DNA of 64,000 nt from Candidatus Omnitrophota bacterium (lineage in GTDB: Bacteria; Omnitrophota; Gorgyraeia; Gygaellales; Profunditerraquicolaceae), in NCBI GenBank assembly GCA_041662125.1, contig JBAZTA010000001.1, positions 324,761 through 388,760 on the forward strand. The letters are read 5' to 3'. The translations under genes and the position numbers were made by a program. This document shows, piece after piece, positions 1 through 64,000 of this stretch; positions within the stretch are counted from its first letter, which is position 1, and each line of letters begins with the position of its first letter. The notes below the pieces were generated by a model, which saw nothing but the letters and a program-made list of their open reading frames with translations, was not told where the DNA came from and did no database searches.

Positions 1-872
1 ATCCCTTCAGGATAACCGGAGCCATCATAATGCTCATGATGCTGCCTGACTAAATCGATAACGCCATTTAAGAACGTCAATGGTTCTAAAATCTGAGCTC
101 CGGTGATCGGATGACGCTTCACCAATTCCCACTCTTCCGCGGTCAAAGAAGATGGTTTCATCAAAATACTATCTTCGATCCCAATCTTCCCGAGATCATG
201 CAATTCACAGGCTTCCCTGATCAATTCCGTCTCTTTAACCGACAAATGCATTTCCTGGGCGATTACCACGGCATATTTTGCAACATTCATTGAATGGCTA
301 TGCGTATAGTGATCCCGCGCATCAATAGCCTCAGCTAATGCCTTGATAGTGCGCATATAGGTCGCACGTAAATCCTGATATAAACGGGTCAGGTTAAGAG
401 TAGATTCCTCAATTCTTTTCGCAAGCAGCGTATTCTGCTTTTGCAAAGCATTATTTTGTTCTCTCTGGCCGTGGTAAGATTTCCGGGCACCGACTAAGTG
501 CGCGTGTAATTCAGCGCCCTTGTTAATCAAAAAAAGCAATTTATGCAGATCAAACGGCTTATGGATAACGCTGTAAATCCCCGTAATCGAAGCATCTTCG
601 GCTACCGAAGAATTTTTTTCATCAAGTGCCCCGATAATGACACAATCAGGGTCGATCATTCTGGCTTCTTTTAAAAACTTTGCGTCTTCCTCATCAAACT
701 CACCTATCGCATTCACCACAACATTAAAACCGCCCTGACGCAACGCCTCTAAAGCTTCTGTGTGATCGATTTTAAAAACACCGACATACCTTTTATCAAT
801 CAAGAGAGTCTCACGCACAAGGTTATTTGAAACTTCATCATTATCAATTACCAAGAACTTGACCTGCTCCAA
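1..872 (-). CDS. Response regulator with receiver domain fused to an HD-GYP c-di-GMP phosphodiesterase domain. The 3' end is truncated by the window edge; a TTG start follows a GGAGG RBS.
   Basis: Manual minus-strand translation gives LEQVKFLVIDND (receiver), then HD..HDLGK..HHEHYDGSGYPEG (HD-GYP motifs). GGAGG lies 7 nt upstream of TTG at 870-872. Confidence 0.8.
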   Translation of the reverse strand, partial: MEQVKFLVIDNDEVSNNLVRETLLIDKRYVGVFKIDHTEALEALRQGGFNVVVNAIGEFDEEDAKFLKEARMIDPDCVIIGALDEKNSSVAEDASITGIYSVIHKPFDLHKLLFLINKGAELHAHLVGARKSYHGQREQNNALQKQNTLLAKRIEESTLNLTRLYQDLRATYMRTIKALAEAIDARDHYTHSHSMNVAKYAVVIAQEMHLSVKETELIREACELHDLGKIGIEDSILMKPSSLTAEEWELVKRHPITGAQILEPLTFLNGVIDLVRQHHEHYDGSGYPEG

Positions 873-874
873 AA

Positions 875-2644
875 TTATTCCTCCGTTGTTATCCTCAAGG
901 CTTCTTCAAACGTGGTCAAACCTTCTCTTACCTTGACAAACGCGTCATCACGCAGCGTTTTCATCCCGCATTTTTCAATCGCATAAGCTTTAATCTCATC
1001 TATAGACTTCTTTTTAATGATCATTTCGCGCAAGAAATCATTGATCAACAAAGCTTCCAGGATAGCTATTCTACCACGAAAACCTGTATTATTGCAATAA
1101 CTACATCCAACCGCTTTATAAAAAATAACCTCTTTAGAAAGATCAGCTGCTCCAGAGGCATCTTTCTTATGTTTCCCCTTGGCTTCGGAATGAATAAAGC
1201 CGATACTCTCCAAGTAATCTTTGGGGAGCGTAATCGGCTGTTTGCATTTCGAGCAAATCCTGCGGCATAACCGCTGAGCGCAGACCATAATCAGGCTTGA
1301 ACCGACTAAAAAAGGCTCAATCCCCATATCAACCAAACGCGTAATACTCGTAATCGCGTCATTGGTATGCAAGGTAGAAAGGACCAACTGGCCGGTAAGC
1401 GATGCCTTGACAGCAATATCCGCGGTTTCAGAATCACGTATTTCCCCGATCATAATGATATCCGGGCTTTGGCGTAATAATGCGCGCAGGCCCGTAGCAA
1501 ATGTCAGCCCGATATCAGCTTTTACCTGTATCTGCGTTACGCCGCCAACTTGATATTCCACAGGGTCTTCAACGGTAATGATATTCCTTTCGGGAGTATT
1601 CAGCTGGGTTAATACCGAATACAGCGTTGTCGATTTACCGCTACCCGTAGGCCCGGTAACCAGGATCATCCCAAAAGGTTTAGCGATCGCCGCCTTAAAA
1701 ACATCATGCGGCGCCTGAGAAAAACCTAATTTTTCCAGGCCGATAGATAAAGTCCCTTTATCCAAGATCCTCAATACGAATTTCTGGCCGCCGGAAACCG
1801 GTAATCCCGAAACACGGAAATCAATTTCTTTACCTTCATAACGGATTTTAAACCTTCCGTCCTGGGGTATACGGTTCTCCGTAATATCCAATTCGGAAAT
1901 AATCTTAATACGCGCAATAACAGCGTTTTGTTTGCTTTTCGGGATATCAAACATCTCATGCAACGCTCCATCAATACGGAAGCGTATGCGTAACCCTTGA
2001 TCATCCGGTTCAATATGAATATCAGATGCCCTGCGTTTCAAGGCTTCAGTAATCATCAAATCAACCAATTTAACAATGAACGGCTTTTCGCTTTCCTGCA
2101 GCGCGCCAGAGATCTCAATATTCTCTTCTTTCATGACCTCGATGCTTTGTTTCTCCGTACTCCCCGCAGCATACGAGTCATCCTGCAAAAGTTGATTCAT
2201 TGAGTTTGTTTCGGCAGCATAATGAGTTTCAATAGCTTTAATAATCTCATCATACGGGCTTAATACAATATCGATATTAAAACCCGTAAGCGCCTTTAAA
2301 TCATCAAGGGCGAAGATATTAAGCGGGTCAGAGATGGCAACCGTCAAAGTTCTACCGATCTGTGAAAGCGGGATTACATTATATTGCCGGGCGATATGCT
2401 CAGGGATCAACTTGATGATTTCAACATCTACTTTATATTTCGCCAAATGGATCGTCGGGATATAGAGCTGGGTAGAGAGAAGCGAAAGCAGATTTTCTTC
2501 TGAGATAAACCCATTCTCGACTAAGACCCTGCGCAAAGAAACATGCTTCTGTTTTTGGATCAAGACAGCCTTCTCCAGCTGCTCCTGAGTCAAGTGTTTG
2601 CCCTTAATAAGTACATCGATTATCGTATCTTTGAGAGTTTGCAT
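875..2644 (-). CDS. GspE/PilB-family type IV pilus / type II secretion assembly ATPase (paralog A), with an N-terminal GSPII_E N domain.
   Basis: Walker A GPTGSGKSTT, Walker B DIIMIGEIRD and a C-terminal tetracysteine motif (CRRICSKC...GCSYC). The N-terminus carries an MshEN-like LIKGKHLTQEQLEKAVLIQ motif. Confidence 0.9.
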   Translation of the reverse strand: MQTLKDTIIDVLIKGKHLTQEQLEKAVLIQKQKHVSLRRVLVENGFISEENLLSLLSTQLYIPTIHLAKYKVDVEIIKLIPEHIARQYNVIPLSQIGRTLTVAISDPLNIFALDDLKALTGFNIDIVLSPYDEIIKAIETHYAAETNSMNQLLQDDSYAAGSTEKQSIEVMKEENIEISGALQESEKPFIVKLVDLMITEALKRRASDIHIEPDDQGLRIRFRIDGALHEMFDIPKSKQNAVIARIKIISELDITENRIPQDGRFKIRYEGKEIDFRVSGLPVSGGQKFVLRILDKGTLSIGLEKLGFSQAPHDVFKAAIAKPFGMILVTGPTGSGKSTTLYSVLTQLNTPERNIITVEDPVEYQVGGVTQIQVKADIGLTFATGLRALLRQSPDIIMIGEIRDSETADIAVKASLTGQLVLSTLHTNDAITSITRLVDMGIEPFLVGSSLIMVCAQRLCRRICSKCKQPITLPKDYLESIGFIHSEAKGKHKKDASGAADLSKEVIFYKAVGCSYCNNTGFRGRIAILEALLINDFLREMIIKKKSIDEIKAYAIEKCGMKTLRDDAFVKVREGLTTFEEALRITTEE

Positions 2645-2674
2645 ATATTAATCTTTAGTTTGACATTCTGTCCC

Positions 2675-4390
2675 CTATTCATCCGGAGCAGTGACGCGCA
2701 AAACTTCTTCCAGAGTCGTTAAACCACTTATAGCAACATCTAACCCTTGTTGCCGAAGCGTTCTCATGCCTTCTTTCCGTGCCTGCTGTTTAATCACATA
2801 TTCCTGCGCGCGTTCCAGGATCAATTCTCTGATTCGTACCGTCAGCAACAATACCTCCCCGATCCCGACTCTTCCACTATACCCCGTATTAAAACAGCGG
2901 GGACAACCTTTCCCACGGTAAAATTTCGCATTTTTTATCCCATACGCATCTAACTGAAGGCTTTGTATAACCTCATCACTAATACTATATTCTTCCTTAC
3001 AAGAAGCACAAATCTTTCGCAACAGCCTCTGCGCGACAACACATATCAAAGCAGAATTAATCAGGAACGGTTCAATACCCATATTCATCAGACGAATAAT
3101 AGCCCCACAGGCTGTCGTCGTATGCAAAGTCGATAATACCAAGTGGCCTGTCAAAGCGCTTTTGATCGCTATATCAATAGTCTCAAAATCGCGGATCTCT
3201 CCAACCATAATAACATTCGGGTCCTGGCGCAGGATAGAACGCAGAGCGCCCGCGAAAGTCAAACCGATATCAGGCCTTATCGTTACCTGATTTATTCCTT
3301 CGAGCTGAAACTCAACAGGGTCCTCTACCGTGACCAAGTTCTTATCCGGGCTATCCGTATACTTAAGGATCGAATATAATGTTGTCGTCTTGCCGCTTCC
3401 TGTCGGGCCACAAACCAGTATCATCCCGTGAGGAGACTTGGCTATCTTCTCTAACTTCGTGATCACATCTTCGGTAAATCCTAACTTTCTCACATCAAGC
3501 TTTGCCTGTGATTTATCCAACACGCGAATTGCCACTTTTTCGCCACAACTCGAAGGCAGTATTGATACCCGGAAATCAACCTCTCTTCCCATGATCTTTA
3601 CCTTAAAACGGCCGTCTTGAGGAAGCCGGTGCTCTGCGATATTCAGGTCTGACATAACCTTAATGCGGGAAACAATGGATTGATGGAGATTTTTAGGAGG
3701 GGACTGTTCCTCCTGTAAAATTCCGTCGACACGAAAACGGATACGTAATTTATTATCCCAAGGCTCAACAAGGATATCAGAAGCTTTCTTTTTAATGCCT
3801 TCCTCAAGGATCATATTAGTGATCTTAATGACCGGGGCCTCACGGCTGATAAATTTTAATTCCTGTTCACTCGGAGCGCTCTCTTTATCTTCTTTAATCA
3901 GCTCGATCGTCGAATCCGCCATCTCTTTAACCAGGCCGTCAATCATATCTTTGGTCGCCTCAGAATATGATTGTTCAAGAGCCTGCAGGATATCTTTACT
4001 GGAAGAAATAATCGGATTAATCTTGAAACCGGTAAGTGATTCTACGGTATCAATAGCAAAAATATTTAACGGGTCAGCCATGGCTAAGGTGACCGTATCA
4101 CCCATTTTAGAAACAGGGACGATTTGAAATTGTGTGGCGACATTAACGGGAATTATCTTGACAATCTCGGGGTCAATTTTGAAACGTTTGAGGTCAATAA
4201 GGGGGAAATTTAAACCTTCACTCAAGGCAGAAATAAGGTCATATTCTTTGACAAACTTCAAGTTAATAATAATATCGCTGAGCTTGCCTCCCTCTTTTTT
4301 CTGCGCTTCAATAGCCTCATTCAACTGCTCTTGAGTAAGCAGCTTATTTTTAATTAATATTTCTATGATCCTGTCTTTAAGTGAAATCAT
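2675..4390 (-). CDS. GspE/PilB-family secretion/pilus ATPase (paralog B).
   Basis: GPTGSGKTTTLYS, NVIMVGEIRD and CASC...CPRC motifs. The N-terminal domain carries ILIKNKLLTQEQLNEAIEAQ. Confidence 0.9.
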   Translation of the reverse strand: MISLKDRIIEILIKNKLLTQEQLNEAIEAQKKEGGKLSDIIINLKFVKEYDLISALSEGLNFPLIDLKRFKIDPEIVKIIPVNVATQFQIVPVSKMGDTVTLAMADPLNIFAIDTVESLTGFKINPIISSSKDILQALEQSYSEATKDMIDGLVKEMADSTIELIKEDKESAPSEQELKFISREAPVIKITNMILEEGIKKKASDILVEPWDNKLRIRFRVDGILQEEQSPPKNLHQSIVSRIKVMSDLNIAEHRLPQDGRFKVKIMGREVDFRVSILPSSCGEKVAIRVLDKSQAKLDVRKLGFTEDVITKLEKIAKSPHGMILVCGPTGSGKTTTLYSILKYTDSPDKNLVTVEDPVEFQLEGINQVTIRPDIGLTFAGALRSILRQDPNVIMVGEIRDFETIDIAIKSALTGHLVLSTLHTTTACGAIIRLMNMGIEPFLINSALICVVAQRLLRKICASCKEEYSISDEVIQSLQLDAYGIKNAKFYRGKGCPRCFNTGYSGRVGIGEVLLLTVRIRELILERAQEYVIKQQARKEGMRTLRQQGLDVAISGLTTLEEVLRVTAPDE

Positions 4391-4463
4391 GGTTTAACGT
4401 CAGGAATAGTTATAATCAAAACTTTTAACCATGGACTATAGACCATTGACCATGGACCAAGAA

Positions 4464-4922
4464 TTATTCTTTTCCTTTATAATATTTCTCAATTGCCCGT
4501 TTAATATCTGATAAGGTTGAAACAAATAATTGCACGCTGCAGCCGGAAAGCAATTCCACATCTTCTACCGCCTGTACATTCAAAGGATTAGACATTGCCA
4601 ACGTTAAATTATTTCCAATCTTATCGATGGGGATTATGAGGTATTGCCGGGCAACTCTGGCAGGAATGAGGTTGGCGATTTCAGCGCCAATCTCATAATT
4701 ACTTAAAGGAAGGTATGGAAAACCATACTGAACTGTTAACGCTTGAGCAATATCTTCTTCTTTGGCAAAACCCAATTCAACCAATACTTCGCCGATCAAG
4801 CCACCGCGTTCTTTTTGAAGATTAAGCGCTTTCTCCAGCTGGCCCTGGTTAATGATTCCGTGTTCAATAAGGACTTCACCTAACTGTTTTTTGATTATTC
4901 GCCTGATTTGCATAGCTTTCAT
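4464..4922 (-). CDS. Standalone GspE N-terminal (T2SE_Nter / MshEN-like) domain protein, a putative c-di-GMP receptor.
   Basis: The 152-aa protein has two tandem 24-residue motifs, QLGEVLIEHGIINQGQLEKALNLQ and LIGEVLVELGFAKEEDIAQALTVQ, matching the MshEN c-di-GMP-binding consensus. Confidence 0.7.
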   Translation of the reverse strand: MKAMQIRRIIKKQLGEVLIEHGIINQGQLEKALNLQKERGGLIGEVLVELGFAKEEDIAQALTVQYGFPYLPLSNYEIGAEIANLIPARVARQYLIIPIDKIGNNLTLAMSNPLNVQAVEDVELLSGCSVQLFVSTLSDIKRAIEKYYKGKE

Positions 4923-4974
4923 CTTTTCAAAGCGCCACTCCTGCCATCTCCATACAAATGCGGACGCCTTGCTG

Positions 4975-6402
4975 CTACACTAAAATACGGTTTTTGCCCT
5001 GTTTTTTTGCCTGGGCCAAAAGCTCTTCAGCTTTTGAAAGCAACTCTTCGGCAGTACTGCCATCAAGAGGATTTTCGCTTAAGCCTCCGCTGACCGTAAG
5101 CCGTCGATTCGTGTCGCTTTCTTGTTTAAAACTTTTTTCTAGATTTTCCCGAATGCCTTCGGCTATTTCTTGCGCCTGCCGTTTATTTTTCTCCGGGAAA
5201 ACAATAGCAAACTCATTATCGTCAAATCGAGCCACGCGGTCAATCTCAGTGACAGAATCCCTGATCAAATACGCGATTTTCTTTAATTGCTCATCCACTG
5301 CTGCCGCATCAACCAAGCTTCGATATTTTACAAAATCATCAATATTCAACAAGACCAAAGAACACGGCCGCTGCCTGACTATTGCCCTGCGAATTTCTTC
5401 TTGCAGCCGTATTAAAATATATGTTTTATTATATAACCCGGTAAGCGTGTCTTTGACTTCCAGCTTTTCCACACGTTGAATAAGCCTCTCATGTTCAACA
5501 GCAATAGCTATTTGCTTGGTAAAAATATCGAGCAATTCCACGTCATCTTTCGAATATGAGAAATTATCTTTGGAATTCCCGACCCCCAGTATTCCAACAA
5601 GGTTTCCTTTTACATAAACCGGCAATGCCAGGGTATTCTTAACTTGGAATCTCTCATAAAAATCTGAAGCCACCTGGTCAGGCCAAACATTATCCTTATC
5701 CAAACACAACTGTTTCCCGGATTTTATCAGAGCTTCAAACAATGGTTCAGAAGAACCCATCGTAATTTTGAATAACCCCTGATAATTTTTTCCTTCAGCT
5801 GAACGCATATACAATGTTTCTTCCAATTCATCCTTAAAGAACAAATAGGAAATTTCCGAATCGGCAAGAAAACGCGCCTTTTCAGTAACTAATTTCAGTA
5901 CCGCATCCAGCGTAACACCTTGAGAGATCAAAGAACTTATCTGTAATAAATGCGTAAAAACAAAAACATGCTGCTGGATGTTCAGGTTTATTTCACTGGT
6001 TTTCTGGCTATAACTCTCTAACTCCTCCATATTACTACGGATACGGCTGGTAAGCTGGTTTAATGTTTCTCCCAGGATACCGACTTCATCAAGAGGCGCC
6101 ATACTCACGGCATGATTGATATTTCCCGAAGATATTACCTGGGCATCCGTTGTAACAATAAGGAAACGGTTAATGATCTGATTAATCAATAAAACACCAA
6201 TACCAGCAATAAATACCGAACTCAACAAAAAAAGCATTATCTGGAAAGTAATGCCTGTTTGAGGGAAAACATAGTTTGCAAGTAAATAGATAACGACAAG
6301 AAAGGGAAGGACAAATATCAGGCAAAAAGCAATACTGAGTTTATCTTTAAGTCTTCTTGATTTTATCAACAGCTTATTGCTCTTTAACACATTTGCCTCC
6401 AC
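4975..6402 (-). CDS. Membrane sensor protein with 2 TM, HAMP, GAF and a degenerate GGDEF domain (predicted catalytically inactive). A GTG start is annotated; an internal GTG is also possible.
   Basis: TGLYNKTYI and LLNIDDF match the GGDEF fold, but the A-site reads RFDDNEF instead of RYGGEEF and the I-site RxxD is replaced by TEID. Confidence 0.8.
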   Translation of the reverse strand: MEANVLKSNKLLIKSRRLKDKLSIAFCLIFVLPFLVVIYLLANYVFPQTGITFQIMLFLLSSVFIAGIGVLLINQIINRFLIVTTDAQVISSGNINHAVSMAPLDEVGILGETLNQLTSRIRSNMEELESYSQKTSEINLNIQQHVFVFTHLLQISSLISQGVTLDAVLKLVTEKARFLADSEISYLFFKDELEETLYMRSAEGKNYQGLFKITMGSSEPLFEALIKSGKQLCLDKDNVWPDQVASDFYERFQVKNTLALPVYVKGNLVGILGVGNSKDNFSYSKDDVELLDIFTKQIAIAVEHERLIQRVEKLEVKDTLTGLYNKTYILIRLQEEIRRAIVRQRPCSLVLLNIDDFVKYRSLVDAAAVDEQLKKIAYLIRDSVTEIDRVARFDDNEFAIVFPEKNKRQAQEIAEGIRENLEKSFKQESDTNRRLTVSGGLSENPLDGSTAEELLSKAEELLAQAKKQGKNRILV

Positions 6403-6610
6403 ATACGAACAGCTTACATACCATTCATTACTTTAACAAAAAAGCTATCTTTCTACGGCCGAACCCGACTTAAAAAAACAATTTATGTATATTTATTATA
6501 CTACGCATCTTCTTTTATTTCAACAAATTAATGAAGCCATGACTTATGGAGCCATCAATTATAATTAAGCGACATAAGTCATCACTTGTAGCTTACTTGC
6601 CGGGCTGAAT

Positions 6611-6661
6611 TATCCTCCGTAGCCCTACCATCATTTTTCTTATCGATAGGCGCAGGAGGAT
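6611..6661. repeat. Repeat family C, copy 1: a stem-enclosed hairpin element about 50 nt long.
   Basis: The 40-nt core agccctaccatcatttttcttatcgataggcgcaggagga is 34/40 identical to 49574-49613. The flanking inverted repeat tcctccg/cgcaggagga covaries with ttcttcg/cgaagaa in copy 2. Confidence 0.6.
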
Positions 6662-6671
6662 CATGAAACCA

Positions 6672-8426
6672 TTACTCAGCACAATCTTTAATCTCCTGGT
6701 CAACAGCTTCCGCCTCACGCTTGAGAAAATCCTTGCCGACTCCCATATCGATAAAATCCCAAGGTAAAACCTCATCTCTGCTTCTATTCTGCAAATAAAA
6801 CTGTGGATCAATATCACACTCTCGAAAAGCATCCATCCACGTTTGAAGGTTAAAATATTCACCCCAGGCATCAAAGCGCGCGCCTTTCGAAAACGCTTTT
6901 AAGATAACAGCGCTTAGTCTGCGGTCTCCGCGCGACAACACTCCTTCCAGAAAACTCATATCCAGATGATGAAAATCAATTTTTAATCGTTTATTTCTTC
7001 CCTGCCCCCTTATATAACCCTGCTTTTCTTTGAGAGCAGCAATCGTATCCATCGCAAACCACTGAAACGGCGTATGAGGTTTAGGGATAAGAGGATTAAT
7101 ACTTATATTGACTTGCGCGGGCCCGGGGCTGAACTTTCTCTTTAATTCCGAAACCCGAGTTGCCAGTTCAATAATCCCATCCAAATCTTTTTTTTCTTCA
7201 AAGGGTAATCCGATCATAAAATAGAGCTTAACATGCCGATATCCATTGGCGTAAGCCTGTTCAAGAACCCGAAAGAATTCTTGGATATCATAATCTTTTG
7301 CCAGTATCCTTCGCAGCCTTTCACTGCCTGCCTCAGGAGCAAAAGTCAATCCTGTTTTCTTTATACTGGCGATAAGCGTTGAAAGATGCTGCAGGATAAA
7401 TTTCGGTTTTATTGAAGGCAGCGACACCGATACGGCATCTTCTTGAAACTTGCCAACCAATGACTGCAATAATATCTCTAACCCTGTATAATCGCTGACA
7501 GACAATCCCGCCAAAGAAATTTCTTCATAACCCGTGCGTTTATATAATTCACACGCCAAATGCAAGGCCTTTTCAGCATCCCGCTGCCGGAAAGGAAAAT
7601 ATTGGACCCGCGCCTGGCAAAAACGGCATCGGTTCGGGCACCCGCGCATAACTTCAAGAGTGATACGGTCATGAATAATCTGTATATACGGGATAAGCCA
7701 ATCCAGAGGATATGGGGATTTATTTAAATCTCCTACGATGCGCTTTTTAACCCTCACAGGCACTCCCGGGTATTTTGGCTTAAACTCTTTTATTACCCCG
7801 GACTCCAGAGAGGTAACCGAATACAATGCCGGGACATAAACACCTTCAATACCTGAGAGCTTTATAAGAAGCTCAATTTTTTCAGCATCACTTTTTTTCC
7901 AGGCATGATAACAATCAATGATTTCCACGATAGCCTCTTCCGCCTCACCGATAACAAAGAGATCAAAAAACTCATGCATCGGCTCAGGATTCAATACCCC
8001 CGGGCCTCCGCCGATAATCAAAGGATAGCTTTTATCCCGCGCACTCGATTGCAGAGGAATAGAGCCGAGCTGCAGCATATTGAGGACATTCGTGTAATGT
8101 AATTCATATCCCAGAGAAAAACCAACGATATCGAACTCCTTAAGCGGCCTTCCTGATTCCAGAGAGAATATTTCCTGATTCTTCTCCCGTAAGACTGCTT
8201 CTAAATCAACCGCGCAGGCAAAAAAACGCTCGCATGCCACATAGGTAAGTTTGTTGAGGATATCATAAATTATCCTGATACCAAGATTGCTCATCCCCAC
8301 ATCATATAAATCGGGAAAACATAAAGCAAATTTTACCTCAGCGCAGGAAATATCTTTTTGAGACATATTCCATTCCCTGCCGATATAACGAGCCGGCTTT
8401 CGCACTTGTAATAAGAAATCTTCCAT
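6672..8426 (-). CDS. B12-binding-domain / radical SAM protein (TIGR03960-like uncharacterized rSAM family).
   Basis: N-terminal VRKPARYIGREWN signature and a CxxxCxxC cluster, GCPNRCRFCQ. Length 584 aa. Confidence 0.8.
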   Translation of the reverse strand: MEDFLLQVRKPARYIGREWNMSQKDISCAEVKFALCFPDLYDVGMSNLGIRIIYDILNKLTYVACERFFACAVDLEAVLREKNQEIFSLESGRPLKEFDIVGFSLGYELHYTNVLNMLQLGSIPLQSSARDKSYPLIIGGGPGVLNPEPMHEFFDLFVIGEAEEAIVEIIDCYHAWKKSDAEKIELLIKLSGIEGVYVPALYSVTSLESGVIKEFKPKYPGVPVRVKKRIVGDLNKSPYPLDWLIPYIQIIHDRITLEVMRGCPNRCRFCQARVQYFPFRQRDAEKALHLACELYKRTGYEEISLAGLSVSDYTGLEILLQSLVGKFQEDAVSVSLPSIKPKFILQHLSTLIASIKKTGLTFAPEAGSERLRRILAKDYDIQEFFRVLEQAYANGYRHVKLYFMIGLPFEEKKDLDGIIELATRVSELKRKFSPGPAQVNISINPLIPKPHTPFQWFAMDTIAALKEKQGYIRGQGRNKRLKIDFHHLDMSFLEGVLSRGDRRLSAVILKAFSKGARFDAWGEYFNLQTWMDAFRECDIDPQFYLQNRSRDEVLPWDFIDMGVGKDFLKREAEAVDQEIKDCAE

Positions 8427-8455
8427 ATTTAGTAAAAAGTCTGTTTCAATTACCG

Positions 8456-9556
8456 TTATGCCCGGGAATTACTAATATTCGCCAGTATCCCGAGAGCAAC
8501 AAAAGTCACAAAAACCGATGAACCGCCGTAACTCATTAATGGCAGCGGCAGCCCTACCACCGGAGCCAGCCCTAAGTTCATCGCGATATTAATAAGAACC
8601 TGCACCCCTAACATATACGAAATACCAAAAGCCAATAACTTGCCGAACGAATCATAGGTACGTTCCGCTATTTCAATGCCCTGCTTAATTAAAAGAAAAT
8701 ATAAACCGAATAAGATAACACATCCCAAAAAACCCCATTCTTCTGAAAAAGAAGCAAATATAAAATCAGTATGGGATTCCGGCAGAAAATGCAACTGGCT
8801 TTGTGTCCCTGAAAGCCACCCCTTTCCAAAGAATCCACCGGAACCAATCGCTATTTTTGACTGAATAACGGTATAGCCGGCTCCCAGCGGATCAATATTA
8901 GGATTCATGAAAACAAGCAGGCGGTCTTTCTGATAATCCCGCAAGTAATGCCAAAAAACCGGGAGCAGCAAACAAACGCCACCCAATAACATTAAGAAAT
9001 ACTGGATCCGGACATTTGCCATAAAGAGCATCGTAACAAAAATACATAAAATCATGATACCGCTTCCTAAATCAGGCTGTTCGATGATCATTGCAACCGG
9101 CACAGCCACAAAAATAAAAGGCAAAATAAACGCCCTCCAGAGGCCAAGATTGCTTATTTTCAAAGAAACGTTATCAAGTGATTTGAGGCTGAAATACCGT
9201 GCCAGGAATACCACCACGATCAATTTCATTAATTCAGTCGGTTGAAAATTAAACCAGCTGAATTTAAGCCAACGCTGCGCCCCCAATCGTACAATGCCCA
9301 GCATAAACACTAAAAATAATAAAGAAACAGCAATACCGTATAACACATACGTCCAATCCCAAAACCGGCGATAATAAAATCGTGACATCATGAGAAAACA
9401 GACAATCCCAACAATAACCCAAAGCAATTGTTTCTGGGCAATTGACTGCCAGAGTTGGCCTTCTTTTTGATACGTACTGCTATAAATCGAAATAAGCCCG
9501 ATGCTAGAAATTAAGATAGCGATAACTAAAATTTTCAGCCCTTCTCTATTCATCAT
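8456..9556 (-). CDS. rodA: SEDS-family peptidoglycan glycosyltransferase RodA. The start is trimmed to MMNREG, and its ATG overlaps the mrdA stop.
   Basis: Polytopic FtsW/RodA/SpoVE-family sequence lying directly downstream of PBP2 and mreBCD. Confidence 0.85.
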   Translation of the reverse strand: MMNREGLKILVIAILISSIGLISIYSSTYQKEGQLWQSIAQKQLLWVIVGIVCFLMMSRFYYRRFWDWTYVLYGIAVSLLFLVFMLGIVRLGAQRWLKFSWFNFQPTELMKLIVVVFLARYFSLKSLDNVSLKISNLGLWRAFILPFIFVAVPVAMIIEQPDLGSGIMILCIFVTMLFMANVRIQYFLMLLGGVCLLLPVFWHYLRDYQKDRLLVFMNPNIDPLGAGYTVIQSKIAIGSGGFFGKGWLSGTQSQLHFLPESHTDFIFASFSEEWGFLGCVILFGLYFLLIKQGIEIAERTYDSFGKLLAFGISYMLGVQVLINIAMNLGLAPVVGLPLPLMSYGGSSVFVTFVALGILANISNSRA

Positions 9557-11265
9557 ATAATTCCTTCCTGAACCATTGATTCTATGATCTGCTTTGCGAT
9601 CAAACAAGAATAGTATCCCGGGCCTCCTCGCTCTAAGAATACACACATGACATATTTCGGTGATTTAAAAGGAAAAAACCCGCAAAACCAGGCGTGTGAC
9701 GGGCCGCCAGCAGCTTGAGCGGTACCGGTCTTGCCGGCAACCTGTACCGGAAGCGTAGATAAGATATTGGCGGTACCCTTAGGATAAGCAACAACGCCGC
9801 GTAACCCCTGGCGGATGAGTTCCATCGAGCTTTCCTTGATAGGCAGGCTAACCGATTTTCTCTGATAAACAGACACATCTTTTCCCGCGATAGCCTTAAC
9901 AATACACGGAGTAAGAAGCTTGCCTTTATTTGCAAAAACCGCCATCATTCTAACCATCTGCAAGGGAGTCACCAGAACATCACCCTGCCCTATGGAGAAA
10001 TTAGCCGTATCGCCTTCATACCAGCCTTTAAATTTGTGAATCTTTTTTAAAAGAGAGCTGGGGATATACCCGCTTAATTCATACGGCAACTCTATGTTAG
10101 TCGGCTTTGCTAAACCAAACTTTATCGCGTAATCATAGAGTGTTTGTGACCCAAGCATGAGACCGGTTCGATAAAAGAAAACATTGCACGAATGCGCGAT
10201 TGCCGCGACAATATCCTGTGAGCCGTGGGTATTCCAACACCCAAACCGTTGCCTGCCTACATACCACTGGCCCTCACAAAGAAAGGAGGTATCAGAATTA
10301 ATTTTGCCTGTTTCAAGGCCTGCAGTAGCGACGATCGGCTTAAAAATTGATCCCGGCGGATATAAACCGCTGATCACTCGATTTAATAAGGGAGACGTCG
10401 GGTCATTAAAAACGCCGGATATCTCCTGATGGGATTGTTTTATGAATATCGACGGATCAAAGCTGGGGCTGCTTGCCATTGCCAGTACTTCTCCCGTAAG
10501 AGGGTCCAGAATAACCACCCCCCCTTTTTTGTCAATCAGGCTGTTTTCAACAATCTTTTGTATCCTCAAATCAAGAGTCAATTGTATCTCTTTACCATTC
10601 TTTGGAGGCTGGAAACCAAGTACGCGCACAAACCTGCCGCGCCGGTCTACCTCTACCGATGTTCCCCCATCTTCTTCCCTCAAGAAATAATCGTACTTTT
10701 CTTCAATACCTCCAAAACCTACGATATCTTTCGTCTTATATCCGTAATCCTCCAATTTTGTCAGGCGCCAACGGTCAATCTCATTTAAATAGCCGATCAC
10801 ATGCGCGGCAAGCGCTCCGTAGGGATAATCCCGTAAAGGATGCGGCTGCACGATCACGCCGGGAAAATCTAATTTAAGCTCTTCCAGCGCTATTGCTTTT
10901 TTTATATCGATATTTTTTGCAACAACTACCGGAATACTGGAAGATACCAAATTTGCTTTAAAAGTGTTCCTCAAATCTTTTACGCTTCGTTCAAGCAGTT
11001 TTGACAAAGAAAAAAAAGTCCTATCTAAATCAAAGGCTTCTTGAGGTAAAACCAAAACATCATAGGAAAGGACACTATCAACGATCACACTGCCCTGCCG
11101 ATCAATAATCCTTCCCCTGCTTCCTGCCTGAGGGATAAGCCGGATGCAATTCTTCTTGCTTAAGACCGCATACTGCCTGCCCTGGAAAACCTGTAAATGC
11201 ACAAGACCCGCCGCAAGAAAAAGAAAAATGACTACCACTCCTATAGTTGCAACCTTTACCCTCAT
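9553..11265 (-). CDS. mrdA: Penicillin-binding protein 2 (elongasome transpeptidase).
   Basis: N-terminal TM and dimerisation domain; transpeptidase motifs SIFKP (SxxK), SCN (SxN) and KTGTA. Confidence 0.9.
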   Translation of the reverse strand: MRVKVATIGVVVIFLFLAAGLVHLQVFQGRQYAVLSKKNCIRLIPQAGSRGRIIDRQGSVIVDSVLSYDVLVLPQEAFDLDRTFFSLSKLLERSVKDLRNTFKANLVSSSIPVVVAKNIDIKKAIALEELKLDFPGVIVQPHPLRDYPYGALAAHVIGYLNEIDRWRLTKLEDYGYKTKDIVGFGGIEEKYDYFLREEDGGTSVEVDRRGRFVRVLGFQPPKNGKEIQLTLDLRIQKIVENSLIDKKGGVVILDPLTGEVLAMASSPSFDPSIFIKQSHQEISGVFNDPTSPLLNRVISGLYPPGSIFKPIVATAGLETGKINSDTSFLCEGQWYVGRQRFGCWNTHGSQDIVAAIAHSCNVFFYRTGLMLGSQTLYDYAIKFGLAKPTNIELPYELSGYIPSSLLKKIHKFKGWYEGDTANFSIGQGDVLVTPLQMVRMMAVFANKGKLLTPCIVKAIAGKDVSVYQRKSVSLPIKESSMELIRQGLRGVVAYPKGTANILSTLPVQVAGKTGTAQAAGGPSHAWFCGFFPFKSPKYVMCVFLERGGPGYYSCLIAKQIIESMVQEGII

Positions 11266-11774
11266 GCCTCTTCCACCTTAAGCTCTTCGTCAAGCGGCTT
11301 GTGAATACGCAAAAACGGACCTGATACTTTAAACACTGCCGGAAGAATCAAAGCGGTATACAGCGACTCAATGACTGCGATACGTAACAAATGCAGAAGC
11401 GCGATACCGTTTCCATCAAAGAAAAATATCATATGAGTAATAATGCCATTACAAAACGTAATGATGCCTACTGCCAGAGTGGAAAATAACCGCTGTTCCA
11501 GGGAGATCTTACGCTTAAGATGCATAATAATAAAGCACCAGAGCGGAAAAATAAGCGTATTAATCCCGACTGGATACACATTGAGAACATCTTTTATCAT
11601 ACCGGCACATACGCTTAAGAATAATGCCTGCTTTCGAGGAAAAGACATGGCAATAATAAACACAACCGCCAAAAGGATATCGGGCATAACGCCAAAAACC
11701 TTCAGGTAACTCAAGATTGTTGCCTGTGCCAAGGCAAAAACCACTATAAGAATCAAGAAAAGCCTGGTTTTCAT
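11262..11774 (-). CDS. mreD: Rod shape-determining protein MreD.
   Basis: Small polytopic membrane protein between mreC and mrdA. Confidence 0.7.
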   Translation of the reverse strand: MKTRLFLILIVVFALAQATILSYLKVFGVMPDILLAVVFIIAMSFPRKQALFLSVCAGMIKDVLNVYPVGINTLIFPLWCFIIMHLKRKISLEQRLFSTLAVGIITFCNGIITHMIFFFDGNGIALLHLLRIAVIESLYTALILPAVFKVSGPFLRIHKPLDEELKVEEA

Positions 11775-12544
11775 TGCATTATGATTAATACTTCTTCTAA
11801 ACTGGAAAGATTAACCGAGGGTTTAATAACAGCATAGCTGCTGAGGCCTACAAATTCTTTCCCAAAATCGACAACCGTGCCGATCATCAATCCTTGAGGA
11901 TAGTTTCCGGTAAGCCCGGAAGAAATCACAGGATCATTGATTTTAATATCACAATCTTTCGGCAGATATTTCATGATCAGAAAACCGCCCAAGCTTCCTG
12001 AAACAAGCCCTTCCTGCCGGCTGCGCTGATCAAGGGCAGAAACCCCAAGACTGGGGTCATTGATCAAAATGATCTTGCTGACAAAATCAGTGACTTCAAA
12101 GACCCTTCCCGCAAGCCCTGCTTCGGTAACGCAAACATACCCCTTTTTAATACCACTGGACCTGCCCTTATCGATCATAATAGCCGACGACCAATTTGAG
12201 GGGTCCCGCGCGATAACACGCGCCGCAATCATTTTAAATGAAGATTCCTGTTTCAAAGAAAGCAACCCCATTAACCGCTTATTCTCAAGTGCAACTTCGG
12301 TTGCTTCATTGAGCCTGCTTTTTAAGGCGTCAAATTCTTTTTGCAACAAGGAGTTCCTGACATAATTACGGTGATAGAAAACAATCCCGCGTATTTCCCG
12401 GGCAACTAAACTCACAACTGTTAAAGGCAGCTTCAGGATGATCAATAGCGGATTACGTAAGGCAGGGACAAACGAGGAAAGCAAAATAATGATAAACGCA
12501 GAGAATAAAAATGAAGTTATGTTTTTCTTATTAACGTTAAACAC
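11771..12544 (-). CDS. mreC: Rod shape-determining protein MreC.
   Basis: N-terminal TM, coiled coil and a C-terminal beta domain (GLAGRV...GLMIGTV); lies after mreB. Confidence 0.85.
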   Translation of the reverse strand: MFNVNKKNITSFLFSAFIIILLSSFVPALRNPLLIILKLPLTVVSLVAREIRGIVFYHRNYVRNSLLQKEFDALKSRLNEATEVALENKRLMGLLSLKQESSFKMIAARVIARDPSNWSSAIMIDKGRSSGIKKGYVCVTEAGLAGRVFEVTDFVSKIILINDPSLGVSALDQRSRQEGLVSGSLGGFLIMKYLPKDCDIKINDPVISSGLTGNYPQGLMIGTVVDFGKEFVGLSSYAVIKPSVNLSSLEEVLIIMQ

Positions 12545-12590
12545 ATTTCACTGTATTGACAGGATTACGTGAGGTTTGCCGGCTTAAACC

Positions 12591-13664
12591 TTAAGAATGC
12601 ATCTCAGATTTGACCGGAACCGTCACTTTCTTTAAATAATGGAGCTCATTTAATACTTTGCCTGTTCCGCAGACCACGGCAGTTAAAGGATCTTCAGCGA
12701 TATGGACCGGCAGGCCTGTTTCTTCCGAGATCAGTTTATCGATTCCCCGTAAGAGCGACCCGCCGCCTGCCATAACAATCCCATGTTCAATAAGGTCTGC
12801 AGCCAATTCAGGAGGCGTGCGTTCCAGAGAGATCTTGGCGATCTCAACGATCGCGCGTAAAGGTTCCTGCAACGCCTCGCGTATTTCTTCTGAGCTGATA
12901 GTTACGGTTTTCGGCAAACCAGCGACCAAATCCCTCCCCTTGACCTCCATGCTCAATTCGTCTTCCAAAGGATACGCCGATCCCAATTTTATCTTTATTT
13001 CTTCAGCAGTCCTTTCTCCTATCATTAAATTATATGTTTTCCTTAAATATTCAATGACCGCCTCATCCATTTCATCGCCGCCAATACGTATTGATTTGGA
13101 AAACACAATACCCGCAAGAGAAATAACTGCGATCTCCGTAGTGCCACCTCCGATATCAATGATCATATTGCCTATCGGTTCCTGAATAGGCAACCCCACA
13201 CCTATCGCCGCAGCGATCGGTTCTTCGATCAAAAAGACCTCCCGGGCACCGGCCCGTTCTGCGGAATCCTTGACCGCGCGTTTTTCAACTTCCGTGATAC
13301 CGGAAGGAATCGCGATCAAAATACGCGGCCTTACTAAAACCCGGCGATGGTGCACTTTTTTAATAAAATACCGTAACATGGCTTCTGTTATTTCAAAATC
13401 AGCAATGACCCCGTCTTTCATGGGCCGGATAGCCACAATATTGCCCGGAGTACGGCCGAGCATCCGTTTTGCCTCTACCCCGACTGCTAACACATTAGAA
13501 CTTCCCCTCTCAATGGCGACAACAGAAGGTTCTCGCAGTACTACTCCTTCCCCTTTTACGTAAACCAGGGTTGTAGCAGTGCCTAAATCAATACCCATAT
13601 CATTAGAGAATAAGCCTAAGATATAGTTGAAAAATGTTTTGGCTATATCTTTAATTTTTGCCAT
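12591..13664 (-). CDS. mreB: Actin-like rod shape protein MreB.
   Basis: [13 protein letters not shown] phosphate-1 motif, [11 protein letters not shown] and actin-fold motifs. Confidence 0.95.
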
Positions 13665-13877
13665 AAGACTCTCCTTGATGAGTAGAAATTTTACCTGCTT
13701 AAAGCGCTAAAGGAAGACAGAGAAACGGCAGTTACGCTTATCAGGCCACGTATGATTTGATTTAATAGAGGGATTAAACCCTTTATCAATTAAGGTGTTG
13801 TAATGAAGAAGACTATACCATATAAAAGAAAACCGGTCAAACAAAAATTTACGCTAAAAGTTATTATTCTTAAGCGC

Positions 13878-15221
13878 TTAAGGCATCATTTGCTTCAGTC
13901 GAACCAAGAAATCGGGAAAAGATTTATTCATACAGGCCACATCATCAACAATTGTTTGGCCTTCTGCCCTTAAACCAGCTACCACCATACTCATTGCAGT
14001 GCGATGATCACCAAAACTTTTAACCTTGGCACCGCGCAATCCTCTTTGGCCTTCAATAACGATATTTTCAGCCAAACCTTGCTTTTGAATAGTTATATGC
14101 GCACCCATTTTTTTTAAATTCTGCGTCATTGAGACAATCCTATCGGTTTCTTTAACCCGTAATTCCCTGACGGATTGAAACACGCTTTTACCCTGGGCAA
14201 AACAAGCAGCTACCATAAGGATCGGCAATTCATCGATCAAAGACGGCACTTCATCTTGAGTGACTGTCGTGGCTTTTAACATACGAGACTTCACCATAAT
14301 ATCAGCTACAGGCTCCTCACCCGCTGCCTGAACAGGCAGGAGAGAAACTTTCAAAAAAGCCCCCATTCTCTTTAAAACTTTCACAATACCGCTGCGGGAA
14401 GGGTTAAGGCTGACTTTCTGAATAATGATACAAGAATCAGGCACAAGCGTTGCAGCAACCATAAAAAAACTCGCGGAAGATATATCCCCGGGAACATATA
14501 TTTTCTTAGGAGAAATAAGCTCCTTATTGCCCCGGATGGATATTTTATTATGCTTGATCTTTATATCCGCTTTAAATAACGAAAATATCCGCTCTGTATG
14601 GTCACGGGTCTTAAGTGGTTCAATAACTTCAGTAACCCCTTGTTTGGTAAAAAGAGCTGCCAGCATGATCGCAGATTTCACCTGCGCGGAAGCAACCGGT
14701 AACCGGTAGTGAATAGGCTTAAGGTTTCCACCGTGTATGGTAAGGGGAGGATATTCTTCCGGGTGAGCAACATGAGGTTTATGGCGAGCGATTATCTGCG
14801 CTCCCATCATCCGTAACGGCCGGGTAACACGCAACATCGGCCTTTGTGAAAGTGATTTACCTGCTACCAACGTAACTTTAAAGTCACATCCCGCTAAAAC
14901 GCCCAGCACCAGGCGTAATGTCGTTCCGGAATCACCCACAAAAACAGGAGAAGACGGTTTCTTTAAACCAAAAATCCCTTGACCGAATACGGTTACCGTA
15001 TTACCAGTCAAGGGATTAAAGTTTTTAACTATCCTTACACCTAATTTACGTAATACTTCCAGTGTATAAAGGCAATCTTTATTTACCGGGAAGTTTTCTA
15101 TTGAAGTCTTTTCTTTTGCCAGAGCGCTGGCGATAATACACCGATGAGCTATAGATTTATCACCGGGGACACTCACGGTGCCCCGCAGATAAGGTATTGG
15201 CTTGACAACACATGACTTCAT
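13878..15221 (-). CDS. aroA: 3-phosphoshikimate 1-carboxyvinyltransferase (EPSP synthase).
   Basis: GTVSVPGDKSIAHR and VGDSGTTLRLVLGVLAG motifs; length 447 aa. Confidence 0.9.
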   Translation of the reverse strand: MKSCVVKPIPYLRGTVSVPGDKSIAHRCIIASALAKEKTSIENFPVNKDCLYTLEVLRKLGVRIVKNFNPLTGNTVTVFGQGIFGLKKPSSPVFVGDSGTTLRLVLGVLAGCDFKVTLVAGKSLSQRPMLRVTRPLRMMGAQIIARHKPHVAHPEEYPPLTIHGGNLKPIHYRLPVASAQVKSAIMLAALFTKQGVTEVIEPLKTRDHTERIFSLFKADIKIKHNKISIRGNKELISPKKIYVPGDISSASFFMVAATLVPDSCIIIQKVSLNPSRSGIVKVLKRMGAFLKVSLLPVQAAGEEPVADIMVKSRMLKATTVTQDEVPSLIDELPILMVAACFAQGKSVFQSVRELRVKETDRIVSMTQNLKKMGAHITIQKQGLAENIVIEGQRGLRGAKVKSFGDHRTAMSMVVAGLRAEGQTIVDDVACMNKSFPDFLVRLKQMMP

Positions 15222-16027
15222 TTAGCTTTTTGTATAACCTTATCGCCTTCACTCACTTTATCCTTTGTCTCGGTGGATACAAAGCCAGCCGCTGACATAG
15301 AATCGTGAATCTTTTCTATTTTAACGTCGCCGATGTAATCAGGCCCGTGATAAACGGAAAAAACATCCCCGATATCAATTCCTTCTTTTTTGCCTAAATT
15401 GGTTACCACAAAATTGTAATCTTTATTGATTACCAGGACCTTACCTTCTAATTTTGCAGAGGCATCTTTCTTGGGAACTTCGGCACCGGTTTTACCAGCA
15501 GTTGCTCCTCCAACAGCGCCTTCGGGGCTGACAACGATCTTGCCCAACTCGATCTTATGCGCTTGGTCCTCAAGCTCTTTTACCTTTTTCTCTAAAGCAA
15601 GCCGTTTTGACTCGATATCTTTGGATTGCGCCTGCATTTTAGAAAGCTCATCTGAAGTCTCATAAAACATTTTCTCCAAATAAGCTTTAGACTTCTTCTG
15701 TTCTTCTAATTGAGCATACATCTGGTCTATCTGCGAAAGAGCATCTTTTCTTGCAGATTTCTCCTGTTCTAAAGACAGCGTGATTTTCTCGCTTTGAAGA
15801 CGGGCTTCCTGCAATCTATTTTCCAGAGTAGCTATCTCTTTCTTAGCTGCTTTGAGATTTTCTAAAACTTCAAGCTCCTTGGCTTTTACGGCTTCTAATT
15901 GCTGCTGCACGCGGACTTTTTCATTACGTTCATTTTGCAATAAATAAAACGTTCCTCCCGCTAACCCCAAAGAAATTAAGATTAAAACTATTAAAATTAT
16001 TACGGAAGTCTTTCCTCTACTACCCAT
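15218..16027 (-). CDS. Hypothetical membrane-anchored coiled-coil protein with a C-terminal beta-rich domain. The start is trimmed to MGSRGKTS to remove the overlap with rluD.
   Basis: N-terminal TM (VIILIVLILISLGLAGG), about 150 aa of heptad-rich QLEAVKAKELEVLENLKAAKKEIATLENRLQEARLQ, and a C-terminal VLVINKDYNFVVTNLG...GDVFSVY domain. Confidence 0.5.
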   Translation of the reverse strand: MGSRGKTSVIILIVLILISLGLAGGTFYLLQNERNEKVRVQQQLEAVKAKELEVLENLKAAKKEIATLENRLQEARLQSEKITLSLEQEKSARKDALSQIDQMYAQLEEQKKSKAYLEKMFYETSDELSKMQAQSKDIESKRLALEKKVKELEDQAHKIELGKIVVSPEGAVGGATAGKTGAEVPKKDASAKLEGKVLVINKDYNFVVTNLGKKEGIDIGDVFSVYHGPDYIGDVKIEKIHDSMSAAGFVSTETKDKVSEGDKVIQKAK

Positions 16028-16094
16028 ACTCTCCTCCTTTTTTTCTGACCTTCGGACTACTATATCATTTCTTCTCAAAAAAGCAAGGGATTTA

Positions 16095-17018
16095 TTATCC
16101 CTTATCAAACTCAAGCTTAATAAAATCCTTAAACTCCTGAGGAATATCACAGGAGAATTCTATAAACTTGCCCGTAACCGGATGAGTAAACCCCAGAGAC
16201 CGCGCATGCAAGGCTAAACGGCTAAACTGATTATTTTGGCCGTATTTCTTGTCCCCTAAAATCGGATGGCCCATATAAGCCAGATGCACCCGCAATTGAT
16301 GAGTCCTGCCGGTAAAAGGCTCTAACTCTAGATAACTGAAAGTTTTACTTCGTTTTAGGCTGCGATAATACGTTTTGGCAAATCGAGTGTTCTCTCCAAA
16401 ATTAACGGACATATTTTGCCTTTTGTCAGGATGGCGGCCAATGGGCAATTCAATAATACTTTCATTAAATTCCATCCGCCCTTTCACCAAAGCGGCATAA
16501 TGGCGCTTAATCGTATGTTGCGCGAATTGCTTCGATAATGCCAGATGGGCAAGGTTGTTTTTTGCGACGACCAATATTCCCGAAGTATCTTTATCAAGCC
16601 GATGGACAATACCCGGCCTTTGAGGGTTAATGTCAGACAACTGTTTAAAATGATGTAAGAGCGCATTCACCAAGGTATGCTCAAGATTACCCGGTGCCGG
16701 ATGAACTACCAGCCCCGTTGGTTTATAAATAACTCCAACGTCTTTATCTTCATAAATAATATCAATAGGGATATCTTCCGGCTGCAAAAGGCTTTCTTCC
16801 TTATCCTGGACACATACCGTAATCACATCTGCGGCCTTAACTTTACCATGGGCTTTAAGAGCCGTCTCTTGAGCGAGGGAAACATTGCCTTGAGCTATTA
16901 ATTTCTGAATAAACATGCGGGAAAAACCAAGTTTTTCTTTAGCAAAAAAATCCATCAGGCACATATCCAACCGTTTTCCAGCGTTTTCGGGTAATACGGT
17001 AAGAGTGTATTCTTTCAT
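16095..17018 (-). CDS. rluD: 23S rRNA pseudouridine synthase, RluD/RluA family with an S4 domain.
   Basis: HRLDKDTSGILVVAKN catalytic motif. Confidence 0.9.
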   Translation of the reverse strand: MKEYTLTVLPENAGKRLDMCLMDFFAKEKLGFSRMFIQKLIAQGNVSLAQETALKAHGKVKAADVITVCVQDKEESLLQPEDIPIDIIYEDKDVGVIYKPTGLVVHPAPGNLEHTLVNALLHHFKQLSDINPQRPGIVHRLDKDTSGILVVAKNNLAHLALSKQFAQHTIKRHYAALVKGRMEFNESIIELPIGRHPDKRQNMSVNFGENTRFAKTYYRSLKRSKTFSYLELEPFTGRTHQLRVHLAYMGHPILGDKKYGQNNQFSRLALHARSLGFTHPVTGKFIEFSCDIPQEFKDFIKLEFDKG

Positions 17019-17055
17019 AGAAGGTAGTTATAGTGAGAAGAACAGTACGCTAAAT

Positions 17056-17511
17056 TTACTTCGAGGCAGCTGTTTTCTTAAACAATATCGCATACCCGAT
17101 CAATACCGCTCCTACCGTAATAGCGCTGTCGGCAATATTGAAGACCGGCCATATGCGAAAATCAAGGAAATCAATCACATGCCCAAAAATGATCCGGTCG
17201 ATTAAATTTCCTATCGCACCGGCAAGGATAAAACTCAAAGAAACACTCATCAAAGAAGGTTTCTTATGCTTATCACCCTTAAGATTATAATATATTAAAC
17301 CTATGGCAAACAGGGAAGTTATAATGAATAAAGGGACTTGATTCTTTAAGATTCCAAACGCTGCCCCGCGGTTATGAACAAGCGTTATATGAAAGATCCC
17401 CTTAATAACCGGAATTGACTGGTATAATGATAAACTCTTTATAACAACTATTTTGGTGAGCTGATCAAAGATAAGAACAGGCAAAACGATGATAAAGATC
17501 ATCAAAAGCAT
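17056..17511 (-). CDS. lspA: Lipoprotein signal peptidase II.
   Basis: NRGAAFG and FNIADSAI motifs with 4 TM; lies downstream of ileS. Confidence 0.9.
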   Translation of the reverse strand: MLLMIFIIVLPVLIFDQLTKIVVIKSLSLYQSIPVIKGIFHITLVHNRGAAFGILKNQVPLFIITSLFAIGLIYYNLKGDKHKKPSLMSVSLSFILAGAIGNLIDRIIFGHVIDFLDFRIWPVFNIADSAITVGAVLIGYAILFKKTAASK

Positions 17512-17514
17512 ACC

Positions 17515-17898
17515 TTACTTTTTCTCATTCTTTTCCTGGCACTTAATGCAAAACCGAGTGTAAGGGATCACCTTTAATCTTGTTTTAGAAATAACGACCT
17601 TACAATCTTCACAAACCCCGAATATGCCATCATCTATCCTCTTCATGGCATCATCTAACTCATATAACAACTCACGGTCGTTAGAAGCAAGCCCTAAGGA
17701 AAACTCCCGGTCATAGGTATCGGTAGCAACATCAGCCATATGATAGGAATAACCGGAAATATCCCCGGAAGCATCTTTTTGGGACTTTTTCAATGTTTCC
17801 TCTGAAATATGATTGATCGAATCAAGGATCTCGTCTTTCTTCTTAAGAATAAACTTCCTGAAATCTGTTAACTCTTTCTTGTTAAATTTCTTTTTCAA
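17515..17898 (-). CDS. DksA/TraR-family C4 zinc-finger protein.
   Basis: C-terminal CEDC...CIKC zinc finger and an acidic coiled-coil N-terminus. Confidence 0.7.
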   Translation of the reverse strand: MKKKFNKKELTDFRKFILKKKDEILDSINHISEETLKKSQKDASGDISGYSYHMADVATDTYDREFSLGLASNDRELLYELDDAMKRIDDGIFGVCEDCKVVISKTRLKVIPYTRFCIKCQEKNEKK

Positions 17899-17899
17899 T

Positions 17900-20725
17900 T
17901 TACGTTCCTCCTATAGCTTGTACGCATTGTTTACAGATAAGCTCATACCCCGGGATATCTTTGACATCCGGAGTATAATTCCAGCAGCGCTGACATTTCT
18001 CACCCTTGGCTTTAACTACGGTAAGGGCGATATCAGGGAAACGTGCGCTTACTGCGTATGTACCTTCAAAACTACTCTTTTTTGTCACTTCGACCTGTGA
18101 AACTTTAAAAATCTCTAAGAGATCCTTCTCAAATCCCTTTAAATATGTATACCGGTTTTCATCGTTTGTCAATATATTTATTTTAGCGTCAAACGAACTT
18201 CCGATTACAGCCTCAACCCGTTTCTCTTCAAGTAATTTTGTAATATCCGGGATCAAATGCATTATTACCTGCAATTCCTCATGATGAGCAAAAACCGGAT
18301 TAACCTGCGGCCAGCCAGATCCATGGATACTTTGAAGCCCGGAATCTTTCTTCTCCTTGGGCATATGCTGCCAGACTTCTTCAGCGGTAAAACTTAGGAT
18401 AGGAGCGATCATTCTGGCTAAAACATGTAAAACCTCATACAGGACAGTTTGAGCGGCTCTGCGTTGCGGCGAATCAGCCTTATAGGTATAAAGCCTTCCT
18501 TTAACCATATCCAAATAATACATGGATAAATCTTCATTACAAAAATCGTAAATTAATTTATACGCTTTATGAAATTCAAATTTTTCATATGCAGCGCTAA
18601 CATCCACAAGGGCGCGCTCCCGGCAGCTCAATATCCACTGGTCGATTTTCCGCAAATCTTCAGGGCCAACCCTATCTGTTTCCGGATTAAAATCATACAG
18701 GTTACTTAACATAAAACGGATCGTATTACGGATCTTCCGGTAGGCTTCCGATAAACGCGACAAGATCTGGGTTGAAATCCGGATATCTTCATTATAATCG
18801 CTGGAAGCCACCCATAACCTGATAATATCAGCGCCGTAATTCTTAATGATATCAAACGGAGAGATGACATTACCGACCGACTTTGACATCTTCCTGCCTT
18901 CGCCATCAACGACAAAACCATGCGTCAAGACTTTACGGAACGGCGCTTTCCCGTCTATGGCAACTGAGGGTATCAGGGATGACTGGAACCACCCCCGGTG
19001 CTGATCGGAACCTTCCAGGTATAATTCGACAGGCGTATCTCCAAGTTCAGGCCGCTTCTTCACCACGGCCTGATGGCTTACCCCTGAATCAAACCATACA
19101 TCAAGAATATCAGGGCTTTTAGAAAATTCTTCTGATTTGCAATAAGGGCATACCAGGCCTTGAGGTATAAAATCTTTGATATCGCGCGAAAACCAGCAGT
19201 CAGAGCCTTCTTTGGCGCTCAACTCGGCAAAAATATCTATGATCCGGCTGTCAAAAAATTCCTCTTTGCATTTCACACATACAAGAGCAGGAACCGGCAC
19301 GCCCCAATAGCGCTGCCGCGACAGGCACCAGTCAGGCCGGGACTCCACCATCGCGTTTATCCTCTCTTTGCCTGACTGAGGGATCCAGGTAACATCCTCT
19401 TCTATTATCCGTAATAACCTCTCTCGCAACGTCTGCTCATATCCTGTTTCTTTATGATCAATAAGAAGAAACCACTGTTTTGTGGCGCGGAAAATTACCG
19501 GCGTCTTGCAGCGCCAGCAGTGGGGATACGAATGCTGGATCTTTCCTTCCGCAAGAAGCAAACCTAACCCTGCCAGCTTTTCTATAATAGGTTTATTGGC
19601 ATCAAAAACGTTCATGCCGGAAAATTCTCCGGCAACAGCTTCAAATTTGCCGTGGCTATCCACAGGCATCACTATTTCTAAACCATATTTTAAACCGGTC
19701 TGATAATCTTCGCTCCCATGGCCAGGCGCGGTATGCACGAGGCCGCTGCCCTCTTCTTTAGAAACATAGCCCGCAAGAACAACCTGTCCTTTTCTCAAGC
19801 CTAAGGGATGTTCATACGTCAATCCTTCCAGCTGCCTGCCTGAAATTTCCCTGACTATTTCATTCTTTTTTATCCCTGTTTCTCCTCCTGCTTTTGCCAA
19901 AACACCCATGTATAACTCTTTGGCGAGGATCAGATTCCCGAAATCTGTTGCCACATAAACATAGGTAAGGTCAGGATGAGCAGCTACTGCTACGTTAGCA
20001 ATCAAAGTCCAGGGCGTCGTAGTCCAAATAACCAGATAGCTGTCTTTTTTAAAATCCTGGTTATCATCTAAGCGGAATTTCACAAAGATTGACGGAGAAC
20101 TGTGATTATCATATTCCACCTCTGCCTCGGCAAGCGCTGTCTCGCATTTAAAACACCAGTTCACGGGTTTTAGGCCGCGGCTGATATACCCTTTTTTGTA
20201 AAGCGCATTAAATGACCTTACTATCGCTTCTTCATAATCATGGTTTAATGTCAAATACGGATTATCCCAATCACCGAAGACCCCTAACCGTTTAAATTGC
20301 TCCCGCTGATTGACGACATATTTCATTGCGTACGCATGGGCCTTTTTCCTGAATTCCAGTTGTGCTATCTGCGACTTATGGATTTTAAGTTCCTTAAGGA
20401 GCGCGTGTTCGATCGGCAGCCCGTGGCAATCCCACCCGGGAACATAAGCAGAATCATAGCCGCACATCGTCTGATATTTCACCACGATATCCTTGAGCGT
20501 TTTGTTAAGCGCATGGCCGATATGGATATCGCCGTTTGCGTACGGAGGGCCGTCGTGCAGTATATATTTCGGTTTCCCTTTTGAATTCTTGCGGATAAAC
20601 CCGTATATATCCTGTTGCTGCCACTGCGCCAGGAGCAAAAGCTCGCGTTTCGGCAAGTCAGCCTTCATGGGAAAATCTGTTTTTGGTAAATTGAGAGTGT
20701 TTTTATAATCCATGTAAGTAAGCAA
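17900..20725 (-). CDS. ileS: Isoleucine--tRNA ligase.
   Basis: HIGH (PYANGDIHIGHAL) and KMSKS motifs with C-terminal Zn-binding cysteines; 941 aa. Confidence 0.95.
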   Translation of the reverse strand: MLTYMDYKNTLNLPKTDFPMKADLPKRELLLLAQWQQQDIYGFIRKNSKGKPKYILHDGPPYANGDIHIGHALNKTLKDIVVKYQTMCGYDSAYVPGWDCHGLPIEHALLKELKIHKSQIAQLEFRKKAHAYAMKYVVNQREQFKRLGVFGDWDNPYLTLNHDYEEAIVRSFNALYKKGYISRGLKPVNWCFKCETALAEAEVEYDNHSSPSIFVKFRLDDNQDFKKDSYLVIWTTTPWTLIANVAVAAHPDLTYVYVATDFGNLILAKELYMGVLAKAGGETGIKKNEIVREISGRQLEGLTYEHPLGLRKGQVVLAGYVSKEEGSGLVHTAPGHGSEDYQTGLKYGLEIVMPVDSHGKFEAVAGEFSGMNVFDANKPIIEKLAGLGLLLAEGKIQHSYPHCWRCKTPVIFRATKQWFLLIDHKETGYEQTLRERLLRIIEEDVTWIPQSGKERINAMVESRPDWCLSRQRYWGVPVPALVCVKCKEEFFDSRIIDIFAELSAKEGSDCWFSRDIKDFIPQGLVCPYCKSEEFSKSPDILDVWFDSGVSHQAVVKKRPELGDTPVELYLEGSDQHRGWFQSSLIPSVAIDGKAPFRKVLTHGFVVDGEGRKMSKSVGNVISPFDIIKNYGADIIRLWVASSDYNEDIRISTQILSRLSEAYRKIRNTIRFMLSNLYDFNPETDRVGPEDLRKIDQWILSCRERALVDVSAAYEKFEFHKAYKLIYDFCNEDLSMYYLDMVKGRLYTYKADSPQRRAAQTVLYEVLHVLARMIAPILSFTAEEVWQHMPKEKKDSGLQSIHGSGWPQVNPVFAHHEELQVIMHLIPDITKLLEEKRVEAVIGSSFDAKINILTNDENRYTYLKGFEKDLLEIFKVSQVEVTKKSSFEGTYAVSARFPDIALTVVKAKGEKCQRCWNYTPDVKDIPGYELICKQCVQAIGGT

Positions 20726-20738
20726 AAAAGGTTAAACT

Positions 20739-21596
20739 TTATTTAATGTATTTTCCGATAATAATTTTTAAATCTTTCTTAACTTTCGCCGGGATACGTA
20801 ATCTGTCGGTCACAATCGCGTACTCAAGAGAAGCCCCACAACCACAACTACGTTTCTCCGGGAGGCCCTGTATCGCAAAGGACAAAATCTTTTTCGCGTT
20901 TTCAATATTCTTCTGCAAATTCCTTATCACCATTTCCGCCGTTACGCTTTCATGATGAGGATGCCAGCAATCATAATCGGTAACTGCCGCCAGCGTCGAA
21001 TAACATATTTCAGCTTCCCGGGCAAGCTTTGCTTCAGGCATATTGGTCATACCAATAACATCCATGCCCCAGCTGCGATAAAGATTCGATTCGGCTCTCG
21101 TAGAAAACGCCGGCCCTTCCATATTAAGATACGTACCGCCGTTATGAATAGTAACTTTTGTTTTCTTTCCCGCGGCATAAACCATTGAACTTAATTCTTT
21201 GCATATCGGATGCGCAAAAACCATATGAGCGACAATTCCGCCGCTAAAGAACGTCATCTCACGGGATTGATTCGTACGGTCAACAAACTGGTCAACTACC
21301 ACAAAATCCAAAGGAGCCAAATGGTCTTTAAGGCTGCCGCAGGCAGTAACTGAAATAATCCGTTCAACCCCCAGTTTTTTCATGCCAAAAATATTAGCGC
21401 GGTAATTTATTTCACTCGGTGAAATACGGTGCCCTCTTCCATGCCGGGGAAGAAAAACAACCTCTTTGCCTTCTAAAATTCCGGTAATAAAAGCATCTGA
21501 AGGCTCTCCAAACGGTGTATGAACGATGCGCTCTTTAACTTTTTTGATCCCCTCAATGTTGTACAGCCCGCTGCCACCTATAATACCGATGCGCAT
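20739..21596 (-). CDS. mtnP: S-methyl-5'-thioadenosine phosphorylase (PNP/MTAP family).
   Basis: MRIGIIGGSGLY N-terminus and PNP_UDP_1 fold motifs. Confidence 0.85.
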   Translation of the reverse strand: MRIGIIGGSGLYNIEGIKKVKERIVHTPFGEPSDAFITGILEGKEVVFLPRHGRGHRISPSEINYRANIFGMKKLGVERIISVTACGSLKDHLAPLDFVVVDQFVDRTNQSREMTFFSGGIVAHMVFAHPICKELSSMVYAAGKKTKVTIHNGGTYLNMEGPAFSTRAESNLYRSWGMDVIGMTNMPEAKLAREAEICYSTLAAVTDYDCWHPHHESVTAEMVIRNLQKNIENAKKILSFAIQGLPEKRSCGCGASLEYAIVTDRLRIPAKVKKDLKIIIGKYIK

Positions 21597-21630
21597 ATAC
21601 CGTGCTCCTTTTTACAAGTACTTCCAAATC

Positions 21631-22497
21631 TTACTGCATTTCCGTATAATCGATCCTCTTTGACAGTTCTTCAGCGCGCCTGCGAGCTACTTCCACCGCC
21701 TCTTTTAATCCTGCGCCGCTATGTAAAACCTGTAAAGCAGCTTCAGTCGTTCCCCCCTTGCTAACAATTTGAGCCAGTAATTCCAGAGGGGAAAGCCCTG
21801 TTACGCTAAGCATTCCCAGGCTTCCCTCAACAGTCGCCCGAGACAACACCTGGGCCTGCTCTTCATTAAACCCGATATTTTTTGCTGCCGCTAAGAGACG
21901 GGGGAAAAAAACTTCCCAGCTGAAACGGTTAACCTCATCCATTTTCTTTAAATTAATATTTTCTTTAATCAGCAAATCATAAAAATATCCCGGGCCGCTG
22001 CCGGAAATCGCGGTTGCTGAGTTCATCATATATTCAGGGATAACCACGGTCTCTCCCAAGTGATTAAATAACTGCGTGACAAAAAGTAAATCTTGAGCAC
22101 TGGTAAACTTGCCTGCACATAAACAAGAAATGCCTTTACCGATACGGGCAGGCATGTTTGGCATGACCCGGACAACGCGAGCATCGACTAAATACTTTTC
22201 GATATATTCCATACGTAACCCGGCTGCAATAGAAATAACAAGGACATCGTGTGTGTGCCCCTTGATTCCTCCTAAAAGAGCGTCAAAATCCTGAGGTTTG
22301 ACCGCAAGTATCAACGCGACAACCCTATCTGCCACTTCTACCGCGCTACTCCCCACCTGAACATCTAAAATTTGATCGGTCTTTTTGAAATCATGGTCAT
22401 AAATGAACAATTCATAGAGATCTTTATGCTGTTTAAGCCTTTCGCCTATCACCATTCCCATATTGCCATAACCGATAATACCAATCTGCTTTTTCAT
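21631..22497 (-). CDS. proC: Pyrroline-5-carboxylate reductase.
   Basis: IGIIGYGNMG Rossmann motif and a P5CR C-terminal dimerisation domain. Confidence 0.85.
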   Translation of the reverse strand: MKKQIGIIGYGNMGMVIGERLKQHKDLYELFIYDHDFKKTDQILDVQVGSSAVEVADRVVALILAVKPQDFDALLGGIKGHTHDVLVISIAAGLRMEYIEKYLVDARVVRVMPNMPARIGKGISCLCAGKFTSAQDLLFVTQLFNHLGETVVIPEYMMNSATAISGSGPGYFYDLLIKENINLKKMDEVNRFSWEVFFPRLLAAAKNIGFNEEQAQVLSRATVEGSLGMLSVTGLSPLELLAQIVSKGGTTEAALQVLHSGAGLKEAVEVARRRAEELSKRIDYTEMQ

Positions 22498-22512
22498 GCC
22501 TTTATACGATTA

Positions 22513-23181
22513 TTATACACCGGTTTCAAAAATGACTCTGCCGAGCCGCACCAGAGAAGCGCCTTCCTGGATTGCAACCTCAAAATCACCGCTCATGCCC
22601 ATAGAAAGAATAGTTAATTGATGAATATCGTTAATTTCGTTAAACAAAGCTCTCGCTCTCTTGAAATACGGCCGCGCCGTTTCCGGATCATCTACGATCG
22701 GAGCAATCGCCATTAAACCTTTTATACGGATGTTCCCGAAACCAGAAATTTCTTTGACGATTTCAACGGCCTCTTCAGGCCTTATTCCAAATTTTGATTT
22801 ATCCCTGGAGATGTTCACCTCAACCAAAATATCCTGAATTTTATGGATCTTGGCTGCCTGCCGGTCAATTTCCTCTGCCAGGCGAAGGCTATCGACTGAC
22901 TCGATCAGATCAAAAATCCTGACCGCATCTTTTGCCTTATTGGTTTGCAGATGGCCGACCATATGCCAGGTGATAGGCGATAACGATCTGTATTTAGAAA
23001 GCGCTTCTTGTACTTTGTTTTCGCCAATATGAGTAATACCGCCAGCCACGACTTCTTCAATGCTGGCAATATCCCTGCCCTTAGAAACCGCGACTATCGC
23101 GACACTCTCGGGATCACGGTTGGCGCCGGCGCAGATTAAAGAAATCCGCTTTTTTATTCCAGCAATATTTTCTTTAATCAT
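22513..23181 (-). CDS. yggS: YggS-family pyridoxal-phosphate homeostasis protein.
   Basis: Alanine-racemase N-domain-like, 222 aa, with the VAVSKGR PLP-lysine motif. Confidence 0.85.
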   Translation of the reverse strand: MIKENIAGIKKRISLICAGANRDPESVAIVAVSKGRDIASIEEVVAGGITHIGENKVQEALSKYRSLSPITWHMVGHLQTNKAKDAVRIFDLIESVDSLRLAEEIDRQAAKIHKIQDILVEVNISRDKSKFGIRPEEAVEIVKEISGFGNIRIKGLMAIAPIVDDPETARPYFKRARALFNEINDIHQLTILSMGMSGDFEVAIQEGASLVRLGRVIFETGV

Positions 23182-23262
23182 CTTTAAACAAAGCCGGCTT
23201 TAAAACGATCACAGAAAAATGGTTTAACTGGAATATTATATACTATAAATTATCAGGGTCAA

Positions 23263-24516
23263 TTAAAAGTATTCCTGATAGATATCTTTGATTTTATTGA
23301 TTGTTTTCAGGAATGGATTCCGGGACGGCTGGATAGCCGGCAAAGCCAAAGGCTTACTTTCTCGCTGAGTAAAACAAATGATCCCCAAAGCCGCAAGATA
23401 GGATAAATATTTTTGCCCCGAGAGATTCCCCTGTTTATGGATTGCGGCTGCCAAATCAGGATTAACAATCCTTCCGAGCCGTGTTGGCACACCCAATACC
23501 TTCTCAAGCATTTCAAGAAGCCCCTCCTGCTGAAAAGCCCTCCCGCAAACGACAACCCGGTCAACTCCAGTACAAGGCATATGTTTCTCTATCGTGCCTA
23601 AAAGGCTTTGGCAAAATGATTTTGCTTTCGCGGTAAGACAATCGGTAACCATTTTTAATTTTATCGGGTTATACACAGTATCTTTTTTAATCAGGATTTC
23701 TTTATCCTGGCTCGTTTCGGGCCTCTCATCAATAACGCCATGCGTGATTTTGATCTCTTCGGCAAAATCAAAAGAGATCTTTAATTCTCGCGCCAGTTCC
23801 AGCGTAAAATCATTGCCCCCTACCGGCAAGATCTCGATGATCTTAAGAGCGTCATCCTGAAAGAACAACAACTCGGTAATATCACTGCCGACATCGCAAA
23901 ATACGGTCATGCCATGATTATCTTCCGGAGAAAACACAGCTGCACTCGTCGCAAGTCCCGAGAAAAACAGGTCTTTTATTTCGTAACCGGCCTGATTAAC
24001 CGCATGCGTGAAACTCTGTAACGCCGATAATCGCGCGCAAATCAGGTATAAATCGATTTCTAATTTATGGCTATAGAGCCCCAACGGATTTAAACAATTG
24101 CTTTTGGAATCAATATTATAACTATACGGGATCTCATGGATGATCTCTTCATCAAGGTTGGACCCCAGGATCACTGCCTGCTCCTTGACTTTTTGAATAT
24201 CTGAATTGGTAATGACCTTATTGCCGCGCTCAATAAGCGGAAGGATCGCCCGGCTATGCCTGGTAATGACTTCTTTACCGGAAAGGTTAACGTAAATGTA
24301 TTTAATCGCGATCCCGGACTTTACTTTCAGGTTTTTCAATAAAGAACTCACACCACTGACCAAGGCAACAGAATCAACAATCGCGCCATTTTTAACAGCC
24401 TGAGAAGCCACCGTATCACAAAAAACATCAACCACTCGCTTTTTCTTGACTACAACCACGGCAGCGGAAATCTTACTATTGCCGATATCCACGGCACAAA
24501 CATAATTCGTAAGCAT
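23263..24516 (-). CDS. ftsA: Cell division protein FtsA (divergent).
   Basis: VDIGNSKISAAV phosphate-1 motif and actin/HSP70 fold; lies after ftsQ. Confidence 0.85.
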   Translation of the reverse strand: MLTNYVCAVDIGNSKISAAVVVVKKKRVVDVFCDTVASQAVKNGAIVDSVALVSGVSSLLKNLKVKSGIAIKYIYVNLSGKEVITRHSRAILPLIERGNKVITNSDIQKVKEQAVILGSNLDEEIIHEIPYSYNIDSKSNCLNPLGLYSHKLEIDLYLICARLSALQSFTHAVNQAGYEIKDLFFSGLATSAAVFSPEDNHGMTVFCDVGSDITELLFFQDDALKIIEILPVGGNDFTLELARELKISFDFAEEIKITHGVIDERPETSQDKEILIKKDTVYNPIKLKMVTDCLTAKAKSFCQSLLGTIEKHMPCTGVDRVVVCGRAFQQEGLLEMLEKVLGVPTRLGRIVNPDLAAAIHKQGNLSGQKYLSYLAALGIICFTQRESKPLALPAIQPSRNPFLKTINKIKDIYQEYF

Positions 24517-24532
24517 AGCCTTTAAAAAAACC

Positions 24533-25324
24533 TCACTTATCTTTAAATCGTATCACCGGCTCTTTAAACCGCATATCTATATACTGAATCGTAGCTAAAT
24601 CGTTGTTAAACTGCGTAAATAATCCGGACAGAATACTTATCTTTTCATCGACCTTCCCGGAATTAATCCGGACTTCCAAATCCTGCATCGTTAATTCATT
24701 TTCGCTCTGAGGGTTGCTCGGCCGGCTGGCAATAGGGATAAAAAAAGAAATCATCTCTGGTTTTTTTATATCAATACGGGCGATCCGGTATGATTTGAGC
24801 ACCCTGTCCCCACGCGTTGCCTGAATAATATCCAGAGCAAAAGCAAGCTGAGGAATATGATATTGACTCCCGACATGTGGGAAAGAAAGCCTGTTTTCCA
24901 GCCCTACAATAATAGGCAAATCGGGATCTTGCGGCAGAAAATCAGCATCCCACAACGATAATTCCCTGTCAACATAATAATACCGCCCCAGCTTAACGGC
25001 AGCCAACGCAATACGCTCCTGCAAATCAACAAACAACTGGTTCGGCAAAATCCTTATTATCCTGATCTTCTTATAAACCGGATATAACTCAGAGACATGC
25101 CGGGCTATTTTCTTTAAATCAAGAACAAAGATGTTCCTGCCTTTCAGGAATGAAACATTTTCCGGCTTGTTGGCGTTAACAATAACATCTTTGACCAAAA
25201 AATAATCGCAATTTCTTATCCACCGCAGGCTATAAACTCCCAAAGCATATAACGCCAGAAAAATCATTCCCGCAGAAACCAGATATTTAAAAACTAACCC
25301 CTGAAACTTGGGAGACTTTTTCAT
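24533..25324 (-). CDS. ftsQ: Cell division protein FtsQ (POTRA domain).
   Basis: Single N-terminal TM and POTRA-like region, between ddl and ftsA. Confidence 0.7.
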   Translation of the reverse strand: MKKSPKFQGLVFKYLVSAGMIFLALYALGVYSLRWIRNCDYFLVKDVIVNANKPENVSFLKGRNIFVLDLKKIARHVSELYPVYKKIRIIRILPNQLFVDLQERIALAAVKLGRYYYVDRELSLWDADFLPQDPDLPIIVGLENRLSFPHVGSQYHIPQLAFALDIIQATRGDRVLKSYRIARIDIKKPEMISFFIPIASRPSNPQSENELTMQDLEVRINSGKVDEKISILSGLFTQFNNDLATIQYIDMRFKEPVIRFKDK

Positions 25325-26252
25325 AAGCTAATTCAAGCAACCTTGTGCAAAGCTGATTAAATCCCATCCCGGTCAACCACGCTGCCTTCGGTAAAAGGCT
25401 GGTTTCAGTAAGACCGGGGATCGTATTAACCTCCAACACAAACGGTATATGATCCTCTGTTAAAATAATATCCACCCGGGAACACCCATAACACCCCAAA
25501 AGGTTATGAGCCGATAATGCCACATCCTGCACTTTATGAACCAGCGACTCATCGATCTGTGCGGGTACTCTATACTGAGTCAGCCCCGGTTTATACTTAG
25601 CTTCAAAATCAAAAAAACGATGAGTTGGGATAATCTCAATGACCGGCAGTGCTTTATTATCAAGAATGGCTACCGTAAGCTCTTTTCCATGGATATATTC
25701 ATCAACGAGGACATGGCTATCATAACTGAAAGCAAACTCTATCGCCTTTTCTAAATCTTCTCTGCGGTCAACGATCGATAAGCCGATACTTGACCCGTGC
25801 GTAGCAGGCTTGACCACCAGCGGCAGACGAAGCTCACTGATCCGCTGCAAACTCGCAGCGCTCAACCCTTGATCCAACGCCACATATCGCGGGGTAGCTA
25901 ACCCGTGCGCATCAAAAATCTCGCGTGAAGCGATTTTATCCATTGCCAGCCTGCTGGCGATAGCGCCTGAACCGGTATACGGGATCTTCAAGTTATCCAA
26001 TAAACCCTGGAGGATCCCGTCTTCTCCAAAATGCCCGTGTAACGCCAAGAATATACAATCAAGGTGCTCTAATTTAAGCAACCGGGCATTCGCGGGGATA
26101 TCGTCCGACACAATATCGATCGGGACAACAGAACAACCCTCCTTACTCAAACTTTCATACACCGCCTTGCCTGACTTAAGAGAGATCTCCCGTTCCGTAG
26201 ACGGGCCTCCCATTAATATACCGATCCTGCCGAATTTAGATTCTCTGCTCAT
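25287..26252 (-). CDS. ddl: D-alanine--D-alanine ligase.
   Basis: ATP-grasp fold with LHGHFGEDG and EVNTIPG motifs. Confidence 0.9.
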   Translation of the reverse strand: MSRESKFGRIGILMGGPSTEREISLKSGKAVYESLSKEGCSVVPIDIVSDDIPANARLLKLEHLDCIFLALHGHFGEDGILQGLLDNLKIPYTGSGAIASRLAMDKIASREIFDAHGLATPRYVALDQGLSAASLQRISELRLPLVVKPATHGSSIGLSIVDRREDLEKAIEFAFSYDSHVLVDEYIHGKELTVAILDNKALPVIEIIPTHRFFDFEAKYKPGLTQYRVPAQIDESLVHKVQDVALSAHNLLGCYGCSRVDIILTEDHIPFVLEVNTIPGLTETSLLPKAAWLTGMGFNQLCTRLLELAYEKVSQVSGVSF

Positions 26253-26267
26253 GTTTTTAGATTATTG

Positions 26268-27197
26268 TTACTGCCATATTTTGATCTCCGGCTGTAACGT
26301 TAGTTTATATTTCTTTTTCACGGCACTTTTTACCAATCCCATTAATGCCAGGACATCAGATGCTTTCGCGTTTCCCCGGTTAAGCAGGAAATTAGCGTGC
26401 TTTCCCGAGATATACGCATCGCGGATATGTTCCCCTTTTAAACCGCAGGAATCGATCAACTGGCCTGCAGAATATGATTGAGGATTCTTAAAAACACACC
26501 CCGCAGAAGGAAACGAAAGGTCCTGGGTTTGACGCCGGTAATCTCTATAATGCCGCATAATTCTTGAAATTTCCCTCGCATCTTTTTCGCGCAGGGCCAG
26601 CCGCGCGCCAAGAACAATATATTTCGATAAACTTGACCTGCGATAACCAAAGGTAATATCTTCTTTCGACACTACCTTTAAACTTCCATTATAACTCATT
26701 ACGGTAACATTTTCCACTAAATCCCCAATATTTATTGCTGCGCGGCAATCGAAAGACGACTTCTTTGAAATCCCCGCGTTCATCACGAGCGCCCCTCCAA
26801 GCGTTCCCGGGATCCCGCTTAAGAATTCCAGCCCCGAGAACCCCCGCTTCTTTGCAGCCATAACGATCTCGCCTAGCCACCTGCCCGCGCCGGCATCAAG
26901 TACGCCTGCCTGAAAATCTAATTCTTTAAAAGCAGGTGAGCTCAACGATATCACAACCCGCTCAACGCCTTTATCAGAAACCAAAAGATTACTGCCGCCA
27001 CCTATTACTGAAAATGGTATTGTATGTTTTTTTAAAGAAACAATCAAGGCTTTTAAGTCATCACTATCTTTCGGCTCGACAAAAAAACGCGCCGGCCCCC
27101 CGATACGAAAGCTGGTATGCTTTTTAAGCGGCTCCTGTTTCTTAACGCTTCCTTTTAAGTTCTTCCACCAATTCATCGCAAACCTTGATAATGTCAC
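26268..27197 (-). CDS. murB: UDP-N-acetylenolpyruvoylglucosamine reductase.
   Basis: FAD-binding TSFRIGGPA motif and a MurB C-terminal domain. Confidence 0.9.
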   Translation of the reverse strand: MTLSRFAMNWWKNLKGSVKKQEPLKKHTSFRIGGPARFFVEPKDSDDLKALIVSLKKHTIPFSVIGGGSNLLVSDKGVERVVISLSSPAFKELDFQAGVLDAGAGRWLGEIVMAAKKRGFSGLEFLSGIPGTLGGALVMNAGISKKSSFDCRAAINIGDLVENVTVMSYNGSLKVVSKEDITFGYRRSSLSKYIVLGARLALREKDAREISRIMRHYRDYRRQTQDLSFPSAGCVFKNPQSYSAGQLIDSCGLKGEHIRDAYISGKHANFLLNRGNAKASDVLALMGLVKSAVKKKYKLTLQPEIKIWQ

Positions 27198-28515
27198 CTG
27201 CCCCCAAAGTGATAATCAGATCTCCCGCAGCACGTATCTTAAGCAAATGGCTGACTATCAGGTCTTTCGGGACAAAATGTACCTCTCTATCCGGATAACG
27301 CTTTTTTATCTTATCACACATAACAGACGCCTCAACGCCCTCACGGGGAGGTTCGCTGGCAGCATAAATATCAGTAATAATCACATAATCAGCATCGTCA
27401 AAACTTGCGCAAAATTCATCCATAAGTAATTGTGTGCGGCTATACCGGTGCGGCTGGAATACCGCGATGATCCTCTCCCGCGGCATAGCAGTAATCGCAG
27501 ACAACGTTGCCTTGATCTCAGTCGGATGATGCGCGTAATCATCAATAACCAAACACCCGTCCCCTCGAAACTTGATCTCTTGCCGACGGCAGGAGCCTTT
27601 ATAGTTCGACAGGACATTTTTAATCACATCCATGCCAATACCCAGATGCATTCCCAGAGCGATCACCGCCAAAGAATTAGATATATTATGCCTGCCTCCC
27701 AGCGCCAAATGAATCCGCCCCAGGCACGTATTATTATAATAACAGTCAAATGAAGAGGTTAAATCTTTAAACAGGATATTGCGCGGATAAATATCTGCGC
27801 GCTCATCAAGGCCAAACAAAACATATTTATTTTTATAGTCAGCCGCCAAACGCCGCAGGTTATCATCGTCATAGCAAGATATCAGAAGGCCGCCCTCGCG
27901 GATACGCCCCATGAAATCACTATACGCCTCAATGATATGCGCGAAATCACGGTAATAATCCAAATGCTCCCTGTCAATATTAGTAATGACTGCGTAGTGC
28001 GGCTTATAATATAAAAAAGTACCGTCGGACTCATCCGCCTCAGCCACAAAGAAATCCCCTTTTCCGAACGAAGCATTCGTGTCGATATTCTTAACAATGC
28101 CTCCGACTGCTATTGTCGGAGAAAGCCCTGCCTCCAATAAGAGGTACGCGATAAGAGAACTTGTCGTGGTTTTCCCGTGGCTGCCGGTAACCGCGATGAC
28201 CGTTTTATCTGCCATTAAATCAACAAGCGCCTGGGCGCGTTTGATCACGCTCACCCCTCGTTTAACCGCTTCCTGAAACTCTGGATTATCCTCTTTTATC
28301 GCGGAAGAATAAATAATGAGTTGCGCACCATCGATATTGCTGGGTTTATGCCCGATAAATATTTCCACACCCGCAAGCCTCAGGGCATCGGTCGTTTTAC
28401 TGGCCTTACAATCAGACCCGCTGATCTTAATACCGCGGCCAAGCAAAAGATACGCTATAGCGCTCATGCCAATACCGCCGATCCCGATCAAATGATATTG
28501 TTTCTGTCCGGTCAT
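27142..28515 (-). CDS. murC: UDP-N-acetylmuramate--L-alanine ligase.
   Basis: GIGGIGMSA N-terminus and the Mur ligase GSHGKTTT motif. Confidence 0.9.
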   Translation of the reverse strand: MTGQKQYHLIGIGGIGMSAIAYLLLGRGIKISGSDCKASKTTDALRLAGVEIFIGHKPSNIDGAQLIIYSSAIKEDNPEFQEAVKRGVSVIKRAQALVDLMADKTVIAVTGSHGKTTTSSLIAYLLLEAGLSPTIAVGGIVKNIDTNASFGKGDFFVAEADESDGTFLYYKPHYAVITNIDREHLDYYRDFAHIIEAYSDFMGRIREGGLLISCYDDDNLRRLAADYKNKYVLFGLDERADIYPRNILFKDLTSSFDCYYNNTCLGRIHLALGGRHNISNSLAVIALGMHLGIGMDVIKNVLSNYKGSCRRQEIKFRGDGCLVIDDYAHHPTEIKATLSAITAMPRERIIAVFQPHRYSRTQLLMDEFCASFDDADYVIITDIYAASEPPREGVEASVMCDKIKKRYPDREVHFVPKDLIVSHLLKIRAAGDLIITLGAGDIIKVCDELVEELKRKR

Positions 28516-28528
28516 TTCTTATCTACTG

Positions 28529-29311
28529 TTATTTTTTACTGGTAAGAGAACGCATCCAGGCATCACCCATCTCCGCGACACTCCCGAAACTATAGGTGCT
28601 TGCCAAGGACCTCACCAGGTCCTGCTTATCCCGTAACGCCTGGCAGAATGACACAAACCTATCCGCCCCAAACGTTCGTATGAGATAGTCGACCACATTG
28701 ACTGACTCCGCGTAAAACAACTGAACCACAGACTGATCCCCCATCATCTGCGGGTTTAACTGCACAAGCGTTTCAAAACGTATAAATACGTTCATGCGTA
28801 TTGCTTCTCTGATAAGCTGCCCTGCTGAAGCGACCCGGGATGCTTCCTGATAAGAAGCGACTCCTTCATCCAGGCAAACGGGAACCGCGCGGTTATTAAA
28901 ACCAACAAATTCCCTGAAAATAATATGCGCCATTTCGTGAGGCAGAAGCGATTCAAAAAAACCTGACGCATTGGTGAAGGTATGGATGATTTTCTCCTGA
29001 GGACGAACTGCACCGCTTACCCAGGACGGCTGTCCGGTAGCAGCATGGAAACTTCCCGCGTCATCATGGATATAGATCAGCGCCCGGTTATCCCAAAGCC
29101 AGAAATTATAACGGCGAAACCCTAATCTTTCCGTAATCCTATCATAACAGGCTTCCAGCTTCTCAATCGAGCGGTTAACAAAATCAAGAGGTGCATTCTT
29201 ATAATGAACAATAAAATGCGTGCTCTTTGCCTGCTGCCACGCCGGCTCTGCGCAAACCGCAAAGGAATGCGTAAGTGTGATACAACACAAGAGAAAAAAT
29301 AATCGTTTCAT
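28529..29311 (-). CDS. Secreted HExxH zinc metallopeptidase-like protein (Peptidase_MA_2-like), inserted between murG and murC.
   Basis: Signal peptide MKRLFFLLCCITLTHSFAVCA, then HEMAHII followed by LDEGVASY (HExxH...EG.A.Y). Confidence 0.6.
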   Translation of the reverse strand: MKRLFFLLCCITLTHSFAVCAEPAWQQAKSTHFIVHYKNAPLDFVNRSIEKLEACYDRITERLGFRRYNFWLWDNRALIYIHDDAGSFHAATGQPSWVSGAVRPQEKIIHTFTNASGFFESLLPHEMAHIIFREFVGFNNRAVPVCLDEGVASYQEASRVASAGQLIREAIRMNVFIRFETLVQLNPQMMGDQSVVQLFYAESVNVVDYLIRTFGADRFVSFCQALRDKQDLVRSLASTYSFGSVAEMGDAWMRSLTSKK

Positions 29312-30399
29312 CTTTCAAGCAGTCCAAACGCCTCAGCAACAAGAGTCACGTCAGCTTTAAGGCGGATATGACTTTCTGCATCAAACGAAGGTGTCCTGTT
29401 CTTTAAAGGACGGCGCAGGAAATCGGCAATCACCGTGCGCATCCGCGAAGCGTTTAATTGTTGTTCTTCAATAATGACCGCGCCTAAATCTTCTGCCAGG
29501 ACAGAAGCATTTTCCCGCTGATGCGCGTAGGCAAAAGGATAGGGAATAATAAGCGCCGGTAATCCAAAGAAAAGAAGTTCCGCCAGCGTAGTAGCTCCTG
29601 CCCGCGAGACGACAAAATCGCATGCACTATAGGAATACTCCATTGATTCAATAAAAGCAAAAACCCTGGCGCGCATCTTTAAATCGCGATACTGCTTTTG
29701 CACTGTTTCAAGATCCCCGGAGCCGGCAAGATGTATAACCTGCAGCTTCTCCCTTTCGGGCATCGCGGCAATAGCTTCCAAAAAACTAAGGTTGATCCGG
29801 TGGCTGCCTTGGCTGCCCCCCATCACTAAAAGTGTCGTTAATCCAGATTCAAAACCAAAAAACTCCAACGCTTTCTTTTTGTCAACCCGAACCAAACCCG
29901 AGCGTAAGGGATTACCGGTTACGACGATCTTATGGCCAGCGTTCTTGAAGAACGCTTTTGTCCTCTCAAAGGAAACAGCGATCCGATGAGCAAACCGGGC
30001 TAAGAACATATTCGCTTTTCCCGGAACCACATTCTGCTCATGCAGCATGATTTTAACCCCCGCCAAACGCGCGAAGAAAACAATGGGGATACAAACAATA
30101 CTGCCAAAAGCAACCACCAGTTCCGGGCGAAAAGAAATAAGGATTACCAGGCTTTCAAAAAAAGCACGGCATAATTGCAGCAGCGCGGCGGCATTCTGAA
30201 GGGTCAGTTTCCTACCGATAGGCACGACGGAAATAAATGCCGTTCGATAACCGCTCAAATCAAGATGCCGCTTAATACTGACGCGCGGCAAAACTAATAA
30301 AGCTTCAGGACAAGTGGGGCGTTTTTTACAGCTATCTAAAAAACTTAAAGCGGGAAAAATATGCCCGCCGCTTGCTCCGGTAACAACTAAAATCTTCAT
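29308..30399 (-). CDS. murG: Lipid II synthase MurG (UDP-GlcNAc transferase).
   Basis: TGASGGHIFPALS N-terminal motif and a GT28 C-terminal domain. Confidence 0.9.
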   Translation of the reverse strand: MKILVVTGASGGHIFPALSFLDSCKKRPTCPEALLVLPRVSIKRHLDLSGYRTAFISVVPIGRKLTLQNAAALLQLCRAFFESLVILISFRPELVVAFGSIVCIPIVFFARLAGVKIMLHEQNVVPGKANMFLARFAHRIAVSFERTKAFFKNAGHKIVVTGNPLRSGLVRVDKKKALEFFGFESGLTTLLVMGGSQGSHRINLSFLEAIAAMPEREKLQVIHLAGSGDLETVQKQYRDLKMRARVFAFIESMEYSYSACDFVVSRAGATTLAELLFFGLPALIIPYPFAYAHQRENASVLAEDLGAVIIEEQQLNASRMRTVIADFLRRPLKNRTPSFDAESHIRLKADVTLVAEAFGLLER

Positions 30400-30438
30400 A
30401 TCAAGCTACCTATGGTAATTACGCCTTGAATTCTACCC

Positions 30439-31530
30439 TTAAGGATATTCGCCCGCGCGGGCAATATTCATCAGAATACCGACGCTAATCATGTCAAAAA
30501 TAAACGAAGATCCACCATAACTGATAAAAGGCAGCGGCAGCCCTTTAGTCGGTAATACCCCGCAAGAAACCCCGATATTAACCATTGCCCGGATACTTAA
30601 CATTAACAATAATCCCAGGCTTAAGAAATAACCGAATTTATCCGGCGCGTATTTTATGACCTTGAGCCCCTGATGCACGAAAACAATAAACAGGATAATT
30701 ACCCCAATGGTACCGATCAGGCCCAATTCTTCACCAATAATGGAAAAAATAAAATCAGTATGGGCTGCGGGAAGAAAAAACAATTTTTGTTTCGAATGGC
30801 CTAACCCTACGCCGAATATCCCCCCTGACCCTAAAGCTATCTGTGATTGAATGATCTGAAAACCGCTCCCCTTCGGATCAGCCCAGGGATTCAAGAACGC
30901 CATGATACGCATCCTGCGGTAAGGAACACTGAATATCAACACATATAAAAGCGGCAGCCCCGCCAAAACCACGGACATAAGATGGGTCATCCGAACGCCA
31001 GCGATAAAAAGCATTACAAAAACTACTACCCCCAATGCCAGGGATGTCCCCAGGTCAGGCTGCAGGAGCATCAACAACACACTCCCTCCTAAAATCAACA
31101 TAATCGGCAGGAAACCCCAAACAAAAGACCGTAAAGCATCTTTCTTACGGACAATAAAATCCGCGATATAAATAATAACCGCGATATTGGCTAATTGCGA
31201 AGGCTGAAAACTGATGAATTTAAAACGGAACCAACGCTGGGCGCCTGACACTTCCCTGCCTAACCCCGGGATCAAAACTAATACCAGTAAACCAAAAGCA
31301 ATTAATAAAAAAGGTTTGGCGATCAACCTTAATTTCTTGTAATCAATCGCCATAATAAAAAACGTCAGCAACACTCCCACGAGCAGAAAAATAATGTGCC
31401 GCTTCAAAAAAAAGAAACCATCTCCGTATTTTTCCCAGGCATAGATACAGGAAGAGCTGTAAATCATCACGATGCCAATACAGATCAAAATAATGGTCGT
31501 GATAAATAATTTAATCCGGATAACGCGCAT
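30439..31530 (-). CDS. ftsW: SEDS-family divisome glycosyltransferase FtsW.
   Basis: FtsW/RodA family membrane protein between murD and murG. Confidence 0.85.
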   Translation of the reverse strand: MRVIRIKLFITTIILICIGIVMIYSSSCIYAWEKYGDGFFFLKRHIIFLLVGVLLTFFIMAIDYKKLRLIAKPFLLIAFGLLVLVLIPGLGREVSGAQRWFRFKFISFQPSQLANIAVIIYIADFIVRKKDALRSFVWGFLPIMLILGGSVLLMLLQPDLGTSLALGVVVFVMLFIAGVRMTHLMSVVLAGLPLLYVLIFSVPYRRMRIMAFLNPWADPKGSGFQIIQSQIALGSGGIFGVGLGHSKQKLFFLPAAHTDFIFSIIGEELGLIGTIGVIILFIVFVHQGLKVIKYAPDKFGYFLSLGLLLMLSIRAMVNIGVSCGVLPTKGLPLPFISYGGSSFIFDMISVGILMNIARAGEYP

Positions 31531-31536
31531 AATACT

Positions 31537-32799
31537 TTAACGTCTTGCTAATTCTGCGACTGCCTGTTTGAACACCCTGCCGCGATGTTCATAATCAGTG
31601 AACATATCAAAACTTGCGCACATAGGAGACAATAACACACTATCACCTGCCTTTGCCAAGGTATAGGCAAGACGCACCGCATCTGGCAAACTCGCTGCCG
31701 CATACACCGGCAATTGCCCCTGGAAAACAAGCTTCATTTTCTCTTGAGCTTGCCCGATCAGGATCGCATGCTTTACTTTTTGCCTGGCTAAATCAAGGAT
31801 GCTCCGATAATCATTGCCCTTATCTTTTCCTCCGGCTATTAAGATCACCGGCCCGGGTATCGAACGAAGCGCCCACATGGCTGAATCAACCGTCGTAGCC
31901 TTTGAATCATTAATAAACCTGACCTTGTTTATTTCAGCGACAACTTCCATACGATGCTCCACCCCTTTAAACTCAGCAAAAACTTCTTGCATCAAAGCTT
32001 TTTCTATTCCTAAAAGAGAACCGACTGCCATAACAGCGCAATGATTCGGATTAAAGTCATCGTTTTCATTAAAATATACGATCCGTGACCGGGCTTCCCG
32101 CTCAATCGCAACAGAAACCGGGTCACGCCGGTTTAAAACTAAATAATCCGATACCCCCTGATTTAAGAAAATACGTTTCTTAGCCTGAAGGTACGCATCC
32201 ATATCCTTGTAACGGTCAAGATGGTTGCGAGAAAAATTCAACAACACCGCGATAGCCGGCCGGAAAGTCGTTATTTTCTCCAGCTGGAACGAACTGATCT
32301 CAAGAGAAACAAAATCGCTTTCCTGCATTTTATCGACTTCCCCGGAAAAGGGGTTACCGATATTACCGCAGACAAAGACCTTTTCTCCTTTTTTCTTCAA
32401 CACCTCACCGATTAACGTCGTCACGGTTGTTTTTCCGTTTGAACCGGTTACCGCAATGACGCGCGCCGGGCAAAGCGACCAGGCAAATTCTATTTCACTA
32501 ATAACAGGAATCCCGAATTCTTTTGCCCACACCAAGGGCATTGCCTCATCAGGTATGCCCGGGGAAACCACAACCAAATCCCTCCCCTTTACTATTGCTG
32601 GAGTATGCTTGCCCAGCTCAAAGGAAATATCCCGAGAAAGCAAACGGGAAACATTAAGCCGTGTCTGCGCATCATCCTTACTATCCGTTACGCTGACTTC
32701 TGCGCCCAATCGATAAAGCAGGTTAGCACAGGCCAGGCCGCTGCGCGCAAAACCAACCACAGAAACTTTTTTATTTTTATACTGCTGTGTATTAATCAT
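31537..32799 (-). CDS. murD: UDP-N-acetylmuramoylalanine--D-glutamate ligase.
   Basis: GSNGKTTVT Mur ligase motif in the dcw position. Confidence 0.9.
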   Translation of the reverse strand: MINTQQYKNKKVSVVGFARSGLACANLLYRLGAEVSVTDSKDDAQTRLNVSRLLSRDISFELGKHTPAIVKGRDLVVVSPGIPDEAMPLVWAKEFGIPVISEIEFAWSLCPARVIAVTGSNGKTTVTTLIGEVLKKKGEKVFVCGNIGNPFSGEVDKMQESDFVSLEISSFQLEKITTFRPAIAVLLNFSRNHLDRYKDMDAYLQAKKRIFLNQGVSDYLVLNRRDPVSVAIEREARSRIVYFNENDDFNPNHCAVMAVGSLLGIEKALMQEVFAEFKGVEHRMEVVAEINKVRFINDSKATTVDSAMWALRSIPGPVILIAGGKDKGNDYRSILDLARQKVKHAILIGQAQEKMKLVFQGQLPVYAAASLPDAVRLAYTLAKAGDSVLLSPMCASFDMFTDYEHRGRVFKQAVAELARR

Positions 32800-32822
32800 C
32801 GATATACCCGCCCGCCATTACC

Positions 32823-33911
32823 CTAGCGGATTTTCAGCGTTACGATCGTCAAGAGAGCCAAGAGGCTGGCTATGATCCAAAACCTGACAATAATTTTATT
32901 TTCCTGCCAGCCGAGGAACTGAAAATGGTGATGGATGGGCGCGATCTTAAATATACGTTTTTTGGTCAAGCGAAATGATGCGACCTGCAAAATGACTGAT
33001 AAACATTCAACAACAAATATGCCGCCGACAATCACCAGTAAGAGCTCTTTCTTAATCAGGAGTGCTACGATCCCTAATGCGCCTCCCAGCGCTAAAGAAC
33101 CGACATCACCCATAAAAATCGAAGCAGGATGGCAATTAAACCACAAAAACCCTAATCCGGCCCCTAAAATACTGGCGCAAAATACCGTTAATTCCCCGCT
33201 CCCCTTAATATAGGGAATAAATAAATATTCGCTGAAGTTAATATTGCCTGAAACATAGCATAAAACGCCGAATGCTACTGACGCCATGATAACCGTTCCG
33301 ATCGCCAGGCCGTCAAGCCCATCAGTAAGGTTGACGGCATTGGAGGAACCAGTGATAACGAGAATGACAAATAAAATATAAACCATCCCTAAATTTATGG
33401 AAACATCTTTCAAGAACGGGATATCCAATCGGGTCGTATTGTTCGCATCGAAAAACAAGATGGTCCCGATGATCAGCCCGAGAATGATCTGACTGGTAAA
33501 TTTTGAGGTCGCCGTTAAGCCTCGAGAGCACTTCCTGATATGTTTCTGATAATCATCGATAAAACCGGTCACTCCCAGCCACAACGTGCCGAACAAAACG
33601 ATCAAGACATTTTTATTTAAAAAATCTGACCACAGCGCCATAGAAACAAAAATTGCCACGAGTATCAAAATTCCACCCATGGTCGGAGTCCCCTGTTTTT
33701 TGCTGTGCAAATCGTATAACTTCGCGCTCTCTTCTTTCCTGATATTCTGCCCAATCGATAAACGCGTAAGGACCTTGATCATCAACGGCCCCAAAAGCAG
33801 GCTGATAAAAAACGCGGTCACCGTTGCCATGCTGGCTCGAAAGGTTATATAACGGAATATATTGAAAAAGGAGATGACATCATGTAAGGGGTAAAACAAA
33901 TAATACAACAT
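32823..33911 (-). CDS. mraY: Phospho-N-acetylmuramoyl-pentapeptide transferase.
   Basis: GTPTMGG and NAVNLTDGLDGLA motifs. Confidence 0.95.
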   Translation of the reverse strand: MLYYLFYPLHDVISFFNIFRYITFRASMATVTAFFISLLLGPLMIKVLTRLSIGQNIRKEESAKLYDLHSKKQGTPTMGGILILVAIFVSMALWSDFLNKNVLIVLFGTLWLGVTGFIDDYQKHIRKCSRGLTATSKFTSQIILGLIIGTILFFDANNTTRLDIPFLKDVSINLGMVYILFVILVITGSSNAVNLTDGLDGLAIGTVIMASVAFGVLCYVSGNINFSEYLFIPYIKGSGELTVFCASILGAGLGFLWFNCHPASIFMGDVGSLALGGALGIVALLIKKELLLVIVGGIFVVECLSVILQVASFRLTKKRIFKIAPIHHHFQFLGWQENKIIVRFWIIASLLALLTIVTLKIR

Positions 33912-33927
33912 ACGAGTGAGCTCTCAG

Positions 33928-35337
33928 TTATTTAAAAAGGTCTTCCATTTTCATGAGGCGAGACCCCTTGATTAAAACAACATCATCTTTATCCGGGGAT
34001 ATCTTTTTAAATAAAATGTCTTTCGCCTGACATGTTGAATCACAGGTAAATATATTCTTACTATCAAAACCGCTTCTCTGGGCAGCTTGGGCCGCCAGAC
34101 GCGAAAGCTGGCCTACGGCAACAATAATATCACACACGCGCGTTGCTTCTTCTCCAGCTTTTGCATGATACAATGCTTTACCGCTGCCCAATTCCAGCAT
34201 ATCGCCCATGACAAAGATTTTCCTGCCCCGCGCCGCGCAATGAGACAACGCATCCAAAGCCTGCTTCAACGATGCAGGATTGGCATTATACGAATCATCA
34301 ATAAATGTTATATTTTTGAACTTCTTCAGTGTAAGCCGTTTATCCGGGAATTTGAAACTCGCCAAACGCGCGATAATATCCGGATACCCCATGCCAAAGA
34401 TACGGCCAAGAGTAATAGCCGCCAAAGCATTAGATACATTATAATATCCCAAGGTATTTAAAGTAAATGTATATTTTCTACGGGCAGGGGCAGCCGAAGA
34501 TGTGGCTCTCGGGTGGCGCATGCAAAACCGCAATTTTCCGCCAGCATAGCTCACGGCAGAAGCAGTAAAATCGCTGGATGCAGAAACTCCAAAACCGACG
34601 CTCAAAACATCCTCCCCCGGAGCAATGATTTTTTGATATAACGCAGCATCATCAGCGTTCAACACGGCAAGAGCCGGGCATTCTAAATGTTTGATCAATG
34701 AATATTTCTCTTCTGCCACTCCCGCTAAATCATGAAAATGTTCCAAATGCGTTGGCCCGATATTAGTGATGACTCCGATCGAAGCACGGCAAATATTCGC
34801 AAGGTTCGCCACTTCCCCAAAATGGTTGGTCCCGACTTCTAAAACCGCGATCTCATGACGGCTGGTTAATTTCAATAAAGCTAACGGTAACCCGATATGA
34901 TTATTCTGAGTCCCTTCATTCTTTAATACGCTATAACGCTCAGACAAAACCCAGGAGATCATTTCTTTGGTCGTCGTCTTTCCGTTTGAACCGGTGACCG
35001 CAATAACAGGGATCGAAAACCTTTTACGGTGGAAACAGGCAATATCACCTAACGCCTTGACCGTATTATCAACTTCCAGGATTGCCGTTCTTGATGACTG
35101 ACGGCGTATTTTCTCAGGAACAGGGTTACCCTTTTGTTTAATGATACAACCAGCCCCTTGCTTAATCGCCGCATCAATAAAATCATGTCCGTCAAAATTA
35201 TCGCCTTTGATGGCAATAAAAACCTGTCGGGGCAAAATCGTCCGGGAATCGATTGAAACCCCTTTCATGCTACCGCCTCCGCCGCCCTGGAGAACGCGGG
35301 CGCCGGTTGCTTCTCTTAGTTCATCAATTGTAAACAT
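33928..35337 (-). CDS. murF: UDP-MurNAc-tripeptide--D-Ala-D-Ala ligase.
   Basis: GSNGKTTTKE motif in the dcw position. Confidence 0.9.
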   Translation of the reverse strand: MFTIDELREATGARVLQGGGGGSMKGVSIDSRTILPRQVFIAIKGDNFDGHDFIDAAIKQGAGCIIKQKGNPVPEKIRRQSSRTAILEVDNTVKALGDIACFHRKRFSIPVIAVTGSNGKTTTKEMISWVLSERYSVLKNEGTQNNHIGLPLALLKLTSRHEIAVLEVGTNHFGEVANLANICRASIGVITNIGPTHLEHFHDLAGVAEEKYSLIKHLECPALAVLNADDAALYQKIIAPGEDVLSVGFGVSASSDFTASAVSYAGGKLRFCMRHPRATSSAAPARRKYTFTLNTLGYYNVSNALAAITLGRIFGMGYPDIIARLASFKFPDKRLTLKKFKNITFIDDSYNANPASLKQALDALSHCAARGRKIFVMGDMLELGSGKALYHAKAGEEATRVCDIIVAVGQLSRLAAQAAQRSGFDSKNIFTCDSTCQAKDILFKKISPDKDDVVLIKGSRLMKMEDLFK

Positions 35338-36836
35338 TTCTTGATCACCTTTCGGTCGTCAAAAGCTACAACGGTATTCTTTAATATCTGATAATCTTCA
35401 TGCCCTTTCCCCGCTACCAAAACAATATCTTTTGCGCCTGCGATGGATAAAGCTTTCTTTATAGCTTCACAACGGTCAGCAACCACACAATAATTATCTT
35501 TTGTGATCCCGTCAGTAATATCATCCAGGATCAAGGCAGGATCCTCAGAACGGGGATTATCACTGGTAATAATCACGTAATCCGCTAAGAGGGAAGCTAT
35601 TCTGCCCATTTTCGGGCGTTTCGCCTTATCACGCTCACCTCCGCAGCCGAAAACAACAACAATCTTTCTTTGCGCGACTTGGCGCAATGCCCCAATAACG
35701 TTTTTAAGCGCATCATCAGTATGGGCATAATCAACAAAAATACATATATCACGGTCGCAGTTTACCCGCTCAAGCCGCCCCGGCACAGATTTAAATTTCT
35801 TAAGCGCTTGTTTCATGACCCGGACATCCAGCCCCGCATGGATCCCCCAGGCAACCGCAGCGAGTATATTGTACACATTATGACGGCCAATGAGTGCGGA
35901 CTTTATTTGCATCTTGGCACCCGGGACCAAAAGCGTAAACCGGGTCGATCCCATATCCATAGAGATATCACGCGCCATAACATCTGATTTCCGCTCAATG
36001 CCATAGGTAATAACCTTCGCCTGCGTTAATCTTTTTAGTTTTCTGCCATATGGATCATCATTATTAATAACCGCGCCCGCGTGGCTTGACAATCTTTTAA
36101 ACAACTTCGATTTAGCGTGGAAATATTTCTTGAGAGTCTGGTGATAATCCAGATGGTCATGCGTGAGGTTAGTAAAAACCGCCGAAAAGAAATCTATGCC
36201 GTCGCAACGCTCCTGGTCCAGGGCGTGCGATGAAACTTCCATCACCACACTATCAACGCCGCGGCGGGCCATAGTATCAAACATTGCCTGCAACTCAAAC
36301 GGCCCCGGAGTCGTATTTTTCGACGGGATCAGGCAATCTTGAAACCGGTAATTAACCGTTCCGATCACCGCAGGAGTAGCCCCCGACTCTTTCAGGATTG
36401 CTTCTATCAGGTAGGAAACCGTCGTCTTACCATTGGTGCCGGTAATACCGGTGATTTTCATTTTTGAAGACGGATGGTGATAAAATTCAGCAGCTAATCG
36501 CGCCGCTGCTTTACGCGTATCGGTAACTTCAATAAATACCGCTTTTGTTTTTTGAGAAGAATACCGTGGCACAGAAGGACGCAAACCAGCCGCAGGCTTA
36601 AACACGATTGCAGACGCCCCGCGGTGAAGTGCCTCTTGAATAAACACATTGCCATTCTTACGAGCCCCTTGCACTGCGACAAAAACAAAATTCTTCTGAA
36701 CCGTTTTTGAATTACAGCTTATCCCGCGAACCGGCACGTTAAAAGATGGCTTCCGAAACAAAGCAGATGTGTCACAATACTGCTCTATTGATCTAACGAG
36801 TTCTCTCAGATTCATGTAACGCGGCAATTTTCTCAT
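35316..36836 (-). CDS. murE: UDP-MurNAc-L-Ala-D-Glu--2,6-diaminopimelate (or Lys) ligase.
   Basis: GITGTNGKTT and a DNPR-like C-terminal motif (TSDNPRSEDP). Confidence 0.9.
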   Translation of the reverse strand: MRKLPRYMNLRELVRSIEQYCDTSALFRKPSFNVPVRGISCNSKTVQKNFVFVAVQGARKNGNVFIQEALHRGASAIVFKPAAGLRPSVPRYSSQKTKAVFIEVTDTRKAAARLAAEFYHHPSSKMKITGITGTNGKTTVSYLIEAILKESGATPAVIGTVNYRFQDCLIPSKNTTPGPFELQAMFDTMARRGVDSVVMEVSSHALDQERCDGIDFFSAVFTNLTHDHLDYHQTLKKYFHAKSKLFKRLSSHAGAVINNDDPYGRKLKRLTQAKVITYGIERKSDVMARDISMDMGSTRFTLLVPGAKMQIKSALIGRHNVYNILAAVAWGIHAGLDVRVMKQALKKFKSVPGRLERVNCDRDICIFVDYAHTDDALKNVIGALRQVAQRKIVVVFGCGGERDKAKRPKMGRIASLLADYVIITSDNPRSEDPALILDDITDGITKDNYCVVADRCEAIKKALSIAGAKDIVLVAGKGHEDYQILKNTVVAFDDRKVIKKCLQLMN

Positions 36837-38517
36837 ATGACTGGGTTGACTTTAAATATTTCAAAACATCCGCCGCGACATTCTTAAATACCGGCGCGGC
36901 AACAACGCCTCCATAATAATACGGATGGGGCTCATCAAGAGTAACGACAATCACAACCTCCGGATCTACAGCAGGAGCAAAACCGATAAAAGAACCAATA
37001 AATTTATTGTGTGAATAGGCCCCGCTGGGCTCCAACTTCTGAGCGGTCCCTGTTTTACCAGCCACCCTCAAACCGGGGATTTTTGCCAACTGGCCTGTCC
37101 CGCTTTCAACCACGCCGGTAAGTATTTTCCTGATACGGGCTGCCGTATCGGCAGAAAGCACTTTACGGATCAAAAGAGGGAAAAAGCGCTTAATCGGCTG
37201 GCCCAGAGGATCCCTGATTTCTTTTACGATATACGGCTTCATCAAATTGCCGCCATTAGCTATAACGGAAGTCGCCGCGCATAATTGTAACAAGGTAACA
37301 CCGACCTCTTGCCCTATGGGTATCGCGGCGATTGAATTCTTTGACCAAAACCGGGGCTCTTTGAGCATCCCTGAGATCTCGCCGGGAATATCAATCCCTA
37401 ATTTTGAACCAAAACCAAAACCATTCGCATAACGATACACGATATCGCCGCCTAAAAGTTGCGCTACTTTAGTCGTTCCGATATTACTGGATTGTTCAAA
37501 GACTTCGCGAAAGCTCAACCAACCGTGCGGCGTATGGTCATGCAAAACATGGTTAGCCACGCGCCATGCCCCGTTTTCGCAAAAAAATTTATCTTCCTCA
37601 GAAGCCTTGTTTTCTTCTAAAGCGGCAGAAGCAGTAACGATCTTAAAGACTGAACCGGGCTCAAACAAATCACATATCGCGCGATTACGCCTGAGATCAG
37701 CGTGAGATCCAGAGTACTCATTCAAATCAAAGGTAGGACGGTTGGCGAGCGCAAGGATCTCCCCCGTATAAGGATTCATAACAATAATGCTCGCACCCTG
37801 CGCATTGTAATTCTTAAAAGCTTTATCAAGTTCCCGCTCGGCGATATATTGAATGACCTCATCAATAGTTAAGATGATATCATTGCCGTCAGAAGCAGCA
37901 ACCATCTTGTCAGAGAGGTCTAACTTTTTCTGACGGGCGTCCCGAATGATTAACGACCATCCGTCTTTCCCTTTTAAATACCGGTCAAAACATAACTCAA
38001 TGCCATCCAAACCGGTATTATCCAAGCCGGAGAAACCAACAATATGGCTGGCCAAATATGAATTCGGATAACATCGTTTGCTTTCCTTAAGCCAACCAAT
38101 ACCTTTACATTTAAGGTTCTTGATCTCTTCGCTCTGTTGGGGAGTTACTTTACGCGACAACCAAACAAACGATTTCTTACGTGTTAATTTTTCTTTTAAA
38201 AACTCCGCAGTGGTATTAAGGATAGGCGCTAATTTCTTAGCGATTATTTCTTTATCTTTTGCAGGGATATCGCGGGGCGAGGCATAAAACGAATCAACAG
38301 CCAGATTAACTGCCTGCGGCCGCATATTTATGTCATAAATAGTCCCGCGCCGAGGCTCTAATTCAACGAACAAACTTTGTTGTTTTCGGGCGATTTCTGC
38401 AAGATATGCGCTGCGGAAGAATTGAATGTAGAAAACGCGGGCGGCACATACGCCAAGAAACAAAAGGAATAATAAGAATACCGCCTTAACTTTGCGGCGA
38501 TAACTGAATATATACAC
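36793..38517 (-). CDS. ftsI: Penicillin-binding protein 3 / FtsI, the divisome transpeptidase.
   Basis: SVFKIV (SxxK), SSN and KTGTA motifs with an N-terminal TM. Confidence 0.9.
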   Translation of the reverse strand: MYIFSYRRKVKAVFLLFLLFLGVCAARVFYIQFFRSAYLAEIARKQQSLFVELEPRRGTIYDINMRPQAVNLAVDSFYASPRDIPAKDKEIIAKKLAPILNTTAEFLKEKLTRKKSFVWLSRKVTPQQSEEIKNLKCKGIGWLKESKRCYPNSYLASHIVGFSGLDNTGLDGIELCFDRYLKGKDGWSLIIRDARQKKLDLSDKMVAASDGNDIILTIDEVIQYIAERELDKAFKNYNAQGASIIVMNPYTGEILALANRPTFDLNEYSGSHADLRRNRAICDLFEPGSVFKIVTASAALEENKASEEDKFFCENGAWRVANHVLHDHTPHGWLSFREVFEQSSNIGTTKVAQLLGGDIVYRYANGFGFGSKLGIDIPGEISGMLKEPRFWSKNSIAAIPIGQEVGVTLLQLCAATSVIANGGNLMKPYIVKEIRDPLGQPIKRFFPLLIRKVLSADTAARIRKILTGVVESGTGQLAKIPGLRVAGKTGTAQKLEPSGAYSHNKFIGSFIGFAPAVDPEVVIVVTLDEPHPYYYGGVVAAPVFKNVAADVLKYLKSTQSYEKIAALHESERTR

Positions 38518-38557
38518 CCTGATATATGTTTAAAGGAATATGTTAATCACAATAGCG

Positions 38558-39016
38558 CTATTCCACTGCTACTTTATAAATCTTAAGATCGCGGTTCTGT
38601 GAATTTTTACCGAAATATTTAGAACGATTCGACGGAATGCCGGCTCCTGCCTCAATAGTTTGCGCCTGTGCCTGCATCTTAATGCCGAAAAGACGGGCTA
38701 AAACATTCTCACTTTTCGGCTGAACACGGCTCACTAATCCGAAATTCTCTTTTTGAGAAGCTAATTTAACCAAACAATAGCTTTCAGGCATTTGGAAATC
38801 TTTACACCCTTCGACTCTATTGCCGATATTGATCAGGGAGGTTTTACGCTTTAAATTATATCGTAAGACAGAATTATTATCAAGTGAATCCTGAAATATG
38901 GTTTGGCTCTTCTGCCCGGTATAGGCAAGACGGATAATCTCCGTTTGTTGCCAGACATACAAGACAGAGAAAAAAGTTACGAAAACAGCGATGATAAGAA
39001 ACCTGGATAGCTTCAT
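38558..39016 (-). CDS. FtsL-like small bitopic division protein, assigned by position.
   Basis: N-terminal TM (FLIIAVFVTFFSVLYVW), between rsmH and ftsI. Confidence 0.45.
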   Translation of the reverse strand: MKLSRFLIIAVFVTFFSVLYVWQQTEIIRLAYTGQKSQTIFQDSLDNNSVLRYNLKRKTSLINIGNRVEGCKDFQMPESYCLVKLASQKENFGLVSRVQPKSENVLARLFGIKMQAQAQTIEAGAGIPSNRSKYFGKNSQNRDLKIYKVAVE

Positions 39017-39027
39017 ATGGTTAAAGG

Positions 39028-39933
39028 TTATGAAACAAAAATCTTCTCAGCAACCCGAAACTTTGCACTCCGGCTCGAAGGGTTCAGCGATACTTCCTGC
39101 TGCGACGGGGTAAGCGGCTTGGGAGTAATGATCTTGATCCGCCCGCATGCTGCTTCCTTACGAAACGTTACCTTCACCGCCCGGTCTTCCAATGAATGAA
39201 ACGCGATCACGCATATCCGCCCTGCGGGAGAAAGACGCCCAATCGCTTTATTGATCGCGATATCCACCGCTTCTATTTCACGGTTAACAGCAATACGCAC
39301 TGCCTGAAACGTCCGGGTAGCCGGATGAATACGCTGGTGGCCCCGGTACCGCGGAGGGATTGCTTTAACGACAATATCGCTTAATTGTTGCGTTGTTGCG
39401 ATCGGATGTTTCTGCCTCTCGGCAACCAAATATCGGGCAATACGGTTATGCCAGCGCTCCTGGCCGAAAACCCATAAAAGAGTCGATATTTCATCTTCAT
39501 TCAGATTATTTACCAAATCATACGCACTGATATAACTGTTTTTATCCAAACGCATATCCAGAGGCCCCTGGCTCTGAAAACTAAACCCCCGTTCGGGATC
39601 CTCCAACTGATACGAGGAAATACCCAGGTCAAAAACAAAACCATCTACCTTCTGCACCTGGCAGGAATCAAGGACCGTATCGAGATCCAGAAAATTACTA
39701 TATACAAACTCACAGTGCTTACGGTAATCAGACAAACGCTCCTCTGCGCGCTTGAGCGAATCTTCATCCCGGTCGATACAAATAAGCTTACCTGCGGGTA
39801 AAATGCGCTTAATGATATTAATGCTATGGCCGGCGGTACCTACCGTTGCATCAACAATGATTTTACCGGGAGCTAAATTCAAATAATCCAAAACTTCCGT
39901 AAGCATTACGGGCGTATGTAATTTCTCTTCCAC
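39028..39933 (-). CDS. rsmH: 16S rRNA (cytosine1402-N4)-methyltransferase RsmH/MraW.
   Basis: SAM-MTase motif VDATVGTAGHS with FDLGISSYQLE. Confidence 0.9.
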   Translation of the reverse strand: MEEKLHTPVMLTEVLDYLNLAPGKIIVDATVGTAGHSINIIKRILPAGKLICIDRDEDSLKRAEERLSDYRKHCEFVYSNFLDLDTVLDSCQVQKVDGFVFDLGISSYQLEDPERGFSFQSQGPLDMRLDKNSYISAYDLVNNLNEDEISTLLWVFGQERWHNRIARYLVAERQKHPIATTQQLSDIVVKAIPPRYRGHQRIHPATRTFQAVRIAVNREIEAVDIAINKAIGRLSPAGRICVIAFHSLEDRAVKVTFRKEAACGRIKIITPKPLTPSQQEVSLNPSSRSAKFRVAEKIFVS

Positions 39934-39958
39934 GATTCTATCTTTAAACTAAGAGCCC

Positions 39959-40399
39959 TCAGGCGGGCTCGATTAATTTTTCAGCGATCTGTTCAAACGA
40001 CTGTTGCCAATTACCATAAAACTCTCCCCACTTGTCTTTTGACCAGATTTCTATCCTGTTTGAAACACCGACGACAATAATCTCTTTCTTAATTTCAGCA
40101 TAATCCTTTAAATATTGCGGCAGTAAAATCCTGCCCTGCCGGTCGGGAGTGGCCTCGATGGCGCCTGAGAAATACAAACGGTTAAAAATACGCGACTCCT
40201 GCTTGGTAAAAGAAACAGCTTTAAATTTCTGCTCTTGCGCGCGCCATTCCTCTTCCGCAAACATAAAAAGGCATTTATCTAACCCTCGCGTCACAAAGAA
40301 TTTCTCAATAAAATTCCCCTTTGCGACCTCGCGGAATCGAGAAGGCAGAATAAGCCGGCCCTTACGGTCTATAGAATGAACATATTCTCCATAGAACAT
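39959..40399 (-). CDS. mraZ: Transcriptional regulator MraZ.
   Basis: Two SpoVT/AbrB-like MraZ repeats (DRKGRLILP ... DRQGRILLP); first gene of the dcw cluster. Confidence 0.9.
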   Translation of the reverse strand: MFYGEYVHSIDRKGRLILPSRFREVAKGNFIEKFFVTRGLDKCLFMFAEEEWRAQEQKFKAVSFTKQESRIFNRLYFSGAIEATPDRQGRILLPQYLKDYAEIKKEIIVVGVSNRIEIWSKDKWGEFYGNWQQSFEQIAEKLIEPA

Positions 40400-40412
40400 A
40401 CGTACATCCCTT

Positions 40413-40436
40413 CCACTTTATACCACCTTTTACCAC
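40413..40436 (-). promoter_or_regulatory. Three direct GTGG repeats at 10-nt phasing between the promoter and the mraZ start, a putative MraZ operator.
   Basis: CCAC on the plus strand at 40413, 40423 and 40433. The minus strand reads GTGGTAAAAGGTGGTATAAAGTGGAAGG. Confidence 0.6.
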
Positions 40437-40447
40437 TTTGTATCAAA

Positions 40448-40476
40448 AGTATAGACAATAATTGATCCGTTGTCAA
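40448..40476 (-). promoter_or_regulatory. Sigma70-type promoter of the mraZ/dcw operon.
   Basis: The minus strand reads TTGACA-N17-TATACT (-35 at 40471-40476, -10 at 40448-40453). Confidence 0.65.
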
Positions 40477-40555
40477 GTTAAAAAATACATAAATTACTGG
40501 TAATACTAGGTATAGTAGTAGATAAAGCTATTGTGTGGATATATTGTGGTATAGC

Positions 40556-41467
40556 TTAGTGGAGAGCAAAAAGCGCTTTAACCTGATCAATATCGCGGAT
40601 GATTTGACGGCTCAGAGCCTGCGGTGAAGAAAATTTCTTTTCGTTGCGGATCTTCTTGAAAAATTGGACTTCGAGGTATTCCCCGTATATATCCCGGGAA
40701 AAGCCAAATATATGGACTTCGACATGAAGAGAATTTTCCGTATTGAGTTGAAATGTCGGTTTTCTGCCAATATAGCAGATACCGTTAAATAATGTATTCT
40801 GCCAGAGGATCTTCACGGCATAGATACCGGCAGGGGGAATAATCTCATGATGAGGAGAGACATTTGCCGTCGGAAAACCCAGCTTTGTAGCCACACCCGA
40901 CCCCCGCACGATCCTCCCAAAAACACTCACCGGATGAATAAGCAGCTGTTTGGCCTCTGGCAGCTTTCCGGAAAGAATAAGTGAACGGATAAAGGTGCTG
41001 CTGACCCCTCGGCCGAAAACCTTAATAACATCAAAGACTTTTAAGGTATAGCGCCCCTGCCGAGCATACGCGCGCAGCAACGCGACATTTCCGCCGGCAT
41101 TTCTCCCAAACCTGAAATCCTCTCCCACGCAAACAGCCTCTGCCCGGATCTTTTTTATGATTATTTTTTCTATAAAATCATTCGCTTTCATGCGGGCAAA
41201 AGCTTTGGTAAAACGGATGACAACACATACCTTGACCCCGAGTTCCTCGATTAATTTCAACCGGTGCGCCAAAGAATAAATGCTCTCTTTCCCTCGAGGA
41301 TGCGGATAAAACGTAATCACCAGTGCGGTCCCGCCCTTTTGCCGAGATCGTCTGAGCGCGTATCGGATAATCTGACGATGCGCCCGGTGCAAACCGTCAA
41401 AAACACCGATAGCGACAACTGGTTTAGGATATTGTTTTAATTGGGATAAACGGTAGAATACATCCAT
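40556..41467 (-). CDS. ribF: Bifunctional riboflavin kinase / FMN adenylyltransferase.
   Basis: N-terminal FAD-synthetase GVFDGLHRAH and a C-terminal flavokinase domain. Confidence 0.9.
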   Translation of the reverse strand: MDVFYRLSQLKQYPKPVVAIGVFDGLHRAHRQIIRYALRRSRQKGGTALVITFYPHPRGKESIYSLAHRLKLIEELGVKVCVVIRFTKAFARMKANDFIEKIIIKKIRAEAVCVGEDFRFGRNAGGNVALLRAYARQGRYTLKVFDVIKVFGRGVSSTFIRSLILSGKLPEAKQLLIHPVSVFGRIVRGSGVATKLGFPTANVSPHHEIIPPAGIYAVKILWQNTLFNGICYIGRKPTFQLNTENSLHVEVHIFGFSRDIYGEYLEVQFFKKIRNEKKFSSPQALSRQIIRDIDQVKALFALH

Positions 41468-42448
41468 TTATTGCAGACTGCTCTTAAGCTTACGCAGGAC
41501 CCTTCTTCTTACATCATCGAGAGGCCCGGGAATCGTAGCACCGCTTGCGGTCTTATGGCCTCCGCCTCCGAAAAACCGGGCGACGGCATTAACATCCACG
41601 CCCCCCTGAGAGCGAAAATTTACCCGTATTTCATTTCTTTTTTGCAGGTTCTCTTTAAATAATACCACGACTTCAATATCTTTAATGGACCGGGCAAAAC
41701 CCAGGATATGCTCTGAAAGATCAAAACCACCGCCAGAACTGATTTGCTTTTTAAGCATTTCTTTTTTTACGGCAACCCAAACCAATTTCCCCTGAAATTC
41801 AAGCTTCATAAAAGGTAAAACCCTGCTCAACAATTGCATATCCTTAAACGGGATATTTTCATATAATTTACTGTAGATCTGAGGAATATCCAACTGATAT
41901 TCCAAAAGCTCAGCGGTTATCCGGTGCGTGCGGCTGGTCGTATTAGAATACCGGAATGAACCCGTATCAGTTAATATACCGACGTATAATAAAAGAGCGG
42001 TTTGACGGTCTAAAGGGACGCGCATTTGTTTATATAATGCAAAAATAATTTCCGTGCATGAAGAAGCTCCCGCATCAACCAGGTTAGCTGCCCCAAACTG
42101 CAGGTTACTCACATGGTGGTCAATATTCAAAACCGGCTTTCCTTTATTATTAAGGGTATGGACTTCTCCGGTCCGTTTAAGATCAGAACAATCAAGTGCG
42201 ACAAATACATCAAATTTTATTTTGCGCGCGCTGCGGTCGAATCTTTTTATAAGGCCGGCATCCGGTAAAAACGCATACTCAGCGGGCGGATATTCTTCAT
42301 TAACAATAACCGCTTTCTTGCCTAACGCTTTCAAAAGACGATAGAATGCCAATTCAGAGCCAAGTGCATCTCCCTCAACGTTCATATGGCTGGTGACAAG
42401 AAAATTATCGTTCTCTTTTATAAAAGAAGCTACTTCCTGTAACCCCAT
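41468..42448 (-). CDS. nrnA: DHH/DHHA1 phosphoesterase NrnA (oligoribonuclease / pAp phosphatase).
   Basis: DHH motif NIDHHVSN and DHHA1 motif GGGGHKTASG. Confidence 0.8.
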   Translation of the reverse strand: MGLQEVASFIKENDNFLVTSHMNVEGDALGSELAFYRLLKALGKKAVIVNEEYPPAEYAFLPDAGLIKRFDRSARKIKFDVFVALDCSDLKRTGEVHTLNNKGKPVLNIDHHVSNLQFGAANLVDAGASSCTEIIFALYKQMRVPLDRQTALLLYVGILTDTGSFRYSNTTSRTHRITAELLEYQLDIPQIYSKLYENIPFKDMQLLSRVLPFMKLEFQGKLVWVAVKKEMLKKQISSGGGFDLSEHILGFARSIKDIEVVVLFKENLQKRNEIRVNFRSQGGVDVNAVARFFGGGGHKTASGATIPGPLDDVRRRVLRKLKSSLQ

Positions 42449-42467
42449 GCGCTTGTCTCCTTTTTCC

Positions 42468-42815
42468 CTACGCCGTATCAGATTTTTTTATTTCATCAAG
42501 GACTTTTTGGATCTGAAAGCTGTATTCCGAAGACCTGTCTTCTTTAAAAACGATTTCCGGGGTAAAGCGTAACTGCACTCGTTCGGCAATCAGTTTACGG
42601 ATATACCCTAAACTAGAATCCAAAGCTTGTTTGGTCTTCTGATGATCAGTATCTTGCCCTAAAACGCTATAAAATATCTTAGCAAACCGCAAATCTTTTG
42701 CCATTTCTACGTTAGTTATGGTGACAAAACCAAGCCGCGGGTCCTTAAGCTCGCTCTGCAGAATAATGCTTATTTCCCGTTTCAACGTTTCCTGAACTTT
42801 ATCATGCCTGGACAT
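42468..42815 (-). CDS. rbfA: Ribosome-binding factor A.
   Basis: 115-aa KH-like protein with an RbfA signature (RLGFVTITNVEM). Confidence 0.85.
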   Translation of the reverse strand: MSRHDKVQETLKREISIILQSELKDPRLGFVTITNVEMAKDLRFAKIFYSVLGQDTDHQKTKQALDSSLGYIRKLIAERVQLRFTPEIVFKEDRSSEYSFQIQKVLDEIKKSDTA

Positions 42816-42926
42816 ACGTTTATCTCCTTATTTCGGCAATCTAAGAAATTACTTTTCCTCTATGGTATAATTCTACCACAAAAAAAACTCTTATACGAGC
42901 CAATAACACAAGTGAAGGATTATCGA

Positions 42927-42979
42927 CTGCGCAGCACCCCAGCTAATAGGTATGCTGGGTGTGCCCTTTCTGGGCAAGT
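42927..42979. repeat. Repeat family B, copy 1: a two-hairpin element overlapping the 3' end of cca.
   Basis: ctgcgcagcaccccagct-aataggtat-gctgggtgtgccctttctgggcaag aligns with 54976-55029. Both stems, CCCAGC/GCTGGG and GCCC/GGGC, are preserved by compensatory changes. Confidence 0.55.
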
Positions 42980-44271
42980 TTTGCTAATTTGCGCACAAAC
43001 ATTAACTCCTCATGCCTGGTATGCAACTTACCATCCAGGCGGGCCTCTAAAACTTTTTTAAAGATGTACTGGTATGCCGGGCCAGGCGATACCCCAAACC
43101 CGCGCAAATCATGCCCAGACACAGCAATGCGCATCTCATTATGGATACTGATAAATTCATCGAGATACTGCCGAAAATTCTTATTCTTATATTTTGCCCG
43201 AAGCAAAATAATCTCTTCATAACTTAACGGCTCCAGTAACTTATAAATCCGGCTTGGCTTAACCTTAGGCTTACGTAACATCTGGAAATACTGCGGCCGG
43301 AACTGTTTAAAACTTAATATCTTTTTCCCCTCCGCCTTACGAAACACAAACTTTTCACAAATCGATTTTACCTGCGCTTCTCCCAAATGCTCCAAAAGCG
43401 CTATCAGGTATATTACCCAGACATCCAAGTGCCGACGGTGGTTATGATTCGCGGCAAACCAAGCAACTTCTTTATCAATTGCGGAAATAAGCCGGCAGGT
43501 CCCGGGAGCAAGGCAAAGGTGCGGGCTGATAAAATCCAAACATCGTAAATCCCGGATACGTTTCAACGGTTTCAGGGGAAATCGTTCTTTTAAGATCAGG
43601 ATCAGCTCATCACGCAGGCGCTGCGGTTGGATGCGCTGCAGGATGCGCTGCTTTGCCGCCCCCTTTAAAAGCGCCAAAGTTATGGGTTCTATCCGGAAAT
43701 TATACCTTTGCTCAAACCTGATCGCCCGTAAGATACGCGTCGGGTCATCAATAAAACTCTGTTCATGTAAAACACGTATCTTACCTGCCATGACATCGCT
43801 CTTACCGCCGCAAACGTCTATCAAAACTCCAAAATCACGAACAGAGATATTAATTGCCAATGAATTAATGGTAAAATCCCGCCGCACCAAATCATCTTCC
43901 AACACTCCTGCCCTGACTTCCGGAAGACTACCAGGATACGGATAGTCTTCTTTTCTGGTTGTAGCAATATCGACCTTAAGGTGAGGTTTTATGATGAGTG
44001 TCGCTGTTCCAAACCGGCGGTGAGCGATGACCTTAGCCCCGATCTTACTACCTAAGGCACGGGCAAACCTGATACCATCAGACTCAACCGCGATATCAAC
44101 ATCGAAATTCTTAACCCCTAAGATCAGATCCCGCACGAATCCGCCGACCAAAAAGACGCGGTAACCCAACTCAGTACTTACTTGCTGAGCGGAAAGAATA
44201 ATCTCCAGGATATCTGGCGGCAAGCGCTTTAAATACTCTTTCATTTTTCTTTTTATCCGTCCTTCAATCAC
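42943..44271 (-). CDS. cca: CCA-adding tRNA nucleotidyltransferase / poly(A) polymerase family, with a C-terminal HD domain.
   Basis: GGFVRDLILGVKNFDVDIAVE polymerase-beta motif and an RxxRF motif. The C-terminal ~12 codons overlap the repeat. Confidence 0.85.
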   Translation of the reverse strand: MIEGRIKRKMKEYLKRLPPDILEIILSAQQVSTELGYRVFLVGGFVRDLILGVKNFDVDIAVESDGIRFARALGSKIGAKVIAHRRFGTATLIIKPHLKVDIATTRKEDYPYPGSLPEVRAGVLEDDLVRRDFTINSLAINISVRDFGVLIDVCGGKSDVMAGKIRVLHEQSFIDDPTRILRAIRFEQRYNFRIEPITLALLKGAAKQRILQRIQPQRLRDELILILKERFPLKPLKRIRDLRCLDFISPHLCLAPGTCRLISAIDKEVAWFAANHNHRRHLDVWVIYLIALLEHLGEAQVKSICEKFVFRKAEGKKILSFKQFRPQYFQMLRKPKVKPSRIYKLLEPLSYEEIILLRAKYKNKNFRQYLDEFISIHNEMRIAVSGHDLRGFGVSPGPAYQYIFKKVLEARLDGKLHTRHEELMFVRKLAKLAQKGHTQHTY

Positions 44272-45215
44272 TATGGCCGAGGATGAAACATTTTATGTAT
44301 GGCCTTAAGCCTGTCTTTATTAATATGCGTGTAAATCTGAGTCGTAGAAATATTAGAATGCCCCAGCATCTCCTGCACTGAACGTAAGTCAGCTCCCCGC
44401 TCTAATAAATGTGTCGCAAAAGAATGCCGCAGAGTATGCGGTTTCAACGTCTTTTTGATCCTTGCCTGCCGGGCGTACCGCTTAATGATCTTCCATAAGG
44501 ATTGACGGGATATTTTCCTGCCAAACCTGCTTAAAAATAAATTTTCAGTATCCTTTTTTCCTGCGAGGGGCAAAGCCCCGGGGTTCCCAGCCGGCTGCTT
44601 CGACTTTAGAGATGGTGCCAGAAATTGATTACGGCTAACTTCTTTATACCGGATAAGGCTTATAATCGCTTTCTTGCCTAATGGAATAACCCGTTCTTTA
44701 TTGCCCTTGCCGATGCAACGCAAAAAGCCTACGTCCAGGGTAGCATCATCAGTCTTCAGATTGGATACTTCCGAAACACGCATTCCTGTCGCGTATAAGG
44801 TTTCCAGGATAGCTTTATCCCGTATCCCCTGCCTATCTCTAAGCGACGGCTGACTCAGTAATGCTTCGACTTCATTCAAAGAAAGCGTTTCCGGGATCTT
44901 CTTGGATAATTTGGGCGTATCGACTAATGTTGTAGGATCATTTTTCAAGATGCGTTCTCTCATTAAAAACCGGTGGAACATACGTATGGCAGCTAACCTT
45001 CGAGAGATAGAATTAGCCGAGATCCCTTTATCTTTCTGCGAAAACATAAAGTTTGAAACGCTGTTGCGCGTTGCTTTCGATAACGTCTCTACAGAAGAAC
45101 TTTTCAGGAAATCCAAGTAGAGCATGAGATCATTTTTATAGGAAAGAATCGTATTCTGCGCAAGGCCGCGTTCAACCGATAAGTAATTCAGAAAAACATC
45201 AATGAGTTCATGCAT
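44271..45215 (-). CDS. xerD: Tyrosine site-specific recombinase XerC/XerD family. The start is trimmed to MHELIDVF.
   Basis: The C-terminal catalytic motif HTLRHSFATHLLERGADLRSVQEMLGHSNISTTQIYTH supplies the R..HxxR..Y residues. Confidence 0.85.
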   Translation of the reverse strand: MHELIDVFLNYLSVERGLAQNTILSYKNDLMLYLDFLKSSSVETLSKATRNSVSNFMFSQKDKGISANSISRRLAAIRMFHRFLMRERILKNDPTTLVDTPKLSKKIPETLSLNEVEALLSQPSLRDRQGIRDKAILETLYATGMRVSEVSNLKTDDATLDVGFLRCIGKGNKERVIPLGKKAIISLIRYKEVSRNQFLAPSLKSKQPAGNPGALPLAGKKDTENLFLSRFGRKISRQSLWKIIKRYARQARIKKTLKPHTLRHSFATHLLERGADLRSVQEMLGHSNISTTQIYTHINKDRLKAIHKMFHPRP

Positions 45216-45837
45216 CGAAAAAAAACTGGTTACCTGATTTCTCCTGCCCGATCGTCGATGAAGGGCCATGGCCGGGGTAGACCACGGTATCATTAGGTAA
45301 TGTCAGGAGGTTTTTCTTTATCGCATCAATAAGCATTGCACCACTTGCCCCGGGGAAATCGGTCCTGCCGATACTCTGAAAAAATAAAGAATCCCCGGTA
45401 AATACCATGTTAGTATGCGGGCTTTTTAAAAGAAGCGCCATTCCCCCCGGAGAATGCCCAGGGACTTCTAAGACTTCCAGCGCTATATCATCCAAAGCTA
45501 TTATTTCATGGTTTTTTACTTCCCGCATTTCCGAAGCAACGCTTACGGCAGCAGAAGAAAAAAACGCGGAAAGATTAAGGTACGGGTCCTTTAAAAGAGG
45601 GGCATCCTTACAATGGACTAAAACAGGCACATCAAAATCGTCATCAGCGCCAATATGGTCAAAATGCCCGTGCGTATTAATAATAAACGCCGGCTTTAAT
45701 TTATGCCGCAGCAATACCTCTTTAATTTTGTCCGGCTGGCTGCCGGGGTCAATAATAATCGCGCCCGCCCCCTCTTTAGAGGCAAGGATATAACAATTAA
45801 CCTGTAATTCCCCCACACAGACGATTTCTAATAACAT
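45208..45837 (-). CDS. MBL-fold metallo-hydrolase (glyoxalase II-like).
   Basis: HGHFDHIG (HxHxDH) motif; 209 aa. Confidence 0.8.
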   Translation of the reverse strand: MLLEIVCVGELQVNCYILASKEGAGAIIIDPGSQPDKIKEVLLRHKLKPAFIINTHGHFDHIGADDDFDVPVLVHCKDAPLLKDPYLNLSAFFSSAAVSVASEMREVKNHEIIALDDIALEVLEVPGHSPGGMALLLKSPHTNMVFTGDSLFFQSIGRTDFPGASGAMLIDAIKKNLLTLPNDTVVYPGHGPSSTIGQEKSGNQFFFDA

Positions 45838-45868
45838 TGAGCACCCTAAAGCTTTATTCAGCGAAACC

Positions 45869-46407
45869 CTATTTCTTCCCCGTATCCTCTACAATATCCT
45901 TACTGATTTTGTTGTACGAAAGATCTTTTAAAATATTCCTTTTAATCTTTTCCGCCAGTAATCGAAGCGTGGACACATTATTCCCATAGGTATCACCTGC
46001 CACCTTCACCTCAAGCTCACGCATCGAGGCCAAAGAGACATCCAAAAGCGCCTGTTTTTGGCTGTTCAGCAAAGAGCGCATCTGCTGTAGATTTGCAATA
46101 GCTTCCCTGACACAATTGACCTGCCGCTTCTGATTTGCGTTATGGCCCGACAAAGAATCTATCAATTCTCCGTGCCATGATTTCCAGAATAACAGCGCTT
46201 GCCGATAGCGTTCTTGCGCTGGGCTTTTCGGCACGTCATACACAACAGGCTCAAGAACCATCTCTTGCTGCGGCAATTCTGATTTCTTAGCCTTGCGGGT
46301 AAACTTACGCACAAAAGCCTCGCAACCGCAGGTTAACAAACATATAACAACAACTCCCACCCCAAAAACGAAAATATTGGAAAATTTATCTCTCCTTATA
46401 CTATACA

Positions 46408-46408
<1 letters not shown>
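45869..46408 (-). CDS. Hypothetical membrane-anchored protein.
   Basis: N-terminal hydrophobic segment VFGVGVVVICLLTCGC with no recognisable catalytic motif. Confidence 0.4.
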
Positions 46409-48438
<2,030 letters not shown>

Positions 48439-49167
48439 CTATTTCCCGACGAGAAGGCGGTCTCCTAAAAAGCAAGGTAACCCTCGTTCAATAATTTTCT
48501 TTCTTGCAAGATGCACATCATAATCCACGCGTTTAAGCGTAACTTGTCTGGTATCAGTATCGTATATGCCATACGAAGCCCGAGCGTCAGAATCCCGCGG
48601 CTGCCCTATACTGCCGACATTAACAATATATTTACTGCCCTTTTCTATTCTCCGCGAACCGGTTTTCTGATACGCTCTTTTCCCCGCACTATCTTGAATA
48701 AATATACCTGCCTCATGAGTATGTCCAAGAAAACAAATATTACCTTCCATTAAATCAAAGCTTGATTCCAGCATCCCGGGATCTGATATATATTTAAAAT
48801 CACCCGGGCAAGCAAGGCTCCCATGCACCAAAGTCAAATCCTTATTCTGGTATGTTAACTTCAATGACCGCAAGAAATCTTGACCACTAGCGGAAATATT
48901 CTTTTTTGTCCAGGATATCGCTTTTTGAGCGTAAGGATTAAAATGAAAATCAGAAAAGAGTTCCACACTCGCCTGATCATGATTCCCCGCAACCGTGATA
49001 CGTACACAATCTTTAACTATATCAATACATGCCTGAGGATCCGCCGCGTATCCGACTATATCTCCAGCGCACAAATATTCATCAATATGTTCCAAACGTA
49101 ATGCCTGCAAGACTGCCTGGAACGCTTCAAGATTAGAATGGATGTCGCTTATTATCCCATAGCGCAT
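48439..49167 (-). CDS. Calcineurin-like metallophosphoesterase.
   Basis: MRYGIISDIHSN, GDIVGY, GNHD and GHTH motifs. Confidence 0.8.
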   Translation of the reverse strand: MRYGIISDIHSNLEAFQAVLQALRLEHIDEYLCAGDIVGYAADPQACIDIVKDCVRITVAGNHDQASVELFSDFHFNPYAQKAISWTKKNISASGQDFLRSLKLTYQNKDLTLVHGSLACPGDFKYISDPGMLESSFDLMEGNICFLGHTHEAGIFIQDSAGKRAYQKTGSRRIEKGSKYIVNVGSIGQPRDSDARASYGIYDTDTRQVTLKRVDYDVHLARKKIIERGLPCFLGDRLLVGK

Positions 49168-49178
49168 AATGCACCCGG

Positions 49179-49454
49179 TTATTCATACCCGATCTCAAAG
49201 GTGTCAAATTCTCCGGTAGCGTCCTGCCAATCAACCTGCGTATCCCGGATATAACGGGCAAAAACTTGATTAATCCTGGCTAAGAAATCTTTTAACAGCT
49301 CTTCTTCTGCTTCTGCAACAACTTCAACCTGGCCGTTAGAAAGATTCTTAACCCATCCGCTGACCTGCAATGAACGGGCTATTGATTCTGACGTAAACCG
49401 AAATCCTACACCTTGGACTTTACCGGTATACAATACATGAATCTGCTTCTCCAT
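49179..49454 (-). CDS. acyP: Acylphosphatase.
   Basis: VQGVGFR and GWVKNLSNGQVEV signatures; 91 aa. Confidence 0.85.
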   Translation of the reverse strand: MEKQIHVLYTGKVQGVGFRFTSESIARSLQVSGWVKNLSNGQVEVVAEAEEELLKDFLARINQVFARYIRDTQVDWQDATGEFDTFEIGYE

Positions 49455-49563
49455 GAGACAATGGTATTTAAGGATAAAAAACTTATAAAGGCTGGATTAT
49501 ACACGCAGTCAAAACCAAAAGAAAGGTTTTTTCTTATCAAAATCTATGAAAAAGGGAACCGGC

Positions 49564-49613
49564 TATTCTTCGAAGCCCTACCATCATTTTACTTATTGAT
49601 GGGCGAAGAAGAA
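49564..49613. repeat. Repeat family C, copy 2, immediately 3' of tRNA-Pro.
   Basis: See the copy-1 alignment. It contains a CCATCA/TGATGG hairpin and a TTCTTCG/CGAAGAA enclosing stem. Confidence 0.6.
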
Positions 49614-49688
49614 TCGGGGCGACAGGACTTGAACCTGTGACCTCAACGTCCCGAACGTTGCGCTCTAGCCAAACTGAGCCACGCCCCG
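49614..49688 (-). tRNA. tRNA-Pro (anticodon CGG).
   Basis: Minus-strand sequence CGGGGCGUGGCUCAGUUUGGCUAGAGCGCAACGUUCGGGACGUUGAGGUCACAGGUUCAAGUCCUGUCGCCCCGA. It shows a 7-bp acceptor stem, D-stem GCUC/GAGC, anticodon loop UUCGGGA, T-loop UUCAAGU and discriminator A. Confidence 0.9.
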
Positions 49689-49769
49689 TTACAAATCCGG
49701 ATAGTTCCTTATTTACTATGGAAATTTATACATCAATACGGTTTATAAGTATACCAGAAATCACACCCC

Positions 49770-50369
49770 TTAGCAAGAATTAGCAGTTACTGCTCTTAAG
49801 GATTGTTTTTTCATCAACATATCATACTCAATATTAACCTGAGCAGAAGGGCCTTTAAAACTTAACGTTGTCAATGCCAAAGTATGGGGGATAATATTTA
49901 CACTGATACAATTTGCTTTTCTGCTGGCTATTGTCAAACTGATCCCGTCAACAGCGAGAGACCCCTTTGAGACGATAAAACTCTCGGCTTCTCTGGAAAC
50001 CGCTATCTCAAAAGTCACCGTATCATTACGGTGACTTTTCTTTCGTATAATGCCTACACAATCAATATGCCCGCTTACAAAATGCCCTGATAAGCGCTGA
50101 CCAACCTGCAGGCTGCGCTCAAGATTCACCTTCTCCATAATTTTCAATGTCCCCAAATTGGTCAAAGAAAGTGTCGCAGACATAACATCAAAACTAAGAG
50201 CATCCGCTTCTATCTTAACAACGGTCAAGCAAACACCGTTAACAGCAATACTATCGCCAATTTTAGTATCGGCAATTACCTTTTTTGCTGCAACGGTTAT
50301 CACGGCAACATTCCCGCACCGCGCAATTTTCTTAACCTGCCCTAATTCTTCAACTATTCCTGTGAACAT
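49770..50369 (-). CDS. ribE: Riboflavin synthase alpha chain.
   Basis: MFTGIVEELGQV N-terminus and duplicated lumazine-binding repeats. Confidence 0.9.
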   Translation of the reverse strand: MFTGIVEELGQVKKIARCGNVAVITVAAKKVIADTKIGDSIAVNGVCLTVVKIEADALSFDVMSATLSLTNLGTLKIMEKVNLERSLQVGQRLSGHFVSGHIDCVGIIRKKSHRNDTVTFEIAVSREAESFIVSKGSLAVDGISLTIASRKANCISVNIIPHTLALTTLSFKGPSAQVNIEYDMLMKKQSLRAVTANSC

Positions 50370-50370
50370 A

Positions 50371-50506
50371 GTGAGGCCACATCTTACGTCGCCTTTTGGC
50401 GACGTAAGATGTCTCCTGTCATTTTACTTATCGGGCCGAACTATCCTGCGTAGCTCCACCGCAGCTTTGTTTGTAAACGAGCGAAGCAGGATAATGAAAC
50501 TATCCC
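50371..50506. repeat. Repeat family A, copy 1: a two-hairpin element of about 135 nt abutting the ribE start codon.
   Basis: Nearly identical to 54650-54777. Hairpin 1 is a 15-bp perfect palindrome, acatcttacgtcgcc-tttt-ggcgacgtaagatgt; hairpin 2 is the ~17-bp imperfect inverted repeat actatcctgcgtagctc...gagcgaagcaggataat. Confidence 0.8.
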
Positions 50507-50541
50507 AGATTATTTAACCTTATTTCCGAACCGTCTATTCA

Positions 50542-51636
50542 TTAAACATAACCTTCGATCAAGATATCCTCGCCGATACGCCTGTATTTTACGTTTTTAA
50601 GCTTGATTGCTTTATCAACGCGTGATATTCCTTGCCCCATGACCGAGCTGATAGCATCTTTCCCGCCAATGATTTTCGGGCTTATGAAAAACAAAACCTT
50701 GTCAACCAACCCCTCATCAAATAACGAACCGATCAACGTCCCGCCACCTTCGACAAATACGTTGGTAATTTCTAATTTTGCCAATTTTTTCATCAAATCC
50801 TTTAAATTAACCTGCCTGACTTTTTCTTTGACTTCCAGGATCATTGCCTTGTGTGCCAAAATCTTTCTGTTCTCTATTTCCTGGCCAGCTTTAGCGAGAA
50901 CGGTAGCAATGATCACTTTACTTTTATCTAAAAAGATATTCGCGTCTTGCGGAGTACTCAATTGGCTATCAATAATGATTTTAACCGGCTGATGCTTGGA
51001 AAACCAGGCATTGAGCCGGGGATTATCCCGCAATACGGTATTAACACCAACCATAATAGCATCGTAATTCTTCCTGATACGATGGCTGTATACACGGGAC
51101 TTATCTGAAGTGATCCATTTGGAATCACCGGTTTTAGCGGCAATCTTGCCGTCTAAAGATTGAGCGACTTTGACCGTAACAAACGGTAAATTCTTCGTGA
51201 TATATTTGATAAAAACCTCATTTACTTTTCTCAAACTGTCTTCAAGCACCCCTACTTCCACTTTTATTCTATTATTTCTTAAGAGCTCGATACCCCTGCC
51301 GTTATTGCACGGGTTAGGGTCGATCATGCCCACCACCACTTCTTTAACACCGCTCTCTATGATACGGGAAACGCAAGGAGGGGTCCTGCCAAAATGCGCG
51401 CACGGCTCAAGCGTAACATATAACGTAGCATTCCGGGCATTTTTACCTGCTTTATCCAAAGCAATTATTTCCGCATGCGCAAGTCCGGCTTTCTCATGAA
51501 AACCGCTGCTCACAATACGGCCGTCTTTTACTACCAACGCCCCCACCATCGGATTCGGGCTGGTCGAGCCTTTAGCTTTTAACGCGAAAGCAAGAGCTTT
51601 TTTCATAAAAAATTCATGGCCTCGTTTTATACTCAT
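50542..51636 (-). CDS. ribD: Bifunctional diaminohydroxyphosphoribosylaminopyrimidine deaminase / 5-amino-6-(5-phosphoribosylamino)uracil reductase.
   Basis: CMP/dCMP deaminase zinc motif HAEIIAL...PCAHFGRTPPC and a RibD C-terminal reductase domain. Confidence 0.9.
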   Translation of the reverse strand: MSIKRGHEFFMKKALAFALKAKGSTSPNPMVGALVVKDGRIVSSGFHEKAGLAHAEIIALDKAGKNARNATLYVTLEPCAHFGRTPPCVSRIIESGVKEVVVGMIDPNPCNNGRGIELLRNNRIKVEVGVLEDSLRKVNEVFIKYITKNLPFVTVKVAQSLDGKIAAKTGDSKWITSDKSRVYSHRIRKNYDAIMVGVNTVLRDNPRLNAWFSKHQPVKIIIDSQLSTPQDANIFLDKSKVIIATVLAKAGQEIENRKILAHKAMILEVKEKVRQVNLKDLMKKLAKLEITNVFVEGGGTLIGSLFDEGLVDKVLFFISPKIIGGKDAISSVMGQGISRVDKAIKLKNVKYRRIGEDILIEGYV

Positions 51637-51645
51637 AAGCTTTAC

Positions 51646-52473
51646 CTATTCTATCAGGCTGTCTTTCGCCTGTTTTAATTTCTCCACTAATTCATAAGGG
51701 ATTTTCATTGACCCGATCCTGACCGCGGCTTTAGCATTCCCATGGCAATCTGAACCGCCGGTAACCAGCAATTGGTACTTGTGCGCCAATTGCAAATAAA
51801 AATTAACCATTGCTTGAGAATGTTCCGGATAATGGACCTCTAATCCCATGATACCGCATGCAATAATCTTTAAAAGGGTATCATCATGCGTAATCGTATA
51901 CGGGTGTGCCAAAACAGGGATACCTCCTGCCCCTTTGATCAAAGAAACCGCTTCTTCAGGAGACAACTTAAAACCAGACACATAAGCGGGCGAACGGTCA
52001 CCGATATATTTCTTAAATGCCATCTCAACACAACTTACCAGTTTTTCTTTAACCAGAGCCCTGGCAACATGTAATCTGCCGACAGTACCGTTACCGGAAA
52101 GCGCAAATACCGCCTGAGGGTCTAACCGAACACCGATACCGTGCAGTTTTTCTATTATCTTATAAATCCGCTCAACGCGTATCTTACGCAAAGACTCAAG
52201 TTGCAGGAGTAATGCCTGATTTTGACAATCAAACAGATACCCCAGGATATGCACTTCAAGCCGCTCATACTGGGCAGTCAATTCTATGCCCGGTAAAACT
52301 TCGATACCATACTTGAGCGCATTTTCAATTATTAAGGGGATACCCTCAACCGTATCATGGTCGACGACCGCGATAGCCGAAAGGCCCGCTTTTTCTGTTT
52401 GCCGGATGAGTTCTTCGGGAGAAAATGTCCCATCAGAAAACACGGTATGTAAATGTAGATCAGCGAATTTCAT
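51646..52473 (-). CDS. PHP-domain phosphoesterase (TrpH/YciV-like) embedded in the rib operon. The start is trimmed to MKFADLHLH.
   Basis: DLHLHTVFSDG, VVDHD, GIELT and GGSDCHG PHP motifs. Confidence 0.8.
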   Translation of the reverse strand: MKFADLHLHTVFSDGTFSPEELIRQTEKAGLSAIAVVDHDTVEGIPLIIENALKYGIEVLPGIELTAQYERLEVHILGYLFDCQNQALLLQLESLRKIRVERIYKIIEKLHGIGVRLDPQAVFALSGNGTVGRLHVARALVKEKLVSCVEMAFKKYIGDRSPAYVSGFKLSPEEAVSLIKGAGGIPVLAHPYTITHDDTLLKIIACGIMGLEVHYPEHSQAMVNFYLQLAHKYQLLVTGGSDCHGNAKAAVRIGSMKIPYELVEKLKQAKDSLIE

Positions 52474-52486
52474 AGGTAAGGGGATT

Positions 52487-52903
52487 TTATTTATTCTTTT
52501 CGAGTTTAACCTTGTCCAGGATACCGTTGACGAATTTACCGGCGTTGACATCTGAATATTTCTTAGCAAGCTCAACACCTTCATTGATCGCTACTTTTGG
52601 AGGGATATCATCTCGGAATAAAAGTTCAAAACTTGTCAGGCGAAGGATATTCCTATCGACAACAGCCATTCGGTTAAGTTCCCAATTCGCAGCGTATTGC
52701 GCGATCTTTGCGTCAATTAACGCTAAATTCTCAACAACTCCCTTTACCAATTCTCCGGTAAACTGACGCACATCATCATAAATTTCTTCTTCACTATGAA
52801 CCTGCCAGAAATTATTCAAAGCAGCCTCATACTGATCATGGGTAATATCGATCTGATATAAAATCTGCAGCGCGAATTCCCGGCCTTTTGTGCGTTTACG
52901 CAT
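52487..52903 (-). CDS. nusB: Transcription antitermination factor NusB.
   Basis: 138-aa all-helical protein with RKRTKGREFALQILYQ N-terminus and a NusB signature. Confidence 0.85.
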   Translation of the reverse strand: MRKRTKGREFALQILYQIDITHDQYEAALNNFWQVHSEEEIYDDVRQFTGELVKGVVENLALIDAKIAQYAANWELNRMAVVDRNILRLTSFELLFRDDIPPKVAINEGVELAKKYSDVNAGKFVNGILDKVKLEKNK

Positions 52904-52917
52904 AATAACCTATTACC

Positions 52918-53385
52918 TTATTTTATCTGTGTAAATACGTTTACCATTTCAATAGCGCTCAAAGCGGCATCCCGGCCCTTATTACCATCTTTGGTCCCGG
53001 CACGTTCAATGGCTTGTTCGATAGTATCAGCGGTAATAACACCAAAAATAACCGGCATACCGGTACTCATGGAAACGCTGGCAATACCTTTTGAGACCTC
53101 TGCGGCAATATAGTCAAAATGGGGCGTAGAACCGCGGATAATTGTTCCTAAACAAATAACTGCGTCATAAGCCTTGGTTTGAGCTAACTTAAGCGCGGTA
53201 ACCGGAATTTCAAAAGCTCCGGGGATCCAGGTAACCAAAATGTCATCCTTATCAACTCCATGCCTGGCCAAGGTATCAATACAGGCAGCAACCAATTCTT
53301 TGGTAATAAAATCATTGAAGCGAGAGACAACAACAGCAAATTTCTTGTTTTTAGCTATCAAATTACCTTCGATTATCTTCATCAT
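52918..53385 (-). CDS. ribH: 6,7-dimethyl-8-ribityllumazine synthase.
   Basis: [13 protein letters not shown] and GAFEIP motifs. Confidence 0.9.
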
Positions 53386-53436
53386 CTTTTATTCCCTCCT
53401 TAGATTCAATTCCCCATTTTTAAAACCCCGGACAGT

Positions 53437-54648
53437 TTAGGTAATCGTAATCTGATGCCCGAGCTTCTCTTTTTTTGTCTTAAGATATTTATAATTAAGG
53501 GGATTTGGTTCAATTTCAAGGGCAATGCGCTCCACGACTTTTAATCCATAGCCCTCTAACCCCACGATCTTACGAGGATTATTCGTAATAAGCTTTATAT
53601 TCTTAAGCCCCAGGTCAACCAATATCTGTGCGCCGATTCCGTAATCACGCAAATCCGCTTTATGGCCTAACGCTTCATTTGCCTCAACAGTATCCATCCC
53701 TTTATCCTGCAAATTATATGCGCGTATTTTATCAACTAATCCTATACCGCGGCCTTCCTGGTTCATATAGAGGATAACACCTTTTTTTTCTTTCTCGATC
53801 ATCTGCATCGCGGTCTTAAGCTGCCTGCCGCAATCACAACGCAGCGACCCGAAAACATCACCGGTCAAACATTCTGAATGAACACGGACTGCTACCGGCT
53901 GGCTTTCACAATTACCCATTACTAAAGCAACATGGACTTGATTACGGGTGAGGTCTTTATACACGATCAACTGATACGTACCGTATTCAGTCGGAAGGAC
54001 AGTTTCAGAAGCCCGCTCGATCAATCGTTCAGAACGGCGGCGGTATTCAATCAGCTGAGCAATTGAAGATATCTTGAGACTATGTTTCCTGGCAAACGCT
54101 AAAAGCTGCGGCAGGCGTGCCATAGACCCGTCATCGTTCATGATCTCACAAATAACCCCCGCGGGATAAAGCCCTGCCAAACGCATCATATCTACCGTCG
54201 CTTCAGTATGTCCGGCCCTGACTAAAACACCGCCGCGGCGCGCCATTAAAGGAAAAACATGTCCCGGCCGGATTAAATCTTCCGGTTTGGACTGTGGATT
54301 AATCAGCACTTCAATGGTTCGCGCCCGGTCAAATGCCGAAATACCGGTTGTCACCCCTACTGCCGCATCAACAGAGATCATCCAAGCAGTAGAAAATGAA
54401 TCTGACTGTCGTACTAATCTGCGCGTCTCCTGCATCGGCTGTAAATCCAACTGAGACAGCCGTTCTTCCTCCATAGGGATACAAATGAGCCCGCGGCCAT
54501 AGGAAGCCATGAAATTGATATCCTGAGGCTTAACAAACGAGGCTGCCATAACCAGGTCGCCTTCATTCTCACGGTCTTCATCATCTACAACTACGACCAG
54601 CTTGCCTTTTTTTAAATCATCTAATATTTCCGGGATCGAATTTAACAT
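53437..54648 (-). CDS. ribBA: Bifunctional 3,4-dihydroxy-2-butanone-4-phosphate synthase / GTP cyclohydrolase II. The start is trimmed to MLNSIPEIL because the upstream 30 codons translate the repeat.
   Basis: DHBP synthase motifs (DEDRENEGDL) and GCH-II cysteines CDCG. Confidence 0.9.
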   Translation of the reverse strand: MLNSIPEILDDLKKGKLVVVVDDEDRENEGDLVMAASFVKPQDINFMASYGRGLICIPMEEERLSQLDLQPMQETRRLVRQSDSFSTAWMISVDAAVGVTTGISAFDRARTIEVLINPQSKPEDLIRPGHVFPLMARRGGVLVRAGHTEATVDMMRLAGLYPAGVICEIMNDDGSMARLPQLLAFARKHSLKISSIAQLIEYRRRSERLIERASETVLPTEYGTYQLIVYKDLTRNQVHVALVMGNCESQPVAVRVHSECLTGDVFGSLRCDCGRQLKTAMQMIEKEKKGVILYMNQEGRGIGLVDKIRAYNLQDKGMDTVEANEALGHKADLRDYGIGAQILVDLGLKNIKLITNNPRKIVGLEGYGLKVVERIALEIEPNPLNYKYLKTKKEKLGHQITIT

Positions 54649-54649
54649 A

Positions 54650-54777
54650 GTGAGGCCACATCTTACGTCGCCTTTTGGCGACGTAAGATGTCTCTTGTAA
54701 TTTAACTTATCGGGCCGAACTATCCTGCGTAGCTCCACCGCAACTTTTCTTATTTACGAGCGAAGCAGGATAGTGAG
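54650..54777. repeat. Repeat family A, copy 2 (full), abutting the ribBA start codon.
   Basis: gtgaggccacatcttacgtcgccttttggcgacgtaagatgtctc...actatcctgcgtagctccaccgca...gagcgaagcaggatagt. The 11 nt before the ATG (gtggcctcact) are identical to those at ribE. Confidence 0.8.
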
Positions 54778-54820
54778 AAAATACGTAATCCTAGTTCTTA
54801 TATTACTCTTATCATTTACT

Positions 54821-54890
54821 GTCGGTTCGAACTATCCTGCGTAGCTCCACCGCAACTTTTCTTATTTACGAGCGAAGCAGGATAGTGAAA
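54821..54890. repeat. Repeat family A, partial copy 3 (hairpin 2 only).
   Basis: tcggttcgaactatcctgcgtagctccaccgcaacttttcttatttacgagcgaagcaggatagtg. Confidence 0.75.
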
Positions 54891-54900
54891 CCACCTATAA

Positions 54901-54928
54901 AAATAAAACCCGAAGGAAAATCTTCGGG
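54901..54928 (-). terminator. Rho-independent terminator, the expression platform of the FMN riboswitch.
   Basis: The minus strand reads CCCGAAG-AUUUUC-CUUCGGG followed by UUUUAUUUUU. Confidence 0.75.
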
Positions 54929-54940
54929 TAATAGAATATA

Positions 54941-55168
54941 CCTTAATCTTCTTTCATCTGGACTTTAACCACCTACTGCGCAGCACCCAGCCATAAATGA
55001 TTGGCTGGTATGCCACTTTCTGTGGCACCATCGGCTCTGGAATTTAACCAGATCTGTATTCTGCTTGTGCAGAATACTCGCGGGCTATTACACCCGGCGT
55101 TATTGGAAACGCCGGTGTGCGCCTTTTGCGCTACCGCCGGTTAGGAATTACACCTTACCCCGAAGATC
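54941..55168 (-). promoter_or_regulatory. FMN riboswitch (RFN element) aptamer, unusually long because of inserted hairpins.
   Basis: The minus strand reads GAUCUUCGGGGUAAGGUGUAAUUCCUAACCGGCGGUAG...AGCCCGCGAG...AGCAGA...GGUUAAAUUCCAGAGCCGAUGGUG...AAAGUCCAGAUGAAAGAAGAU, matching the RFN consensus. Confidence 0.85.
54976..55029. repeat. Repeat family B, copy 2, located inside the FMN aptamer's 3' variable region.
   Basis: ctgcgcagcacccagccataaatgattggctggtatgccactttctgtggcacc, with stems CCAGCC/GGCTGG and GCCAC/GTGGC. Confidence 0.55.
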
Positions 55169-55177
55169 AATTCAGTA

Positions 55178-55205
55178 AGTATACCACAAAATCTTGTCTT
55201 GTCAA
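55178..55205 (-). promoter_or_regulatory. Sigma70-type promoter of the rib operon.
   Basis: The minus strand reads TTGACA-N16-TATACT, about 10 nt upstream of the aptamer 5' end. Confidence 0.6.
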
Positions 55206-55292
55206 CCGGTATAAAACAACTATAATATAGGTAAGAAAACCGAAATAGGCTTTTTTACCTATAAGGATCCACCTAAGCCATCAAATAGATCA

Positions 55293-55772
55293 ATGCAACC
55301 CACTCTCTTAGCAATACATACATTTCTCATTAAAAACCGTTTGACTCTCGCCGTAGCAGAATCATGCACAGGAGGATTAGTCTCTTCCTTATTCACCAGC
55401 CTCTCCGGCAGTTCCCGCTATTTTTTCGCAGGGATTGTCAGTTACAACAATAAAGCTAAAGAGAACCTGCTGCATATCCCACACGCATTAATTAAAACTT
55501 ACGGGGCGGTTTCCGCAGAAACTGCACAACACATGGCTCTTTCAGTCAGAAAATTGACAAAAACAGATTTTGGCATAGGAATAACCGGGATAGCCGGCCC
55601 TACCGGAGCAATTTCAGGAAAACCCATTGGCACTGTTTTTATTGCGCTAAATTCCCGACAGAAAAACCTATGCGCCAGATTTTCCTTCTCTGGAACAAGG
55701 GCTCAAATAAGGAAAAAAACAACGAGTAAAACTTTATTTATTTTAAAGAGGTTTTTACACATAAACCAATGA
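55293..55772 (+). CDS. CinA C-terminal domain protein (PncC-like nicotinamide-nucleotide amidohydrolase).
   Basis: LAVAESCTGG signature; 159 aa. Confidence 0.8.
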   Translation: MQPTLLAIHTFLIKNRLTLAVAESCTGGLVSSLFTSLSGSSRYFFAGIVSYNNKAKENLLHIPHALIKTYGAVSAETAQHMALSVRKLTKTDFGIGITGIAGPTGAISGKPIGTVFIALNSRQKNLCARFSFSGTRAQIRKKTTSKTLFILKRFLHINQ

Positions 55773-56341
55773 GAGCTTTTATAGCTATAGAAATCCCACA
55801 AGAAATCAAAGGCTTCCTGGCTGCCCTGCAAAAAGGATTACGCAGATCAAACGCTGATATAAGCTGGGTAAAACCCCATAATATTCATGTAACAATGCGA
55901 TTTCTCGGAGAAATCGAACTATTACAACAAAATGCCATTACGAAGATACTCGATACCGTTTCAAAGCGCCACTCCAGCTTTAAGCTGCGCTTATCCTCAT
56001 TAGGCGCTTTCCCCAACGCCAAATCTCCCCGGGTTATCTGGGTGGGCATTGATTTGGGAACAGAACAACTGCAGAAAATCGCCGGCGAACTCGAAACAGC
56101 GTTACAGGGAAGCGGTTTTTCTCCCGAAGAAAGGCCTTTTACCTCCCATATGACGATTGGCAGGACAAAATCAAGCCTCAACAGAAGCCTGTTGGTTAAA
56201 ATCATGGAAAACGTGAATCAGAGATTTGAAGAAGAAAAGCCGGAAATGATTGTTTCAAAGATTACCTTGTTCAAAAGCACCCTTACCCCTGGCGGGCCTG
56301 TCTACGAAGCCTTATATATTGCAAATTTGATTACCACCTGA
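55769..56341 (+). CDS. thpR: RNA 2',3'-cyclic phosphodiesterase (2H family, LigT/ThpR).
   Basis: Two HxTxx motifs, HNIHVTMRFLG and SHMTIGRTK. Confidence 0.8.
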   Translation: MRAFIAIEIPQEIKGFLAALQKGLRRSNADISWVKPHNIHVTMRFLGEIELLQQNAITKILDTVSKRHSSFKLRLSSLGAFPNAKSPRVIWVGIDLGTEQLQKIAGELETALQGSGFSPEERPFTSHMTIGRTKSSLNRSLLVKIMENVNQRFEEEKPEMIVSKITLFKSTLTPGGPVYEALYIANLITT

Positions 56342-56772
56342 AGTATACAATTGGTATAAACAGCCGCAAGCAGATCATCGCTCATAACACCCAGGCTTCC
56401 GGGAAGCTCCTGCAGTCTTTTTAACGGGAAAGGTTTCAAAATATCGAATAGGCGGAATAAAACAAAGGCCGCGATAATTATCCTGATATCGCAAGGCAAT
56501 AAGAATAAACTTACCAGCATCCCCGCGGCTTCATCAATAACGATCTGCGATGCGTCTTTTCGCGCAAAAAGCCTCTCTGCTTTCCCGCTCACCAGAAATC
56601 CCAAGATAATACATACCGCCGTTAGAAACAAACAGGAAAGAGTATCACCGCAAAACAGGTAATAGAGGCAGGCGCCGGCAATGCTGGCAGCTGTTCCAGG
56701 CATTTTTGGCACATATCCGAGATAAAAGAAAGTGCTGGATACCTTTATTAAGAATTCCCTGTGACACCTCAT
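56302..56772 (-). CDS. pgpA: Phosphatidylglycerophosphatase A. The start is trimmed to MRCHREF, and its ATG overlaps the pgsA stop.
   Basis: PMPGTAASIAGA motif matching the PgpA signature. Confidence 0.75.
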   Translation of the reverse strand: MRCHREFLIKVSSTFFYLGYVPKMPGTAASIAGACLYYLFCGDTLSCLFLTAVCIILGFLVSGKAERLFARKDASQIVIDEAAGMLVSLFLLPCDIRIIIAAFVLFRLFDILKPFPLKRLQELPGSLGVMSDDLLAAVYTNCILQVVIKFAIYKAS

Positions 56773-57365
56773 TACAACCGGGTAACGATCTTGCGGTTTT
56801 CCCAAAGATATGACAGCCCGGAATACAACGTAAGTATTACGGTCAAAGACATTAAAACAAATATACCCTGGCGGAAGAATTGCTCCCAGGCGGGATTCCA
56901 GGTAAAGAATGTTACCCGGATTTCACGCAAAAGAATAAAACTTAAAATAAAAAATATCAAGATCATCTGCGAAAACGTCTTTTGTTTTCCAGCCTTACTG
57001 GCAGATAACACCTTGCCTTTATTCAACGCGAACAAGCGAAGCGACATGATCAATATTTCACGCGACATGATAATGACAAACATCCAGGCCTCAATGATCT
57101 GCATCTGCACAAATGCCGCGAATGCCGCCAGGACAAAGATCTTATCGGCGATCGGGTCCATCAGCTTGCCGAAATCCGTTACCATATTCTTCTTTCGCGC
57201 GATCCTGCCGTCAAGATAATCCGATAAAGCGCCAAAAATAAAAACTGCCAAACTGGCGATCTTTGACCAAAAAACCCATATCCCTTTAAAAGGGAACGAA
57301 AGGAAAAAAATGAAAACAAAGGTTAAAAAAATGCGTAAGACAGTGATTTTATTGGCTATATTCAT
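56772..57365 (-). CDS. pgsA: CDP-diacylglycerol--glycerol-3-phosphate 3-phosphatidyltransferase.
   Basis: CDP-alcohol phosphatidyltransferase motif DYLDGRIARKKNMVTDFGKLMDPIADK. Confidence 0.85.
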   Translation of the reverse strand: MNIANKITVLRIFLTFVFIFFLSFPFKGIWVFWSKIASLAVFIFGALSDYLDGRIARKKNMVTDFGKLMDPIADKIFVLAAFAAFVQMQIIEAWMFVIIMSREILIMSLRLFALNKGKVLSASKAGKQKTFSQMILIFFILSFILLREIRVTFFTWNPAWEQFFRQGIFVLMSLTVILTLYSGLSYLWENRKIVTRL

Positions 57366-57373
57366 ATTTTAGC

Positions 57374-58666
57374 TTAGTTTGATACTGTTCCCACTAAATC
57401 ATATTCCAAAGTATCGTGAATACGTACGTTTACGAAATCTCCGGGAACAAATATCCGCTTATTTTTCTCTGAAGGATAGATATAAATCAAGCCGTCAACT
57501 TCAGGAGCATCACCTTGGCTTCTACCCAGGTAATAATCATCTTCTTTTTCATCGATCAAAACAGGCAGTTCTTGCCCCATGAATTTCTCATTATTCTGCA
57601 GGGATATTTCCTGCTGCAAAGCCATGACCTCGTTAAACCGCTCTACCTTTATCTTTTTAGGGACCTGTTTATCGAAATCAAAAGCGGGGGTCTCTTCCTC
57701 CCGGGAATACATAAATGCCCCCAACTTTTCAAATTTCGCCGATTTAATAAACCGAAGCAGTTCTTTAAACTCTTTATCAGTCTCTGAAGGAAACCCTACG
57801 ATAACCGATGTCCGTAATGTTACCGAAGGGATCACGTTACGTATTTTCTCAATGAGCCTTAAGATATCCTTTTTGCCGGTATTACGGTTCATTAATCGCA
57901 GGATACGCTCGTTTATGTGCTGCAACGGCACATCGATATATTTACAGATACGCGGTTCATCTTTAATCACCGCCAATAATTCATCACTGATACGGCTGGG
58001 ATATAAATAAAGAAGGCGCAGCCACGGAATATGTTTTGACTTCCCGCATATCGACCGTAGTAACTCAGGCAGCCGAAAACTTCCCCCTAAATCAATACCG
58101 TAGCCACTGATATCCTGGCCGATGATATTGAGTTCTTTTACCCCCGAGCTATCCAACTGCGCTACCTGGCGCAACAATGCCTGCTCATTGACACTTGTAA
58201 AACGCCCCTTAATCCGGGGGATCACGCAATAACTGCAATTATTGATACAGCCTTCCGCTATCTTCAAATAAGCGTAGTGCCGGGGAGTTATAGAAAATTT
58301 ATCGCGTTCAACAAACGCTGCCTTTTCTGCATTCAGCCCGGGATCTAAAGAAATCTTTCCAATAAATGCATCGACTTCAGGCAACTCTTTGCATAATTCG
58401 TCTTTATACCGTTGGGCCAGGCAACCATACACAATAACTTTCTTTAACTTACCCTGTTTCTTGAGATCGATCAGGCCTAATATTGCCTCGACTGATTCCT
58501 TCTTGGCATCCTCGATAAACGCGCAGGTATTAACAATGCCGATAGAAGCATCGCGCATATCCACAATAGAATAGCCTTTAAGGCAGAGCTGCCGTAATAT
58601 CTGCTCCGAATCAACGAGGTTCCGGGGGCAACCCAGGCTTAAGATCCCAACACTACGGCGTTTCAT
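57374..58666 (-). CDS. rimO: Ribosomal protein S12 methylthiotransferase RimO (radical SAM MTTase).
   Basis: VGILSLGCPRNLVDSE N-terminal MTTase domain, CINNCSYC rSAM cluster and a C-terminal TRAM domain. Confidence 0.85.
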   Translation of the reverse strand: MKRRSVGILSLGCPRNLVDSEQILRQLCLKGYSIVDMRDASIGIVNTCAFIEDAKKESVEAILGLIDLKKQGKLKKVIVYGCLAQRYKDELCKELPEVDAFIGKISLDPGLNAEKAAFVERDKFSITPRHYAYLKIAEGCINNCSYCVIPRIKGRFTSVNEQALLRQVAQLDSSGVKELNIIGQDISGYGIDLGGSFRLPELLRSICGKSKHIPWLRLLYLYPSRISDELLAVIKDEPRICKYIDVPLQHINERILRLMNRNTGKKDILRLIEKIRNVIPSVTLRTSVIVGFPSETDKEFKELLRFIKSAKFEKLGAFMYSREEETPAFDFDKQVPKKIKVERFNEVMALQQEISLQNNEKFMGQELPVLIDEKEDDYYLGRSQGDAPEVDGLIYIYPSEKNKRIFVPGDFVNVRIHDTLEYDLVGTVSN

Positions 58667-59502
58667 CTGTCGACTCGCAAACCGTCCTTGGTGATCACAA
58701 TATTTTTAAGCGCCTGTCCTTTTCTACCTAATGACGGAATGACCTTACTATTTAACTCCAATTCAATATTACCGACATTTCCCAAAAAAAGGTCTATTCT
58801 TTCTTTTGCCTGCCAGACTTCAAACCTTCCTTTTTTCAAAATATTCTGGAACACCGTCTTTCCATCAATCTTAAGCTGGACCCAGCAATCATCCTTAGCG
58901 TGCAATCCTAATCGAATCCCAGCAGGCGCTTCTTTTTTGACCGGCTCAGGCTGCGTTGCCGAAACAGGCACTTTTTGCTCTCCTGACGGCACGGTAACCG
59001 GCACCTTCGGCGCGGCAACTTTAACAGGAGGATTTTTCTTTTGAGACTTCACAACAGGCGCAACAACTCGCTCGACTTTCTTGGTTTGTGTATCGCGCTT
59101 AGGCAACGTAATCTTTATCTTACTGACCAAAAATACCGCCAAACCAATACCAAAAACAATTCCCGTTATTTTCAGAGTCTTTCGATTAAAATAAGGCTTC
59201 AAGAACGCTATCGTAAACGCAGCTTTTTTAGAAAACGATTCTTTCTTTTCTTTTCTCTGAGGAACAATATTTGCTATCTGAGGTTCTTTATAATCAGCAA
59301 TATAGTCTTTCGGATCAACTTCCAGGCATTGACAGTAAATTTTCAAAAACCCTTTGATATATATCGGGCTTAAATTAACCAGGTTATCTTCTTCAATGGA
59401 CTTTAAAAGATTAAGTTGTATCTTTGTCTTTCTGTGGACATCTTCAAGACTCAAACCTTTCTTTAACCGCAACTCTTTAAGGCGCTTTCCGGCAGATTCC
59501 AT
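58663..59502 (-). CDS. rodZ: RodZ-like cytoskeleton protein with HTH_XRE, a TM and a C-terminal DUF4115-like domain.
   Basis: N-terminal HTH LKELRLKKGLSLEDVHRKTKIQ, central TM ITGIVFGIGLAVFLV, a Pro/Val-rich linker and a beta-rich C-terminus. Confidence 0.6.
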   Translation of the reverse strand: MESAGKRLKELRLKKGLSLEDVHRKTKIQLNLLKSIEEDNLVNLSPIYIKGFLKIYCQCLEVDPKDYIADYKEPQIANIVPQRKEKKESFSKKAAFTIAFLKPYFNRKTLKITGIVFGIGLAVFLVSKIKITLPKRDTQTKKVERVVAPVVKSQKKNPPVKVAAPKVPVTVPSGEQKVPVSATQPEPVKKEAPAGIRLGLHAKDDCWVQLKIDGKTVFQNILKKGRFEVWQAKERIDLFLGNVGNIELELNSKVIPSLGRKGQALKNIVITKDGLRVDR

Positions 59503-61680
59503 TTATTTTTCCTTTTTCAAGATATCTTTTTCAAGCCAAGCGTCGCGGTCAACCAGAAGCTTGCGAGGCTTGCTTCCTTCATACGGGCCAACTAACCCTT
59601 CCTGCTCCATCATATCAATGATACGGGCGGCACGCGTATATCCCAAGCGCATGCGCCGCTGTAATATAGACACCGATGCCTGATTGCTCTCAATAATGAT
59701 CCTGACCGCTTCATCGTACATCTCATCTTTTTGCCCTTCAGAAATAGAAGATTTCTGCTGGTCTTTTAAGATGGCTTCATTAAATACAGGATCCCCCTGC
59801 TGTTTAATGAAAGAAACGACTTTCTCAATTTCTTTATCAGAAACCAGCGCTCCCTGGGCACGCGTCAGTTTTGCTTCTTCCGGCCGCAATAAAAGCATAT
59901 CTCCTTTTCCCAAAAGTTTATCCGCCCCATTCATATCCAATACAGTCCGGGAATCAACTTTAGAGGCGACTTTAAATGAGATACGCGCAGGCAGGTTAGC
60001 TTTAATGACACCGGTGATAACATTGACTGATGGCCGCTGCGTCGCTAAAACTAAATGTATTCCTACCGCGCGAGACAGCTGGGCCAGGCGCGTAATAGCG
60101 CTTTCGATCTGGTCCCGTGCCACCATCATCAAATCAGCGAACTCATCGATGATAACAATAATATAAGGCATAAGCGTATTTTTCTCATTATACGCTTCGA
60201 TATTTCGGGAACCCGCTTCAGCTAAAAGACGATAGCGGTCCTCCATCTCACCGACTGCCCAACCAAGCGCGATCGCCGCCTTTTTTGCATCAGTCACTAC
60301 CGGGCATAAAAGATGCGGCAAGCCGTTAAACGGAGCCAGCTCTACCATTTTCGGATCAATCATTACAAATTTAAGTTCAGCAGGTGTTGACCTGAAAAGC
60401 AACGATAATACCAACGTATTAACGCAAACGGTCTTACCTGAACCGGTTGTCCCGGCGATTAAAAGATGCGGCATTTTTGCCAGGTCAGCAAAAACAGGTT
60501 TGCCGGCGATATCTTTCCCCAGAGCTAATGTTAATTTCGACTGCGATTTCTGGAACTCAGGCGAAGCAAGTATTTCTTTTAAATAAACCAAGGTACTCTG
60601 AGAATTAGGGACTTCGACTCCCACACGCGCTTTACCGGGGATCGGCGCAACGATCCTTACCGACTGCGCCTTCATCGCCAAAGAGATATCATCCCCCAAA
60701 GCTACGATGCGGTTCAGTTTTACTCCCGGCGCAGGCTCAAGCTCATAGCGGGTAATAATAGGGCCCCGTTCAATATCGGTCACTTTAACCGCGATGCCGA
60801 AATCAGCCAAAGTATCTTCCAAAATACGCGCGTTAGTAGTCAGGTCTTCTTTAATATGCCGTGCTTCCAAAGGAGGGGGCGAATCCATTAATTCGATGGA
60901 AGGCAAACGATAATCACCGATCTTAACCGGTTCAATGCGGGCCTTAACTTCGCTGGCCATCTCAGGCGCTTCTTTAATCTTAAGTTTTGGCGCGGCAAAT
61001 TTAGCTTGGGATTCTTTCTCTATTTCTTCCGGTACGTTTATTTTTGGCTTAACCATCGAACCGGCTGATTCTCTTCTCTTTCCCTGGGCAGGCTTAAGAA
61101 ACGATGCTTTTTGTTTAATGCCGGCATTTAACTTCCCCAGGGAGCCACCCATAGCCTTAAATCTTTTTCCTACTTTACTAAAGAACGTTGATAAAAGTAT
61201 CTCGGTAACCAAAACGATAGATAAAAGGATAAACGTCACAAATAAAATGCAGGCTCCGAGTTGCCCAAAATAGGCAATAACGGCATTAGAAATCATTGTA
61301 CCTACAAAACCTGCGCGGCCAAACTTCACCGCTTCATTACTGACAGTGAAAACCCCTATTAAAGAGCTCAGGGAGAACAATAAAACAAAGATACCGGCAA
61401 TACCGGATAAACGCAAGCCAAACGGCTCATCTTTAAAGAGTCGTTTACCCAGCCACAGGATCGCTAAAGGAATGATATAGCTTGACCAACCAAAGAGGAA
61501 AAGGAATATCCACCCCAAATAAGCGCCAAATGTCCTGATCAGATTTTTAGGAGGGATATTCGGATGAGTCGTATAGAAACCCAGATCGTAAGGATTAAAC
61601 GATAGTAAGCTGGCTAATACAATGAGGCTTATTGCTATTAAAACAACACCTTTGATCTCATTGAGTCGTTTTTCTTTCAC
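59503..61680 (-). CDS. ftsK: DNA translocase FtsK.
   Basis: N-terminal TMs, Walker A LIAGTTGSGKT and a C-terminal gamma winged-helix domain. Confidence 0.9.
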   Translation of the reverse strand: MKEKRLNEIKGVVLIAISLIVLASLLSFNPYDLGFYTTHPNIPPKNLIRTFGAYLGWIFLFLFGWSSYIIPLAILWLGKRLFKDEPFGLRLSGIAGIFVLLFSLSSLIGVFTVSNEAVKFGRAGFVGTMISNAVIAYFGQLGACILFVTFILLSIVLVTEILLSTFFSKVGKRFKAMGGSLGKLNAGIKQKASFLKPAQGKRRESAGSMVKPKINVPEEIEKESQAKFAAPKLKIKEAPEMASEVKARIEPVKIGDYRLPSIELMDSPPPLEARHIKEDLTTNARILEDTLADFGIAVKVTDIERGPIITRYELEPAPGVKLNRIVALGDDISLAMKAQSVRIVAPIPGKARVGVEVPNSQSTLVYLKEILASPEFQKSQSKLTLALGKDIAGKPVFADLAKMPHLLIAGTTGSGKTVCVNTLVLSLLFRSTPAELKFVMIDPKMVELAPFNGLPHLLCPVVTDAKKAAIALGWAVGEMEDRYRLLAEAGSRNIEAYNEKNTLMPYIIVIIDEFADLMMVARDQIESAITRLAQLSRAVGIHLVLATQRPSVNVITGVIKANLPARISFKVASKVDSRTVLDMNGADKLLGKGDMLLLRPEEAKLTRAQGALVSDKEIEKVVSFIKQQGDPVFNEAILKDQQKSSISEGQKDEMYDEAVRIIIESNQASVSILQRRMRLGYTRAARIIDMMEQEGLVGPYEGSKPRKLLVDRDAWLEKDILKKEK

Positions 61681-61689
61681 CTTAATCGG

Positions 61690-63768
61690 CTATTTCGCTT
61701 CTGCTTTTTTCTTGCTGAGATTAATCCTGCCTAAATCATCAACACCAATTACCACAACATTAAACTCATCGCCAACCTTAACAACAGAATTAACGTCTTT
61801 GACAAACTGATCTGCCAATTCAGAAACGTGGACCAAGCCTTCTTTATTCGGGGCTATTTCGCAGAAAGCGCCAAACTGCACTACCCGTTTGACTTTCGCG
61901 TGAAAAATACGGCCTACCTCGATTTCATCGGTTATGGCTTTGATCAATTGAATGGCTTGCGCTGATTTCGCTGCATCAATCGAAGCAACTAAAACCGTCC
62001 CGTCATCCTGTATATCAATCGAGGCTCCTGTTTGCGCGATGATCTTTTTAATCGTCTTGCCGCTGGGACCGATAAGCTCACCGATCTTTTCCGTATTAAT
62101 CTTCAAAACACTGATACGGGGCGCGAATGCCGATAACTCAACTCGCGGAGCACTGAGTACCGCAAACATCTTATCGATAATAAAGTGACGCGCTTCTTTT
62201 GACTGCGCCAAACAGCGCTGCAGCAGGCCTAAATCAATACCATCGATCTTTAAATCCAACTGTACCGCGGTCATTCCGGTTTTGGTCCCTGCCACTTTAA
62301 AATCCATATCCCCAAAATGGTCCTCAAGGCCGGCAATATCGGTTAAAATCGCAGCTTTATCGCCTTCTTTAACTAACCCTAAGGCAATACCGCTGACAAT
62401 ACCTTTTATCGGAACACCCGCGTCCATCAAAGATAAACTTGCCGCGCATACCGTCGCCATACTTGATGAGCCATTAGACTCCAGGATCTCAGAAACAACC
62501 CGCACGGTATACGGGAATTTGTCCTTAGTCGGCATAACTGCTAAAAGCGCTTTCTCCGCCAACGCGCCGTGGCCGATATCACGACGGCCGGGGCCGCGCA
62601 TCGGAGCTGTTTCTCCAACGCTAAACGGCGGAAAATTATAGTGGAGCATAAACGATTTATATTTTTCCCCTTCCAGGGCTTCAACCATCTGCTCATCTTC
62701 ACCGGAACCCAGTGTCGTAACCGACAAACTCTGCGTCTGCCCCCGGGTAAAAAGACAGGAACCATGGGTCCGCGGTAAGAGAGAAACCTCACAGCTGATC
62801 GGACGGATCTCTGTAAATTTCCTTCCATCTATACGAACGCTATCCTCTAATATCCTTTTACGGATCTGGAATTCTTCCACTTCCACCAAAGCCATTTTGA
62901 TATCCGCAGATACGTATCCATCGGGAGTAAGTGTTGCCTCTAATTCTTTCGATAACAAATCAACGCCCTCTTCACGCTCTTCTTTTTTACTTAACGCGTA
63001 TACTTCCTTTAACCGCCCCAGCGCTAACGTTTCAACTTTCTTGAGCAAAATAGGGTCTATTTTTTTATATTCAACCTTTAACTTCGGCTTGCCAAACTCA
63101 CGGATAATTTCCTGCTGAAAACGCAAGATCTCCTGCAGGCTCTCAACGCCAAAAGTAACTGCTTCCATGTATAATTCTTCTGAGACCTCTTGCGCCTTAG
63201 ACTCAAGCATAACCACACCGTTGGCATGAGCGGCAACCACAACATCTAAACTTGAAGTTTCTAACTCAGCGTACGTCGGATTAAGAACAAATTGGTCATT
63301 GATTCTTCCCACGCGGCAGCACGCTAGCGGCCCGTTAAAAGGAATATCAGAAAGCCCCAACGCCAAAGATGCGCCGTTAACCGCAAAGATATCGGGGTCA
63401 TTTTCTCCGTCGCTCGATAAAACAACGGCTACGACCTGAACATCATTCAAGATCCCCTTTGGAAAAAGCGGCCTGATGGGACGGTCAATCAAACGGGCAG
63501 TTAAGATCTCACTTTCCGAAGGCCTGCCTTCCCGCTTAAAGAACCCTCCCGGGATACGGCCGGCAGCATAGGTTTTTTCCTGATATTCCACCGTCAAAGG
63601 GAAAAAACTCATTCCTACCCTGGCTTCTTTCGAAATACAGGCAGTGATCAAAACAACTGTCCCCCCGTACTGCACCATAACCGACCCATTAGCCTGTTTG
63701 GCTATTTTACCAGTTTCTAAAACCATATCCTGTTTTCCAAATTTAATCTTTTTTGCGTTCGCTTGCAT
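61690..63768 (-). CDS. pnp: Polyribonucleotide nucleotidyltransferase (PNPase).
   Basis: Two RNase PH domains with C-terminal KH and S1 domains; 692 aa. Confidence 0.95.
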   Translation of the reverse strand: MQANAKKIKFGKQDMVLETGKIAKQANGSVMVQYGGTVVLITACISKEARVGMSFFPLTVEYQEKTYAAGRIPGGFFKREGRPSESEILTARLIDRPIRPLFPKGILNDVQVVAVVLSSDGENDPDIFAVNGASLALGLSDIPFNGPLACCRVGRINDQFVLNPTYAELETSSLDVVVAAHANGVVMLESKAQEVSEELYMEAVTFGVESLQEILRFQQEIIREFGKPKLKVEYKKIDPILLKKVETLALGRLKEVYALSKKEEREEGVDLLSKELEATLTPDGYVSADIKMALVEVEEFQIRKRILEDSVRIDGRKFTEIRPISCEVSLLPRTHGSCLFTRGQTQSLSVTTLGSGEDEQMVEALEGEKYKSFMLHYNFPPFSVGETAPMRGPGRRDIGHGALAEKALLAVMPTKDKFPYTVRVVSEILESNGSSSMATVCAASLSLMDAGVPIKGIVSGIALGLVKEGDKAAILTDIAGLEDHFGDMDFKVAGTKTGMTAVQLDLKIDGIDLGLLQRCLAQSKEARHFIIDKMFAVLSAPRVELSAFAPRISVLKINTEKIGELIGPSGKTIKKIIAQTGASIDIQDDGTVLVASIDAAKSAQAIQLIKAITDEIEVGRIFHAKVKRVVQFGAFCEIAPNKEGLVHVSELADQFVKDVNSVVKVGDEFNVVVIGVDDLGRINLSKKKAEAK

Positions 63769-63822
63769 AATGTTCTTTTCCTTGTGTTATGATTATGTTA
63801 TTAGGCGAGAAAAAACTTCAGA

Positions 63823-64000
63823 TTATTTTCTTAGATTGAGTTTTTCCAATAGTCCCTGATATTTGGCATTATCTTTTTTCTTAAGATACGCCAGGAGCCT
63901 ACGCCGCTTTCCTACCATGCTTAACAATCCGCGACGTGAATGGAAATCTTTTTTGTGGTTTTTAAAATGGTCACTTAAGAGATTTATCCTCTCCGTCAAA
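63823..64000 (-). CDS. rpsO: 30S ribosomal protein S15 (partial; the N-terminus lies beyond the window).
   Basis: Manual translation [58 protein letters not shown]. Confidence 0.85.

Follow-up and report, generated by a model that had tools for sequence, protein, structure and literature searches.

A putative type IVa pilus motor locus of Omnitrophota with tandem PilB-type ATPases and a separate MshEN protein

The MshEN domain of Vibrio cholerae MshE (5HTL) is built of two subdomains and carries two motifs of 24 residues separated by 5 residues; the changes G11I, G11L and G40I abolish its binding of c-di-GMP, changes of Arg9 and Gln32 cost five-fold or less, and XpsE, which has G11V and G40L, shows no binding (PMC5013675). 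[quoted passage not shown] The type IVa pilus (T4aP) loci of Geobacter and Myxococcus have the order pilB-pilT-pilC, and there the N-domain (MshEN) of PilB binds c-di-GMP. In Xanthomonas, the c-di-GMP input to FimX-PilZ-PilB is reported to come via separate adaptors because the ATPase N-domain is itself non-binding (PMC8389850), and in the RpfG(REC-HD-GYP)::GGDEF::PilZ::PilT/PilU complex the HD-GYP regulator and GGDEF proteins act by protein contacts, independently of cyclase activity (PMC3749722). The RpfG::GGDEF::PilZ complex on pilus ATPases is the published parallel to the GGDEF scaffold that we propose below.

We analyzed a locus at one end of a 64-kb stretch of DNA (hereafter, the window) from a member of the Omnitrophota, which are uncultured, mostly ultra-small bacteria. 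T4aP are near-universal in this group (PMC10066038). Like the Geobacter and Myxococcus loci, this one encodes MshEN-PilB proteins with Walker, Asp and His boxes and a tetracysteine motif and is accompanied, in relatives, by pilC, pilMNOPQ and pilins; unlike them, it has two full-length tandem PilB and no PilT, its PilB N-domains are without the binding glycines, and the predicted pocket lies on a separate protein of 149 aa. As in PilF, each motor has more than one MshEN-type domain and only part of the set is predicted to bind, but the domains belong to three polypeptides, namely the stand-alone protein and the two paralogous ATPases. The stand-alone protein has the subdomain pair, motifs and spacer of MshE and shares with it L10, G11, G18, L25, L29, Q32, G40, G47, L54 (as I), L58 and Q61; it differs from MshE in having no ATPase fusion, in the replacements Arg9 to Gln and Arg38 to Leu (the same Leu as in PilF GSPII-B) and in that its binding is a prediction. 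The Xanthomonas adaptor is PilZ or a degenerate EAL domain, whereas the proposed Omnitrophota adaptor is an MshEN domain; the Omnitrophota receiver, unlike that of RpfG, is probably non-phosphorylatable, and the putative Omnitrophota partners all share a single operon with the motor genes.

The five-gene block

Five open reading frames occupy the minus strand between positions 1 and 6671; all were confirmed (the fifth was read by hand), and Pfam and NCBIfam searches bore out the domain assignments made for the five proteins in an earlier, sequence-only reading of this DNA. In transcription order, they encode a HAMP-GAF-GGDEF membrane protein (4975..6390, alternative start 6402), a stand-alone MshEN (GSPII) protein of 149 aa (4464..4913, with the ORF extending to 4922), two full-length PilB paralogs of 571 aa (paralog 1, 2675..4390) and 589 aa (paralog 2, 875..2644), and a pseudo-receiver/HD-GYP protein (1..872), of which the window holds the N-terminal 290 of about 355 residues. 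The gaps between the genes are 61, 73, 30 and 2 nt, and a terminator scan, the counts of which were at chance level, placed no minus-strand terminator between them, in line with the compact operon that had been proposed. The best sigma-70-like promoter match (TTGAAA-17-TATAAT, minus strand, 6495..6523, 11 of 12 matches) falls upstream of the operon, in the 269-nt gap between a radical SAM gene and the GGDEF gene; sites of this kind are no more numerous in the region than in shuffles, and it is the placement alone that is suggestive. A search of positions 1-9000 of the window against Rfam (E<=1) gave no match, neither to a c-di-GMP riboswitch nor to any other RNA ahead of the operon. At least 11 independent contigs carry these genes in the same order, so the arrangement is not due to chance.

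The stand-alone MshEN protein and its regulators

The protein that had been read as a free-standing GspE-N domain of MshEN type is just that: it contains MshEN only (Pfam, 74 bits) and scores 62 bits with the NCBIfam c-di-GMP motif domain NF053729 (cut-off 38). Its best sequence match in the PDB is PilF (E 1e-46), and the Geobacter and Myxococcus PilB N-domains and MshE 5HTL match as well. An AF2 model of moderate confidence (pLDDT 69), used for fold assignment only, gave top Foldseek matches that were all MshEN/GSPII (TM about 0.4), the best being 5HTL, PilF GSPII-A/B, the Xanthomonas PilB-N/PilZ complex and XpsE-N; the PDB matches, AF2 secondary structure and Foldseek results agree on a four-helix N-subdomain followed by an alpha/beta C-subdomain. 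The gene is under very strong purifying selection: all 34 of its 34 nucleotide differences from the ortholog in the close relative L082 are synonymous, with no amino acid changed. A stand-alone MshEN protein is not a novelty in itself, many of the best 150 representative clusters being proteins of 145-215 aa.

The c-di-GMP pocket was compared in 120 orthologs each of this protein and the two ATPases, the MshEN criterion being two 24-residue motifs, (R/K/L)LGxxhhxxGhhxxxxLxxxLxxQ, with a 5-residue spacer and the motif glycines kept. The stand-alone protein has 10 of the 11 relaxed motif positions in each half, with Q in the first position of motif I and L in that of motif II. Across its orthologs, G11 is kept in 119 of 120 and G40 in all 120, while L10, L25, L58, Q32 and Q61 are invariant; all residues shown to matter for binding, among them four glycines and both glutamines, are thus invariant or nearly so. 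The pockets of the two ATPases are degenerate. In paralog 1 (RII... KLS...), the window has I at G11 and S at G40, and the 120 orthologs have T, I, R or K at G11, S at G40 and G at Q61; in paralog 2 (TII... SLR...), the corresponding residues are I and R in the window and I/V and R/K in the orthologs, with N at R9. Not one of the 240 ATPase orthologs has Gly at either the G11 or the G40 position. The distant loci L086, L088 and L089 show the same split, an intact stand-alone pocket beside a degenerate neighboring ATPase. The earlier statement that each ATPase has its own MshEN-like motif is correct as to the domain but claims too much, the binding glycines having been lost in both. The ATPase N-domains nevertheless pass the NCBIfam c-di-GMP motif cut-off (51 and 40 bits against 38), and they might bind c-di-GMP in a non-canonical manner. 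From this comparison, the sensing pocket seems to lie on the small separate protein and not on the two motor ATPases.

The regulators on either side of these genes are both partly degenerate. The first gene encodes a protein with HAMP (22.7 bits, just under the cut-off), GAF (49.6 bits) and GGDEF (105 bits) domains and two N-terminal hydrophobic segments (residues 18-45 and 53-83, approximately); a GGAGG lies 5 nt before its GTG at 6390, and the gene calls in relatives are of 471 aa. Its GGDEF signature is DDNEF and its I-site TEID instead of RxxD, and the signatures in the seven orthologs compared (DDNEF, GDNEF, GEKEF, TEDRF, NDDEF, EDDKF and GDNCF) are all degenerate; the domain is probably catalytically dead, with neither active site nor I-site. 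The description of this protein as a HAMP-GAF membrane sensor with a degenerate GGDEF domain was thus accurate. The last gene starts with TTG, 2 nt past the paralog 2 stop, and its product scores 66 bits with HD_5, 51 with HD and 19 with Response_reg (cut-off 30); its C-terminal 65 residues were read in the full-length L082 ortholog. The motifs HDLGK and HHEHYDGSGYP are intact. The phospho-acceptor Asp of the receiver is replaced by Asn in the window and by Asn, Ser or Lys in orthologs, and this domain is predicted to be non-phosphorylatable. The reading of this protein as a receiver-HD-GYP phosphodiesterase holds, but the receiver is weak and lacks its phospho-acceptor. The 64 kb do not code for any active diguanylate cyclase. 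L089 has an intact RYGGDEF cyclase directly upstream of MshEN-PilB-PilC, and we take this as a likely reflection of the ancestral logic.

These observations bear on an alternative in which the stand-alone MshEN protein senses no nucleotide and works instead as a decoy or adaptor, competing with the N-domains of PilB, or bridging them, at their docking partner (PilM, PilC or a PilZ-like protein), and c-di-GMP has no direct role at the motor. The protein carries the full GSPII C-subdomain, the partner-binding part in Xanthomonas PilB-N/PilZ and in GspE-N/GspL, which are among the structural matches of the model; both of its consensus Arg positions are replaced; and the GGDEF domain is apparently dead, with no cyclase nearby. 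However, the binding residues are (near-)invariant in 120 orthologs, which docking alone would not require, PilF GSPII-B attains its affinity with no Arg, the same operon encodes an HD-GYP enzyme whose motifs are intact, and an intact cyclase adjoins the genes in L089. We consider this alternative unlikely.

Two PilB paralogs and the pilus genes of relatives

Both ATPases possess an MshEN domain (Pfam), a T2SSE domain (458 bits in paralog 1 and 439 in paralog 2) and the Walker A, Asp, Walker B and His boxes, and the tetracysteine zinc motif (CxxC...CxxC) is found in both and in 120/120 orthologs of each. The best-scoring model for both is PilB (TIGR02538; 636 and 616 bits, below the curated equivalog cut-off of 675.65), ahead of GspE (TIGR02533; 604 and 580 bits, below the cut-off of 630). 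That they are of PilB/GspE type and not PilT, as first read, is upheld by pilT_fam scores (181 and 190 bits) that stay below the cut-off of 319; these scores, the lengths of 571 and 589 aa, and the presence of MshEN and the tetracysteine exclude PilT or PilU for either protein. The paralogs form parallel, separate clades, and their genes overlap or abut in several loci; they are products of an ancient duplication, with intact catalytic and zinc motifs. Paralog 2 is marked by RQSPD in place of RQDPD, by a Gln for the first His of the His box (TGQ for TGH), and by a lineage-specific insert between the CxxC pairs; RQSPD is present in 115 of its 120 orthologs and TGQ in all 94 where the regular expression matched. 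Among 80 GTDB-representative loci, tandem PilB with an N-domain-only protein occurs only in Omnitrophota-type loci, so the remark that this combination is unusual is right for loci outside the Omnitrophota.

The sequence-only reading had also noted that no pilus structural genes occur anywhere in the 64 kb, and this is true of the window: PilC, PilM, PilN, PilO, PilQ and prepilins were not detected there by tblastn with Omnitrophota pilus proteins, a prepilin regular expression, and Pfam on 36 window ORFs (13 further ORFs at about 25.3-39.9 kb were covered by tblastn and the regular expression). One prepilin match (37247-37432, plus strand) begins 37 residues into a 61-aa ORF inside a minus-strand cell-wall gene cluster and was judged spurious. 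The window ends inside the HD-GYP gene, and this accounts for their apparent absence. Up to that edge, L082 and the window run colinear, with about 85% nucleotide identity, and in all five close relatives (L082, a 70-kb JGI contig, L083, L084 and L085, in which ATPase 2 is 93, 93, 68, 67 and 65% identical to that of the window, respectively) the upstream order MreB/C/D-PBP2-RodA-rSAM-GGDEF-MshEN-PilB-PilB is that of the window and the HD-GYP gene is followed, some 50 nt on, by pilC (T2SSF, 400-412 aa). The pilC gene is also directly downstream in L001, L002, L003, L004, L005 and L046, and it is the next gene in every relative having downstream sequence. From the colinearity with L082, and with adjacency taken from the relatives, we infer that pilC lies about 250 nt beyond position 1 of the window.

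What follows pilC differs among the relatives. In L003 and L046, which are Omnitrophota from outside this lineage, pilC is contiguous with the pilin and pilMNOPQ genes (MshEN-PilB-PilB-PilC-pilin-PilM-PilN-PilO-(PilP-position gene)-secretin PilQ), and L001 has the order HD-GYP-PilC...pilins-PilX...PilM. In the nearest relatives, pilC is followed by an rRNA operon, and neither pilins nor PilMNOPQ were found within 10 kb, so that these genes would have to sit at another locus in this lineage; the full order here would then be GGDEF, MshEN, pilB1, pilB2, HD-GYP, pilC and rRNA operon, with the last two seen in relatives. The survey of related genomes thus points, by proxy, to an ordinary T4P locus, the outcome that the earlier reading had named as its refutation, and away from a module without pilus genes and of unknown output. 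The earlier suggestion that the ATPases serve a machine encoded elsewhere may hold for the pilins and PilMNOPQ, but not for pilC, which adjoins the block in relatives.

The two ATPases might instead power a machine used mainly for type II-like secretion or as a pseudopilus, exporting, for example, large surface or effector proteins, and not as a surface pilus. Their GspE scores are near their PilB scores and both lie under the respective cut-offs, and giant-protein loci of Omnitrophota often have T2SS/T4P genes on their flanks (bioRxiv 10.64898/2026.06.07.730766). Nevertheless, relatives have PilM_2, PilN, PilO, a secretin and PilX-type minor pilins as the partners and not GspC, GspL or GspM, which, with GspE scores below the cut-off, also led us to reject GspE as the identity of either ATPase, and within the window the locus has neither a giant ORF nor an exoprotein gene beside it; a secretion machine is, in our view, improbable. 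We are similarly doubtful that paralog 2 has a role other than extension, as a regulatory or low-activity ring subunit or as an antagonistic (retraction-like) motor. The gene after pilB encodes a PilT of about 365 aa in many non-Omnitrophota loci, including all those from Desulfuromonadota, Myxococcota and Firmicutes, and PilT is absent from every Omnitrophota-type locus fetched, with paralog 2 in that slot; moreover, the changes beside its catalytic motifs (TGH to TGQ/E, and RQSPD) are conserved and also present in the distant L086. Paralog 2 has, however, the full PilB architecture of N-domain and tetracysteine and its pilT_fam score is far from the cut-off, and K02669 (pilT) is listed with pilB, pilC, pilD and pilM in two of the supplementary gene sets of a published Omnitrophota study, which weakens the case for paralog 2 as a stand-in for a missing PilT. 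An orphan c-di-GMP-gated ATPase module with an unknown output or an unrelated machine and no dedicated platform protein, to which the empty window and the lone pilC of the nearest relatives might seem to point, is hardly credible given the recurrence of pilC in both close and other relatives, the whole pilMNOPQ-pilin set in L003 and L046, and a window that stops within the HD-GYP gene.

A proposed split motor and its meaning

On balance we favor the view that this block is the head of an Omnitrophota T4aP cluster, encoding its cytoplasmic motor and regulators, and that the window cuts the cluster short, because of the pilC synteny in relatives, the contiguous pilMNOPQ/pilin genes in L003 and L046, and the best score of the ATPases on the PilB model; together with the mechanism that follows, this is a reading in which we have reasonable, though far from full, confidence. 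The stand-alone MshEN protein would be the machine's c-di-GMP receptor, acting in trans, either on the PilB hexamers themselves or where they dock at PilC/PilM, and its reading of c-di-GMP would gate pilus extension. The HD-GYP enzyme would trim local c-di-GMP, and the membrane HAMP-GAF-GGDEF protein would be a scaffold or signal input rather than a cyclase. The two PilB paralogs may split the motor role, either in a mixed ring or in alternative rings on one PilC.

More tentative is the specific design that these steps suggest, a split-sensor, two-paralog T4aP motor in which the sensor has moved off the ATPase to a trans-acting MshEN protein of 149 aa and the PilB paralogs co-evolve as a mixed hexamer or exchangeable rings; it is possible, but we would not call it likely. 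We know of no described counterpart to such a motor. The unusual traits themselves (the tandem PilB, the loss of glycines, the stand-alone pocket, and the degenerate GGDEF and receiver domains beside intact HD-GYP motifs) are conserved across Omnitrophota-type loci.

Type IV pili are the proposed means by which Omnitrophota attach to host or prey cells (PMC10066038). That pilus genes seemed to be missing here is an artefact of the position of the window edge. If our reading is true, the pilus motor of these bacteria is wired unlike the textbook PilB/PilT pair, with two PilB paralogs and a detachable c-di-GMP receptor, and it would provide a natural test case both for how nucleotide binding is transmitted from MshEN to a hexameric secretion ATPase and for how paralogous extension ATPases work on one platform.

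The five-gene block and its surroundings

At the start of the window stand five minus-strand genes which, in transcription order, encode a protein that has two hydrophobic segments at its N-terminus ahead of HAMP, GAF and GGDEF domains (4975-6390/6402), a stand-alone MshEN-only protein of 149 aa (4464-4913), two full-length MshEN + T2SSE ATPases of 571 aa (ATPase 1, or PilB paralog 1; 2675-4390) and 589 aa (ATPase 2, or paralog 2; 875-2644), and a receiver/HD-GYP protein, the first 290 residues of which are present (872-1) as window position 1 falls within its gene. The genes and domains reported by the sequence-only reading were confirmed by our ORF and domain searches. The intergenic gaps are 61, 73, 30 and 2 nt, and no terminator-like hairpins were found on the coding strand in them. 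The best sigma-70-like match (TTGAAA-17-TATAAT, minus strand, 6523-6495) lies in the 269-nt gap preceding the HAMP-GAF-GGDEF gene; since GGAGG stands 5 nt ahead of a GTG at 6390 and relatives have the gene called as 471 aa, this gene probably starts at 6390. A search of window positions 1-9000 against Rfam gave no match, either to a riboswitch or to any other family.

Chromosomal housekeeping genes fill the rest of the window, with Pfam matches to mreBCD, PBP2, rodA, ftsA, IleRS, riboflavin genes, ligA, ftsK, PNPase and others; for the cell-wall and division genes at ~25.3-39.9 kb, the assignment comes only from position and from tblastn matches of PBP2 and RodA type. Almost all genes in positions 1-64000 are encoded by the minus strand, and every 2-kb bin has a negative GC skew (-0.08 to -0.24), which is consistent with a single replichore whose genes are co-oriented with replication. 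The gene ftsA (23263-24516) forms the downstream end of a cell-division gene run, with yggS/ylmE and proC directly after it (21631-24516). No ORF carrying the FtsZ/tubulin signature GGG[TS]G[TSAN]G was found in any reading frame of the window, so ftsZ is missing from its usual place after ftsA. Three minus-strand ORFs had no Pfam match at E<=1e-5: 15218-16150 (310 aa), 45869-46408 (179 aa) and 24533-25324 (263 aa), the last of these in the place expected for ftsQ, upstream of ftsA.

Three MshEN domains, one predicted c-di-GMP pocket

The MshEN domain consists of two 24-residue motifs with a five-residue joint; in MshE the substitutions G11I, G11L and G40I abolish c-di-GMP binding, changes of Arg9 or Gln32 reduce it five-fold or less, and XpsE carrying G11V and G40L no longer binds the nucleotide (Wang et al., PMC5013675). 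In PilF, GSPII-B has Lys and Leu in place of two arginines and still binds at 6 nM, and the motif consensus was accordingly widened to (R/K/L)LG... (PMC11731258). We scored the pocket residues in 120 orthologs each of the stand-alone protein, paralog 1 and paralog 2. The stand-alone protein has the glycines almost without exception (G11 in 119/120, G18 in 115/120, G40 in 120/120, G47 in 115/120), and L10, L25, L58, Q32 and Q61 are found in all 120, as is Ile at L54, while Gln stands at Arg9 and Leu at Arg38. In paralog 1, G11 is T, I, R or K and never Gly, G40 is Ser and Q61 is Gly; in paralog 2, G11 is I or V, G40 is R or K, and Arg9 is Asn. In the window itself the motifs begin QLG...LIG (stand-alone), RII...KLS (paralog 1) and TII...SLR (paralog 2), so that, together with the ortholog residues, both ATPases carry substitutions of the type that abolishes binding in MshE. 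The predicted c-di-GMP pocket is thus retained by the stand-alone MshEN protein and degenerate in both ATPases. The MshEN-like motif previously noted in each ATPase does reflect an MshEN domain, but one in which the binding glycines G11 and G40 have been replaced.

Distant cassettes show this split too (L086, arranged REC-MshEN-PilB-PilB-PilC, as well as L088 and L089). Between the window and its close relative L082, the stand-alone gene has 34 nucleotide differences, all of them synonymous, against 32 and 39 amino-acid changes in the ATPases and 53 and 65 in the two signalling proteins. In sequence, the small protein matches PilF, the PilB N-domains of Geobacter and Myxococcus and MshE (5HTL), and the significant structural matches of its AF2 model (moderate confidence) are all MshEN/GSPII. 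It is possible that it serves as a decoy rather than as a sensor, but a decoy role leaves the invariant pocket glycines and glutamines unexplained.

A representative-sequence search shows that stand-alone MshEN proteins are, in themselves, common among known proteins. That search also returned proteins of 1,000-1,345 aa (P0363, P0367, P0370, P0383 and others) with up to seven MshEN-like stretches, far more than the three domains of Thermus PilF. Two tandem stand-alone MshEN genes precede the ATPase in L088, and L046, another related locus, has a second one (8758-9216; RLGEIL... motif), which comes after PilB paralog 2 and before pilC, where the window has its HD-GYP gene.

Expected pilus genes beyond the window edge and the two PilB paralogs

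No PilC, PilM, PilN, PilO, PilQ or prepilin was detected within the 64-kb window, in agreement with the sequence-only reading; gene content past position 1 was judged from relatives as a proxy. Both ATPases match proteins of a Candidatus Omnitrophota bacterium at 100% identity. ATPase 2 orthologs on five contigs (93, 93, 68, 67 and 65% identity) lie in exactly the window's order, MreB-MreC-MreD-PBP2-RodA-radical SAM (TIGR03960)-GGDEF-MshEN-ATPase-ATPase-HD-GYP, and in 5/5 the next gene is T2SSF (PilC; 400-412 aa), starting 50-80 nt past the HD-GYP stop or overlapping that gene. L082 is colinear with the window at ~85% nucleotide identity to the very first base (window 1 = L082 12644); its HD-GYP gene ends at 12840 and its pilC spans 12894-14096, so pilC is expected to start ~250 nt past the window edge. 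Close relatives have an rRNA operon ~400 nt after pilC (16S gene at L082 14505-15126; complete 16S-tRNA-tRNA-23S-5S operon at L084 14541-20372), and it too would be expected just outside the window. In the nearest relatives this operon stands between pilC and whatever other pilus genes there are.

In distant Omnitrophota-type loci, the MshEN-ATPase-ATPase trio runs directly into pilus genes: PilC, a coiled-coil protein, pilin, PilM, PilN, PilO, a PilP-position gene, secretin and RNase G in L003 and L046; HD-GYP, then PilC, pilins, PilX and PilM in L001; and PilC in L002, L004 and L005, with pilin genes directly after it in L002 and L004. Judged by proxy from these relatives, the five genes form the leading part of a type IVa pilus locus, and the remaining structural genes must, on the same reckoning, lie at another locus in the window's lineage. 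Pilus genes just past the edge were what the sequence-only reading had named as refuting it, and the relatives supply that finding by proxy. A role in secretion instead of in a pilus is possible but disfavoured, as the partner genes are PilM/N/O/X. The orphan module that the title of the sequence-only reading suggested is largely excluded by the synteny with pilC, which adjoins HD-GYP in every close relative.

The motor cassette is persistently linked to mreB-mreC-mreD-PBP2-rodA (window 6672-13664; L002, L003, L082-L085, L089), even in the distant, single-PilB L089; in closer relatives the TIGR03960 B12-binding radical SAM gene lies between the two.

The best model for both ATPases is the PilB equivalog (636 and 616 bits, slightly below cut-off); PilT was rejected as an identity, both scoring far under that family's cut-off. 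Both proteins, like 120 orthologs of each, have the Walker A, Asp box, Walker B, His box and tetracysteine. The two are 45% identical and form parallel clades with matching internal branching in a neighbour-joining tree, which points to an old duplication. In paralog 2, RQSPD replaces RQDPD and the His box reads TGQ instead of TGH, both conserved as marks of the lineage; paralog 1 has LVCGPTG and LHTTTA. In the window and L082, paralog 2 also has a charged ~17-residue insert, SEAKGKHKKDASGAADL, within the zinc motif, between its two CxxC pairs (window ~1060-1130, residues ~505-528), which is absent from other orthologs. In a set of 80 PilB loci from GTDB representatives across many phyla, only the Omnitrophota-type loci combined tandem full-length PilB genes with a stand-alone MshEN, bearing out the impression that the arrangement is unusual; in many of the rest, including all those of Desulfuromonadota, Myxococcota and Firmicutes, pilB is followed by a PilT of ~365 aa. 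A PilT-like role for paralog 2 would be speculative and is weakened by the presence of pilT in two published Omnitrophota gene sets.

Signalling proteins and a possible mechanism

The GGDEF domain is degenerate, as first thought: its signature reads DDNEF (GDNEF, GEKEF, TEDRF, NDDEF, EDDKF or GDNCF in orthologs) and the I-site RxxD position reads TEID, SDID, SEIE or SEVD, so the domain is predicted to be neither a cyclase nor an I-site receptor. The HD-GYP protein has a receiver without the acceptor Asp and intact HDLGK and HHEHYDGSGYP motifs. In L089 (5090-12379), the counterpart of the degenerate gene has an intact RYGGDEF and RxxD and no GAF, and is apparently an active cyclase. Immediately downstream of it come MshEN, the single PilB and PilC, and then genes for a PAS histidine kinase and a sigma-54 response regulator that resemble PilS/PilR. 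Such an arrangement suggests an ancestral cyclase-receptor-motor chain, and possibly represents the ancestral state of the window's module.

Gene content, conservation and motif state are observed directly. From these we infer that the stand-alone MshEN would bind c-di-GMP and exert its effect in trans, either on the PilB motors themselves or on how these dock to PilC/PilM, that the HD-GYP enzyme may trim the local c-di-GMP pool, and that the membrane HAMP-GAF-GGDEF protein may be a scaffold or input; the PilB paralogs could share the work as a mixed ring, as alternative rings, or with one as modulator. Two published parallels to this proposed mechanism come from Xanthomonas: RpfG (REC-HD-GYP) joins GGDEF proteins and a PilZ adaptor in a complex on PilT/PilU that does not need cyclase activity (PMC3749722), and FimX, PilZ and PilB form a complex as well (PMC8389850).

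T4aP are reported to be near-universal in Omnitrophota (PMC10066038). Neither that study, nor the complete-genome preprint (bioRxiv 10.64898/2026.06.07.730766), nor the searchable MshEN literature mentions the PilB duplication or a separate MshEN gene. The novelty is one of division of labour, not of architecture, and this proposed split motor/sensor arrangement should be of interest to specialists both in pili and in c-di-GMP.

Follow-up and report, generated by a model that had tools for sequence, protein, structure and literature searches.

A free-standing MshEN domain as candidate trans-acting c-di-GMP receptor of a two-ATPase type IV filament module in Omnitrophota

Why should a bacterium that encodes two GspE/PilB-type ATPases, both with N-terminal domains of the MshEN type, carry a further copy of this domain as a separate protein? 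The question is raised by a short gene in the window (the whole stretch of 64,000 nucleotides of Candidatus Omnitrophota DNA analyzed here, to which all positions refer), which lies, as pointed out in the earlier note, beside the ATPase genes and, more precisely, immediately upstream of both. Its ATG-to-stop ORF (4464..4922 (-)) encodes 152 aa when read from the first ATG. The second ATG (at 4913) is the start in the orthologues and yields a protein of 149 aa; the choice of start is without bearing on the analysis.

The gene is separated from that of ATPase 1 by an intergenic spacer of 73 nt (4391..4463, no strand), which contains heptamer repeats (GGTCCAT-like) and palindromes. Because of this gap and because ATPase 1 has its own complete N-terminus, the ORF is not a frameshifted piece of ATPase 1, a possibility which the earlier note had listed as one that would refute its reading. 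The repeat element of the spacer is longer in the close relatives L004 and L005, where it forms an inverted array, and is not conserved in L006.

Profile searches revealed matches to Pfam MshEN (PF05157; residues 66-150, E=8.4e-21, 74.2 bits vs a cutoff of 23.1) and to NCBIfam NF053729, "c-di-GMP motif, MshE-related" (residues 13-65, E=2.9e-17, 62.2 bits vs a cutoff of 38). When compared with PDB sequences (phmmer), the protein matched MshE (5HTL) at E=1.5e-18 and the N-domains of PilB and PilF with E-values down to 1e-46; judged by these scores, the MshEN match is far above chance. The T2SSE ATPase domain (PF00437) was absent from the 152-aa protein in the Pfam scan, and alignment with the neighbouring ATPases placed the end of the chain 4 residues past the N1-subdomain boundary. 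Since there is no T2SSE match and the chain ends right after N1, the protein is, by its domain content, not a PilB, despite that name in some database entries. The idea that it corresponds only to the N-terminal domain of GspE/MshE was thus borne out by both profile collections.

The AF2 model of the small protein (pLDDT 79) found as its top PDB match the N-domain of V. cholerae MshE in complex with c-di-GMP (5HTL; TM 0.80/0.87, rmsd 2.1 A over 138 columns); c-di-GMP-bound structures of PilF GSPII-B were matched as well. In the model, helices at residues 14-20, 26-39, 43-49 and 55-66 (the four-helix MshEN_N) precede three strands flanked by further helices. The latter part is the MshEN_C/T2SSE_N1 subdomain (4473..4727 (-); residues 66-150, the Pfam match), with strands predicted at 96-102, 105-110 and 129-134 and helices on either side. 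Weak Foldseek matches to the EpsE-N1/EpsL and GspE/GspL complexes were found at ranks 27 and 29; the N1 subdomain of GspE is the part which docks onto GspL. By profile matches and predicted fold, the small protein is a full-length MshEN domain, composed of the MshEN_N four-helix bundle and the MshEN_C/N1 subdomain.

The two tandem 24-residue motifs recognized in the earlier note do fit the c-di-GMP-binding consensus. Motif I (4815..4886 (-); residues 13-36, QLGEVLIEHGIINQGQLEKALNLQ) is followed by the spacer KERGG (4800..4814 (-); residues 37-41), whose five residues are the length described for MshEN, and by motif II (4728..4799 (-); residues 42-65, LIGEVLVELGFAKEEDIAQALTVQ), which completes the 24+5+24 layout. 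The alignment with MshE proposed in that note placed motif I onto MshE R9-Q32.

Relatives of the protein are encoded by 536 loci in species-representative genomes, and the best 80 are all Omnitrophota by title. In these 80 loci, which were picked from the 536 by similarity to the stand-alone protein and to which all motif residue counts refer, a position-3 Gly (window protein: G15 and G44) was present in both motifs of 80/80 stand-alone copies, Q24 in 75/80 (motif I) and 80/80 (motif II), and L or I at the hydrophobic positions 2, 17 and 21 in 75-80 of 80. L2, G3, L6 and L17 of motif I were invariant. In the spacer, G40 is invariant and G41 nearly so. In the window protein the hydrophobic triad and the Gln are represented by L14, L29, L33 and Q36 in motif I, and by I43, I58, L62 and Q65 in motif II. 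The backbone NH of the position-3 Gly contacts guanine, and mutations of MshE at this Gly, at hydrophobic positions 2, 17 and 21 or at Q24 lower the affinity at least 10-fold, down to undetectable; in V. cholerae MshE, binding by G11L was undetectable and that by G40I was 72-fold weaker.

Position 1, at which an Arg stacks on guanine and R, K or L is found in the extended consensus, is Gln in 69/80 copies of motif I and Leu in 80/80 copies of motif II. The Gln lies outside the relaxed [RKPN] pattern (Wang et al.), and only R, K and L were tested at this position. The Leu fits the extended R/K/L consensus; it occurs naturally at motif II position 1 of PilF GSPII-B (L196), a domain of nanomolar affinity, and improves its binding. 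Motif conservation alone is insufficient to prove binding, since PilF GSPII-A with a restored consensus was still non-binding, owing to an extended helix alpha1 and to inter-subdomain contacts. Taking these observations together, we consider it likely that the stand-alone protein binds c-di-GMP through its predicted intact site.

The two ATPases present a different picture. ATPase 1 (571 aa; 2675..4390 (-)) and ATPase 2 (589 aa; 875..2644 (-)) both matched Pfam T2SSE (E=2e-137 and E=1.8e-131, respectively) and MshEN, and ATPase 1 scored under the NCBIfam equivalog cutoffs of both PilB and GspE. The earlier note had credited both ATPases with c-di-GMP motifs of their own: MshEN-type N-domains are indeed present, but the key glycines of the motifs are missing. 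In the window, ATPase 1 has I (motif I) and S (motif II) at position 3, and ATPase 2 has I and R; ATPase 1, moreover, carries K at position 10 of either motif and G in place of Q24 in motif II. The orthologues follow suit, ATPase 1 having T/I/R/Q/K in motif I and S in motif II, and ATPase 2 having I/V/M/L/A and R, so that the position-3 Gly was found, in either motif, in 0 of 76 ATPase 1 and 0 of 60-61 ATPase 2 copies. The same split between stand-alone and ATPase copies was seen in relatives at 45-59% identity (L085, L088 and L092). Geobacter PilB, unlike both ATPases, has RLG in both motifs.

These N-termini still score above the NF053729 cutoff (51.4 and 39.6 bits vs 38), and the label "degenerate" therefore rests on specific residues. 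The Ser at position 3 of ATPase 1 motif II is small and might be tolerated for binding. On the basis of their motif residues, the N-domains of both neighbouring ATPases are predicted to be non-binders of c-di-GMP. HMM-based annotation thus seems to over-call c-di-GMP binding, as both ATPases pass the motif cutoff without the key glycines.

The genes belong to an operon-like array with the order degenerate GAF-GGDEF, MshEN, ATPase 1, ATPase 2, pseudo-REC-HD-GYP and PilC, in which the gaps are short or the genes overlap. The full order was found in 42 complete loci, most others being cut by contig ends. In relatives at 45-59% identity the order MshEN-ATPase-ATPase-PilC persists, with a pilin gene coming after it. 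Taken as a whole, the arrangement is conserved as a trait of the Omnitrophota lineage. In one locus (L087) the MshEN gene (158 aa) ends 2 nt before the start of an ATPase core (404 aa) without an N1 domain, an arrangement which shows that N-domain and motor can be separately encoded, although this is a single 4.3-kb contig and could be a sequencing error.

The first gene encodes a membrane HAMP-GAF-GGDEF protein (4975..6402 (-); Pfam GGDEF, GAF and HAMP). Its active site is degenerate (DDNEF) and the RxxD inhibitory site is lacking (TEID). For this gene, the role of an active local diguanylate cyclase feeding the sensor was ruled out, as the A-site was non-canonical in 70/70 orthologues (GDDEF, GDNEF, DDDEF and others); because the co-encoded GGDEF protein is inactive, the source of c-di-GMP would have to be elsewhere in the genome. 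The HD-GYP phosphodiesterase gene (3..872 (-)) extends beyond the left end of the window, and its translation contains HDLGK and HHEHYDGSGYP. The full-length orthologue has 355-356 aa, with the domains Response_reg, HD_5 and HD; in 47/47 orthologues neither the HD nor the GYP motif is damaged, and in the commonest variants the presumed acceptor position of the receiver-like domain is K, R, N or L instead of Asp.

Neither PilZ nor EAL domains were found in the five operon proteins scanned with Pfam or in the annotated related operons. Motif patterns and N-terminal translations revealed no pilins, PilT, PilM/N/O/Q or canonical GGDEF or EAL proteins in the rest of the window, where the genes look like housekeeping genes. 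The best sigma-70-like match, upstream of the GGDEF gene (6495..6523 (-); TTGAAA-17-TATAAT, 11/12), is listed only as a candidate operon promoter, since a scan of the region for promoters and terminators gave counts with no excess over shuffled sequence.

What could a detached MshEN domain do at such a locus? We propose that it serves, in trans, as the c-di-GMP receptor for a type IV filament module consisting of two PilB-type ATPases and PilC, our favoured reading, though one about as likely to prove right as wrong. That the protein acts on the adjacent ATPase/PilC machine is somewhat more likely than not. In such a system (i) the four-helix MshEN_N would bind one c-di-GMP via the two intact 24-residue motifs, (ii) the liganded protein would work in trans on the motor complex, and might do so by way of its N1-type subdomain or else as a partner of the ligand-blind N-domains of the ATPases, (iii) filament assembly, for a pilus or for secretion, would thereby be switched on or off, and (iv) the co-encoded HD-GYP phosphodiesterase would reset the signal locally.

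A bolder version, which we put forward tentatively and which is rather less likely to be correct, holds that in Omnitrophota and their relatives one diffusible sensor has been unbundled from two ligand-blind PilB-type ATPases and gates their engagement of PilC. The level of c-di-GMP would then decide which motor, if either, engages the PilC platform of this disassembled motor; a genetic tie would link the system to a cell-elongation cluster (murA-mreBCD-pbp2-rodA), and the HD-GYP protein would be dedicated to resetting it.

Alternatively, the protein might be a ligand-independent decoy or assembly factor, a free N-domain which, at a PilM/GspL-type platform or at PilC, sets the choice of motor by competing with or replacing the N1 domains of the ATPases, with c-di-GMP being non-essential. 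The complete N1-type subdomain, the counterpart of the GspL-docking part of GspE, would suit such a role, the conservation of the C-terminal subdomain, which contains the invariant block NNLTLAMSNPLN, equals or exceeds that of the motifs, and conserved motifs do not guarantee binding. We nevertheless regard this explanation as unlikely: the c-di-GMP contact residues, including both Gly and both Gln, show little or no variation in 80 species and have decayed in adjacent paralogues of the same fold, and a phosphodiesterase of the HD-GYP type is encoded alongside.

It also appears rather improbable that the partners of the protein are the flanking signalling proteins and not the motors, in which case it would relay the state of the HAMP-GAF-GGDEF protein or regulate the HD-GYP protein, for example as a c-di-GMP feedback on its own degradation. 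Translational coupling is suggested by the position of the degenerate GGDEF gene, which lies directly upstream at a median distance of 7 nt and often overlaps the MshEN gene; the GGDEF product, having neither A-site nor I-site, needs another output. However, the GGDEF gene is missing in L085, L088 and L092 and the HD-GYP gene in L085 and L088, whereas MshEN-ATPase-ATPase-PilC is kept in all three. As the distant relatives lack one or both of the former and keep the latter, the motors and PilC are the invariant partners.

The earlier note had left the choice between an adaptor and a competitor. Of these, the adaptor is favoured and the competitor is weak, given that neither ATPase is predicted to bind c-di-GMP. 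The latter idea, in its general form that of an abundant small binder which buffers c-di-GMP or competes for it with the ATPases, gains something from the finding that isolated MshEN_N domains bind c-di-GMP as tightly as full-length proteins, or tighter, and from the Leu at motif II position 1, which hints at high affinity. It is still very unlikely, since ATPases without the binding glycines leave nothing to compete with, and a pure buffer would need neither a highly conserved N1 subdomain nor fixed synteny with the motors.

The chance that the gene is a functionless leftover of a third ATPase gene, truncated or frameshifted, is negligible: three paralogous N-domains do lie in tandem and 37-43% identity to the neighbours is compatible with an old duplication, but such a fragment is ruled out by the constant length of 147-153 aa in the top 120 clusters and the 536 loci, the low dN/dS, the clean end at a domain boundary and a downstream spacer of just 73 nt with no ATPase-coding remnant. 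The median dN/dS of the stand-alone gene was approximately 0.06 (dN approx. 0.15, dS saturated), and comparison with the close relative L004 gave dN=0 at dS=0.46. Mean pairwise identity was 78.6% for the stand-alone MshEN, vs 74-79% for the catalytic domains and only 74% and 63% for the N-domains of the ATPases, a comparison biased by the picking of loci for likeness to the stand-alone protein. The stand-alone gene is therefore real and under strong purifying selection. An origin by recent tandem duplication of the N-domain of a neighbour was also rejected, given 37-43% identity to the neighbours vs 40% to the Geobacter PilB N-domain.

Free-standing MshEN proteins are common: 44 of the best 150 representative metagenome clusters have at most 185 aa, and the principle of a detached sensor may therefore be widespread. 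One sequence reaching a contig end (P0269), probably a truncated PilB, was left out of the stand-alone set, and the gene context of two others (P0129 and P0247), on contigs of approx. 1 kb, was uninformative.

How does the proposed trans-acting receptor compare with known systems? MshE (5HTL) and the N-domains of Geobacter and Myxococcus PilB have the same two-subdomain fold and 24+5+24 motif, with the Gly, the Leu triad and the Gln. In contrast, the domain described here is a separate 149-aa chain with no ATPase attached, and has Gln (motif I) and Leu (motif II) at position 1 where these proteins have Arg. PilF of Thermus thermophilus carries three tandem GSPII/MshEN copies, of which A is non-binding and B and C bind, and so also combines binding and blind copies in one motor system; GSPII-B shares the Leu at motif II position 1. 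In PilF, however, the copies are fused in one chain, whereas here the copy predicted to be binding-competent is separate and the blind ones reside on two ATPases.

In the FimX-PilZ-PilB complex of Xanthomonas (PDB 7LKO) the MshEN-like N-domain of PilB is ligand-blind and the signal arrives in trans via PilZ and FimX; a degenerate GGDEF domain occurs in both systems. The Xanthomonas system uses an EAL receptor and a PilZ-fold adaptor, whereas here the presumed receptor is an MshEN paralogue and the operon holds no PilZ or EAL protein, and by this comparison the resemblance is functional only.

A further likeness, compared by description, is PA3740 of P. aeruginosa, a c-di-GMP-binding protein linked to swarming which consists of MshEN_N and a divergent T2SSE_N1 and is likewise not fused to an ATPase or enzyme domain. 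Its N1 is highly diverged and it occurs in beta- and gammaproteobacteria, whereas the present protein has a canonical N1 and is encoded in a motor operon. Beyond PA3740, the openly accessible literature searched contained no stand-alone MshEN protein and no description of the Omnitrophota operon, and the tables of domain architectures in Wang et al. (2016) have no plain MshEN-only entry.

The motors of type IV pili and type II secretion are controlled by c-di-GMP either in cis, through their own MshEN, or in trans, through FimX and PilZ. The locus described here suggests a third arrangement, in which a separate MshEN subunit would serve motors without binding residues, and the disassembled motor, if true, would give type IV filament machines a hitherto undescribed regulatory architecture. 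With a 149-aa protein and two ATPases, it offers a simple, testable system for following the signal path from the poorly understood N-domain of PilB to the motor.

Pili probably have a part in the contact of Omnitrophota with hosts or surfaces. To this uncultured phylum of very small cells, the locus would add a concrete signalling module.

The ORF at 4464..4922 (minus strand) encodes, from its ATG to the stop codon, a protein of 152 aa, although its orthologues start at the second ATG (4913), for a length of 149 aa. The earlier note had proposed that this is a free-standing MshEN domain, and this was confirmed by profile searches, which matched residues 66-150 with Pfam MshEN (PF05157, E=8.4e-21) and residues 13-65 with NCBIfam NF053729 (MshE-type c-di-GMP motif; 62.2 bits, cutoff 38). 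No match to the T2SSE ATPase domain was found in the protein by the same approach, and it is not a member of the PilB/GspE ATPase family. The two 24-residue motifs that had been claimed are present at residues 13-36 and 42-65, separated by a spacer of five residues (KERGG); this 24+5+24 layout is identical to that of V. cholerae MshE. The protein displays every testable feature of the MshEN family, except for Arg, Lys or Leu at position 1 of motif I.

A search of PDB sequences returned the N-domains of PilF, of Geobacter and Myxococcus PilB, and of MshE (5HTL, E=1.5e-18). An AlphaFold2 model built with 25 orthologues (mean pLDDT 79) contains a disordered N-terminus of 10 residues, four helices and then an alpha/beta subdomain. 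Its best structural match in the PDB was 5HTL, the N-domain of MshE with bound c-di-GMP (TM 0.80/0.87, rmsd 2.1 A over 138 columns), followed by the Xanthomonas PilB-N/PilZ complex and the c-di-GMP-bound structures of PilF GSPII-B.

Several observations rule out the possibility that the ORF is a frameshifted fragment of an ATPase gene. The next gene, located 73 nt downstream, has a complete N-domain of its own, and alignment with the neighbouring ATPases placed the C-terminus of the small protein four residues beyond the N1-subdomain boundary. In a collection of 5.8 billion proteins, the best 120 clusters all have a length of 147-153 aa (78-99% identity), and those with a named source organism are Candidatus Omnitrophota MAGs. 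Scanning one genome per GTDB species revealed 536 loci encoding a relative; the best 80 of these are Omnitrophota by title, with some third-party-annotated bins labelled 'Planctomycetales' (the PVC group includes the phylum Omnitrophota). Codon analysis against the orthologues gave a dN of ~0.15 with saturated synonymous sites, and a median dN/dS of ~0.06 where this could be computed. For the two closest relatives, L004 and L005, dN was 0 and 0.006, and dS 0.46 and 0.68, respectively. A pseudogene remnant is thus refuted.

Among 52 loci, which were picked by similarity to the small protein and are therefore biased in its favour, the mean pairwise identity of this protein (78.6%) matches that of the ATPase catalytic domains (74.3% and 79.3%) and exceeds the 74.2% and 63.3% of the N-domains within the ATPases. 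The small protein shares 37-43% identity with the N-domains of its two neighbours and 40% with that of Geobacter PilB. This equal distance argues that it is an old, independent lineage and not the product of a recent truncation.

We compared the motifs of the small protein and the two ATPases using MshE numbering (R9-L10-G11 ... Q32 and R38-L39-G40 ... Q61 for motifs I and II). All 80 orthologues of the stand-alone protein have Gly at position 3 of both motifs, and the hydrophobic positions 2, 17 and 21 are kept; Gly occurs at position 10 in 72/80 (motif I) and 77/80 (motif II), and Gln at position 24 in 75/80 and 80/80, respectively. The claim of the earlier note that the ATPases carry their own versions of the c-di-GMP motif was not borne out, since their motifs are degenerate and position 3 is never Gly. 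In ATPase 1 this position is occupied by T, I, R, Q or K in motif I (Gly in 0/76) and by Ser in motif II (76/76), position 10 is mostly Lys, and instead of Gln, motif II has G, S or E at position 24 in every copy. The position 3 residue of ATPase 2 is I, V, M, L or A in motif I and Arg in motif II (61/61), with no copy carrying Gly at either site. The same glycine split was seen in the window's own sequences and in distant loci.

These glycines are critical in MshE: G11L made binding undetectable, with no thermal shift, and G40I weakened it 72-fold, while single Leu-to-Ala or Gln-to-Ala changes caused a 9- to 38-fold loss of affinity. The non-binding of XpsE has been attributed to changes including G11V and G40L. 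The stand-alone protein departs from the consensus at position 1, with Leu in motif II and Gln, directly preceded by an invariant Lys, in motif I. Leu is natural at this position of motif II (L196) in PilF GSPII-B, a 6-nM binder, whose affinity improved to 2 nM upon the K167L substitution at position 1 of motif I. The PilF authors widened the position 1 consensus to R/K/L, which does not cover Gln. NF053729 scores the ATPase N-termini at 51.4 and 39.6 bits (cutoff 38) despite the missing binding-essential glycines, and automated annotation would call both window ATPases c-di-GMP binders.

On the minus strand of the window the gene order is murA, mreB, mreC, mreD, PBP2, rodA, radical-SAM, HAMP-GAF-GGDEF (4975..6402), MshEN, ATPase 1 (2675..4390; 571 aa), ATPase 2 (875..2644; 589 aa) and receiver-HD-GYP (3..872). 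The last gene runs off the left window end (its full-length form is found in the related locus L001, 14017-15087), and in related contigs it is followed by PilC/T2SSF. The order from GGDEF to PilC is complete in 42/83 loci, and most of the others have the same order cut by a contig end. The intergenic gaps are short (medians 7, 37 and 12 nt) and the genes often overlap, which points to a single operon. Translations of both ATPases contain Walker A, Asp/His-box-like and tetracysteine motifs, and both score slightly under the NCBIfam equivalog cutoffs for PilB and GspE. The operon occurs on two contigs of one MAG (JBAZEH01), so that either the bin is mixed or the module is duplicated, and in two species-representative genomes (L051 and L055) ATPases 1 and 2 form one ORF of ~1170 aa, which is either a natural motor fusion or an assembly error.

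The spacer between the MshEN and ATPase 1 genes (4391-4463) contains GGTCCAT-like heptamer repeats and palindromes, including four copies of ACCATGG. In L004 and L005 the array is longer, direct and then inverted, with a potential hairpin, while it is absent from L006; the element might act in mRNA processing or attenuation, or be REP-like. The motor module lies directly downstream of the elongation cluster murA-mreB-mreC-mreD-PBP2-rodA (window 6672-15221; also L085 and L092), a linkage kept in relatives with 47-59% MshEN identity. The longest rodA ORF (8456-9646, minus strand; GTG start, 396 aa) overlaps PBP2 (9553-11265, minus strand) by ~90 nt; the L001 orthologue has 367 aa, and the window gene probably starts at an internal Met. 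In a non-overlapping map, 56/59 ORFs of the window are on the minus strand, and translations outside the operon look housekeeping (mre, mur, a cell-division cluster, ileS, ligA, ftsK, pnp and riboflavin genes). The whole window yielded no pilin-like N-terminus and neither a GGDEF nor an EAL motif of canonical form.

The GG(D/E)EF and RxxD motifs of the membrane-bound HAMP-GAF-GGDEF protein read DDNEF and TEID, respectively. Its A-site is non-canonical in 70/70 orthologues (GDDEF, GDNEF, DDDEF and other variants), and Ser or Thr stands in for the RxxD Arg in all except ~4, so that the protein is predicted to work neither as a cyclase nor as a classical I-site receptor: a conserved, catalytically dead protein without an obvious ligand site. 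The HD-GYP motifs (HDLGK and HHExxDGxGYP) are intact in 47/47 orthologues, and the fused domain is probably a pseudo-receiver, its presumed phospho-acceptor position being K, R, N or L, not Asp, among the most frequent variants listed. A dead GGDEF protein beside an intact HD-GYP would leave the operon with a c-di-GMP sensor and a degrading enzyme, and no synthase.

Free-standing MshEN proteins are common in a library of representatives clustered at 50% identity: among the best 150 of 24,187 representatives (E <=1e-3), 44 are <=185 aa, and 22 of these 44 match the strict double motif with both glycines. Members with 45-59% identity to the small protein had a core in common in their gene context: (i) rodA, MshEN, ATPase, ATPase, second MshEN, PilC and pilins (L085), (ii) receiver, MshEN, ATPase, ATPase, PilC and pilin (L088), and (iii) murA, mreBCD, PBP2, rodA, MshEN, ATPase, ATPase, HD-GYP, PilC and a canonical type IV pilin with the N-terminus MKKGFTLVEIMIV (L092). 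This indicates that the invariant partners are the two ATPases and PilC and that the MshEN protein goes with a type IV filament machine. In L085 (8001-12486) the ATPase pair lies between two MshEN genes that stand alone (151 and 150 aa), the second in the place of HD-GYP in the window lineage. In L087 (477-2170) a 158-aa MshEN gene is separated by 2 nt from a 404-aa PilB core without the N1 domain, representing either a true PilB split at the domain boundary or a stop-codon error (single short contig); a PilT-like gene lies upstream, and the core is followed by a full-length ATPase with a degenerate N-domain and then PilC.

The domain, its fold, the intact motifs, the loss of those motifs from the paralogues, purifying selection and the association by operon and phylogeny are established, and in the best-supported reading the free MshEN protein would serve as the c-di-GMP receptor of the two-motor module. 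It quite probably binds c-di-GMP, although PilF GSPII-A did not bind even after motif restoration, which is a caveat for predictions based on motifs; with somewhat less assurance, its target appears to be the ATPase/PilC machine. The ligand-loaded protein would then act in trans on the ATPases, possibly through its N1 subdomain (that of GspE docks onto GspL), or alternatively by pairing with the ATPases' N-domains. These cis domains are predicted to be blind to the ligand, a prediction tempered by the NF053729 scores of both ATPases. Thermus PilF provides a structural precedent, as its single chain fuses three MshEN domains, of which two bind and one is blind. A decoy that docks independently of the ligand seems unlikely. 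It is also doubtful that the protein partners the GGDEF or HD-GYP proteins instead of the motors, since distant relatives drop those genes and keep the motors. A role in buffering c-di-GMP or competing for it is still harder to credit, given that neither ATPase is predicted to bind it and that the N1 subdomain shows high conservation; of the earlier proposal of an adaptor or competitor, the adaptor half is thus favoured, as a putative trans receptor, and the competitor half is weakened.

MshEN is a well-known receptor domain with many architectures, and domain databases already identify the Omnitrophota small proteins as MshEN. Among the architectures tabulated by Wang et al. there is no plain MshEN-only protein, the nearest entry being PA3740 (MshEN_N with a diverged N1). 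In the searchable literature we found no description of ligand-blind motors that work with a stand-alone MshEN sensor, or of the Omnitrophota GGDEF-MshEN-ATP1-ATP2-HD-GYP-PilC operon. Such a pairing would be unsurprising in principle, and it constitutes a clear and easily testable hypothesis.

Follow-up and report, generated by a model that had tools for sequence, protein, structure and literature searches.

Here we show that the dcw cluster of a Candidatus Omnitrophota genome ends at ftsA, with no ftsZ, in a stretch of 64,000 nucleotides (the whole of the DNA analysed, hereafter, the window), and that the same junction recurs in other genomes. Cytokinesis in bacteria is organised almost universally by FtsZ, for which FtsA is mainly known to serve as the membrane tether. 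The best explanation overall, to which we assign a probability of about 0.88, is that ftsZ was lost early in the phylum Candidatus Omnitrophota (OP3, PVC superphylum), and that the dcw cluster therefore ends at ftsA. Under this explanation, the genes that lie 3' of ftsZ in many bacteria, namely, yggS followed by proC, mtnP, ileS, lspA and rluD, would have come to abut ftsA.

The final gene of the cluster, ftsA (23263-24516, minus strand, 417 aa), which is recognised by the Pfam models FtsA and SHS2_FTSA and by TIGR01174, is followed on the same strand by yggS (ylmE), a gene for a PLP-binding protein (22513-23181; TIGR00044 at 188.2 bits against a cut-off of 106.25, and Pfam Ala_racemase_N). 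The two genes are separated by the canonical ftsZ slot, a spacer of exactly 81 nt (23182-23262, minus strand) that is too short for a gene and contains no ftsZ remnant, either on direct reading of the sequence or by tblastn. Hence, where a canonical dcw cluster has ftsZ directly 3' of ftsA, yggS is found instead. The initial annotation had described a dcw cluster terminating at ftsA without ftsZ, a gap of 81 nt, and yggS and then proC beyond it; the open reading frames, the Pfam and NCBIfam assignments and the sequence itself bear out this description, together with its coordinates. On the minus strand, the downstream series comprises proC, encoding pyrroline-5-carboxylate reductase (21631-22497; Pfam P5CR_dimer and F420_oxidored, with TIGR00112 at 184 bits, slightly under its cut-off of 196.75); mtnP, encoding S-methyl-5'-thioadenosine phosphorylase (20739-21596; TIGR01694, 319 bits); and, as assigned with Pfam, ileS (17900-20725), a dksA/traR-type zinc-finger gene downstream of ileS (17515-17898), lspA (17056-17511) and rluD (16095-17018).

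Upstream of the junction, the dcw cluster is complete by Pfam and NCBIfam, in the order mraZ-rsmH-ftsL-like-ftsI-murE-murF-mraY-murD-ftsW-murG-murC-murB-ddl-ftsQ-ftsA, with one extra gene. All these genes are on the minus strand: mraZ (39959-40399), rsmH (39028-39933), an ftsL-like ORF assigned by its position and N-terminal hydrophobic segment only (38558-39016), ftsI (36793-38517), murE (35316-36836), murF (33928-35337), mraY (32823-33911), murD (31537-32799), ftsW (30439-31530), murG (29308-30399), murC (27142-28515), murB (26268-27197), ddl (25287-26252) and a divergent ftsQ (24533-25324). The latter matches Pfam FtsQ_DivIB_C weakly (22.2 bits, just over the 21-bit cut-off) and POTRA_1 below threshold (20.3 bits, cut-off 23), and its placement between ddl and ftsA is kept in the relatives. 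The extra gene, located between murG and murC (28529-29311, minus strand), encodes a zinc metallopeptidase-like protein of the Peptidase_MA_2 family and is unusual company for dcw genes; it occupies the same place in the relatives L001 and L003 and is missing in L004. In L003, murB is split into two ORFs (7391-8295; FAD_binding_4 and MurB_C), which could reflect a frameshift or a sequencing error. The dcw cluster is adjoined by ribF (40556-41467).

No FtsZ was detected in the 64-kb window by tblastn at E<=100 with the FtsZ sequences of E. coli and B. subtilis as queries; the top match (E=1.4, 54 aa) fell within the ftsL-like ORF. For a survey at the species level, an FtsA profile was run against one genome per GTDB species, which yielded 80 loci with 1.15 Mb of dcw neighbourhood. 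FtsZ was found in 0 of these 80 loci, both by tblastn (E<=1e-5) and by phmmer --max (E<10) applied to every stop-to-stop segment of at least 60 aa, and the tubulin signature motif likewise occurred in 0 of 80. The longer ftsA-yggS spacers of the relatives, like the spacer in the window, contained no ftsZ remnants, with fragments shorter than 60 aa covered by tblastn alone.

The junction itself is widely shared. The gene order ftsQ-ftsA-yggS-proC-MTAP-ileS was found in 3 of 3 relatives, at 84%, 53% and 52% FtsA identity, whose assemblies (JGI, NCBI and Logan) derive from different samples, and no Tubulin/FtsZ_C gene was called in their loci. The independent assemblies that show the junction, with different samples and assemblers, include JGI 3300029288, Logan SRR8542065 and CAZPNW01, and it was observed in close relatives (L001, L002 and L006, with 84-85% FtsA identity) as well as in distant ones, down to 46-52%. 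Downstream genes were counted in the 72 of the 80 loci that extend at least 700 bp beyond ftsA. In 55 of these, yggS is located immediately 3' of ftsA, with a median spacer of 68 nt (range -1 to 688); in another 2, an inserted gene is followed by yggS; and 15 carry an unrelated gene 3' of ftsA. The unrelated genes checked with Pfam encode a UvrD helicase, histidine kinases, a nucleotidyl transferase, an IS200 transposase, a polyprenyl synthase and a helicase/PLD protein. Because the junction recurs in independent assemblies, it is a conserved feature of the lineage and not a misassembly.

In the course of the survey, many GTDB representatives titled 'uncultured Planctomycetales' (for example, L006, L008, L027, L031 and L037) were found to bear an Omnitrophota-type FtsA, as was one record each titled 'Margulisiibacteriota' and 'Verrucomicrobiota'. 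Most of these records show the ftsA-yggS synteny too where the contig is long enough, and their NCBI titles are probably mislabelled.

The absence of ftsZ from Omnitrophota is not new here: it is already published, in a supplementary note and in a figure legend, and is under-appreciated. The supplement of Seymour et al. 2023 (PMC10066038) reports 421 Omnitrophota genomes without an ftsZ homolog, with one exception; the sole ftsZ is archaeal-like and 89% identical to an archaeal protein and, therefore, represents contamination or recent transfer. Pende et al. 2021 (PMC8178401; Fig. 5 legend and Supplementary Data) include Omnitrophica among the FtsZ-less groups, along with Planctomycetes and Chlamydiae; in their table, 3 of 5 Omnitrophica genomes have FtsA without FtsZ or SepF, and ftsZ is missing in 4 of 5, with only bin OLB16 having an ftsZ, adjoining ftsA. 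The same 'Omnitrophica' bin, OLB16, was the only one with FtsZ in Rivas-Marin et al. 2016, who asked whether the data were incomplete. Contrary to these surveys, Henriques et al. 2025 (PMC12283558) grouped Omnitrophota with the phyla that have 'highly conserved' dcw genes; the supplements of that paper hold no Omnitrophota rows that would settle the conflict with the FtsZ-less surveys. A 2025 review of PVC bacteria presents planctomycetes as the sole free-living bacteria dividing without FtsZ. The initial annotation had implied that the missing ftsZ was a peculiarity of one genome, a framing that does not hold for what is a known trait of the phylum.

The window covers 64 kb of the genome, and a simple relocation of ftsZ to another locus would be compatible with this and with the grouping of Omnitrophota among the phyla of 'highly conserved' dcw genes (Henriques 2025, PMC12283558). 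We nevertheless consider relocation very unlikely, given that no bacterial ftsZ was found in the 421 genomes of Seymour 2023, that the gene is missing in 4 of the 5 genomes of Pende 2021, and that the 1.15 Mb of sequence flanking ftsA in the 80 species surveyed contains no FtsZ. The original proposal, that ftsZ had been excised or relocated, thus stands in its first part, which agrees with the empty slot and with 0 of 80 loci encoding FtsZ, and is very unlikely to hold in the second, which is at odds with the surveys of Seymour 2023 and Pende 2021. The initial annotation had also pointed to a possible misassembly at the junction. That an assembly or binning artefact, namely, a misjoin between ftsA and yggS, dropped ftsZ is a possibility that exists a priori for a MAG, but the chance of it is negligible in the face of the same junction in JGI 3300029288, Logan SRR8542065, CAZPNW01 and 55 of 72 species representatives, of a window that contains no N, and of a spacer in which the ftsA-proximal ~30 nt are near-identical in relatives with 84-85% FtsA identity. 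Given the phylum-level literature and the synteny, and with 64 kb covered directly, it is very likely that this genome has no ftsZ anywhere.

The conserved part of the spacer coincides with a promoter-like element, TTGACC-N16-TATAAT (23235-23262, minus strand), which begins right after the ftsA stop codon. This element matches 11 of 12 consensus positions and was the top match in a 5-kb scan, in which promoter-like matches overall were not commoner than in shuffled sequence. From the ftsA stop to 2 bases past the -10 hexamer, only one base among the ~30 nt varies in three relatives with 84-85% FtsA identity; in the same three, the remaining, 3' part of the spacer diverges and contains an indel. 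The element and its conservation suggest that yggS, proC and the genes that follow constitute a separate transcription unit, which would probably start from this putative promoter within the 81-nt spacer, at the former ftsZ slot.

The FtsA encoded in the window is 100% identical to MFA6216323.1 (NCBI), which is encoded on a contig of 646,436 bp in a MAG of a Candidatus Omnitrophota bacterium. Among the 120 matches listed, most of which carry no organism label, all those with a source name and an organism belong to Candidatus Omnitrophota/Omnitrophica; close relatives are represented among the listed matches at 83-84% identity, and the remaining matches cluster at 52-57%. The protein passes the family models Pfam FtsA (65 bits, cut-off 31.8) and SHS2_FTSA (44.6 bits, cut-off 25.4), and is barely over the cut-off of TIGR01174 (177.5 bits versus 175.85). 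The AlphaFold2 model (pLDDT 84.6, pTM 0.82) includes all four subdomains, and both this model and Foldseek indicate the actin-like fold in which the FtsA-specific subdomain 1C (SHS2) replaces 1B. The top-ranked Foldseek matches are the FtsA crystal structures 7Q6F, 7Q6I, 7Q6D and 7Q6G (TM 0.78-0.88), with 4A2A at 0.74/0.82, and the top PilM entries (0.55-0.72) rank behind FtsA. A low-pLDDT disordered linker (residues 387-400) precedes a C-terminal amphipathic helix (residues 401-416 in the model), for which residues 402-417, FLKTINKIKDIYQEYF, give a hydrophobic moment of 0.56, compared to 0.57 for the E. coli membrane-targeting sequence. The protein is thus predicted to end in a membrane-targeting helix following a flexible linker. 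The terminal YQEYF (413-417) is invariant at all five positions in a 15-sequence alignment, and in 86 sequences, E415, Y416 and F417 are invariant, with Y413 and Q414 present in at least 90%.

The mean column identity of FtsA in an alignment of 86 homologues is 69%, with many invariant residues. In the 80 loci, tblastn gives an uninterrupted end-to-end alignment of ftsA, with ~414-424 codons, wherever the contig permits, and the gene directly follows ftsQ in the dcw cluster in both the window and the relatives. As judged from these uninterrupted reading frames, the invariant residues, the confident FtsA fold and the conserved position after ftsQ, ftsA is under strong purifying selection and is not decaying. 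Conservation within the phylum is highest in subdomain 1C (mean majority frequency 0.84), which in model bacteria is responsible for the recruitment of late divisome proteins and for lateral filament contacts.

Subdomain 2B of canonical FtsA binds the C-terminal tail peptide of FtsZ. In Omnitrophota, the conservation of 2B (0.71) is the same as that of 2A and near that of the other non-1C regions (0.72-0.77), and relaxed constraint on 2B was therefore rejected; being non-degenerate, 2B must retain some role. This subdomain also makes the longitudinal FtsA-FtsA filament contact (Nierhaus 2022, PMC7613929). The sequence of the helix that exits 2B is IE[PA]RxxE in E. coli, Vibrio, Xenorhabdus and S. 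aureus, and [IL]TxKAKx in Omnitrophota, where a lineage-specific pattern, [IL]-T-x-K/x-A-K, takes the place of the residues aligned to E298, R300 and E303 of E. coli; the equivalent of R300 is K in 62% of the Omnitrophota FtsAs and variable in the others, and that of E303 is S or L. In canonical FtsA, R300 and E303 reportedly contact FtsZ, as part of the site that binds its tail, and the alteration of these positions in aligned sequences is only a lead. In the ASKHA adenosine motif (residues 325-326), the canonical GG, as in TGGAAQ of E. coli and TGGSAN of S. aureus, is changed to GR in 95% of the 86 Omnitrophota sequences, a substitution that may alter nucleotide binding. The phosphate-2 motif, DIGSDIT, was considered as another unusual feature and rejected, given that S. 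aureus FtsA has DIGEDVT.

These features bear on two further alternatives, both of which concern what FtsA does now. A tubulin-superfamily protein too divergent for the FtsZ models, or a non-homologous replacement of FtsZ, might be encoded elsewhere in the genome and tethered by FtsA; the conservation of 2B, on a par with that of the other non-1C regions, would suggest that a binding partner persists, and the lineage-specific pattern at the equivalents of E298, R300 and E303 can be read in the same way. We deem such a partner very unlikely: the window and the 80 loci yielded neither a tubulin signature nor even a weak phmmer match, the published HMM surveys (Pende 2021, PMC8178401; Seymour 2023, PMC10066038) report none, and the longitudinal FtsA-FtsA contact made by 2B (Nierhaus 2022, PMC7613929) could alone account for its conservation. 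Conversely, FtsA could be a remnant in decay that takes no part in division, which would then depend purely on MreB, RodZ and FtsK, as it does in Chlamydiae according to the literature as relayed by Henriques 2025 (PMC12283558). Although mreBCD, rodZ and ftsK are all present in the window, the ftsA of the 80 loci, uninterrupted wherever the contig permits, with its invariant residues, confidently predicted fold and fixed position after ftsQ, makes this extremely unlikely.

The genes for the elongasome (overall 8456-13664, minus strand) were assigned with Pfam and consist of mreB (12591-13664), mreC (11771-12544), mreD (11262-11774), the PBP2 gene (9553-11265) and rodA (8456-9646); murA is located nearby, on the same strand (13878-15221). 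At the other end of the window, also on the minus strand, ftsK (59503-61680; Pfam FtsK_4TM, FtsK_alpha, FtsK_SpoIIIE and FtsK_gamma) has rodZ directly 3' of it (58663-59502; HTH_25 and RodZ_C). The products of both these genes, with MreB, are organisers of division in Chlamydiae, and their adjacency (58663-61680) in a very probably FtsZ-less genome may be meaningful. Between rluD and murA/mreB, the window contains an ORF of 310 aa (15218-16150, minus strand) that belongs to no Pfam family and in which an N-terminal hydrophobic segment, a long coiled-coil-like stretch and a small C-terminal domain can be discerned by eye. A family-less ORF occupies this position in L001 and L004 as well, and we regard it as a candidate lineage-specific envelope or cytoskeletal factor.

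Several other loci on the minus strand of the window deserve mention. The region 875-6402 encodes a tandem pair of T2SSE/PilB-type ATPases that have MshEN domains, a lone MshEN-domain protein and a GAF-GGDEF diguanylate cyclase, and has the appearance of a pilus or secretion module linked to c-di-GMP. The region 41468-44271 encodes an NrnA/DHH-like protein, RbfA and a nucleotidyltransferase. The match of the nucleotidyltransferase to the 'A-adding tRNA nucleotidyltransferase' model is confined to the C-terminal half of that model (454-877 of 880), and the DHH protein shows a weak match to its N-terminal part (4-298), so that this region may encode a split version of a protein that is fused elsewhere. 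A riboflavin cluster (49770-54738) comprises ribE/Lum_binding, ribD, ribH and ribBA, among which nusB and a PHP-domain gene are interspersed.

If ftsZ was indeed lost early in Omnitrophota and the dcw cluster ends at ftsA for this reason, division in these bacteria would be FtsZ-independent and would still use FtsA. By analogy with MreB and with the FtsA double filaments of E. coli, membrane-bound polymers of FtsA could form a cytoplasmic scaffold that recruits or orients FtsQLB-FtsWI via subdomain 1C; we put the odds of this part of the explanation, FtsZ-independent division with an FtsA filament acting on FtsQLB-FtsWI, at slightly worse than even. MreB, RodZ and FtsK may assist division in Omnitrophota, as they do in Chlamydiae. 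More broadly, Omnitrophota would be the one major bacterial lineage (per the survey of Pende 2021) that has lost FtsZ and combines a strongly conserved FtsA with a full dcw cluster, and in which FtsA is an FtsZ-independent cytokinetic scaffold, a tentative proposal with a little under an even chance of being correct. On such a scaffold, FtsA filaments might position and activate FtsQLB-FtsWI directly, in ultra-small cells, and the changes in the 2B helix, along with that from GG to GR in the adenosine motif, would mark the re-purposing of FtsA.

A lineage that lacks FtsZ and yet has FtsA, the synthesis of peptidoglycan and all of the late divisome amounts to a natural experiment, and could show what FtsA can do alone and how the Z-ring becomes dispensable. 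The retention of FtsA without FtsZ is a state that is little discussed in the PVC literature, and the initial annotation was fair in its remark that an FtsA without its usual partner merits attention, the subject being still largely unexplored.

Compared with the canonical dcw clusters of E. coli, B. subtilis and Verrucomicrobium spinosum, the cluster in the window has the same content and order from mraZ to ftsA, and differs in the missing ftsZ and in the Peptidase_MA_2 gene between murG and murC. The resemblance may extend downstream: the series yggS...ileS-lspA-rluD appears similar to the extended Firmicute region on the B. subtilis map, ftsZ...ylmE...divIVA-ileS-lspA-rluD. The features that membrane-bound filaments require, as in the FtsA double filament described as a divisome 'rudder' by Nierhaus et al. 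2022 (PMC7613929), namely, the fold, 1C and the amphipathic helix, are all represented in the FtsA of the window, by sequence and model. The filaments of E. coli FtsA, however, function together with FtsN and downstream of the Z-ring, whereas a Z-ring is very probably lacking in this genome, and the window yielded no FtsN. The Chlamydiota and Planctomycetota, which belong to the same PVC superphylum, resemble Omnitrophota in having no FtsZ, and MreB, RodZ and FtsK, the organisers of chlamydial division, are encoded in the window too. In contrast, according to the literature, Chlamydiae and nearly all Planctomycetes have lost FtsA also, whereas Omnitrophota retain it together with a full, contiguous dcw cluster; the gene set of the window accordingly departs from the Chlamydia type (MreB, RodZ and FtsK, with FtsA absent) in its present and conserved FtsA. 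The closest counterparts are the FtsZ-less Omnitrophota of Seymour 2023 and Pende 2021, which display the same phenomenon, many of them keeping ftsA, and of which the window is a further example. Those studies give presence or absence only, and what is added here is the exact junction with its conservation in 55 of 72 loci, a description of the promoter-like element, and an anatomy of the FtsA that these bacteria have kept.

Follow-up and report, generated by a model that had tools for sequence, protein, structure and literature searches.

A two-hairpin interspersed repeat at the 3' end of cca and in the P3 and P6 loops of an FMN riboswitch in an Omnitrophota lineage

The window analysed here, a stretch of 64,000 nucleotides from a Candidatus Omnitrophota bacterium, raises the question of whether two short sequences, one at the 3' end of cca and one in an FMN riboswitch, are copies of the same structured element. 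A preliminary description had placed these copies at positions 42927-42979 and 54976-55029, and direct reading of the sequence showed both to be present there. Both are minus-strand features and run in the sense direction of their host transcripts. When the stems were read side by side, the differences that had been noted between them proved to be correct and fully compensated. The first hairpin (h1) is GCCAC/GUGGC in the riboswitch copy as against GCCC/GGGC in the cca copy, and the second hairpin (h2) is CCAGCC/GGCUGG as against CCCAGC/GCUGGG. On the minus strand, the cca copy reads UUGCCCAGAAAGGGCACACCCAGCAUACCUAUUAGCUGGGGUGCU and then GCGCAGU, and the riboswitch copy, which lies in the P6 loop, reads UGCCACAGAAAGUGGCAUACCAGCCAAUCAUUUAUGGCUGGGUGCU and then GCGCAGUAGGUGGU.

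In a BLAST comparison of the window with itself, the alignment of the two copies spans 55 columns, contains 6 gaps and reaches 78% identity (29.2 bits, E-value of 12). This alignment took rank 97 in a list in which pairs are counted twice, so that some 45-50 other pairs in the window score equally. Likewise, a 13-mer common to two sites is within the chance expectation for the window. The pair is thus at chance level in the self-comparison, and sequence identity alone cannot carry the claim. The fold energies of the copies were also unremarkable when taken alone (z-scores of -1.4 to -2.6), and the minimum free energy fold of the P6 copy prefers a long irregular hairpin that uses the tail behind the unit. 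This fold was rejected, because the comparative data favour a two-hairpin unit and identify the tail as a truncated second unit.

We therefore rely on a covariance model, R1, that was built from 14 units of other genomes only and holds zero window sequence. With the filters off, R1 found exactly three matches in the 64-kb window (Table 1), as compared to a best noise score of 8.2 bits. Scores of 35-36 bits for the cca and P6 copies against this 8-bit noise confirm the observation independently of the window sequence, and both sequences are genuine copies of a dispersed two-hairpin repeat. The third match, which is absent from the preliminary description and scores best of the three, is located in the P3 apical loop of the same aptamer and reads GCGC-AAAAG-GCGC, ACA, CCGGCG-UUUCCAAUAA-CGCCGG and GUG. 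Many further copies were found with covariance models in related genomes and metagenomes.

Table 1. Positions of the features in the window and in related or metagenomic loci (L numbers).
Feature	Location	Strand or orientation	Details
cca (CCA-adding enzyme, PolyA_pol family, PF01743)	42943..44244	-	433-aa product exactly on record
Repeat unit, cca 3' end	42933..42977	-	R1 36.1 bits, E ~2e-7; R2 48.9 bits
cca copy, h1	42975-42963	-	GCCC-AGAAA-GGGC; linker ACA next
cca copy, h2	42961-42935	-	CA-CCCAGC, loop AUACCUAUUA, GCUGGG, bulged G, UG
cca copy, tail CUGCGCAGU	42926..42934	-	spacer and GCGCAG, the h1 start of a truncated second tandem unit
FMN riboswitch aptamer (RF00050)	55171..54942	-	89.2 bits vs gathering 66.2; model positions 1-138
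Repeat unit, P3 apical loop	55089..55133	-	R1 61.5 bits, E ~6e-14
Repeat unit, P6 apical loop	54982..55027	-	R1 35.2 bits
P6 copy, h1	55026-55012	-	GCCAC-AGAAA-GUGGC; linker AUA next
P6 copy, h2	55010-54984	-	CCAGCCA, loop AUCAUUUA, UGGCUGG, bulged G, UG
P6 copy, tail CUGCGCAGUAGGUGGU	54968..54983	-	truncated second unit, degenerate h1 only (alignment of window, L190 and L002)
Sigma-70-like promoter upstream of aptamer	55178..55205	-	TTGACA, 16 nt, TATACT; 11/12, TG; consensus match only
Intrinsic terminator, riboswitch expression platform	54908..54929	-	ACCCGAAG-AUUUUC-CUUCGGGU and U run
Family A copies	window: 6600-6666, 49553-49619, 50431-50497, 54710-54776, 54822-54888
Family A longer 133-nt pair	window: 50365-50497 / 54644-54776
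Unit upstream of ligA	L002, 14 nt before start codon	antisense	window site empty
Unit downstream of ligA	L081	antisense	R1
Unit directly upstream of same tRNA	L036, L039, L042, L033	antisense	R1, orthologous position
Unit between FMN aptamer and ribBA	L035	antisense	R1
Unit upstream of rbfA	L018	antisense	R1
FMN aptamers with 4-6 units	L124 5769-6054; L163 3401-3768		flanking core sequences canonical
Riboswitches below RF00050 gathering score	L002 2333-2590; L039 4385-4618; L013 4285-4495; L124, L163		23-30 bits (L124, L163)
Units abutting a Shine-Dalgarno sequence	L084, L094, L096, L109, L141, L142, L150, L162, L182, L196, L200 and others	antisense
CUUGCCA/CUGGCGC subfamily	L035 3520-3600; L036 9330-9417; L089, L112, L118, L126, L135, L143, L177, L201
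Heptamer-array loci	L002 9880-10000; L092, L099, L104, L121, L178, L183, L195

The unit is about 41-45 nt long and comprises two unequal hairpins, of which h1 takes up 13 nt and h2 about 27 nt. It begins with h1, which has 4-5 base pairs and an A-rich loop of 4-5 nt (GCGC-AGAAA-GCGC in the commonest type), and continues with a linker A(C/U)A, usually ACA, the CC...GG stem of h2 and a final GUG. The h2 hairpin opens with CA-CC and closes with GG, a bulged G and UG, and its loop, which is 8-11 nt long in the aptamer inserts, has the consensus WUCMNNUW. The ends of the unit follow the consensus UU-GCGC...GGGUG-YW, with GGGUG and GCGCAG showing the strongest conservation in the family consensus. 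The 13 identical bases shared by the two copies (GGGUG-CU-GCGCAG) mark a junction, at which the conserved 3' terminus of a unit is followed, after a spacer, by the conserved beginning of another, truncated unit. The tail of the cca copy accounts, together with GGGUG, for an identity of 13-14 nt with the P6 copy, and both L190 and L002 carry a complete second unit at the position where the P6 tail stands in the window.

The preliminary description regarded the compensated differences as structural covariation, and this holds for both stems in larger alignments. Among 16 aligned units, 99% of the cells are paired, as compared to 20-35% when the 3' partner was slid by 1-3 columns as a control, and 10 of 13 pairs have changed on both sides, counts that partly represent shared ancestry, with the stem variants falling into a limited set of subfamilies. 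In a larger alignment of 23 sequences 98% of the cells are paired, and the slid controls taken together give 20-40%. The stems are 96% Watson-Crick (1137 Watson-Crick cells in alignment A6). Beyond the outermost (Y-G) pair, the mismatches G·U and A·C are equally rare (8 versus 9), and neither strand thus shows an RNA signature. By inspection, no consistent case of complementarity between the h1 and h2 loops was observed across the units, and a kissing pairing of the two loops was dropped for this reason. Readings as a K-turn, a tetraloop-receptor or a T-loop were set aside; the likeness of the h2 loop to a T-loop (UUCAAAU) is confined to some units, and a G·A tandem is lacking. In one subfamily, where h2 is CUUGCCA or CUGGCGC, an extra h2 3' half (…AGGUGCU) is found about 15-20 nt past the unit, and this extra half could pair alternatively with the 5' strand of h2 via G·U.

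Two of the three window units are hosted by an FMN aptamer that is otherwise intact. The order of features on the minus strand is promoter, FMN aptamer, terminator, ribBA, ribH, nusB, a gene for a PHP-domain protein, ribD and ribE, followed by a tRNA gene, a metallophosphoesterase gene, ligA, two further genes, xerD, cca, rbfA, nrnA and ribF. Alignment to RF00050 revealed insertions of 65 nt in the P6 apical loop (the last hairpin of the aptamer), most of which is the P6 unit, and of 44 nt in the P3 apical loop. The copy at 54976-55029, which had been assigned to the riboswitch, is thus indeed inside the P6-loop insertion of the aptamer. As it aligns with loop insertions in P3 and P6, the unit is not part of the conserved RF00050 architecture. 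In 15 related loci, the FMN riboswitches before ribBA have a P6 loop that is either plain, GGU(U)AAAGUCC, or insert-bearing; the P6 inserts share one module and the P3-loop inserts are the same module. The insertion points in P3 and P6 are structurally equivalent, being located between the conserved loop nucleotides GGU and AAAG(C/U)CC.

The two loops gain and lose units as a whole. Both P3 and P6 are empty and clean in 6 of 16 related riboswitches; both loops are unit-free in L046, L023, L006 and L015, and one loop is unit-free in others. Promoter, aptamer core and terminator are almost the same in the window, L190 and L002, but the number of P3 units is one, two and one, respectively; in P6, L190 and L002 have two units each and the window has one plus the truncated second. 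Across related riboswitches with the same core, the number of copies in P3 and P6 is 0, 1, 2, 4 or more. In the aptamer of L124, P3 holds four units, of which one is inserted into another's h2 loop, and P6 harbours an antisense unit; in L163, a sense and an antisense unit are adjacent in P6. By our own estimate, which is based on about 17 units in about 3 kb of aptamer versus 10 in about 270 kb, the per-base density of units in the FMN aptamer loops exceeds that in other DNA of the ligA loci by a factor of more than 100. Neutral tolerance alone does not explain this enrichment. It was also observed that FMN riboswitches with several units are missed or fragmented at the Rfam gathering thresholds. 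The five examples in Table 1 fall below the gathering score because of their unit inserts, which represents an annotation pitfall for this lineage.

The window LigA is 81% identical to that of the MAG SO_2017_LW4_142, and the best 80 related loci all belong to Omnitrophota MAGs. In the ligA-linked loci, which were not selected for units and come from named Omnitrophota genomes, 10 units were found outside riboswitches in about 270 kb, and all those identified with R1 are antisense to the local genes. The units upstream of the same tRNA have wholly different stems in L036 and L042. A pattern scan of metagenomes with the commonest h1 and the h2 flanks returned at least 120 stretches, and 78 of the 127 matches listed have a paired h2, about 11 of these 78 being situated in FMN aptamers. 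Model R2, applied to the 120 metagenome loci listed, detected about 90 units that score 30 bits or more in one set of 100 loci and about 25 in the other 20; it should be noted that these more than 115 units come from about 0.77 Mb of pattern-selected loci and represent an enriched sample. The metagenome units are often clustered in mixed orientation, as in L103, L110, L124 and L163, and the arrangements seen include singles, direct tandems, inverted pairs and one unit nested inside another. In viral contigs, 10 pattern matches included no true unit (26 bits or less). At gathering thresholds, Rfam 15 recognised only FMN and tRNA in the window and matched the unit on neither strand. In eight unit-rich loci, with E-values of up to 1, the only Rfam matches were tRNA, fragmented FMN and a sub-threshold NsiR1 adjoining a unit. 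One subclass of units sits within short heptamer-like arrays on both sides (TCGGTTA, TCGGTGC or TCGGTGG), and this subclass may be a larger composite element.

The orientation of the units depends on their surroundings. Inside aptamers about 26 of 28 units are sense, whereas a crude ORF-based count of 68 units at other sites puts about 46 antisense to their neighbours and about 20 sense. Among the matches listed with a paired h2, 27 of 78 directly abut the sequence CAT-N(4-11)-CTCC at their 5' end. This motif represents, on the opposite strand, the Shine-Dalgarno sequence and the start codon of a gene. The genes that follow such units are diverse housekeeping genes, including rpmH, ribH, purE, trpB, argC, a glnB-like gene and phoU. 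At several loci, the stop codon of the upstream ORF is found -2 to +25 nt from the other end of the unit, which then fills the intercistronic gap. About one third of the non-riboswitch copies are antisense and exactly abut a Shine-Dalgarno sequence, often with the upstream stop codon a few bases from their other end, which gives a cassette of stop codon, reverse-complemented unit, AAGGAG and ATG. The non-random orientation and placement could be due to selection on the RNA instead of passive insertion. In the sense orientation, the unit is not an intrinsic terminator, as h2 is not followed by a U run.

At the other site in the window, the preliminary description had the repeat overlapping the last ~12 codons of cca. 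The copy does cover the end of this gene and its stop codon, the number of codons being 11 rather than 12. Codons 423-433 and the stop are inside the unit, and the reading frame runs from ...RKLAK through h1 into the h2 loop, which adds the tail LAQKGHTQHTY*. The stop codon UAG (42945-42943) lies across the boundary between the h2 loop and the h2 3' strand, of which it takes the first base. Orthologues of Cca end near ...EEL-L-KKL(I/V)K, which is followed by unrelated tails of 0-20 residues. It had been proposed to compare the C-terminus with such orthologues, and this comparison showed that the last 11 residues are read from the element, the tails of the orthologues being unrelated and variable. 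The closest relative, L002, whose Cca is 78% identical, has the different tail PYLTQTHKY*. No intact unit was found at the 3' end of the L002 cca (covariance-model score of 5 bits), and a degenerate unit at this site was rejected since the score is 5 bits only. The most suitable reading of the overlap is that a freely varying tail has tolerated an insertion, by which the repeat has rewritten the C-terminal end of an essential enzyme. At the cca copy, a terminator-like call was obtained on the opposite strand only, and it is weak.

Some further observations concern this gene and its surroundings. The Cca tails of the window and L002 show a faint likeness (LxQ..HxY*). The mechanically called cca ORF starts with GTG 44271, which is the last base of the xerD stop codon. 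The true start is likely ATG 44244, as the resulting 433-aa product stands in the public assembly Logan SRR18595301, where it is carried by a 4-kb contig that is identical to the window; two further look-ups by exact protein sequence gave no match. The cca-rbfA spacer measures about 590 nt in L018 compared to 127 nt in the window (42926-42815). In L018 (7676-8270), this gap contains a degenerate unit of 20-23 bits in the opposite orientation, just before the start of rbfA.

The repeat of about 45 bases is, to judge by Rfam and the papers searched, previously undescribed; none of these papers connects Omnitrophota with repeats of this kind, or REP-like insertions with the loops of riboswitches. 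The unit resembles REP and BIME sequences (PMC3733652), which are likewise short, GC-rich, hairpin-forming interspersed repeats that are mostly located between co-directional ORFs, occur in either orientation as singles, tandems, inverted doublets and occasional intragenic copies, and have stems that covary between subfamilies while the structure is kept. REP sequences are single imperfect palindromes of 20-40 bp that bear the unpaired GTAG/CGTC tag of the REP superfamilies at one end (PMC3733652), whereas our unit has two unequal hairpins in about 45 nt, and GTAG and CGTC are absent from its consensus on either strand. The REP trait of dispersed copies that are mostly extragenic, in both orientations and often clustered is nevertheless displayed by the unit. 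Further differences are that no RAYT gene was seen in the loci searched, that the loops of a structured RNA are a hot spot, and that many units abut the downstream Shine-Dalgarno sequence and not the 3' end of the upstream gene. The unit acts like a REP or MITE, yet it belongs to neither family: it is outside REP for lack of a single palindrome and a GTAG/CGTC tag, and outside MITE for lack of terminal inverted repeats, the 5' GCGCAG and 3' GGGUG not being complementary and the hairpins being internal.

The RPE repeats of Rickettsia are palindromic and about 100-150 bp long, and they reportedly insert in frame and non-destructively into protein genes and structured RNA genes. In this respect, the cca tail and the riboswitch loops behave as RPE hosts do, but the lineage is unrelated, there is no sequence similarity, and the coding insertion seen here replaces a C-terminal tail only. 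The ends of IS200/IS605 elements are imperfect hairpins in which an extrahelical base and conserved flanks are recognised, and these elements are not known to have terminal inverted repeats or an obvious target duplication. The unit is similar in having hairpins with a bulged base and conserved flanks and in lacking terminal inverted repeats, and the clean P3 and P6 loops would be in keeping with an excision by which the empty site stays intact. It differs in that no TnpA, TnpB or RAYT is linked to the copies examined, that it is much shorter than the known minimal derivatives, and that no target tetranucleotide is defined. Lastly, Rfam allows inserts of variable length in the P3 extension of RF00050 at the same insertion point (GGU / AAG(C)CC). 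In the present case, however, the insert is a discrete repeated unit that also occurs in P6, in copy numbers from 0 to at least 4, that can be inverted or nested, and that is found at many sites other than riboswitches.

No mobilising enzyme was detected beside the copies examined. When all ORFs of 80 aa or more from 1.9 Mb of loci were compared by phmmer with an IS200-type TnpA, one match was obtained, at a locus that had matched the pattern by chance. This IS200-type TnpA ORF (L122 3619-4110, E-value of 5e-62) is on a GC-rich metagenome contig and unrelated to the repeat family. The idea that the units are ends of insertion sequences was rejected, since the genes after the units that abut a Shine-Dalgarno sequence are diverse housekeeping genes and no transposases, and since the ORFs inside an inverted pair in L090 are rplM and rpsI. 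The flanks of the units are T-rich with the pyrimidine first, and rich in TT or TA. Identical flanking dinucleotides, which could be weak evidence of a target-site duplication, were observed for 26 of 107 units where 15 were expected, but the context of stop codons and Shine-Dalgarno sequences also explains these flanks.

Several explanations for the two copies need to be weighed. There is next to no probability that the similarity of two GC-rich, hairpin-forming stretches arose by chance: the BLAST E-value and rank (with pairs counted double) and the modest fold z-scores would be compatible with it, but it is refuted by the scores of the independent covariance model, which are far beyond the noise ceiling, and by more than 100 further members with the same architecture. 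A single duplication event that brought the P6 segment to the cca end over a distance of 12 kb, instead of membership in a dispersed family, is also highly improbable. The longest identical stretch, GGGUG-CU-GCGCAGU, with its common spacer and truncated second unit would suggest such an event. Yet GGGUG and GCGCAG are the parts that are conserved throughout the family and CU spacers between units occur elsewhere, for example in L093, while the stems differ at 3 of 6 h2 pairs, the cca h2 loop ACCUAUUA is nearer to that of the P6 unit in L035 (UUCCUAUA) than to that of the P6 unit in the window, and many copies reside at unrelated loci. A recruited structural or protein-binding module, selected as sense RNA in the aptamer and in the cca mRNA, where it would stabilise the P3-P5 and P2-P6 domains or bind a common protein, seems unlikely to us. 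This explanation is favoured by the pseudo-symmetric positions and the predominant sense orientation in the aptamer, by the persistence of units across genera with LigA proteins that are only 62-69% identical, and by the conserved linker, flanks and h2 loop consensus; moreover, 4 of 23 units in alignment A5 have U·G as their outermost h2 pair, and counting this pair adds 12 sense-strand G·U in alignment A6. Nonetheless, riboswitches that share a core may or may not carry the unit, aptamers can contain antisense and nested units, most members of the family are outside riboswitches, the h1 and h2 loops lack complementarity, and there is no Rfam match. The preliminary description had mentioned a protein-binding module as an alternative, and nothing that we found requires such a role.

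A possible, if doubtful, explanation is that the unit is a functional RNA element of operon mRNAs in the complementary orientation. It would then be an intercistronic hairpin module, the mRNA reading stop codon, CACCC-h2'-GGUGUGCGC-UUUCU-GCGC, AAGGAG and AUG, that protects mRNA ends or keeps the Shine-Dalgarno sequence clear of upstream pairing, the riboswitch and cca copies being by-products of its spread. The abutment of units on the Shine-Dalgarno sequences of diverse housekeeping genes, the proximity of upstream stop codons at several loci and the antisense excess among the non-riboswitch copies all point in this direction, and REP sequences are reported to be situated mostly between unidirectional ORFs and to function as RNA elements (PMC3733652). 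On the other hand, about 20 of the 68 non-riboswitch copies, nearly all riboswitch copies and the cca copy have the opposite orientation. In addition, selection on the complementary RNA would give an excess of A·C over G·U in the sense of the element, which is not seen. Such a function would be compatible with mobility at the DNA level and would add to it. Altogether, we consider it likely that the units are a REP/MITE-like interspersed repeat of one Omnitrophota lineage that spreads at the DNA level and is tolerated in the P3 and P6 loops. The occurrence of both orientations, the nested and tandem insertions, the differences in unit number and the absence of a G·U bias make this mobile DNA-level reading the best fit, and of the possibilities raised earlier, the one of a small mobile or recruited structured element is thereby supported. 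The bias in orientation and the exact stop-to-Shine-Dalgarno fit leave room for an RNA-level role in operons or in stabilising the aptamer.

The mechanism of transposition and the neutrality of the units in the riboswitch are what we infer from these patterns. By analogy, a trans-acting enzyme may recognise the folded hairpins, with their bulged base and conserved flanks, on single-stranded DNA. If true, this would explain why the stems covary and yet are strictly Watson-Crick on both strands. The family is gained and lost as whole units, in either orientation, as tandems or inverted pairs, or within the loop of a further unit. At the P3 and P6 apical loops, the extra helices point away from the ligand-binding core, and the units would be tolerated passengers that leave the aptamer, promoter and terminator intact. 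At cca, a unit would have landed in sense orientation at the end of the gene, with translation proceeding through h1 to the UAG in the h2 loop and thereby producing the 11-residue tail.

Somewhat speculatively, and with a rather low probability in our judgement, the repeat may be more than selfish DNA and represent either a mobilisation that targets loops or a domesticated RNA module of dual use. In the former case, the mechanism could hit the single-stranded loops of extruded hairpins, which, if true, would account for the P3 and P6 loops, the nested insertion in an h2 loop and the strict orientation per class of site. In the latter case, one orientation could lengthen the peripheral helices of the FMN aptamer and make them more rigid, and the other could be an intercistronic cassette of stop codon, hairpins and Shine-Dalgarno sequence that sets mRNA stability or translation in Omnitrophota operons.

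The present family is a clear natural case of a repeat that has repeatedly colonised a riboswitch aptamer without destroying its consensus, the colonised positions being two structurally equivalent loops with up to at least 4 units, some of them nested or inverted. This marks where the FMN aptamer takes large insertions, which may be of use in riboswitch engineering. Furthermore, an uncultured phylum gains a REP-like family with an unusual and precise placement between stop codon and Shine-Dalgarno sequence, which could be exploited for studies on the processing of operon mRNAs or on a new hairpin-recognising transposition system.

The window also contains a second repeat family ("family A") with five copies, each of which is about 67 nt in length and takes the shape of a long hairpin, CTATCCTGCGTAGC...GCGAAGCAGGATAG. 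Two direct copies, with starts 112 nt apart, are located between the FMN terminator and the ribBA start, another is situated between ribD and ribE, and a further one lies directly against the 3' end of the tRNA gene. The long ribBA ORF (GTG 54738) runs into a family A repeat, and the start of ribBA is likely ATG 54648. In some copies, the string GGTTCGAAC...GCTCCACC of family A resembles the 3' half of a tRNA.
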